28,969 nt of DNA from Macrostomum lignano (lineage: Eukaryota), in contig NIVC01002408.1 of assembly GCA_002269645.1 (NCBI GenBank), positions 1 through 28,969 on the forward strand. Direction: 5' to 3'. How positions within the stretch are numbered: position 1 is the stretch's first letter; each line of letters begins with the position of its first letter. A program made the translations under genes and the position numbers. The notes under the pieces were generated by a model, which was not told the DNA's origin, did no database searches, and saw only the letters and a list, made by a program, of their open reading frames with translations. Below, one piece after another: positions 1-28,969 of the stretch.

Positions 1-218
1 ATATTAAGCCAGAGGTAAAATTGGATCCTTTATTGAGAAATGAACTGATGTACTATTAGAAAACTTTTTGAAAAATTCATACGGTTCTCAAATACGAACC
101 GTCACGAAAGTACATAATCGTGGCTGTACGAGACTCAAAAGTTAAATTCCTGACAGTCGTACTGCACAACACGAAAAGCTTTCAGCGGCACCACTTTGCT
201 CGCTGCCCTCATCTGGCG

Positions 219-494
219 TTACAGGGTGCACCGAAGCAGGCCCTTCAGTCCGTCTGCAGCCACCGACACTTGCGACAAAAACAAGGTGAGCAGACTACGC
301 GTCACGCTTCGACTACGGCGAAGGCGTCGATGACCGGCCTCCTCCAGCTGGTGCCGGGTGCGTGCGTCCAGCTCGACAATCAATGTTGAATCGACATCGA
401 CTTCCTCGTCTGGATGATTGCACTCGGAGTTCTGGCTCTGTTGCTGGCTATGTCTACGAGCGGTGAGCATTGCCGAATCGAGCTGGGCAAGCAC
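219..494 (-). CDS. Candidate terminal exon of a two-exon orphan gene (hypothetical protein, about 147 aa)
   Basis: GC-rich open frame VLAQLDSAML...GLLRCTL* preceded by acceptor ttaatcAG (plus-strand ctg at 495-497). The other two frames after this acceptor close early. It joins in phase 0 with 1689-1856. No family recognised. Confidence 0.5.
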   Translation of the reverse strand: MLAQLDSAMLTARRHSQQQSQNSECNHPDEEVDVDSTLIVELDARTRHQLEEAGHRRLRRSRSVTRSLLTLFLSQVSVAADGLKGLLRCTL

Positions 495-753
495 CTGATT
501 AATTTTTTATTGTAGGATAGCATTGGTAAGTACCAAGTACCGAGTGTAGGCTAAGATAGATAGAATACCAACATCGCGTCTTCCTTGTTTATTCGTTGAG
601 TTCTCGCAAAATAAAATTCAAAAAAGTTATTGTAAGTAGCTTTAATCCACGGTGCCCTAAGATAGACTTTAGAATAAGGCATCGGGATCTTCAAGAAAGT
701 GCTATTAGGATCTTTATTTGGCCTCAAGATCTTTTAGGATGTGGCATTAGGAT

Positions 754-1010
754 CATACATGCGCAACACCCGGCGCGAGGGGCCCAGCCAAGGTAAGTCG
801 CAAAAACGCCCACCTGAAAGAATACACAGGCGTAGTACTAATTAAATGACGAAGCATTTAGCCTTAATAAGACAGTCATAGTTACTCCTGCCGTTTACCC
901 AGAATTGCGTTAATTTTTAATTTCTTTAGGGTTTCTTTCACAGGTAAGTGGCATTTTGGGTCAAAAAGTAAGACGCACCAGTGTAAATCAGGGGGGGTTG
1001 CGCATGTATG
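754..1010. mobile_element. Non-autonomous 8-bp-TSD DNA transposon (hAT- or P-like MITE), 28S-core family, copy 1 (257 bp)
   Basis: Perfect 14-bp TIR CATACATGCGCAAC...GTTGCGCATGTATG. TSD attaggat (746-753) / aataggat (1011-1018). Subterminal AAGT(C/G)GCA motifs. Inserted into the 43-bp minisatellite. Confidence 0.9.
837..900 (-). other. 28S rRNA-derived 64-nt segment inside MITE copy 1 (not a functional rRNA gene)
   Basis: The reverse complement gggtaaacggcaggagtaactatgactgtcttattaaggctaaatgcttcgtcatttaattagt matches the conserved eukaryotic LSU sequence GGGTAAACGGCGGGAGTAACTATGACTCTCTTAAGGTAGCCAAATGCCTCGTCATCTAATTAGT (recalled) at 54/64, ungapped. Confidence 0.85.
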
Positions 1011-1688
1011 AATAGGATTTTTATATGATATGATTATGATTAGGCCTCACTATCTTTTAGTAAAGTGGCATTAGGATCTTTATTTGGACTCGAGATCTTT
1101 TAGTAAAGTGGCATTAGGATCTTTATTTGGACTCGAGATCTTTTAGAAACGTGCCATTAGGATCTTTATTTGGCCTCAGTATCTTTTAGAAACGTGGCAT
1201 TAGGATCTTTATTTGGACTCGAGATCTTTTAGAAACGTGCCATTAGGATCTTTATTTGGACTCGAGATCTTTTAGAAACGTGGCATTAGGATCTTTATTT
1301 TGACTCGAGATCTTTTAGAAACGTGCCATTAGGATCTTTATTTTGACTCGAGATCTTTTAGAAACGTGCCATTAGGATCTTTATTTGGCCTCAGTATCTT
1401 TTAGGAACGTGGCATTAGGATCTTTATTTGGCCTCAAGATCTTTTAGGATGTGGCATTAGGATCGCTTATGATGTGGCTTTAGGATGTTTTGGTATGCGA
1501 CCTCAAAATCTATTAAGGCATCGGGATCTTTAAAGACGTGCTTTTTAGGATCTCTGATGATTTGATATGGCTTCAGAATATTTTTTAGAGTTGGCACTCT
1601 ATCTTTAGATCTTTATTCTTTGGTTAGTACTGCTTTAACTCCGTTGAGTCAATTTTTATTGCATTGAAGACGGACAAAGAAATCTCAC

Positions 1689-1856
1689 CAATCTCTCCTC
1701 GGCAGACAGATCCTCATTATTGTTATTATTATTTCTACTAAGACAGCGGTCACTGCCACCGCTAGTCGATGACTGGCACGAGGGGGCCGCAGGACAATCA
1801 GCATTTGACAGCGACGTGGACGACGATGCAAGCATTGTCGAATGCTCGAAAAACAT
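1689..1856 (-). CDS. Candidate first coding exon of the same orphan gene
   Basis: Frame MFFEHSTML...NNNNNNEDLSAEERL ends at donor TTG|GTGAGA (plus-strand ac at 1687-1688). Splicing the 1194-bp GT-AG intron 495-1688 reads ...EDLSAEERL|VLAQLDSAM... without a frameshift. Confidence 0.45.
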
Positions 1857-2562
1857 TGAAGTGACGTGTCAAATAAAAGTCAGTTTTTTTAGCTTTGTTC
1901 TTTTGACGACTGACTATGATGCAAGTAGACTGGCGGATAGGAGACTTTGCACACCGTTATATATTAGTGACTTTCCAAGGTAAATTTTATTGTTTAACTC
2001 AACTAGGTGAGCAAAAGGTCACAGACGTACTACTCGTACATAGTCATCTGCCATCCAGCCGTCAACGTGTCGTCAGCTTCTGTCTCACACGCACTAAACA
2101 GTTGCCAGCCATACTAAAAAAACTGCCTCAAGCTTAACGGCCTTCTGCTTTTGCAGCAGTGACTGAGGCTTTGTGTGCCGAGTGCTGGCGCCTTTGTGTG
2201 AGCAGGCAATAAACATGGCGCCGCCAAAAATACAGACTCGCTCTAATTAGCTAGCCAGGTATGGCAATGAAATTCGAGGCACCGTAGTATTAGCTGAATC
2301 AAATTAATAAGTTCGAGTTCTCATACACTACAGCCAGTTTCCACGCTCAAATGGATTGTGTAGCTGAGCAGCTTCTGTTTTCCCTAAACGAGTAGATAGC
2401 AACTACTTTACGCGTCTTATACTACTAATAGTATTTGACAGAGCTGTAACCAGTTAAAACCAAAAAGAATGTCGGAATATTTAACTTTTACTACTAATAA
2501 CACAAGAATGCAGCTTTGTGCAAGATCTAGGAACCAAAAAATGTTGGAGCCCTTATCATCAA

Positions 2563-2807
2563 CATACATATACAACTACTAGCCAACCCAGCCAATCTGG
2601 CCAGTGTAAATTGTGAGAGCAAGGATAGGTTGCAAAATTGACCACTTTTGGCGACTTCTGACAAATGTTTAGGCGATTTTTTAAAACTTATTTGACAAAA
2701 ATTGACAACAAATCTTCGTTTTCTTTTGGATAAGTTTAAACCTAAGTTACATTTTAGTAAAAACTAAGTTGTATGGCCAGTGTAATTTTAGAAGTTGCAC
2801 ATGTATG
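2563..2807. mobile_element. Older relative of the CATACATGCGCAAC MITE family lacking the 28S-like core
   Basis: Ends catacatatacaac...gttgcacatgtatg. The terminal 40-50 nt at each end align with copies 2 and 3, mostly via C->T and G->A changes. Degenerate TSD atcatcaa/accattat (5/8). Confidence 0.65.
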
Positions 2808-3418
2808 ACCATTATAATAGCATTTTGCTGTCATTTTAAGCTATGACAAGAGTGGCAGAATGCAACAATTGAGGCAACTACTGTTTGCTGGTCATCAAAG
2901 ACCTAATCTTACAAGCATTCAACTTAGTCCTTGTTCTTTTGGAAGCTGCTTAAGGCTTACAATCATTCTTCTATGAATGATTACTTCTGACACAAGAATG
3001 CAACTTGGGGCAAATGGCAGAAATAGAAGCCAATGCTAGAGCCATTTCTTTATTATTCTTCATGTAGTACAGCAATTATTCTATAATTTTGTGGGTAGAC
3101 AATAGTCATAGTCGGAATATGGCCCACAAAACAATTGATAATAACATACATATCATAACAAAGTTTAGCTTTTCCAATTAATAATCACTATCTTTTACCA
3201 CAATAAAACTGAATGGTTATAAGTGATTTTGGATTAATATTATTGCAATTTTGCTATCACAAATAGGTATTCAAGATTCAAGACACAAAGGGCATTAGCC
3301 AAGAAATTTGAAAAAGGATTATAAATGCTTATTTTTAATGTTTCTTTCAATCCAAGCATTATTAAGGTCAAAGGTTCATAGCTTACTCTTTGATAGACAT
3401 CATACTCAAGGCAATTTC

Positions 3419-3520
3419 TTGGATTCTAAGCCTAGATTTATTAATCCTCTTAGGCCAATTGTTTTGATGACTAATACTTCTGAATACAAATTAGCTAAAT
3501 GCCTTTCACAAATAGTCCCT
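3419..3520 (+). pseudogene. Penelope-like retroelement reverse-transcriptase fragment
   Basis: Translation PLRPIVLMTNTSEYKLAKCLSQIV resembles the PLE RT motif PLRPIVS..G(S/T)P.Y.LAK.L..IL. Short and CpG-decayed. Confidence 0.55.
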
Positions 3521-4768
3521 CACAATTGGCCATTGTATTGACGATTGATCATGTGTATTAAATTGAATTGTATTGAATGTAATTCAAGTATTGGAGACTA
3601 TAACCCTCTAATCTGGACAATGCCTAGGACTAAAAAGATTATAGATGCAGTATATATACCAGTAGAGTACATACCACTCAGGACAGATTTACATTGAATG
3701 CTACTAGTATAGAATAGGAACACTACCAATAAAGGACAACAAATATGCAGATATACTTCGCCTGTCCGGAAAGTCGTGAGAATGTGTCAGTCAAGCAAGA
3801 AAGCAGCAAGCTGATGACATGGCACACATAAAATTTCAATAATAGACTTATATATGTCTATGGTGAAAATTTTTGTTATTCTAGCAGCAAAATTGGGGGC
3901 AGGGGCGAGCTCAGCATAAAGTGCTCAATAACCAATGCAACGCGGTGATCAAGCTTGAAAAATTTAATAGCGAGTTCGTCAAAATGGAAGATTTCCAGGC
4001 TTATACCTATGCTAGATACCGTCTTGGAATCTCTGCTATTAGTTGTTATGACGAACTACTTAAAGTTTATGGAGATGCCGCACCAGGTCAGTCAACGGTT
4101 TACAGATGGTACTCAAAGTTCCGTGATGAAGCATTCCCCCTGGCCTCAGCTCCTCGGACTGGCCGGCCACGGTCAACAAGGACAACGGAACTGATCGAAA
4201 CCTGCCGAGCTCTCGTTGAAGAGGATTCAAAAGTTAGTGTCCGAGACCTCGCCGACTTTTTGGAAGTTGGAAAAACAACAGTGCACGAAATTTCGACCGA
4301 GGATTTGCACATTCGAAACGTTTCTGCCGTCTGGGTTCCTCATGCTCTATCCGAGGAGAACAAGACTGCTCGCATCAATTGTGCCAAGCAAATTCGCAGG
4401 CTTTTTTACAACGAGGGCATGGAAAACTTTTGCGACAAGTATGTGGTGGAAGATGAGACGTGGGTGTACCTGAACAACACTGGCACAAAGCAAAACAACA
4501 GGTGCTGGCTTGGCCAAGGAGATCATCGGCCCCAGGTTGTCAGGCACTCGGTCGGGAATGCAAAGACAATGCTTCTGGTTGCTTTCACTCCAAACAAGCG
4601 CTTGGGGCCAAACAGCCCCGAAGCAAACTGTTGATGCAGATGGCATAGTTAAGTTCATTCGGCACACCGGAGACCTATGGCGTACTCTGAGGTCAAAGCC
4701 AATTCACCTGTTGGATGTTCTTTGGCAGTGGGACAATGCGCGACCTCACGTAGCCCGTTCTGTGCAGC

Positions 4769-5066
4769 CATACATGCGCAACAGTCGGCCGAGTCGGCCG
4801 ATCCGGCCGACTGATTTGGCAGCCAACCAAGGAAGTCGCAAAAATGCCCACCCAAAAAAATACCCCCGTAGTAGTACTAAGTAGCTGACGAGGCATTTTT
4901 GCCTGATAAGACAGTCATAGTTACTCCCGCCGTTTACCCAAAGTTGCGTTAATTTTGCTTTGGGGTTTTTTTACATGTAAGTCGCATTTTTGGCCAAAAA
5001 CTACGTCGCATTTTTGTTAAAACTAAGTCGCACGGCCGACCGAATTTTGGACGTTGCGCATGTATG
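4769..5066. mobile_element. 28S-core MITE copy 2 (298 bp), nested in the mariner transposase
   Basis: Perfect 14-bp TIR. Perfect 8-bp TSD tgtgcagc (4761-4768 and 5067-5074). Four GTCGCA subterminal motifs. Confidence 0.95.
4876..4939 (-). other. 28S rRNA-derived 64-nt segment inside MITE copy 2
   Basis: 53/64 ungapped match to the recalled LSU consensus. The first 27 nt are identical, and 8 of the 11 mismatches form one block replacing AGGTAGCC. Confidence 0.9.
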
Positions 5067-5409
5067 TGTGCAGCAGTACATGGAGTCCCGTGGAGTTCAG
5101 CTGGTGTTTCAGAGTCCTTACAGCCCGGACTTCAATCTGTGCGACCGTTTTTTGTTCAGTTGGATGAAGAATGATTTCTCCAGGCGAGTATTCAGCGACC
5201 ACAATGAAGTTCGAGAAGCTGCGTTGCAGTGGGCAAGAGGCCTTGACGAAGATTGTTTAAAAAGAGAGGTTCAGCGACTCATTGACCATTGCCAAGCTGT
5301 AATAAATGCAAGGGGAGATTACATTACCAACTAGTGCTGTTATTGTGTTTTTTGATAGTTCTGACTGATTTTTTAAATACATTCTCGCGACTTTCCGGAC
5401 AGCCGAAGT

Positions 5410-5590
5410 ATACTCAACAGATACTCAGATATACTCAAACATATACTCAGACAATTACTTACTTTACATACATACTAAGAAAAATATATAAACTAATTTT
5501 AATAAACTTTGGTGGCTTAGCAATGGGATTATCAAGGAGATAGAACTACAAACCCCTAGCATAGCTTGGTGTCAACAGTGAGATTATTAG
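5410..5590 (+). mobile_element. LTR-retroelement-like relic A with paired tRNA-Leu-type primer-binding-site motifs; its upstream part (about 3590-3755) is split off by the mariner
   Basis: tggtggcttagcaatgggat (5510) and tggtgtcaacagtgagat (5567) resemble TGGTGGCAGCGGTGGGAT and TGGTGTCAGAAGTGGGAT (complements of tRNA-Leu 3' ends), after an AATAAA-containing stretch. Confidence 0.45.
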
Positions 5591-6095
5591 AAGTAGAACA
5601 AACTTCTATGACACTATATTGTTTCATTTTTTCTGAAATAAAAATTGCTTTAAAATTGGCTATTTTAAAAACATCTTACAATTATAAGAAATATTTTTGT
5701 TTTAATATTATTTAAAAGCAATGTTATCAATATAGAGGCCTAATAAAATGCTTTAATATGAGATAGGTCTCTTTATTTTATGCAAAAATTAAAATAAAAC
5801 TTGTGTTAAGCCTTGAAGCAATCATTATTATGCAATTAAGAAAAGTTAATAGTGAGTTCCAAAGAAATATCTTAAAGTATTTTTCTAAAGAAGAAGACCT
5901 TAAAGAAGACATTAAGTATCTTAAAGAAGACCAAAGTAAAAAGAAAGAATACAAAGTAGATCCACAATAATACACATAGAACAGAGGCTGTGACAATTTA
6001 ATCTTAGTAATGCCTAAGACTAGAGGTAATATATGAAGTATATATACTAGTAGTAATAAAATTAATACACCACTTAGGCTAGATTTATAAATAAT

Positions 6096-6393
6096 CATAC
6101 ATGCGCAACAGTCGGCCGAGTCGGCCGATCCGGCCGACCGATTTGGCGGCCAATCAAGGAAGTCGCAAAAATGCCCACCCAAAAAATAACCTGAAGAGTA
6201 GTACTAAGTAGCTGACGAGGCATTTTAGCTTAATAAAACAGTCATAGTTACTCCTGCCGTTTACCCAAAGTTGCGTTAATTTTGCTTTCGGGTTTTTTTA
6301 TATGTAAGTCGCATTTTTGGCCAAAAACTACGTCGCATTTTTGTTAAAACTAAGTCGCACGGCTGACCGAATTTTGGAGGTTGCACATGTATG
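6096..6393. mobile_element. 28S-core MITE copy 3 (298 bp)
   Basis: TIR with one mismatch (gttgcacatgtatg). Perfect 8-bp TSD taaataat (6088-6095 and 6394-6401). Roughly 20 differences from copy 2. Confidence 0.95.
6203..6266 (-). other. 28S rRNA-derived 64-nt segment inside MITE copy 3
   Basis: 51/64 ungapped match to the recalled LSU consensus; the same central block is replaced. Confidence 0.85.
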
Positions 6394-6401
6394 TAAATAA
6401 T

Positions 6402-6680
6402 GCTACCAGAACTAATAAGAATGCTATTAGTAGAATAATAAATACCATCAATAAAGAGATAAGACTTACTTAGAATTATACTCAGACTTTTATTGAGAAC
6501 AATACTAAGACTAATACTTGGACAGATTCTCAAACCATTACTTAGATATATACTAAGAATAATTCATAGACCAATTTTAAGAAAGTATAGAATTAGCCTA
6601 GGATAACTTTGGTGGCATTAGTAGGATCATAAAGAGAGAAATATAGCCCTAGGACAAATTGGTAACAATAGTAAAACCAA
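6402..6680 (+). mobile_element. LTR-retroelement-like relic B with paired PBS-like motifs
   Basis: gctaccagaactaataagaatgcta aligns with relic C (about 25460). Motifs tggtggcattagtaggat (6610) and tggtaacaatagtaaaac (6660). Confidence 0.4.
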
Positions 6681-7779
6681 TTATAATTTTAAAGGGAAGA
6701 ACTTTCCCTTGGAACAATTTGGTGTTAGCTTTCAAGGTATTTACAGAGACAGAAGCATTAGGCTATAATAGCAAAAAAGCTTAGAATGCCCACTTGATTG
6801 TACCTAAGGCCAACTTAACTGTAAGGCTAATGAAATTTGAAATTTGCAATACTTACATTACTATCTATGACTATAAGCCAATACTAATAATGATAGCCAA
6901 CACAATGTTAACAATTTGCTATTTAGCCATATATAGGATTTTATAAAATTTTCAAGCTTGCAAACAATGCTTTGAAACTTCTTTTAACTATATAGCCAAT
7001 CATAGCCTACACTTTATAGACCCTAACAACTTTGAACTTCATAATCCACACTAATATCATTGAGGATAAGAGGTCTTACTTAGGCCCATGTCAAGGCCAT
7101 GCATAGCATGCACTTTTAATATTCATATTGAAAGCTATCTAAATGAATATCTATGATGCCAACTCTTTCTAGGAAATGGGTTTAGCAACTTTCTATATTG
7201 GCTACAAAATATTACTATTGATTTCTAACTATAACAATATACTTACCTAACATTTATCAAAATTTTTGTCTGATATTGATAAGTTAATTAAAAAACAATA
7301 ATTTAATACTACAAAGTAGATTGCAAAATTGCCTATTACTATTATTATATTCTATATCAAAGGCTACTAATATGCAGTGTAACGACAGCACATTTTAAAA
7401 ATGATTGAGCAGGACAATTTTTTTGGGCAGCAATATTAGGCATTGCTTTTTGGAAACAAAATTGTTTCATATAAAATAATTAACAAACAGAAAACAAAAA
7501 AATTACATTTTCAGTCATAAAAACTTTTAAAAAACTTTTTTTGAATCCAGTGATTTTTTATTTTTAACTTAGACAATAGCCCTGTGACACTGACACAATT
7601 TTTATACATTTCTAAATTATAGATTTCCCACTTCACTGCGCCAGTTTCACATCATATTCAAATCAAATCATTTGGTCAAATCATATCTCAAATCATGTCT
7701 TACCTTAAATTATATAGATGTTAAGTTTTTACTCATATTATCAACTAGCAATTCACTTCTTTTTCTTTGCAGCTGGCAT

Positions 7780-8480
7780 TTTTTTAACTTGGCTACTTTG
7801 GCACTTCCACAGTTGTTGATCTTGTTGATCCGCCTTTTAAAGCATCTCCTTTGCCACTTTTCTCATTTCATTAATTACCTTTTACTTGGCAGCTTTGTCT
7901 TTTTGTTTTTTGTCTTTTCCCACTCCTTGGCCTTCTGATGCTGCATATTTAGCTTTTTTGAAGGCAGTTCATTACTTCTTCATGCTCCTTTGCCTTAGCC
8001 CTTAGCAGATGCTTTGGCATTTGCATGGGCATTGAAGCTGAGGACCCATAGCAAGCAGTCAATGCAAAAATTGGATGGCTCTTTTCTAAAGGCCTTTAGC
8101 CAAGACTTGATAAACAAAAGACAGTCTAGTGTATAATTGGCCAACTGGTTTTGCTGCTTTGTAAAATTGTTAGCAATCCATTTGATGACCTGCTCATTGT
8201 TGGCATTTCTATGTGGTAGACTGTACGCAGCACAACCAAGCTAGGCTAGCAGTGGAAATTCCTCACATGGCAATGTGGCCCAGAACTTCTCCAGTTCTTT
8301 GACTCTAGCAAGCTCCTCAAATAAAATGACACACAGCTTAATGACCTCTAGTCATAGGTTGTCTAGACAAGCAGGTTCAATTACAGTTAGCATAGGCCTA
8401 GCCTTAGCAATCAGGATGACCATTTTTTCTAAATTCAATTGGTGGTTTCTTCCAAATTTTTGAGCAGATAGTGACATTCA
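7780..8480 (-). pseudogene. hAT-superfamily transposase C-terminal (hATC dimerisation domain) remnant
   Basis: Minus-strand 8103-8300 reads LEKFWATLPCEEFPLLA*LGCAAYSLPHRNANNEQVIKWIANNFTKQQNQLANYTLDCLLFIKS, matching the hATC pattern FW...FP.L..LA...SLPHSNA..ER.FS....K.RNRL...TL..LL. A Lys/Glu-rich tail with stops follows. Confidence 0.75.
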
Positions 8481-9779
8481 TTAGTGTATTTCAAAAATTT
8501 GCGCAATTAAGCAGAAAAATAAAAATACTAAAATAGTACAAAATAGGCCCTATTAAAATAGTGCAGGTAGGCCTATGGTCAGAATGTTAATAGTATGCCA
8601 GGGCAGGGCTAGGCCTATCCTATAGAATAATTTGTTAAATTAGGCCCTAGGCCTAGGTCTATTTTTCACTTGAATTCAATTCCTTTCTATTTTTAGAGTC
8701 CAAAGTATGAAAATAAAAAAAATAATTTAATAAACAATTCTATCTATAGGGTAGCAGCAATAGGCATAGGGCCTAGGCCTAGTCTAATTTTGTCCTTTAT
8801 TTAATTTTTCTTGAAATTTCTCATTAGGCCTATTTTTATTTATATTTATCTTATCTATTCCAATGTTTGCCTTTGGCTTAGGCCTAGCCTTTAGGCTTAA
8901 GTTGCTCAGGGGCCTAGCTAGTGCATGTATAGGCCTATGAAATGGTGCAATAATTGAAAATATAGACTTAGTGAAAAAATAGGCTTAGCAGTTCAACTTC
9001 AATTCAAATGGATTCTTTTAAAGTTTAAGATGTGCTAGTTTTGTCATCTAGGCCCAAGTTTCTGTGAAACTGCCAGAAGGCCTAGGGCCTAGGCTATCAC
9101 AGTTGCATTAATGAACCATAGGCCAAAGGGCCTAGCTAGTCCCTACTAGCCACAAGCAAGCCTAAGCCAGCCATGGAATATTGGCATGGGCATAAGGATT
9201 TATGATAAAACAGTCTCTGCAGTGTTTAGACTTTAGACCCTAGACGCACTAATGCGGGCAAAATCCGAATTTCACAGTTCAATTCAGTCTGAGTGGTATT
9301 TGGTTTAAGGTAGCCTGCTTGCTACATTGGCTGAAAGTAGACCTATATATAATATTATGGCAAGTCCAATTGCGCAACGTCACCTTTTAAATAATGATGT
9401 CACTATATATTATTAAACAGCTGCAATTACGTCTACCATACAGCACAATATTGCTAATAGTGTATATTAACACACTTTTAAAAGTAATAACAGCAGAGGT
9501 TGTATTATAAAGTTTTGAAATTTGTTTAAATTTACTTTTGATTAAAATGATTCGAATGCAGAAATATTATATACATACCGTGCAACAAGCAAAAAAGAAT
9601 ACTAAGAAGACAAAGCTTTGTACTTCAGGCCAACTGTGAATCAAGGACTCGGACTACTCAATTAGAAAGACGGAAAACCGTCGTTTCTTGGAAAGTTTAA
9701 GAAAGCAGGTTTTTTCATCTTTTCCACTTTTCATTCCTGGTTCTGTTTGTCTGGCCGTGTTTTCTGGGAGGTCATCCCG

Positions 9780-10060
9780 CATTGCATGGCTGTAAAAGTA
9801 GAGGTAAATCTGCAATGAACTGGAGCAGGTCGCCCATTTGCTGCGATCCATGTACCCGGGGCATCGGACAAGGTGCTCCTCTTCAACAATGCGCGGACTC
9901 ACAAAGAAATCAACCAAGGCCAAGCTGGCAAGCCTGCTGGGCTTCAGTATTTTGCCCCTCCCACCATATACTCGCCGGACCTCTTGCTATGTGACTACCA
10001 TGTGTTCAGGTCCCTCCAGAACTTTTGCGATGTTCGCAGCAATTCGCAGTTCGCCAACAA
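9780..10060 (+). pseudogene. Degenerate mariner transposase catalytic-domain fragment
   Basis: Frameshifted motifs ICNELEQVAHLLR, LLFNNARTH (DNARPH-like) and YSPDLLLCDYHVFRSLQNF. No TIRs found. Confidence 0.75.
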
Positions 10061-10866
10061 GTAGCGCAGCGTGTAGAGCAAACAGTATAGAAATGGATAG
10101 ATTCTAGGCCTGCGAGCTTCTGGAGAGAGGGGATCGAGGGATTGCTAGCAAGATGAGAGGGGGTCAGAGGGTCATGAATTGCAACTAAATCACATCGCTG
10201 TAAACTGTTCCTGAGACTATTTGTTACAGTTTTCGATGTCAGCAAAGTTGTTATATCACACGAGCTGTGTACTTGTTAAGTACAATCAACGAACAAACTA
10301 GTTTAATCTGTTTTATAATAATTGAAATTTTAACTGAATTAAACACAAAAAAATAAATGAATATATGTAGAAATTAGATGCCGCCTAATTGTACAGCAGT
10401 AAATCATAATAGTTAACTTATTTATCGGATAGATTTGTTATTTCATTTGCACTATTGAATTAATTTACAAATGTCACATAACTTCAACAAATAATCTGTC
10501 AAGATAATTAGAAATAAACAACTAAATAAAATGTACTACTGGATACTAGAACGATATAAGCGGAATAACTTGACTAGTATTGCAAAATAATGAAATTACT
10601 GAGTGCGAAAAAAATGTAATAAAATCGAACTACGGTAGAATATTGCATAATAATAACAATACTGGCATCAGAACAATGCGAGCTATGAATGTATTTTCTA
10701 AAATATTAGCCCACAGAAGACAAACCCGCTAATAAATCATTAGACTGCCTTGCTAGATATTCTTTAATAATTTAATAAAATGTGAGAATATAGCATTATT
10801 ACGCGTATGTGACTATAAATAGAAATGGAAAATCAATATAGCAGTAACACAGTAAACGCTTATAGA

Positions 10867-11069
10867 CATACATGCGCAACCCCCCTGATTACACCAGCCA
10901 AAGAAACGTAAACATAATTTTGGGTAAACGGCAAGAGTAACTTTAACTATATATTATTGAGACCAAATGCCTCGTCATCTTATTTTAGTACTATATCCGT
11001 ATTTTTCGGGTGGGCATTTGTGTGACTTACATTGGGTGGGCCCCTGGGCCCGGGTGTTGCGCATGTATG
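10867..11069. mobile_element. 28S-core MITE copy 4 (203 bp), opposite orientation, related to copy 1
   Basis: Perfect 14-bp TIR. Ends match copy 1 inverted (ccccctgattacacc; gggcccgggtg). TSD cttataga vs ctta(aaa)taga. Confidence 0.85.
10922..10989 (+). other. 28S rRNA-derived segment inside MITE copy 4 (rRNA sense on plus strand)
   Basis: gggtaaacggcaagagtaact...ccaaatgcctcgtcatct; both flanks are retained and the centre is replaced by AT-rich sequence. Confidence 0.8.
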
Positions 11070-11395
11070 CTTAAAATAGATATAAAATTATAAGGAAATT
11101 TAGGAAACATTAATATCTTGAATTTGGCGCCAATTCAATTTGTAAGTTATAATGTAAATAGCGAGCAAAACAAGCATAGTTTGTTCAATAAAATGTAAAC
11201 AAAGCGCGACTAGGATGGTAAAAAAACAGTTCAAGAAAAAATGTCTTGAAAAGCAATTGAAACGCAGACTAGAAGCAGAGCTCTGCTTTTAAATTAAAAG
11301 ATAAAAAGCAAATATTTTATGAGAAAAAGAAGGAAAAGCAACTATTTACTGACGAGTTTTTAAGTGTAAAATTTTCTTATTAACATTTACTACAT

Positions 11396-11602
11396 CAGAC
11401 TGTCTGTAAGCCCCCTCCCCCAACCCGCAGACTGTCTGTAAGCCCCCCCCCCAACCCGCAGACTGTCTGCAAGTCCCCCCAAACCCGCAGACTGTCTGTA
11501 AGTCTTTCCCCAAACCCACAAACTGTCGGTAAGTCTTTCCCCAAACCCGCAGACTGTCTGTAAGTCTTTCCCCAAGCCCACAGACTGTCTGTAAGTCTTT
11601 CC
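11396..11602. repeat. About 31-bp minisatellite, about 7 copies, downstream of RpiA
   Basis: Unit cagactgtctgtaagtctttccccaaacccg with variable C-runs. Confidence 0.85.
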
Positions 11603-11820
11603 ATCAAACCTAGAGTGGCCTTGCGCGCAAAATCAAAAGACAAATAAAAAACTTATAATATAAAAAACAACATTTATACAGTATCTAAATTGAAATGAGA
11701 GAATAGACGCCAGATAGAAGTGAGAAGAGGGCTGGAGAGGATGCGGGGAGAGAGGATTTAAGAGCTAGCACAGACGCAATCAGTTCGCTATCCAAGAGAC
11801 CGTTAAAAGGAAGTCGGCGC

Positions 11821-12012
11821 TCACTTGAGCACGAGTCTGCTAACAGAACCGTCCAACTTTCCAACGTAGATCTTCGAAGCTGCCTGGATGAAGAGCCCAG
11901 TCTCGATGACGCCGGGCATCTGGTGCAGCTGGAAGTCCACCTCCTCCCAGTTGTGCTGCTGTTCGAAATGCCAGTCCAATAGGAAATTGCCGTTGTCGGT
12001 GACCACAGGGCC
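11821..12012 (-). CDS. RPIA: RpiA coding exon 5 (GPVVTDNGNF...SRLVLK*)
   Basis: Acceptor ccgcAG at 12013-12015; TGA at 11821-11823. Confidence 0.95.
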   Translation of the reverse strand, partial: GPVVTDNGNFLLDWHFEQQHNWEEVDFQLHQMPGVIETGLFIQAASKIYVGKLDGSVSRLVLK

Positions 12013-15000
12013 CTGCGGTGGAGTATGGATTCACAAATACCGATCACAAATCTCATTATCTACCTGAGATACCGATCACAAATCTCATTATCTACCTGAG
12101 ATACCGATCACAAATCTCATTATCTACGTGAGATACCGATCACAAATCACATTATCTACCTGAGATACCGATCACAAATCTCATTGTCTACCTGAGATAC
12201 CGATCACAAATCTCATTATCTACCTGAGATACCGATCACAAATCTCATTATCTACCTGAGATACCGATCACAAATCTCATTATCTACGTGAGATACCGAT
12301 CACAAATCACATTATCTACCTGAGATACCGATCACAAATCTCATTATCTACCTGAGATACCGATCACAAATCTCATTATCTACCTGAGATACCGATCACA
12401 AATCTCATTATCTACCTGAGATACCGATCACAAATCTCATTATCTACCTGAGATACCGATCACAAATCTCATTATCTACCTGAGATACCGATCACAAATC
12501 TCATTATCTACCTGAGATACCGATCACAAATCTCATTATCTACCTGAGATACCGATCACAAATCTCATTATCTACCTGAGATACCAATCACAAATCTCAT
12601 TATCTACCTGAGATACCGATCACAAATCTCATTATCTACCTGAGATACCGATCACAAATCTCATTATCTACCTGAGATACCGATCACAAATCTCATATCT
12701 ACCTGAGACACCGATCACAAATCTCATTATCTACCTGAGATACCGATCACAAATCTCATTATCTACCTGAGATATTCGCTCACCAATTTGCCCAATGATT
12801 CCCTAAGCAGCGCTTTGCCGCCGAACTGAGACTCGACCCGGCGTTTAACCAGCGACCAGGCCATGGGCACCACCTCCAGCGGGATGCCGCCCTTCCATTT
12901 CTGGCCGAACTGGCTGCTGTACTTGCTCTCGTCGCACACGATCACCAGGGTGCCGGCGGCCGTGTCAACAATTTTCTCCTGCAGCAGGCAGCCGCCACCG
13001 CCTTTGATCATGTTCAGTTCGGCGTCGATCTCGTCGGCGCTGTCAGCCGACCAGTCCAGCTCTTCATCGCAGTGCTCCAGCTCGAATAGGCGAAGGCCGC
13101 GCTCCAGGATCAGGTGCTTGGCCTGGGGCAGGGGTAACACAGATGAGTTAGCATTAGCATGACCTTTGACCTTTGACCCACTGTCTCAACATGACCCTTG
13201 ACCTATTGTCTTAACATGACCTTTGACACATTGTCTAACACGTTGACCCATTGTCTAACACGTTGACTCATTGTCTAACACGTTGACTCGTTGTCTAACA
13301 CGTTGACTCATTGTCTAACATGACCCTTGACCCACTGGTTTAACATGACCCTTGACCTATTGTATTAGCATAACTCCGGGTCCATGAGAATTGCCCGCCG
13401 AGATTTGCCCGCAGTGCAATTTGCCCGCGAGTGGATTGCCCGCGAGCGAGTTGCCCGCGGAGTTTTTTCCCGCCGAGGTTTGCCCACAATGCTTTTTTAC
13501 TGCAGATTTTGTCTGCACCTTCCCAATGCTTATTACATGTAATAAATCTTAGTAAAGAGATTTACACGATCAAAACTTTTTGATTGTAACTGCATATCAA
13601 ATGCGTATTTTTTAGGGGGCCGGGCAATACAGACAGAATCTAGCTGCCAAATGCGCTGCAATAAAAAAGCATTGCGGCCAAACCTCGGCGGGAAAAAACT
13701 CTGCGGGCAACTCGCTCGCGGGCAAATTGCACTGCGGGCAAATCTCGGCGGGCAAATCTCGGCGGGCAAATCTCGGCGGGCAAATCTCCACGGGCAAATC
13801 TCCTGCAGGCAAATCTCGGCGGGCAATTCGTCTGCTGGCATTTCTCGTGCTCCCCATAACTCCTTAACCAATTGTACTAACATGACCTTTGAACTATTGT
13901 TGTATAACATGAACTTTGACACATGGTCTAACATGACCTTTGACCCATTGTCTAACATGACCTTTGACCCATTGTCTAACACGTTGACCCATTGTCTAAC
14001 ATGACCTTTGACTCAATGTCTTAACATGACCCTTGACCCATTGTCTAACATGACCCTTGACCTATTGTATTAGCATAACTCTTAACCAATTGTACTAACA
14101 TGACCTTTGACCCATTGTCTACATAACCCTCGATCCATTGTCTAACATAAAATTGAACTATTGTCTAACATGAACTTTGACACATGGTCTAACATGACCC
14201 TTGACCCATCGTCTTAGCGTGACCTTTGACCCATAGTCTTGATAAGATCTTTTGATCCCATAACTCGACTTTAACTTTGACCCAGACGCGACAACACCTT
14301 CGATTCAAGAGACTACTTTTAGTAGGGCAGTTCGAACATCTTTTAGCTAAAGAAACAACACCGCGTACTCGTACCAGCTCTAGCTTCAGGCCAAACCGCT
14401 CTCATTTATCCCTATTTTGCATCGCATCAATCACTTCCGCTGCTAATAAATAGCAAATCCCAAGCCAGACTATAGGAAAGTGTCCAAATACAGTACGAGC
14501 TCCGGACACTGCTGTAAGCCGGTTTCTGAGGCATAAATCAGATATGTGGGATAATATTATGCAAAATATACCCTGCCGCCGTTATTAAACAAGTAAGCAA
14601 ATTAGGGAATAGATTTAAATAGCGATTCTTCCAGCTCCAAATTTCAGTAGCAACCCAGTGACCAACCCTCCTGTGCATCAGTAGCAACCCAGTGACCAAC
14701 CCTCCTGTGCATCAGTAGCAACCCAGTGACCAACCCTCCCGTCCATCAGTAGCAACCCAGTGACCAACCCTCCTGTCCATCAGTAGCAACCCAGTGACCA
14801 ACCCTCCTGTGCATCAGTAGCAACCCAGTGACCAACCCTCCTGTCCATCAGTAGCAACCCAGTGACCAACCCTCCTGTCCATCAGTAGCAACCCGGTGAC
14901 CAACCCTCCTGTGCATCAGTAGCAACCCAGTGACCAACCCTCCTGTCCATCAGTAGCAACCCAGTGACCAACCCTCCTGTTCATCAGTAGCAACCCAGTG

Positions 15001-18000
15001 ACCAACCCTCCTGTGCATCAGTAGCAACCCAGTGACCAACCCTCCTGTCCATCAGTAGCAACCCAGTGACCAACCCTCCTGTCCATCAGTAGCAACCCGG
15101 TGACCAACCCTCCTGTGCATCAGTAGCAACCCAGTAACCAACCCTCCTGTCCATCAGTAGCAACCCAGTGACCAACCCTCCTGTCCATCAGTAGCAACCC
15201 AGTGACCAACCCCCCCGTCCATCAGTAGCAACCCAGTGACCAACCCTCCTGTGCATCAGTAGCAACCCAGTGACCAACCCTCCTGTGCATCAGTAGCAAC
15301 CCAGTGACCAACCCTCCTGTGCATCAGTAGCAACCCAGTGACCAACCCTCCTGTCCATCAGTAGCAACCCAGTGACCAACCCTCCTGTCCATCAGTAGCA
15401 ACCCGGTGACCAACCCTCCTGTGCATCAGTAGCAACCCAGTGACCAACCCTCCTGTGCATCAGTAGCAACCCAGTGACCAACCCTCCCGTCCATCAGTAG
15501 CAACCCAGTGACCAACCCTCCTGTCCATCAGTAGCAACCCAGTGACCAAATCTCCTGTGCATCAGTAGCAACCCAGTGACCAACCCTCCTGTGCATCAGT
15601 AGCAACCCAGTGACCAACCCTCCTGTGCATCAGTAGCAACCCAGTGACCAACCCTCCTGTGCATCAGTAGCAACCCAGTGACCAACCCTCCTGTCCATCA
15701 GTAGCAACCCAGTGACCAACCCTCCTGTCCATCAGTAGCAACCCAGTGACCAACCCTCCTGTCCATCAGTAGCAACCCGGTGACCAACCCTCCTGTGCAT
15801 CAGTAGCAACCCAGTGACCAACCCTCCTGTGCATCAGTAGCAACCCAGTGACCAACCCTCCTGTCCATCAGTAGCAACCCAGTGACCAACCCTCCCGTCC
15901 ATCAGTAGCAACCCAGTGACCAACCCTCCTGTGCATCAGTAGCAACCCAGTGACCAACCCTCCTGTCCATCAGTAGCAACCCAGTGACCAACCCTCCCGT
16001 CCATCAGTAGCAACCCAGTGACCAACCCTCCTGTCCATCAGTAGCAACCCGGTGACCAACCCTCCTGTGCATCAGTAGCAACCCAGTGACCAACCCTCCT
16101 GTCCATCAGTAGCAACCCAGTGACCAACCCTCCTGTCCATCAGTAGCAACCCAGTGACCAACCCTCCTGTGAATCAGTAGCAACCCAGTGACCAACCCTC
16201 CTGTGCATCAGTAGCAACCCAGTGACCAACCCTCCTGTGCATCAGTAGCAACCCAGTGACCAACCCTCCTGTCCATCAGTAGCAACCCAGTGACCAACCC
16301 TCCCGTCCATCAGTAGCAACCCAGTGACCAACCCTGCTGTGCATCAGTAGCAACCCAGTGACCAACCCAGCCGCTCACCTGATAGGAGGTCGGGATGCAT
16401 CTGACAGACCAGCCGCGCTGTCGAATGAGTTCAGCTGCGGGCCAAATAAGTCAGTTTTCGATGATTTTTTAATCAAGCAGTCTGAATCAATGGAATTAAT
16501 GTTTTGCCTGTTTAGAGACTGACAAGCTGACATTTAAAAACCGGCTGTCGCCAAATAGTCAGGACATCAGTGGCGCCAAATAGTCAGGATTTCATTGGCG
16601 CCAAATAGTCAGGACATCAGTGGCGCCAAATAGTCAGGATTTCATTGGCGCCAAATAGTCAGGATTTCAGTGGCACAAAATAGTCAGGATTTCATTGGCG
16701 CCAAATAGTCAGGATTTCAGTGGCGCCAAATAGTCAGGATTTCAGTGGCACAAAATAGTCAGGATTTCATTGGCGCCAAATAGTCAGGATTTCAGTGGCA
16801 CAAAATAGTCAGGATTTCATTGGCGCCAAATAGTCAGGATTTCAGTGGCACAAAATAGTCAGGATTTCATTGGCGCCAAATAGTCAGGATTTCAGTGGCA
16901 CAAAATAGTCAGGATTTCATTGGCACCAAATAGTCAGGATTTCATTGGCGCCAAATAGTCAGGATTTCAGTGGCACAAAATAGTCAGGATTTCATTGGCA
17001 CCAAATAGTCAGGATTTCATTGGCGCCAAATAGTCAGGATTTCAGTGGCACAAAATAGTCAGGATTTCATTGGCACCAAATAGTCAGGATTTCATTGGCG
17101 CCAAATAGTCAGGATTTCATTGGCGCCAAATAGTCAGGATTTCATTGGCGCCAAATAGTCAGGATTTCATTGGCGCCAAATAGTCAGGATTTCATTGGCG
17201 CCAAATAGTCAGGATTTCAGTGGCACAAAATAGTCAGGATTTCATTGGCGCCAAATAGTCAGGATTTCATTGGCGCCAAATAGTCAGGATTTCATTGGCG
17301 CCAAATAGTCAGGATTTCATTGGCGCCAAATAGTCAGGATTTCATTGGCGCCAAATAGTCAGGATTTCATTGGCGCCAAATAGTCAGGATTTCAGTGGCA
17401 CAAAATAGTCAGGATTTCATTGGCGCCAAATAGTCAGGATTTCATTGGCGCCAAATAGTCAGGATTTCAGTGGCACAAAATAGTCAGGATTTCATTGGCG
17501 CCAAATAGTCAGGATTTCATTGGCGCCAAATAGTCAGGATTTCATTGGCGCCAAATAGTCAGGATATCAGTGGCGCCAAACAGAATTAAGTGGCGCCATG
17601 GCTAACTAGGAATCAGTGTGATTGTGGGAAGACACAATTAGAGAATAGAAAATGATACACAGAGAAAGCACAAGCTATATAAGCATAGATATCAATTCTA
17701 TCCCAAGCAATAAAGCCGGTAAGGACGCCCTCTAGCAGAGCAGCATTATTAGATTAGTCAGCCAACGCGCGCACAAAAGAAATATCCTTGCCGGGGTCCA
17801 GCTAGTCAGCAAGAAAGAAAATTGCATTTTCAAAGTAATTCTCCAGTCCTGAATACGGACAGATACCCGCCTATCCAGCGCGACCCAAATTTTATTGCAT
17901 TATAACGCATGGTCGCAATATTTTTTCTATATTGCCAGGGATTATTGGGCTGGACTATATTGGCTTCAAGGTTTGAAGCAGGCCAGACCCAGTCGTTTTT

Positions 18001-21000
18001 TTAATAAATGAAGCCATATTGTCATATTTTAAAGTGCACTTGCCTTTAATATTAGGGATAGAAATGGGATCTCGAATATAATGGTAGGAAACGTAAAATC
18101 CATCGACGTCTGAAACCCTGTAACTAGTGAAACCCTGTAACAGGTTAAACCCTGTAACAGGTGAAAACCTGTAACAGGTGAAAACCTGTAACAGGTGAGA
18201 CCCTGTAACAGGTGAGACCCTGTAACAGGTGAAACCCTGTAACAGGTGAAACACTGTAACAGGTGAAAACCTGTAACAGGTGAAACCCTGTAACAGGTAA
18301 AAACTATGTAACAGGTAAAAGGCCAATAGGTAAGAAACTGTTAACACACTTCGAAAAAACTATCAGGGTAGCCCCATAGTTCTAAAAACAGCTGTAACTA
18401 GAATTCCAGTCTATTGAAGGTTAAATTACTCTACAATAGAAGCCATCACTAAAACTTCTTCCTTTCGTTTAACTGTTAATAAACCAAGGCTTAATTAGCA
18501 ATACAAATAGTTGGCTACTGCCTTCAATAGGCGCATAAAGAGTTTCCTTTAGCAGCCAGATTGTGCCGCATACTGCAAACACTTGCAAACTCTGTCATGC
18601 ACTCTCATCTCAACTTTCTCCCTCTATCGCTCCCAGCAGTTGAGTTGGTTTCGCTGCCCTTTCCCCGCCCAAAGCTTCTGCTGAGAAGGAATGGTTTAGA
18701 ATTGCCATCGGAATGAGCTCGATAAGTGCGAAGCGAGGATTTTGTCGCGGCCCGGAGGGAGAAGGGAATGCAAGATAGAGCGGATGAGAAGGGGGGAAGA
18801 GAAATGATTGAAGAGATGGCTAGGCTGCTGCATTTCCTCATCTAGCAGGTGCTCCCAGCTTCTGGCTTTTCAAGAGCGCCTGTCGACCCTCTTATGCATG
18901 TCACCTGCCTGTCTGTCTGCCTGCTTTTCAACATGTTAATAGTAGACCTGAGCACGTTGATAAAAATGCAGATAACTAAACACTAAGGATGCTGATTTTT
19001 CTTGCACAGCTGAGATGGGCTGTGTGCATAGCTGGGTGTGTGCATAGCTGAGATGGGTGTGTGCATAGCTGGGTGTGTGCATAGCTGAGATGGGTGTGTG
19101 CATAGCTGGGGTGTGTGCATGGCTGGGGTGTGTGCATAGCTTGGGTGTGTGCATAGCTTGGGTGTGTGCATAGCTTGGGTGTGTGCATAGCTCGGGTGTG
19201 TGCATGGCTGGGTTGTGTGCATAGCTGGGTGTGTGCATAGCTGGGTGTGTGCATAGCTGAGATGGGTGTGTGCATAGCTGGGTGTGTGCATAGCTGAGAT
19301 GGGTGTGTGCATAGCTGAGATGGGCGTGTGCATAGCTGAGGTGTGTGCATAGCTGGGTGTATGCATAGCTGGGTGTGTGCATAGCTGAGGTGTGTGCATA
19401 GCTGGGTGTGTGCATAGCTGAGGTGTGTGCATAGCTGGGGGTGTGTGCATAGCTGGGGGTGTGCATAGCTGAGGTGTGTGCATAGCTGGGGGTGTGTGCA
19501 TAGCTGGGTGTGTGCATAGCTGAGGTATGTGCATAGCTGGGGGTGTGCATAGCTGAGATGGGTGTGTGCATAGCTGGGGGTGTGCATAGCTGAGATGGGT
19601 GTGTGCATAGCTGAGATGGGTGTGTGCATAGCTGAGATGGGTGTGTGCATAGCTGGGGGTGTGCATAGCTGAGATGGGTGTGTGCATAGCTGAGGTGTGC
19701 ATAGCTGAGGTGTGTGCATAGCTGGGTGTGTGCATAGCTGAGTGTGTGCATAGCTGAGTGTGTGCATAGCTGAGGTGTGTGCATAGCTGGGGGTGTGCAT
19801 AGCTGAGATGTGTGCATAGCTGGGTGTGTGCATAGCTGAGGTGTGTGCATAGCTGTTATGTGCATGGCAGTTATGTGCATGGCTGTTATGTGCATGGCTG
19901 TTATGTGCATGGCTGTTATGTGCATGGCAGTTATGTGCATGGCAGTTATGTGCATGGCAGTTATGTGCATGGCTGTTATGTGCATGGCTGTTATGTGCAT
20001 GGCAGTTATGTGCATGGCAGTTATGTGCATGGCAGTTATGTGCATGGCTGTTATGTGCATGGCAGTTATGTGCATGGCTGTTATGTGCATGGCTGTTATG
20101 TGCATGGCTGTTATGTGCATGGCTGTTATGTGCATGGCAGTTATGTGCATGGCTGTTATGTGCATGGCAGTTATGTGCATGGCTGTTATGTGCATGGCAG
20201 TTATGTGCATGGCAGTTATGTGCATGGCTGTTATGTGCATGGCAGTTATGTGCATGGCTGTTATGTGCATGGCAGTCAGACTAAGGACAAAAGAAACGAG
20301 AGTGCTTCAAACTGTAAGCAAAGTGAAAGGCAGGCTGTTCAGAATTCCATAGTTGGGAATCGAATCGAGTGGCCTAAAAAACCAAAGAAAGCCATAAAGA
20401 AAACAGGTCTTTCACATTGTTTTCTTACTAATTAAAAGGAGCTAGAAGATTGCGTGACCAGCGCCATGCAGGGAGATGGTGAATGAGACCGGTCACTTCC
20501 GCTCCACTCAGCATCCTCTCCCATTATTGACTCCCTCTCGTGCACTCAGGAGAGCACAATCGATCGAGTTGGGAGCTGTCCCCAAAACCAGACCGCCTTT
20601 CTTCGCTTGGCTGTGCCTCAGCCATGCAGCCTATCCCCAGTGCTTACTATATAACTAATCTTTCCCACTATGTCCATATTCGTCTCGGGAATTAAGTTTC
20701 AGCGAGTTATGCGAGAGGGAGAAAAATTGGGACAAGCCACTTCGGAAGCTGGGTAGAGGCTTAAGTCTGAAGTCCGGCATCAACAGCGGCGATGAGATGG
20801 CCTGAGAGTCGACACAGGCTTTTTAAATCTCTACAAGACTTAATATACGAGGGGTGTCCCAAAAGTTCCCGGAATGTCTAACGTAGCTCTTCAACGGAGC
20901 CATGATGTTTCACGCCCTTGGTGTCAAATGAAAGGAAGTTTTGTCACGAAGAAAATGAAGTTAAAAGCATGTTGATATCTGTTTTTATTCAGGAGCTGCA

Positions 21001-23202
21001 GCAAGAAACGTGCGCAAAGGTCAGGGGTACTGTTACACAACCTCACATATCACTGAAAATAATTTTTCATCTTCGTTTTTGGATATTTTCATTTTGAATT
21101 CGTGCTACTAACGTCTCAGAAAGACGTGGTAGTGTCTATGGAAAAAAGCAGAAATGCTCATTAAGCTAATCTGAGCTTTTGCGCGAGTGCAGATAATTCT
21201 TACCAAGTGCTTGCTTTCAACTTGAAATCTCTTTGCCAAATTGGGTTCTCTTCAGAGCCTCGAAAGTCAGCGAAGTCAAGTTTTTGTCCTTTGGTCAGTA
21301 GGATGGAGTGGAGCCAAGATTTCTGACCACTTATTCTCCATCCATGGTAAGAAAAGCCTGAAAAAACTGCCATTTACGAATGGATCGAACGCTTTAGAGA
21401 CGGTCCAGAAAATTCGTAGCCGGTGTTCCAGAACCGCAGTGAACTTGAAGGCTTCACTCGTCGCGTCATCCTGCATCATGAAATGCCTCGAACTGTTTTT
21501 GCCCAGGCCATCGACGGCATGCTTTCAAAGTGGCAGAGGTGTATTCAGCTGAATGGGGACTACGTGGAGAAGCCGCAGGCTGAGCTTGACGATTCGCTTT
21601 GAATTTTGAATCGGTGCATGTCCCAAGGATTCATCAACGGTATGAACTGTTCTGTGTTTTATTGTTTAAAATCATTGCCATAGATTTTTGAGGTTGTGTA
21701 ACACTACCCCTGACCTTTGCGCACGTTTCTTGCTGCAGCTCCTGAATAAAAACAGATATCAACATGCTTTTAACTTCATTTTCTTCGTGACAAAACTTCC
21801 TTTCATTTGACACCAAGGGCGTGAAACATCATGGCTCCGTTGAAGAGCTACGTTAGACATTCCGGGAACTTTTGGGACACCCCTCGTAAAATGGTACGGC
21901 GAAACTTGGAAGTCGAGATAAACCCTATTCGATTTGCGCGCTGGTATAAACGCGCACAGTGGTATAAGCGCGTATTCTGTTATAAGCGCGCCTTGCAGTT
22001 GTGCGCAGATTATTAACGAAAAGTAGCAGAAAAGCGCGCAGACATGAAAGTCAGTGCGCAAATTTTAAAACTGCTCGTATTGCAATATTTTCCCAACCCA
22101 TACTTTCTGGTAAGGTCGTTATTTCCATCTCTATTCCCTATCTTTTCCTTCCCTCTCGTTATCGACTTCAGAAGGCGCTGTAGAAAGTAGAAAGTACCTA
22201 ACGCTAAGGACCGTCAACCTCCTTTTTCCTCTTCATCAAGTCCTGCCCAGTTCACGGCTACACGCTCCTCAATTCCAAAACTCTCCCCCCTGTTTCCCCT
22301 ACCATCGCCTACGCATTCAATGAACAACCCCCCTCCTCTCCAAAATTCTGCCGGTCGCCACTCTAGTTGGGAAACACGGCATGAAGAGCTGGCTACAGAC
22401 AGGGGGCGATAGCATGAAGGCGCGCGGCGATCTCACTGTGAGCATAGCACACTCTTATTATTCAACAGTCAAAGCAGTTTTAACAACTTTGACGGGCTGC
22501 TTGACTTGAGAGGCTTGAGGAAAAATAACTGATATTTGGAGAGCTAAAGTGGATTAGGTGATGGGTTTCCTAACATGTGCGAGTCCTCCCGTGAGTCTCT
22601 GCCTCCCCCCCCTCCATGAAGCCTTCAGTGAGTCTCTGCCACCCACCCCTCCATGACAGGCTTCAGTGAATCTCTGCCACCCCCTCCATGACAGCCTTCA
22701 GTGAGTCTCTGCCACCCACCCCCTCCATGGCAGCCTTCAGCGAGTGTCTGCCACCCACCCTCTCCATGACAGCCTTCAGTGAGTCTCTGCCACCCCTCCA
22801 TGACAGCCTTCAGTGAGTCTCCGCCACCCACTCCCTCCATGACAGCCTTCAGTGAGTCTCTGCCACCCCTCAATGACAGCCTTTAGAAGAGCCCATTAAC
22901 CCTAACACATTCTGTAAGTCAGTTTTACAAATTAATCATAAAATATAAATTAGTTCTTACAGATTCTGTCGATCACATGCACCATTGTTCTGCCAGAGCC
23001 GATGCCAATAGTTTGACAATTCTAAAAAATTTTTCCAAATGTAAAAATGCCACAAATTAAAGTATACACTATACAATAACTAAATATTTCAAATGGAAAG
23101 GTGACTCACTTGCAAGTGTTCATCAACAGCAGCATAGGCTGCCTGCTTCCTTGCAACATCCTTTTTGTAATCTACACTGTTGTGACGATTTGTGGAATTC
23201 AT
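11821..23202 (-). CDS. RPIA: Ribose-5-phosphate isomerase A; five coding exons join(23110-23202, 22961-23021, 16379-16434, 12784-13122, 11821-12012), 741 bp, 246 aa
   Basis: All four introns are GT-AG and the phases are consistent (0,1,0,0). RpiA motifs GIGSG.T, IPTSYQA, D.ADE, KGGGGCLLQEKIV, GIPLEVVP, GPVVTDNGNF and MPGVIETGLF. In-frame TGA at 23230-23232 upstream of the ATG. Confidence 0.95.
12030..12772. repeat. 32-bp minisatellite, about 23 near-identical copies, filling RpiA intron 4 (12013-12783)
   Basis: Unit tacctgagataccgatcacaaatctcattatc; starts at 12061 and 12093. Confidence 0.95.
12784..13122 (-). CDS. RPIA: RpiA coding exon 4 (AKHLILERG...LRESLGKL), 339 bp
   Basis: Acceptor gctaac...ccccAG and donor TTG|GTGAGC; contains DSADE and KGGGGCLLQEKIV. 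Confidence 0.95.
13160..14285. repeat. 20-25-bp minisatellite (tgacctttgacccattgtctaaca) in RpiA intron 3, split by a MULE-like MITE
   Basis: Repeated TGACC(T/C)TTGACCC...TTGTCTAACA units with 20-bp variants (cgttgacccattgtctaaca). Confidence 0.9.
13378..13854. mobile_element. Mutator-like (9-bp TSD) non-autonomous element, 477 bp
   Basis: TSD cataactcc (13369-13377 and 13855-13863). GGG...CCC ends and long imperfect inverted arms built from TTGCCCGC/GCGGGCAA motifs. An empty-site paralogue lies at about 14064-14100. Confidence 0.85.
14644..16368. repeat. 34-bp minisatellite, about 50 copies, in RpiA intron 3
   Basis: Unit catcagtagcaacccagtgaccaaccctcctgt(g/c); starts at 14644 and 14678; ends 10 nt from the exon 3 boundary. 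Confidence 0.95.
16379..16434 (-). CDS. RPIA: RpiA coding exon 3 (ELIRQRGWSVRCIPTSYQ), 56 bp
   Basis: Acceptor cccgcAG and donor CAG|GTGAGC; conserved CIPTS(F/Y)Q motif. Confidence 0.93.
16548..17580. repeat. 25-bp minisatellite, about 41 copies, in RpiA intron 2
   Basis: Unit tggcgccaaatagtcaggatttca(t/g) with variant tggcacaaaa; starts at 16571 and 16596. Confidence 0.95.
18112..18322. repeat. 17-18-bp minisatellite, about 12 copies
   Basis: Unit gtaacaggtgaaaccct. Confidence 0.9.
19009..19853. repeat. Heterogeneous 16-22-bp satellite (tgtgtgcatagctg + variable spacer)
   Basis: Core tgtgcatagctg alternates with ag, gg, gggg or agatggg spacers. Confidence 0.9.
19854..20275. repeat. Homogeneous 15-bp satellite, about 28 copies
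   Basis: Unit gttatgtgcatggc(t/a). Confidence 0.95.
20848..21886 (+). mobile_element. Internally deleted mariner derivative with 198-bp TIRs, 1039 bp, in RpiA intron 2
   Basis: TA TSD (20846-20847 and 21887-21888). TIRs 20848-21045 and 21689-21886 differ at one position. Internal remnants of the HTH (KTAIYEWIERFRDG) are joined to the C-terminus (WQRCIQLNGDYVEK); the catalytic DDD region is absent. Confidence 0.92.
22590..22885. repeat. About 38-bp C-rich minisatellite, about 8 copies, near the 5' end of RpiA intron 2
   Basis: Unit gacagccttcagtgagtctctgccacccacccctccat. Confidence 0.88.
22961..23021 (-). CDS. RPIA: RpiA coding exon 2 (NCQTIGIGSGRTMVHVIDRI), 61 bp
   Basis: Acceptor ttttAG and donor T|GTAAGA; the trailing T plus CT of exon 3 forms Ser. 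Not present in the supplied ORF track. Confidence 0.92.
23110..23202 (-). CDS. RPIA: RpiA coding exon 1 (MNSTNRHNSVDYKKDVARKQAAYAAVDEHLQ), 93 bp
   Basis: Donor CAA|GTGAGT and an 88-bp intron 1. ARKQAAYAAVDEH matches the RpiA N-terminal helix. A possible 5'UTR acceptor ttgcAG lies at 23250-23252. Confidence 0.88.
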
Positions 23203-25348
23203 TGTTCTTGTTTTTAGATTGTTTAATATTCAATGATTCATTAAAATATCTGCAATTTTTGTTTGGATGCAGCTGTTAATTGAATATACAACTATGAACA
23301 TAATTAATTTATTTCAACCTACCTATAACAAATATAAAAATTCATGCTATTCATAAATCTTTTAAAATAAAATAAAATGATCAATTTTAGGCTAATGATG
23401 ATATTTGCAGATTTGAATAGGCTAAATGCAACTAAAATGCCTATTTTGAATTATAGAAATCAATCAAAATTATGATTTGCCTATTGTCTATGCTCATTAA
23501 GGCTAATTGTCAAAGCAAAATATTTTTATGTTTTTATATACTAGCAAACTGAAATATCTTCTGTGACACTTATAGACTTAGACTATAATGATATATGCAA
23601 CCTCTAAATGTCCTTTGAACATGCAAAACTAGTCCAAGAAAAATAGAACTGTTATGTGTACTATATAGCAGCAGATGCTAAACTCCTAGCATATACCACT
23701 AGGCCTATCAATTATCAAAGCTATTATATTATATATACATAGTTGCATTGAAATATGACAATATTTTTTTTGAGGTGAGTATCTTATAATAATATTAAAA
23801 TGCACATAGTATCTTATTACTATTATATACAAAGAAATAATTTGATTTAAGTTAATATAAGCCTAATATAAACATTTTGATAAATATAATACTAAACAAA
23901 TATTTTTTTGTAATTATACAATATCACTTTATTAAACCTCCTTACTTTGTGCAATCAATTTTTTATCAACTCCCTTGGCCACCTCCAAGTCTATTAAGGC
24001 ATTGATATATATGCTAAAGGTGTGATCTGACCCTCCTATATATAGCATGCAATGCTGTAAATTCTCACATATATGGTATACACTTAGGACTATAGGACAA
24101 GGCTAGATTTCCTACTATAAATAATAAGCAATTGGCTAAATTTTATAATTATATTCAAGTAAAAGCCACAATATACTGTAAGGCCAATTTCATGGCCTAC
24201 TTTTTTTCAAAGGGAGCAATATGACTTTATCTCTAGTATAAATTAACATTGCTCTGCCACCTATCATTATGACATTATAGTAAATATATTAGGCCTATAG
24301 TAAAGAAGAATATATTTTATCATCATAGTTGCCATATAAATTCATGAGCATCATGGCATAGCCATATAGGCCTAGGCATAGTCATACTTATACATAGTGA
24401 TACTCAAATAAGAACAATATAGGCCCCCTACAATGATTATATTAGATCAGGGCCTACTATTAGATCAATCATTACATTTACAAAATGATTTCACAATATA
24501 TAAAACTTCTAAAAACTAACTTTATTTTGTGCAGGCCTATATTATAAGTGAAATTATATACAATTATAGTCATAGATTAGGTTTCAAAGTGTGTTAGGCC
24601 CTGCTATAATTTAACTTTAGTTTTTTGGTACAAAATACAAACATGCATAGAAAATAGAGCAAGAATGAGGAATAGTGAGGTATCACCTCCTATAAATAAG
24701 TTTGAATGATTCAATTGATACTTGTCTACTATCTTGATTCTCCAGACTTAAGTGTTGTACTGTACTAGTGCTAATTATATCCCTTTATAATAGTATTCTT
24801 GAATATTCTTTCCATGTAATATCTGTATAATCGAATAATATTGTAGCCTTTCTTAGAAATCACCTGTATAACTTTTGCTGACACATTTTCAGACAGATCT
24901 TCCGACACTTTTTATGACACTTAAAATGTTGCAAAAAGTGTCTGAAAAGTGTCGTATGGTTAACTTCTACCAACATATCTTCCGACACTTAAAATGTTGC
25001 TTCTTAGAGCTAGGTGATGTGTATATATAGCTCGTACTATTCATGTAAGCTTATATGTATGTTTGTTAAGTACGCACTACTTAGAAGCCTGCAGTGCACA
25101 TTTTAATTGTGTTGCGCGTTTTTGTTATAAATGTATCGGGAAATCAGGGGTATATATAAGAGCAATTTTGCAGCAAATAAACTCTAACTGGCTTTTACCT
25201 ATGAGCAAATATTGCAAACAAAATAAGCAGTTCAATCTATACATTTCAAAGTCTTTCAAGTTAAATAGCAACTTATTCATTTACAAAAGCTGAGAGCAGT
25301 ACCAAGAAACTTGCTAAGAGAAGGGAATCGGGGAATAATTCACAGAAG

Positions 25349-25697
25349 TGTAGGCCTATTACGAGAGGCGTCGTGACCCTCTAGTCTCATCTCAGTAAAT
25401 GCCCGATCAGGACTATCTACTAATTCATGTACCAGTACTAGACCGCTCAGGCGATAAGCTACCAGAACGCTACTAAGAATGCTACCCAGAAATATTTACA
25501 TGGAATTCTAAGAAACAAGTAGAAATTGAAAAGAGAGAAATAAAAAACCCTGTTACAACTTGGTGGCAATTAGTGGGATAGTTGGAGGACAGAAATAAGC
25601 CCTACGACAACTTTGTGGCAGCTCGTAGGATATTCAATAAACACTAGCATCAATATAGTTATGAGTTTAGAAAGACAGAGCCGAAAGGCCTGTCACA
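25349..25697 (+). mobile_element. LTR-retroelement-like relic C (least decayed) with paired PBS-like motifs
   Basis: TG...aataaa...tgttaCA followed by tggtggcaattagtgggat (25561) and, about 52 nt later, ttgtggcagctcgtaggat (25613). Shares gctaccagaa...aagaatgcta with relic B. No TSD found. Confidence 0.5.
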
Positions 25698-26429
25698 GTA
25701 CATTAAACATTTATAATTATATACAATATTATATTATTTATCAATATCATACACATCAAAAAGAAAAGGTACAATGATTCTAAATCTGAATTTGAACTTA
25801 TATGCACAAAACAGACTTTTTAATGGTTTGAACAGTAGGCCTACCCTAATACAAACAAGTACACTTCTGACCATTCGTTTTTGAATGTTTGACTGTTTTT
25901 GATTGACTTTGAACACAAAATATAGTTCGTTTCTAGGAATTTATTTTTCAAACTTTACCAAAATTAGGGTGCCTGTTTGTTTTTTAAAAACCCGCAACTT
26001 TTTTATAGCCATAACGCCGCATCAAATTTTGTGTGGTCTATTAAATTACAAACTTTAATTTTATAAATGTTGTTTTAAAGCTGTTTAATACTCTCAAACA
26101 GTGAAGGGAAAAGATTAGCTCTTTCCTACCGGACTCTACTATTTCTACTGTGTGGCGGCCAGACTGGTGAGCGGGACCCGCCTGTACACAGGCCCCTGCA
26201 CGCCTGGCTGCTGGGGAGTTTTGCCCAGCCAGCCAGTTCGATCTGACTCACACCTCCCGTTAAAGTATAAATGACTATGCTTAAACAAATATACGCAAGA
26301 GCTTTTTGCTCGCTTGCCACTTTTAAAGCTACCACTCGCAAGCCGCTTTAACCGGATATTTTAAACGAGAGCTAAAATCTTTCATTCCTTTGACTGCGTG
26401 TGTATAGAAATGAAAACCTACATTCCCAC

Positions 26430-26706
26430 AAGAAGAATAGGCATTTAATATGCAGTTAAAAACGAAAAGTTTTGATCTGGTAATTTTTCCTAAGACTTAC
26501 TATAAGCATTGAGGGGAGGGGCAATGCAGAAAAAATCTGCCGCGTGGCAAAATGCGCTACAGGACAAAACATAGCGGGCAAACCAGCTCCTTCGGCGGGC
26601 AAATCGCTCGCTGGCAATTCACTCGCGGGCAAAATGCACTTCGGGGAAATCTCAGCGGGAGTATAGCTCGGCGGGCAATTCGTCTACTGGCAATTCTCAT
26701 GGACCC
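26430..26706. mobile_element. Partial, diverged, inverted copy of the MULE-like element at 13378-13854
   Basis: Ends caattctcatggaccc (reverse complement of gggtccatgagaattg). Internal sequence matches the reverse complement of about 13378-13610. The other end was not found. Confidence 0.75.
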
Positions 26707-26799
26707 TTGGTTCTTGCCGGTTCTGGCAGGTGGCTATAGCCGATTTGCTGCATGGAACGTGACACCCTTTGCTCTCTCTCTCTCTCGCCCATTGTTTTC

Positions 26800-26890
26800 G
26801 ACCCGCGGCCGATTGGCCAGTCAGTCCCTCCTATCGATCCTTTAAATTCTCTCTCCTCCGCACCGCGCTGATTGGCTGCATGGCCACTCA
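26800..26890. promoter_or_regulatory. Candidate promoter: two inverted CCAAT boxes in a CpG-rich island
   Basis: gattggcc (about 26811) and gattggct (about 26870) followed by a pyrimidine-rich tract; about 3.6 kb upstream of the RpiA ATG. The target gene is undetermined. Confidence 0.35.
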
Positions 26891-27134
26891 TCCTCAACTC
26901 TCTCCCTCCTTTCTCTTTTTAGTGTTAAATTTTGCCGTCTGGCTAACCTCCTCCCCTAACCTTGGCTCGTTCGGCGACACCTCGTCGTGTGATACTGGTA
27001 TTTGCTCTGAAACTGTGTGCTGTTTCTGTGCCGCCGTTTCACTGCGAAGACTCGATCGATTCATTGCGAAGATTTTATTCGGAAAATCAACAATCGAACG
27101 GCAAAATAGCTATAGCCCAGTAAATCTAGTATAG

Positions 27135-27432
27135 GCTCTACAGCTCGATCTGTGCGTCCTCTGTGAGGCCTCTGGACCCAGGCTCTACTCTGTGCGTCTT
27201 CTGTAAGGCCTCTGGACCCAGGCTCTACTCTGTGCGTCTTCTGTAAGGCCTCTGGACCCAGGCTCTACTCTGTGCGTCTTCTGTAAGGCCTCTGGACCCA
27301 GGCTCTACTCTGTGCGTCTTCTGTAAGGCCTCTGGACCCAGGCTCTACTATACCCTGTGCGTCCTGTGACGCCACTGGACCCCGGCTCTACTCTGTGCGT
27401 CCTGTGACGCCACTGGACCTAGGCTCTACTCT
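27135..27432. repeat. 40-bp minisatellite, about 7 copies
   Basis: Unit ggctctactctgtgcgtcttctgtaaggcctctggaccca. Confidence 0.9.
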
Positions 27433-28276
27433 ATGAGCGAAATTATTGTCAGTGTGTACCAACGTCTTACATGTTTTTTTTATATATACATGTATCCCCA
27501 GAGCGTCCCAACGTCTGATACTGTACGAGTCGTACATACAAATTTTGTTTCGTAGTTATTCATTTTGGGAACCCGAACTGACCCTTGTCTTTACATTACA
27601 ATCAAAAGCAATGGATAGAATATTTTTAACGAAACGATTACATCTATTTACCACAGACTACTTACAGTAGAAGGACGAGAAGGTACAATTAGTTTCGTAG
27701 AAATATTTTTACAATCGAATTTTCCAGAGAAATATAACTCCTAGTGATCATTGCCATGGTTGCGGTTGATCTGGGCATGTCTGAGAAATTGCTTGTTTCG
27801 GCCAAATTGCATAAATAGTAATTAAATCTGTTTAATAACTTTTGCTGTAACATTCTGTATAGCTGAAATTGGACTAATGTCGACTAGCTTGCTATCTGCA
27901 AAAATAATCTACAAAAATATTGTGGCCTTAATTTTTGTTCCTGTCGAAATGACTTGCTTGTGAAGTTGGCATTGAGTAGCGAGCGACAACTGTGCAACAG
28001 TTATAAATGCGTGGCCGAACAGATTCTTCATCCAGAAAAATCGACCTCATCATCGCAGAATCTTGTCGTTATTAGATTTATTTGCGGCTGTGCCTGTGCA
28101 GCGTTTTGTTATTCGGTTCGGTCACTAGGAAAAATTTCATCATTCTAATCGTGTTGGCTAATCTGTGCTTCAAGTTTTCTGTCTTGGATCATGTTCAGTC
28201 GGATTCTTTCCGTTGTCTGTCCCCCGGTCACTGTCGCCTTGGTTCCAAGCATATCGCATGCCAGATATATTGAAAA

Positions 28277-28402
28277 TTAGAATTGGTCTTGTGGAGGATC
28301 GAGTGGCTCTCCTGAACTACACGTGCAGTGACCGCATGGCAAACGGACGATGCGAGCCGGCTGATCGAGAAGAGCCAGAGAAGTCAGTTCGACTGCAGAT
28401 TT
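28277..28402 (-). CDS. Possible terminal exon of a gene entering from beyond the window
   Basis: Acceptor atttattttAG, GC-rich frame KSAVELTSLALLDQPARIVRLPCGHCTCSSGEPLDPPQDQF*, and a minisatellite upstream as in the RpiA introns. Weak support. Confidence 0.22.
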   Translation of the reverse strand, partial: KSAVELTSLALLDQPARIVRLPCGHCTCSSGEPLDPPQDQF

Positions 28403-28507
28403 CTAAAATAAATTCTACCTCGTAAAGAAATTTCATGTTGAGAATATTTTGTTTCTTGCGTTGAAAATTTGATAAAATTGAACATACTTTGTAGATGTGA
28501 ATGTAGT

Positions 28508-28969
28508 TTTAGTCACGGTGAATACTGTTTTAGTCACGGTGAACACTGTTCTAGTCACGGTGAATACTATAGTCACGTGAATACTATTCTATTCACGGTA
28601 AATACTATTCTAGTCACGGTAAATACTGTTCTATCACGGTGATACTATAGTCACGGTGAATACTATTCTATTCACCGTGAATACTATTCTAGTCACGGTA
28701 AATACTGTTCTAGTCACTTTGAATACTGTTCTAGTCACTTTGAATACTGTTCTAGTCACTTTGAATACTGTTCTAGTCAACTTCTGATAATACTGTTCTA
28801 GTCACGGTGAATACTGTTCTAGTCACTGAATACTCTAGTCACTATTAATACTGTTCTAGTCACTTTGAATACTGTTCTAGTCACGTGAATACGTCTACAC
28901 TTTGAATACTGTTCTAGTCACGGTGAAATTACTGTTCTAGTCACGGTGAATATTGTTCTAGTCACGGTG
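28508..28969. repeat. About 21-bp minisatellite running off the window end
   Basis: Unit tagtcacggtgaatactgttc with tagtcactttga variants. Confidence 0.92.

Follow-up and report, generated by a model that had tools for sequence, protein, structure and literature searches.

Host sequence is copied into Pack-MULEs and other Pack-type elements, and into the filler DNA of internally deleted Ac/Ds and P elements, during gap repair, and is then amplified with the element. The family described here resembles these in consisting of non-autonomous elements with terminal inverted repeats (TIRs) and a host-derived interior; elements of those kinds, however, are larger and usually carry fragments of protein genes, whereas the captured sequence here is 64 nt of an rRNA gene that spans a mobile-element hot spot. 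R2 SIDEs are reportedly internally deleted, non-autonomous R2 elements that reside in rDNA, keep the R2 ribozyme and 3′ UTR, and move by reverse transcription. They too are small and bounded by the same 28S sequences beside the R2 site; no R2 sequence was detectable between the two 28S arms of our cores, however, and the carrier, unlike a SIDE, is a TIR element. As much as 36 nt of 28S sequence from upstream of the site can be present in an R2 transcript (PMC3774820); the upstream arm of the core has this maximum length.

Pieces of rDNA are commonly acquired by non-autonomous transposable elements in modular fashion, mostly without benefit to the element (PMC10946416). The Daphnia piggyBac transposon Pokey and its MITEs (mPok) share with our family an rDNA-derived interior and the same 28S neighbourhood (PMC4912750, PMC10946416), but Pokey captured pieces of IGS and ITS and duplicates TTAA at a specific 28S site, whereas the elements here carry 28S coding sequence and none lies in rDNA. 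We rejected a Pokey-like, rDNA-targeting piggyBac because the 8-bp target-site duplications (TSDs) are unrelated to TTAA and the flanks are not rDNA. Mammalian SINE28 is likewise a dispersed repeat with a 28S rDNA fragment (PMC10946416), but it is a retroposon; an rRNA-derived SINE of this type was rejected given the TIRs, the fixed 8-bp TSDs, one clean empty site and the lack of a tail. An rRNA-gene module is also carried by 5S-bearing SINEs and by the Cassandra and Ajax TRIMs (PMC10946416). Our family is a further case of this known class, since its core-bearing members are bona fide transposable elements with internal sequence similar to rDNA by both Rfam and BLASTn, which is how the class is defined in a review (PMC10946416); among the entries in Table 2 of that review, no MITE of a DNA transposon bears a piece of 28S coding sequence. 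If capture is all that took place, such a MITE joins the 5S SINEs and TRIMs, SINE28 and Pokey.

Structure and insertion sites of the MITE family

The window analysed is a 28,969-nt stretch of Macrostomum lignano DNA, and a scan of it for the TIR CATACATGCGCAAC gave nine matches at no more than two mismatches, where 0.14 were expected. A preliminary description of the locus had reported a family of four elements with shared TIRs and 8-bp TSDs; TIR pairing recovered all four at the same coordinates and lengths, and the 14-bp TIR is perfect at seven of their eight termini, while the TSDs proved perfect in only two. Copy 1 (754..1010, 257 bp, subfamily A) has perfect TIRs and is flanked by ATTAGGAT and AATAGGAT (746-753 and 1011-1018), which match at 7 of 8 positions. 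Copy 2 (4769..5066, 298 bp, subfamily B), also with perfect TIRs, has the perfect 8-bp TSD TGTGCAGC (4761-4768 and 5067-5074), as does copy 3 (6096..6393, 298 bp, subfamily B) with TAAATAAT (6088-6095 and 6394-6401); copy 3 is 93.3% identical to copy 2, and its right TIR bears a CpG>TpG change. These three have the 28S sense on the minus strand. Copy 4 (10867..11069, 203 bp, plus strand) is a deletion derivative of subfamily A in the opposite orientation, with perfect TIRs, without about 78 nt of one subterminal region, and with flanks CTTATAGA and CTTAAAAT that agree at 5 of 8 positions.

A fifth member had been overlooked. Copy 5 (nhmmer envelope 2563-2807) is an older relative with CpG-decayed ends (right TIR with one mismatch, left end CATACATATACAAC) and flanks ATCATCAA and ACCATTAT that match at 5 of 8 positions; it has the family TIR, TAAGT(C/T)GCA-type motifs and GTGG.C..TTTTGC.AC in common with the other copies, and comparison with 28S found no similarity (z -0.7; no BLASTn match). 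Our sample accordingly comprises the five copies that this 11-kb part of the window contains, and the four that bear the rRNA core represent only two subfamilies.

The elements are non-coding: at 203-298 bp all six frames are interrupted, and the longest open stretch is 67 aa. Pfam searches covered two ORFs that overlap an element; no match was found for 5778..6182, and the DDE_3 match of 4990..5334 falls in the part derived from a mariner, the mariner-like transposase being the only one that Pfam identifies in the window. Subterminal direct repeats with the motif TAAGTCGCA lie at 4978..5032 on the plus strand (TRF period 22, 2.4 copies), with further motif copies at 794-802, 945-953, 969-977, 4832-4840, 6159-6167, 6305-6359 and 11021-11029 (the last on the minus strand); 13 of the 28 motif matches in the window fall inside the five MITEs, and these repeats are likely to be transposase-binding sites. 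The observations support a single MITE family of non-autonomous class II TIR elements, which we regard as cut-and-paste elements because of the TIRs, the fixed 8-bp TSDs and the clean empty site described below.

Two superfamilies have TSDs of suitable length. The hAT consensus combines an 8-bp TSD with a TIR that starts YARNG, and that of the P superfamily a 7-8-bp TSD with a TIR that starts CANRG. As the TIR here starts CATAC (third base T, fifth C), we did not file the elements as hAT; only one TSD, that of copy 1, fits nTnnnnAn. Against the P consensus the TSD length fits and CATAC agrees at four of five positions, in a comparison that covers the ends only.

Copy 1 entered a 43-bp satellite whose unit contains GGCATTAGGATCTTTATTTGG, and the satellite repeats around it allow the pre-insertion target of this copy to be deduced. 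Copy 2 is nested in the ORF of a degenerate mariner-like (Tc1/mariner) element (3763..5335, plus strand; Pfam HTH_48, HTH_32 and DDE_3) that is 77% identical in nucleotide sequence to intact copies (L019-L021). Those intact relatives have a single TGTGCAGC where the window has TSD, MITE and TSD, an empty site that proves the insertion. Satellite, mariner ORF and other non-rDNA sequence make up the insertion sites, with none in rDNA in the window; together with TSDs unrelated to 28S, this gives no support to the earlier proposal that the carrier was an rDNA-targeting DNA transposon.

The 28S-derived core and its altered block

The preliminary description had also stated that all four elements carry the same segment of 28S rRNA. 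The core lies on the minus strand at 837..900 in copy 1 (64 nt; BLASTn 85.9% over 64 nt, E 3e-16), at 4876..4939 in copy 2 (E 1.3e-15) and at 6203..6266 in copy 3 (E 1.9e-13), and on the plus strand at 10922..10989 in copy 4 (E 8e-10 to 1.9e-11); copy 4 does belong with the rest, but its core is 68 nt long and can be aligned only with two 2-nt insertions. We recomputed the ungapped identities of copies 1-3 to the 28S consensus and obtained the same values as before (54, 53 and 51 of 64). BLASTn was run against 13 genuine environmental LSU genes, and a published 84-bp R2 target duplex served as a further 28S reference (PMC12180492). The suggested check against LSU models was also positive, the copy 1 core matching Rfam RF02543 (LSU_rRNA_eukarya) at 24.7 bits (E 3.2e-4, model positions 2200-2310), whereas neither a scan of the whole window nor copy 2 alone matched RF02543. 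The 24.7 bits are below the gathering score of 50, clear homology extends over about 64 nt only, and it stops sharply at both ends; on these grounds we rejected a genuine LSU rRNA gene or pseudogene. Outside the four cores, no stretch of the window resembles rDNA.

The core is homologous to the H69-H71 region of 28S with the R2 and I-PpoI target, and that site is specifically altered. The R2 site lies near its centre, with 36 nt upstream and 28 nt downstream, and the core falls within the 84-bp duplex used as an R2 target substrate (PMC12180492). Boundaries are identical in the four cores (GGGTAAAC...TTAGT), the downstream junction ACTA is common to all four, and C28>G is common to copies 1-3. 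In 5S-bearing elements the rRNA module provides a Pol III promoter and is of clear benefit; in the 28S piece here the RNA hairpins (H69-type and 3′) are broken, with non-canonical pairs flagged in the Rfam alignment, and we know of no promoter activity of the H69-H71 piece.

Mismatches had been reported to cluster in the 8-nt block AGGTAGCC (core positions 34-41), and they do: mismatches placed at random would cluster this strongly with a probability of 0.0026 in copy 1 and below 5e-5 in copies 2 and 3, three probabilities that are not independent given the common ancestry of these copies. The block occupies 860-867, 4899-4906, 6226-6233 and 10957-10964 in copies 1 to 4, respectively. All four cores have an extra TTA and a missing TAG, and none of them retains the I-PpoI consensus CTCTCTTAAGGTAGC (PMC6294500) or an intact R2 insertion point. 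In a majority-rule ancestor, the flanks would be identical to 28S at 55 of 56 positions and the block at 2 of 8 (ungapped), a contrast that suggests a discrete event, not slow decay. We infer that the ancestral core differed from 28S by a single substitution and, at TTAAGG^TAGC, by a duplicated TTA and a deleted TAG; this hot spot is cut by R2 elements, I-PpoI-type homing endonucleases and TTAA-specific transposons. The altered block looks like a repair scar; the earlier view that it had been replaced holds as far as the alteration goes, and the simpler account would be descent of a +3/-3 indel scar from a single ancestor. Such a scar may record past cleavage of flatworm rDNA by a site-specific endonuclease.

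Origin and retention of the core

We think it rather probable that a non-autonomous DNA transposon captured the 28S fragment in a single ancestral event, scarred at the hot spot, and that the core has since been inherited as a passenger. A transposase encoded elsewhere would recognise the inverted ends of 14 bp, and probably also the subterminal repeats with TAAGTCGCA, excise the element and reinsert it with an 8-bp staggered cut; the core would be filler DNA copied once into the ancestral element, most likely by template switching in excision-gap repair or by copying from a dispersed rDNA fragment, and the core-bearing subfamilies would have received it by descent. The scar may already have been in the donor or may have been made during capture. 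Common boundaries, the shared C28>G of copies 1-3, the ACTA junction and the extra TTA with missing TAG argue for one capture, and passenger status is suggested by the core-less relative with the same ends and motifs, the broken rRNA hairpins, flanks not consistently better conserved than other interior sequence, and the absence of rDNA insertions from the window. Copy 5 is a single old fossil, however, and dispensability of the core is therefore not proven. Further observations count against this reading: only about 2% of random 64-nt pieces of the approximately 3.4-kb LSU gene would span the R2 site, the block is still changing fast, the flanks of copy 1 versus copies 2 and 3 exceed the other interior in conservation, and the 28S sequence just past the captured piece resembles the TIR, which random capture does not predict.

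The preliminary description had suggested that the rRNA flanks are maintained, and selection on master copies could have kept them as functional cis-elements, putative sites bound by the transposase or by a nucleolar or rDNA-binding factor of the host, while the centre drifts. Identity between subfamilies is 78-91% in the flanks and 74-78% in the rest of the alignable interior. An excess in the flanks is seen only for copy 1 versus copies 2 and 3, where flanks reach 91% against 76-78% (nominal p 0.04 and 0.02), comparable to the putative protein-binding motif GGGTGGGC..GACTT (81-90%); none of the comparisons with copy 4 gives a flank excess (p 0.67-0.83), and the fifth element, which has the same ends and motifs, lacks the core. 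Nominal significance is thus reached in two of five comparisons, from two sampled subfamilies, and selective maintenance is only weakly indicated by these alignments. Change in the block is several times faster than in the flanks (copies 2 and 3, 93% identical overall, differ at 3 of its 8 positions), and the core was kept in the 203-bp deletion derivative; against this, there is ascertainment bias, the core having been noticed through its recognisability, and a transposase would more conventionally be expected to bind the repeated TAAGTCGCA motif. We regard retention as cis-elements as unlikely. It is very improbable that the arms were kept for putative binding of an rDNA-specific protein, such as R2 protein or a homing-endonuclease relative, with the copies acting as genome-wide uncleavable R2-target mimics that titrate or exploit it; if the arms proved constrained, they would form a natural system of dispersed mimics relevant to groups engineering R2 for gene insertion. 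Titration of the endonuclease by uncleavable mimics, or escape of MITE lineages from R2 interruption through loss of the cut site, would fit the coincidence of the fragment with the biochemically defined R2 footprint (PMC12180492), the loss of both target sites in every core and the record of R2 in the flatworm Schistosoma mansoni (PMC10946416). Host-level selection on single dispersed copies would be negligible, however, the upstream flank already has C28>G in copies 1-3 and CpG decay, and escape would account for the ancestral change but not for flank retention; we consider this extremely improbable.

The position of the fragment may instead have been set by a TIR-like site rather than by the R2 site, the element having been born at rDNA. 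The 28S sequence GACGCGCATGAATG, which follows the captured segment immediately on its 3′ side, would then have stood in for a true end used by a transposase or have supplied the microhomology for a template switch. The TIR GTTGCGCATGTATG matches 28S at 11 of 14 positions right after core position 64 and in the same orientation, no other site on either strand of a 3.5-kb LSU contig (L002) matches the TIR as well, and the 11-mer GCGCATGTATG is present without change in one natural LSU variant (L006). The calculated chance of at least 11 of 14 is about 4e-5 per position, but chance matches at 11 of 14 turn up about once per 10 kb, the observation was made post hoc, and the 60-95 nt of non-rRNA subterminal sequence between core and TIR would require a second event; a birth at rDNA seems quite unlikely. 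Hypothetical rRNA-like or antisense-rRNA transcripts of the core might also feed small-RNA pathways that shield or silence the element. Read-through transcripts could pair, since both orientations occur within 11 kb (copies 1-3 versus copy 4), and the elements fold more stably than shuffled sequences (z -4.6 and -3.2), but that stability is due to the TIRs and GC-rich subterminal palindromes. Folding analysis found no inverted copy of the core within the element, so the core cannot become double-stranded there, and any two MITEs would have the same effect even if they carried no rRNA sequence; we consider such a role extremely unlikely. For practical purposes, repeat maskers will mislabel such copies as LSU-rRNA, and the copies can draw multi-mapping rRNA reads in Macrostomum small-RNA and RNA-seq analyses. 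An RpiA exon with 91% identity to a protein of Macrostomum lignano and a mariner fragment that agrees with an M. lignano UniRef entry throughout 32 aa (100% identity) place the window in a Macrostomum flatworm.

An rRNA-derived core in a family of MITEs

The four MITEs placed by the preliminary description at 754-1010, 4769-5066, 6096-6393 and 10867-11069 (copies 1-4; 257, 298, 298 and 203 bp) are all present, with termini CATACATGCGCAAC and GTTGCGCATGTATG. The CATACATGCGCAAC 14-mer, allowing up to two mismatches, has nine matches in the window against 0.14 expected; eight of these pair to form copies 1-4, and the ninth led to a fifth element that had been overlooked, an older family member at 2563-2807 (copy 5) with CpG-eroded ends, CATACATATACAAC and GTTGCACATGTATG, and flanks that match at 5/8. 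The 8-bp target-site duplications ascribed to the family are perfect in copy 2 (TGTGCAGC) and copy 3 (TAAATAAT) but imperfect in copy 1 (7/8) and copy 4 (5/8). Copies 1 and 4 make up subfamily A and copies 2 and 3 subfamily B, while copy 5, which shares the ends and subterminal motifs of the others without their 28S-like core, represents a third lineage; a decayed core was sought in copy 5 and none was found.

The core itself, a 64-nt segment from the R2/I-PpoI target region of 28S rRNA, is a genuine rRNA match by both Infernal and BLASTn. Thirteen genuine LSU genes served as references; they came from a search of metagenomes for a pattern of the core excluding canonical 28S. BLASTn against these genes returned 64-nt matches for copies 1-4 (E = 3e-16, 1e-15, 2e-13 and 8e-10 to 2e-11, respectively) and nothing for copy 5. 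The Rfam eukaryotic LSU model aligned to copy 1 at model positions 2200-2310 (24.7 bits, E 3.2e-4); Rfam gave no LSU match for the whole window or for copy 2 alone, and copy 1 alone passed the filters. Chance resemblance is ruled out by E values reaching down to 3e-16, and a bacterial or organellar LSU origin was rejected on the grounds that the core fits the eukaryotic consensus (GGGAGTAACTATGACT...GCCAAATGCCTCGTCATCTAATTAGT). The cmscan alignment extends upstream to model position 2200, where identity is ~45-55% in A-rich sequence, and the fragment was therefore taken as 64 nt and a longer upstream homology was discarded. The same 28S stretch is contained in the published 84-bp R2 target duplex (PMC12180492), and the I-PpoI consensus is CTCTCTTAAGGTAGC (PMC6294500). 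Apart from the four cores, the window contains no rDNA-like sequence. Rejected candidates included an rRNA-like fold of the core, as stems and hairpins are disrupted in the Rfam alignment; an inverted copy of the core is absent from the element, and the stable element fold comes from the ends and GC-rich subterminal palindromes.

All reading frames of the elements are interrupted, so the family is non-coding. Direct repeats resembling TAAGTCGCA occupy the sequence that separates the core from the ends. They are present once on one flank of the core and two or three times on the opposite flank, and 13 of the 28 matches to this motif in the window fall inside the five MITEs; these repeats are probable transposase-binding sites. 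The sole transposase in the window is mariner-like and unrelated to the family. An 8-bp duplication is compatible with hAT, P and a few other superfamilies, but the CATAC end departs from the hAT consensus. Changes in the inverted ends at 6380-6393, 2794-2807 and 2563-2576 are CpG>TpG/CpA transitions, and G12>A in the core is also a CpG change, a pattern that may point to methylation-type decay of this genome's repeats.

Six-frame MITE peptides had no match among 5.8 billion proteins, scans of viral sequences for MITE copies returned 0 matches, and a MITE-specific motif had five matches in prokaryotic genomes, close to chance expectation and in dissimilar surroundings. Metagenome matches to the non-canonical core pattern were not MITEs but true LSU genes in which the motif reads TTATGG. 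The 13 environmental eukaryotic LSU references carry TTATGG or TTATTG in place of the canonical TTAAGG of the I-PpoI/R2 target, so natural variation exists at this supposedly invariant site.

The altered block and the 28S arms

Ungapped identities to the 28S consensus of 54, 53 and 51 of 64 in copies 1-3 were reproduced exactly, and the mismatches are indeed concentrated in the 8-nt block at core positions 34-41, AGGTAGCC. This block had been described as a replaced cut site; it is altered in all cores, but most probably through one or two small indels and not through independent substitutions. All four cores start with GGGTAAAC and end in TTAGT followed by a common non-rRNA junction, ACTA, and every core shows an additional TTA upstream of the TTAAGG-like sequence and has lost TAG; C28>G is common to copies 1-3. 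From these shared changes we obtained a majority-rule ancestor whose arms, the 28S-like stretches on either side of the block, are identical to 28S at 55/56 positions, and whose block, TTAAGGC(C/T), differs from 28S by a duplicated TTA and a deleted TAG, two changes that together restore the register. Since the TTA gain and TAG loss are common to the cores, the apparent replacement is best read as indels that predate the subfamily split. The lesion may reflect imprecise repair of a break at the TTAAGG^TAGC target.

Half of the 20 differences between copies 2 and 3 (93.3% identical) fall in two short patches, one just beyond the core (4860-4869 vs 6187-6196; 7 differences) and one in the altered block (4899-4906 vs 6226-6233; 3/8 positions differ). 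Judged from this alignment, the block is fast-changing, and the two patches suggest either complex mutations or patchy conversion.

The preliminary description also proposed that the arms are maintained. We compared the BLAST-alignable interior of the two core-bearing subfamilies only, scoring indels as differences. Arm identity exceeds that of the other interior sequence when copy 1 is compared with copy 2 (91% vs 78%, p 0.04) or copy 3 (91% vs 76%, p 0.02), but no such difference is seen between copy 4 and copies 1, 2 and 3 (78-80% vs 74-77%, p 0.67-0.83). Conservation of the arms is about that of the motif GGGTGGGC..GACTT. These values, from a tiny sample biased to a recognisable core, hint at heterogeneity and make no robust case for selection.

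Proposed origin of the 28S fragment

The best-supported explanation of our results is a single capture of a scarred 28S fragment by the family, which has kept it since as a passenger. Under this scenario, the fragment would have entered an ancestral MITE before riding along with it, and a possible donor would be host rDNA units carrying CTTATTAAGGCC. An rDNA-targeting transposon, as had been postulated, is not supported because 0/5 insertions lie in rDNA. The arms might tentatively be regarded as putative binding sites, and as yet nothing speaks for the core as a decoy or as a source of small RNA.

Two coincidences could each indicate that the capture site was not random, although both were recognised post hoc. 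One is position: relative to the R2 insertion point, the core reaches 36 nt upstream and 28 nt downstream, which places it inside the region serving as R2 target substrate, and a random 64-nt piece of the 3.4-kb gene would include that point ~2% of the time. Among reported cleavage positions of R2 ribozymes, the most distant upstream one also lies at 36 nt (PMC3774820). Capture could thus have been triggered by a break at the R2 site. The other coincidence concerns the 28S sequence directly 3' of the fragment, GACGCGCATGAATG, which agrees with the MITE end GTTGCGCATGTATG at 11/14 positions in the same orientation (positions 2985-2998 of L002, a 3.5-kb environmental LSU contig, and 64-77 of a second, L006) and is the best match to that end on either strand of the 3.5-kb contig. 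Alternatively, capture could have been guided by microhomology or a pseudo-end at GACGCGCATGAATG, but an extra event is then needed to account for the 60-95 nt between the core and that end.

A recent review of rDNA-bearing transposable elements (PMC10946416) covers 5S-bearing SINEs and TRIMs, SINE28 and Pokey IGS repeats; a DNA-transposon MITE that carries part of the 28S coding region is not among the elements it lists. In the present family the carrier is a DNA-transposon MITE and the cargo a piece of 28S coding sequence; the searched literature on 28S-bearing MITEs or Macrostomum MITEs yielded no description of the family.

Insertion sites and neighbouring sequence

Copy 2 lies within a degenerate mariner-like transposon at 3763-5335 (Pfam HTH_48, HTH_32 and DDE_3), which it splits and which has a frameshift near 4600. 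Intact relatives of this transposon in Logan contigs of 1.3-1.7 kb (SRR31628414, SRR31628436 and SRR31628437) show 77% nucleotide identity on both sides of the insertion and have a single TGTGCAGC where the window has TGTGCAGC-MITE-TGTGCAGC; they represent the empty site of copy 2. No further MITEs were found in these three contigs. A 32-residue stretch encoded by this mariner shows 100% identity to a UniRef entry from M. lignano. Copy 1 is inserted in a 43-bp satellite with unit GGCATTAGGATCTTTATTTGG (700-753 and 1052-1505; ~9.6 units, 93% matches) that runs on at both sides of the element, and given this unit an 8-bp duplication at copy 1 also fits.

A ribose-5-phosphate isomerase A exon on the reverse strand at 12763-13140 (Pfam E 4e-32) shares 91% identity with a protein of M. 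lignano; together with the mariner match above, this assigns the window to M. lignano or a very close relative. The exon adjoins a 32-bp minisatellite (12037-12774) and could be a paralogue from a polyploid genome or a pseudogene. Weak Rfam miRNA matches at 18150-20271 were dismissed as artefacts of minisatellite repeats. Long, well-conserved minisatellites with units of 15-58 bp in up to 50 copies predominate in the right two-thirds of the window, the arrays lying at 12037-12774, 14644-16368, 16549-17580, 18111-18320, 19016-20276, 22591-22868, 27149-27432 and 28506-28969.
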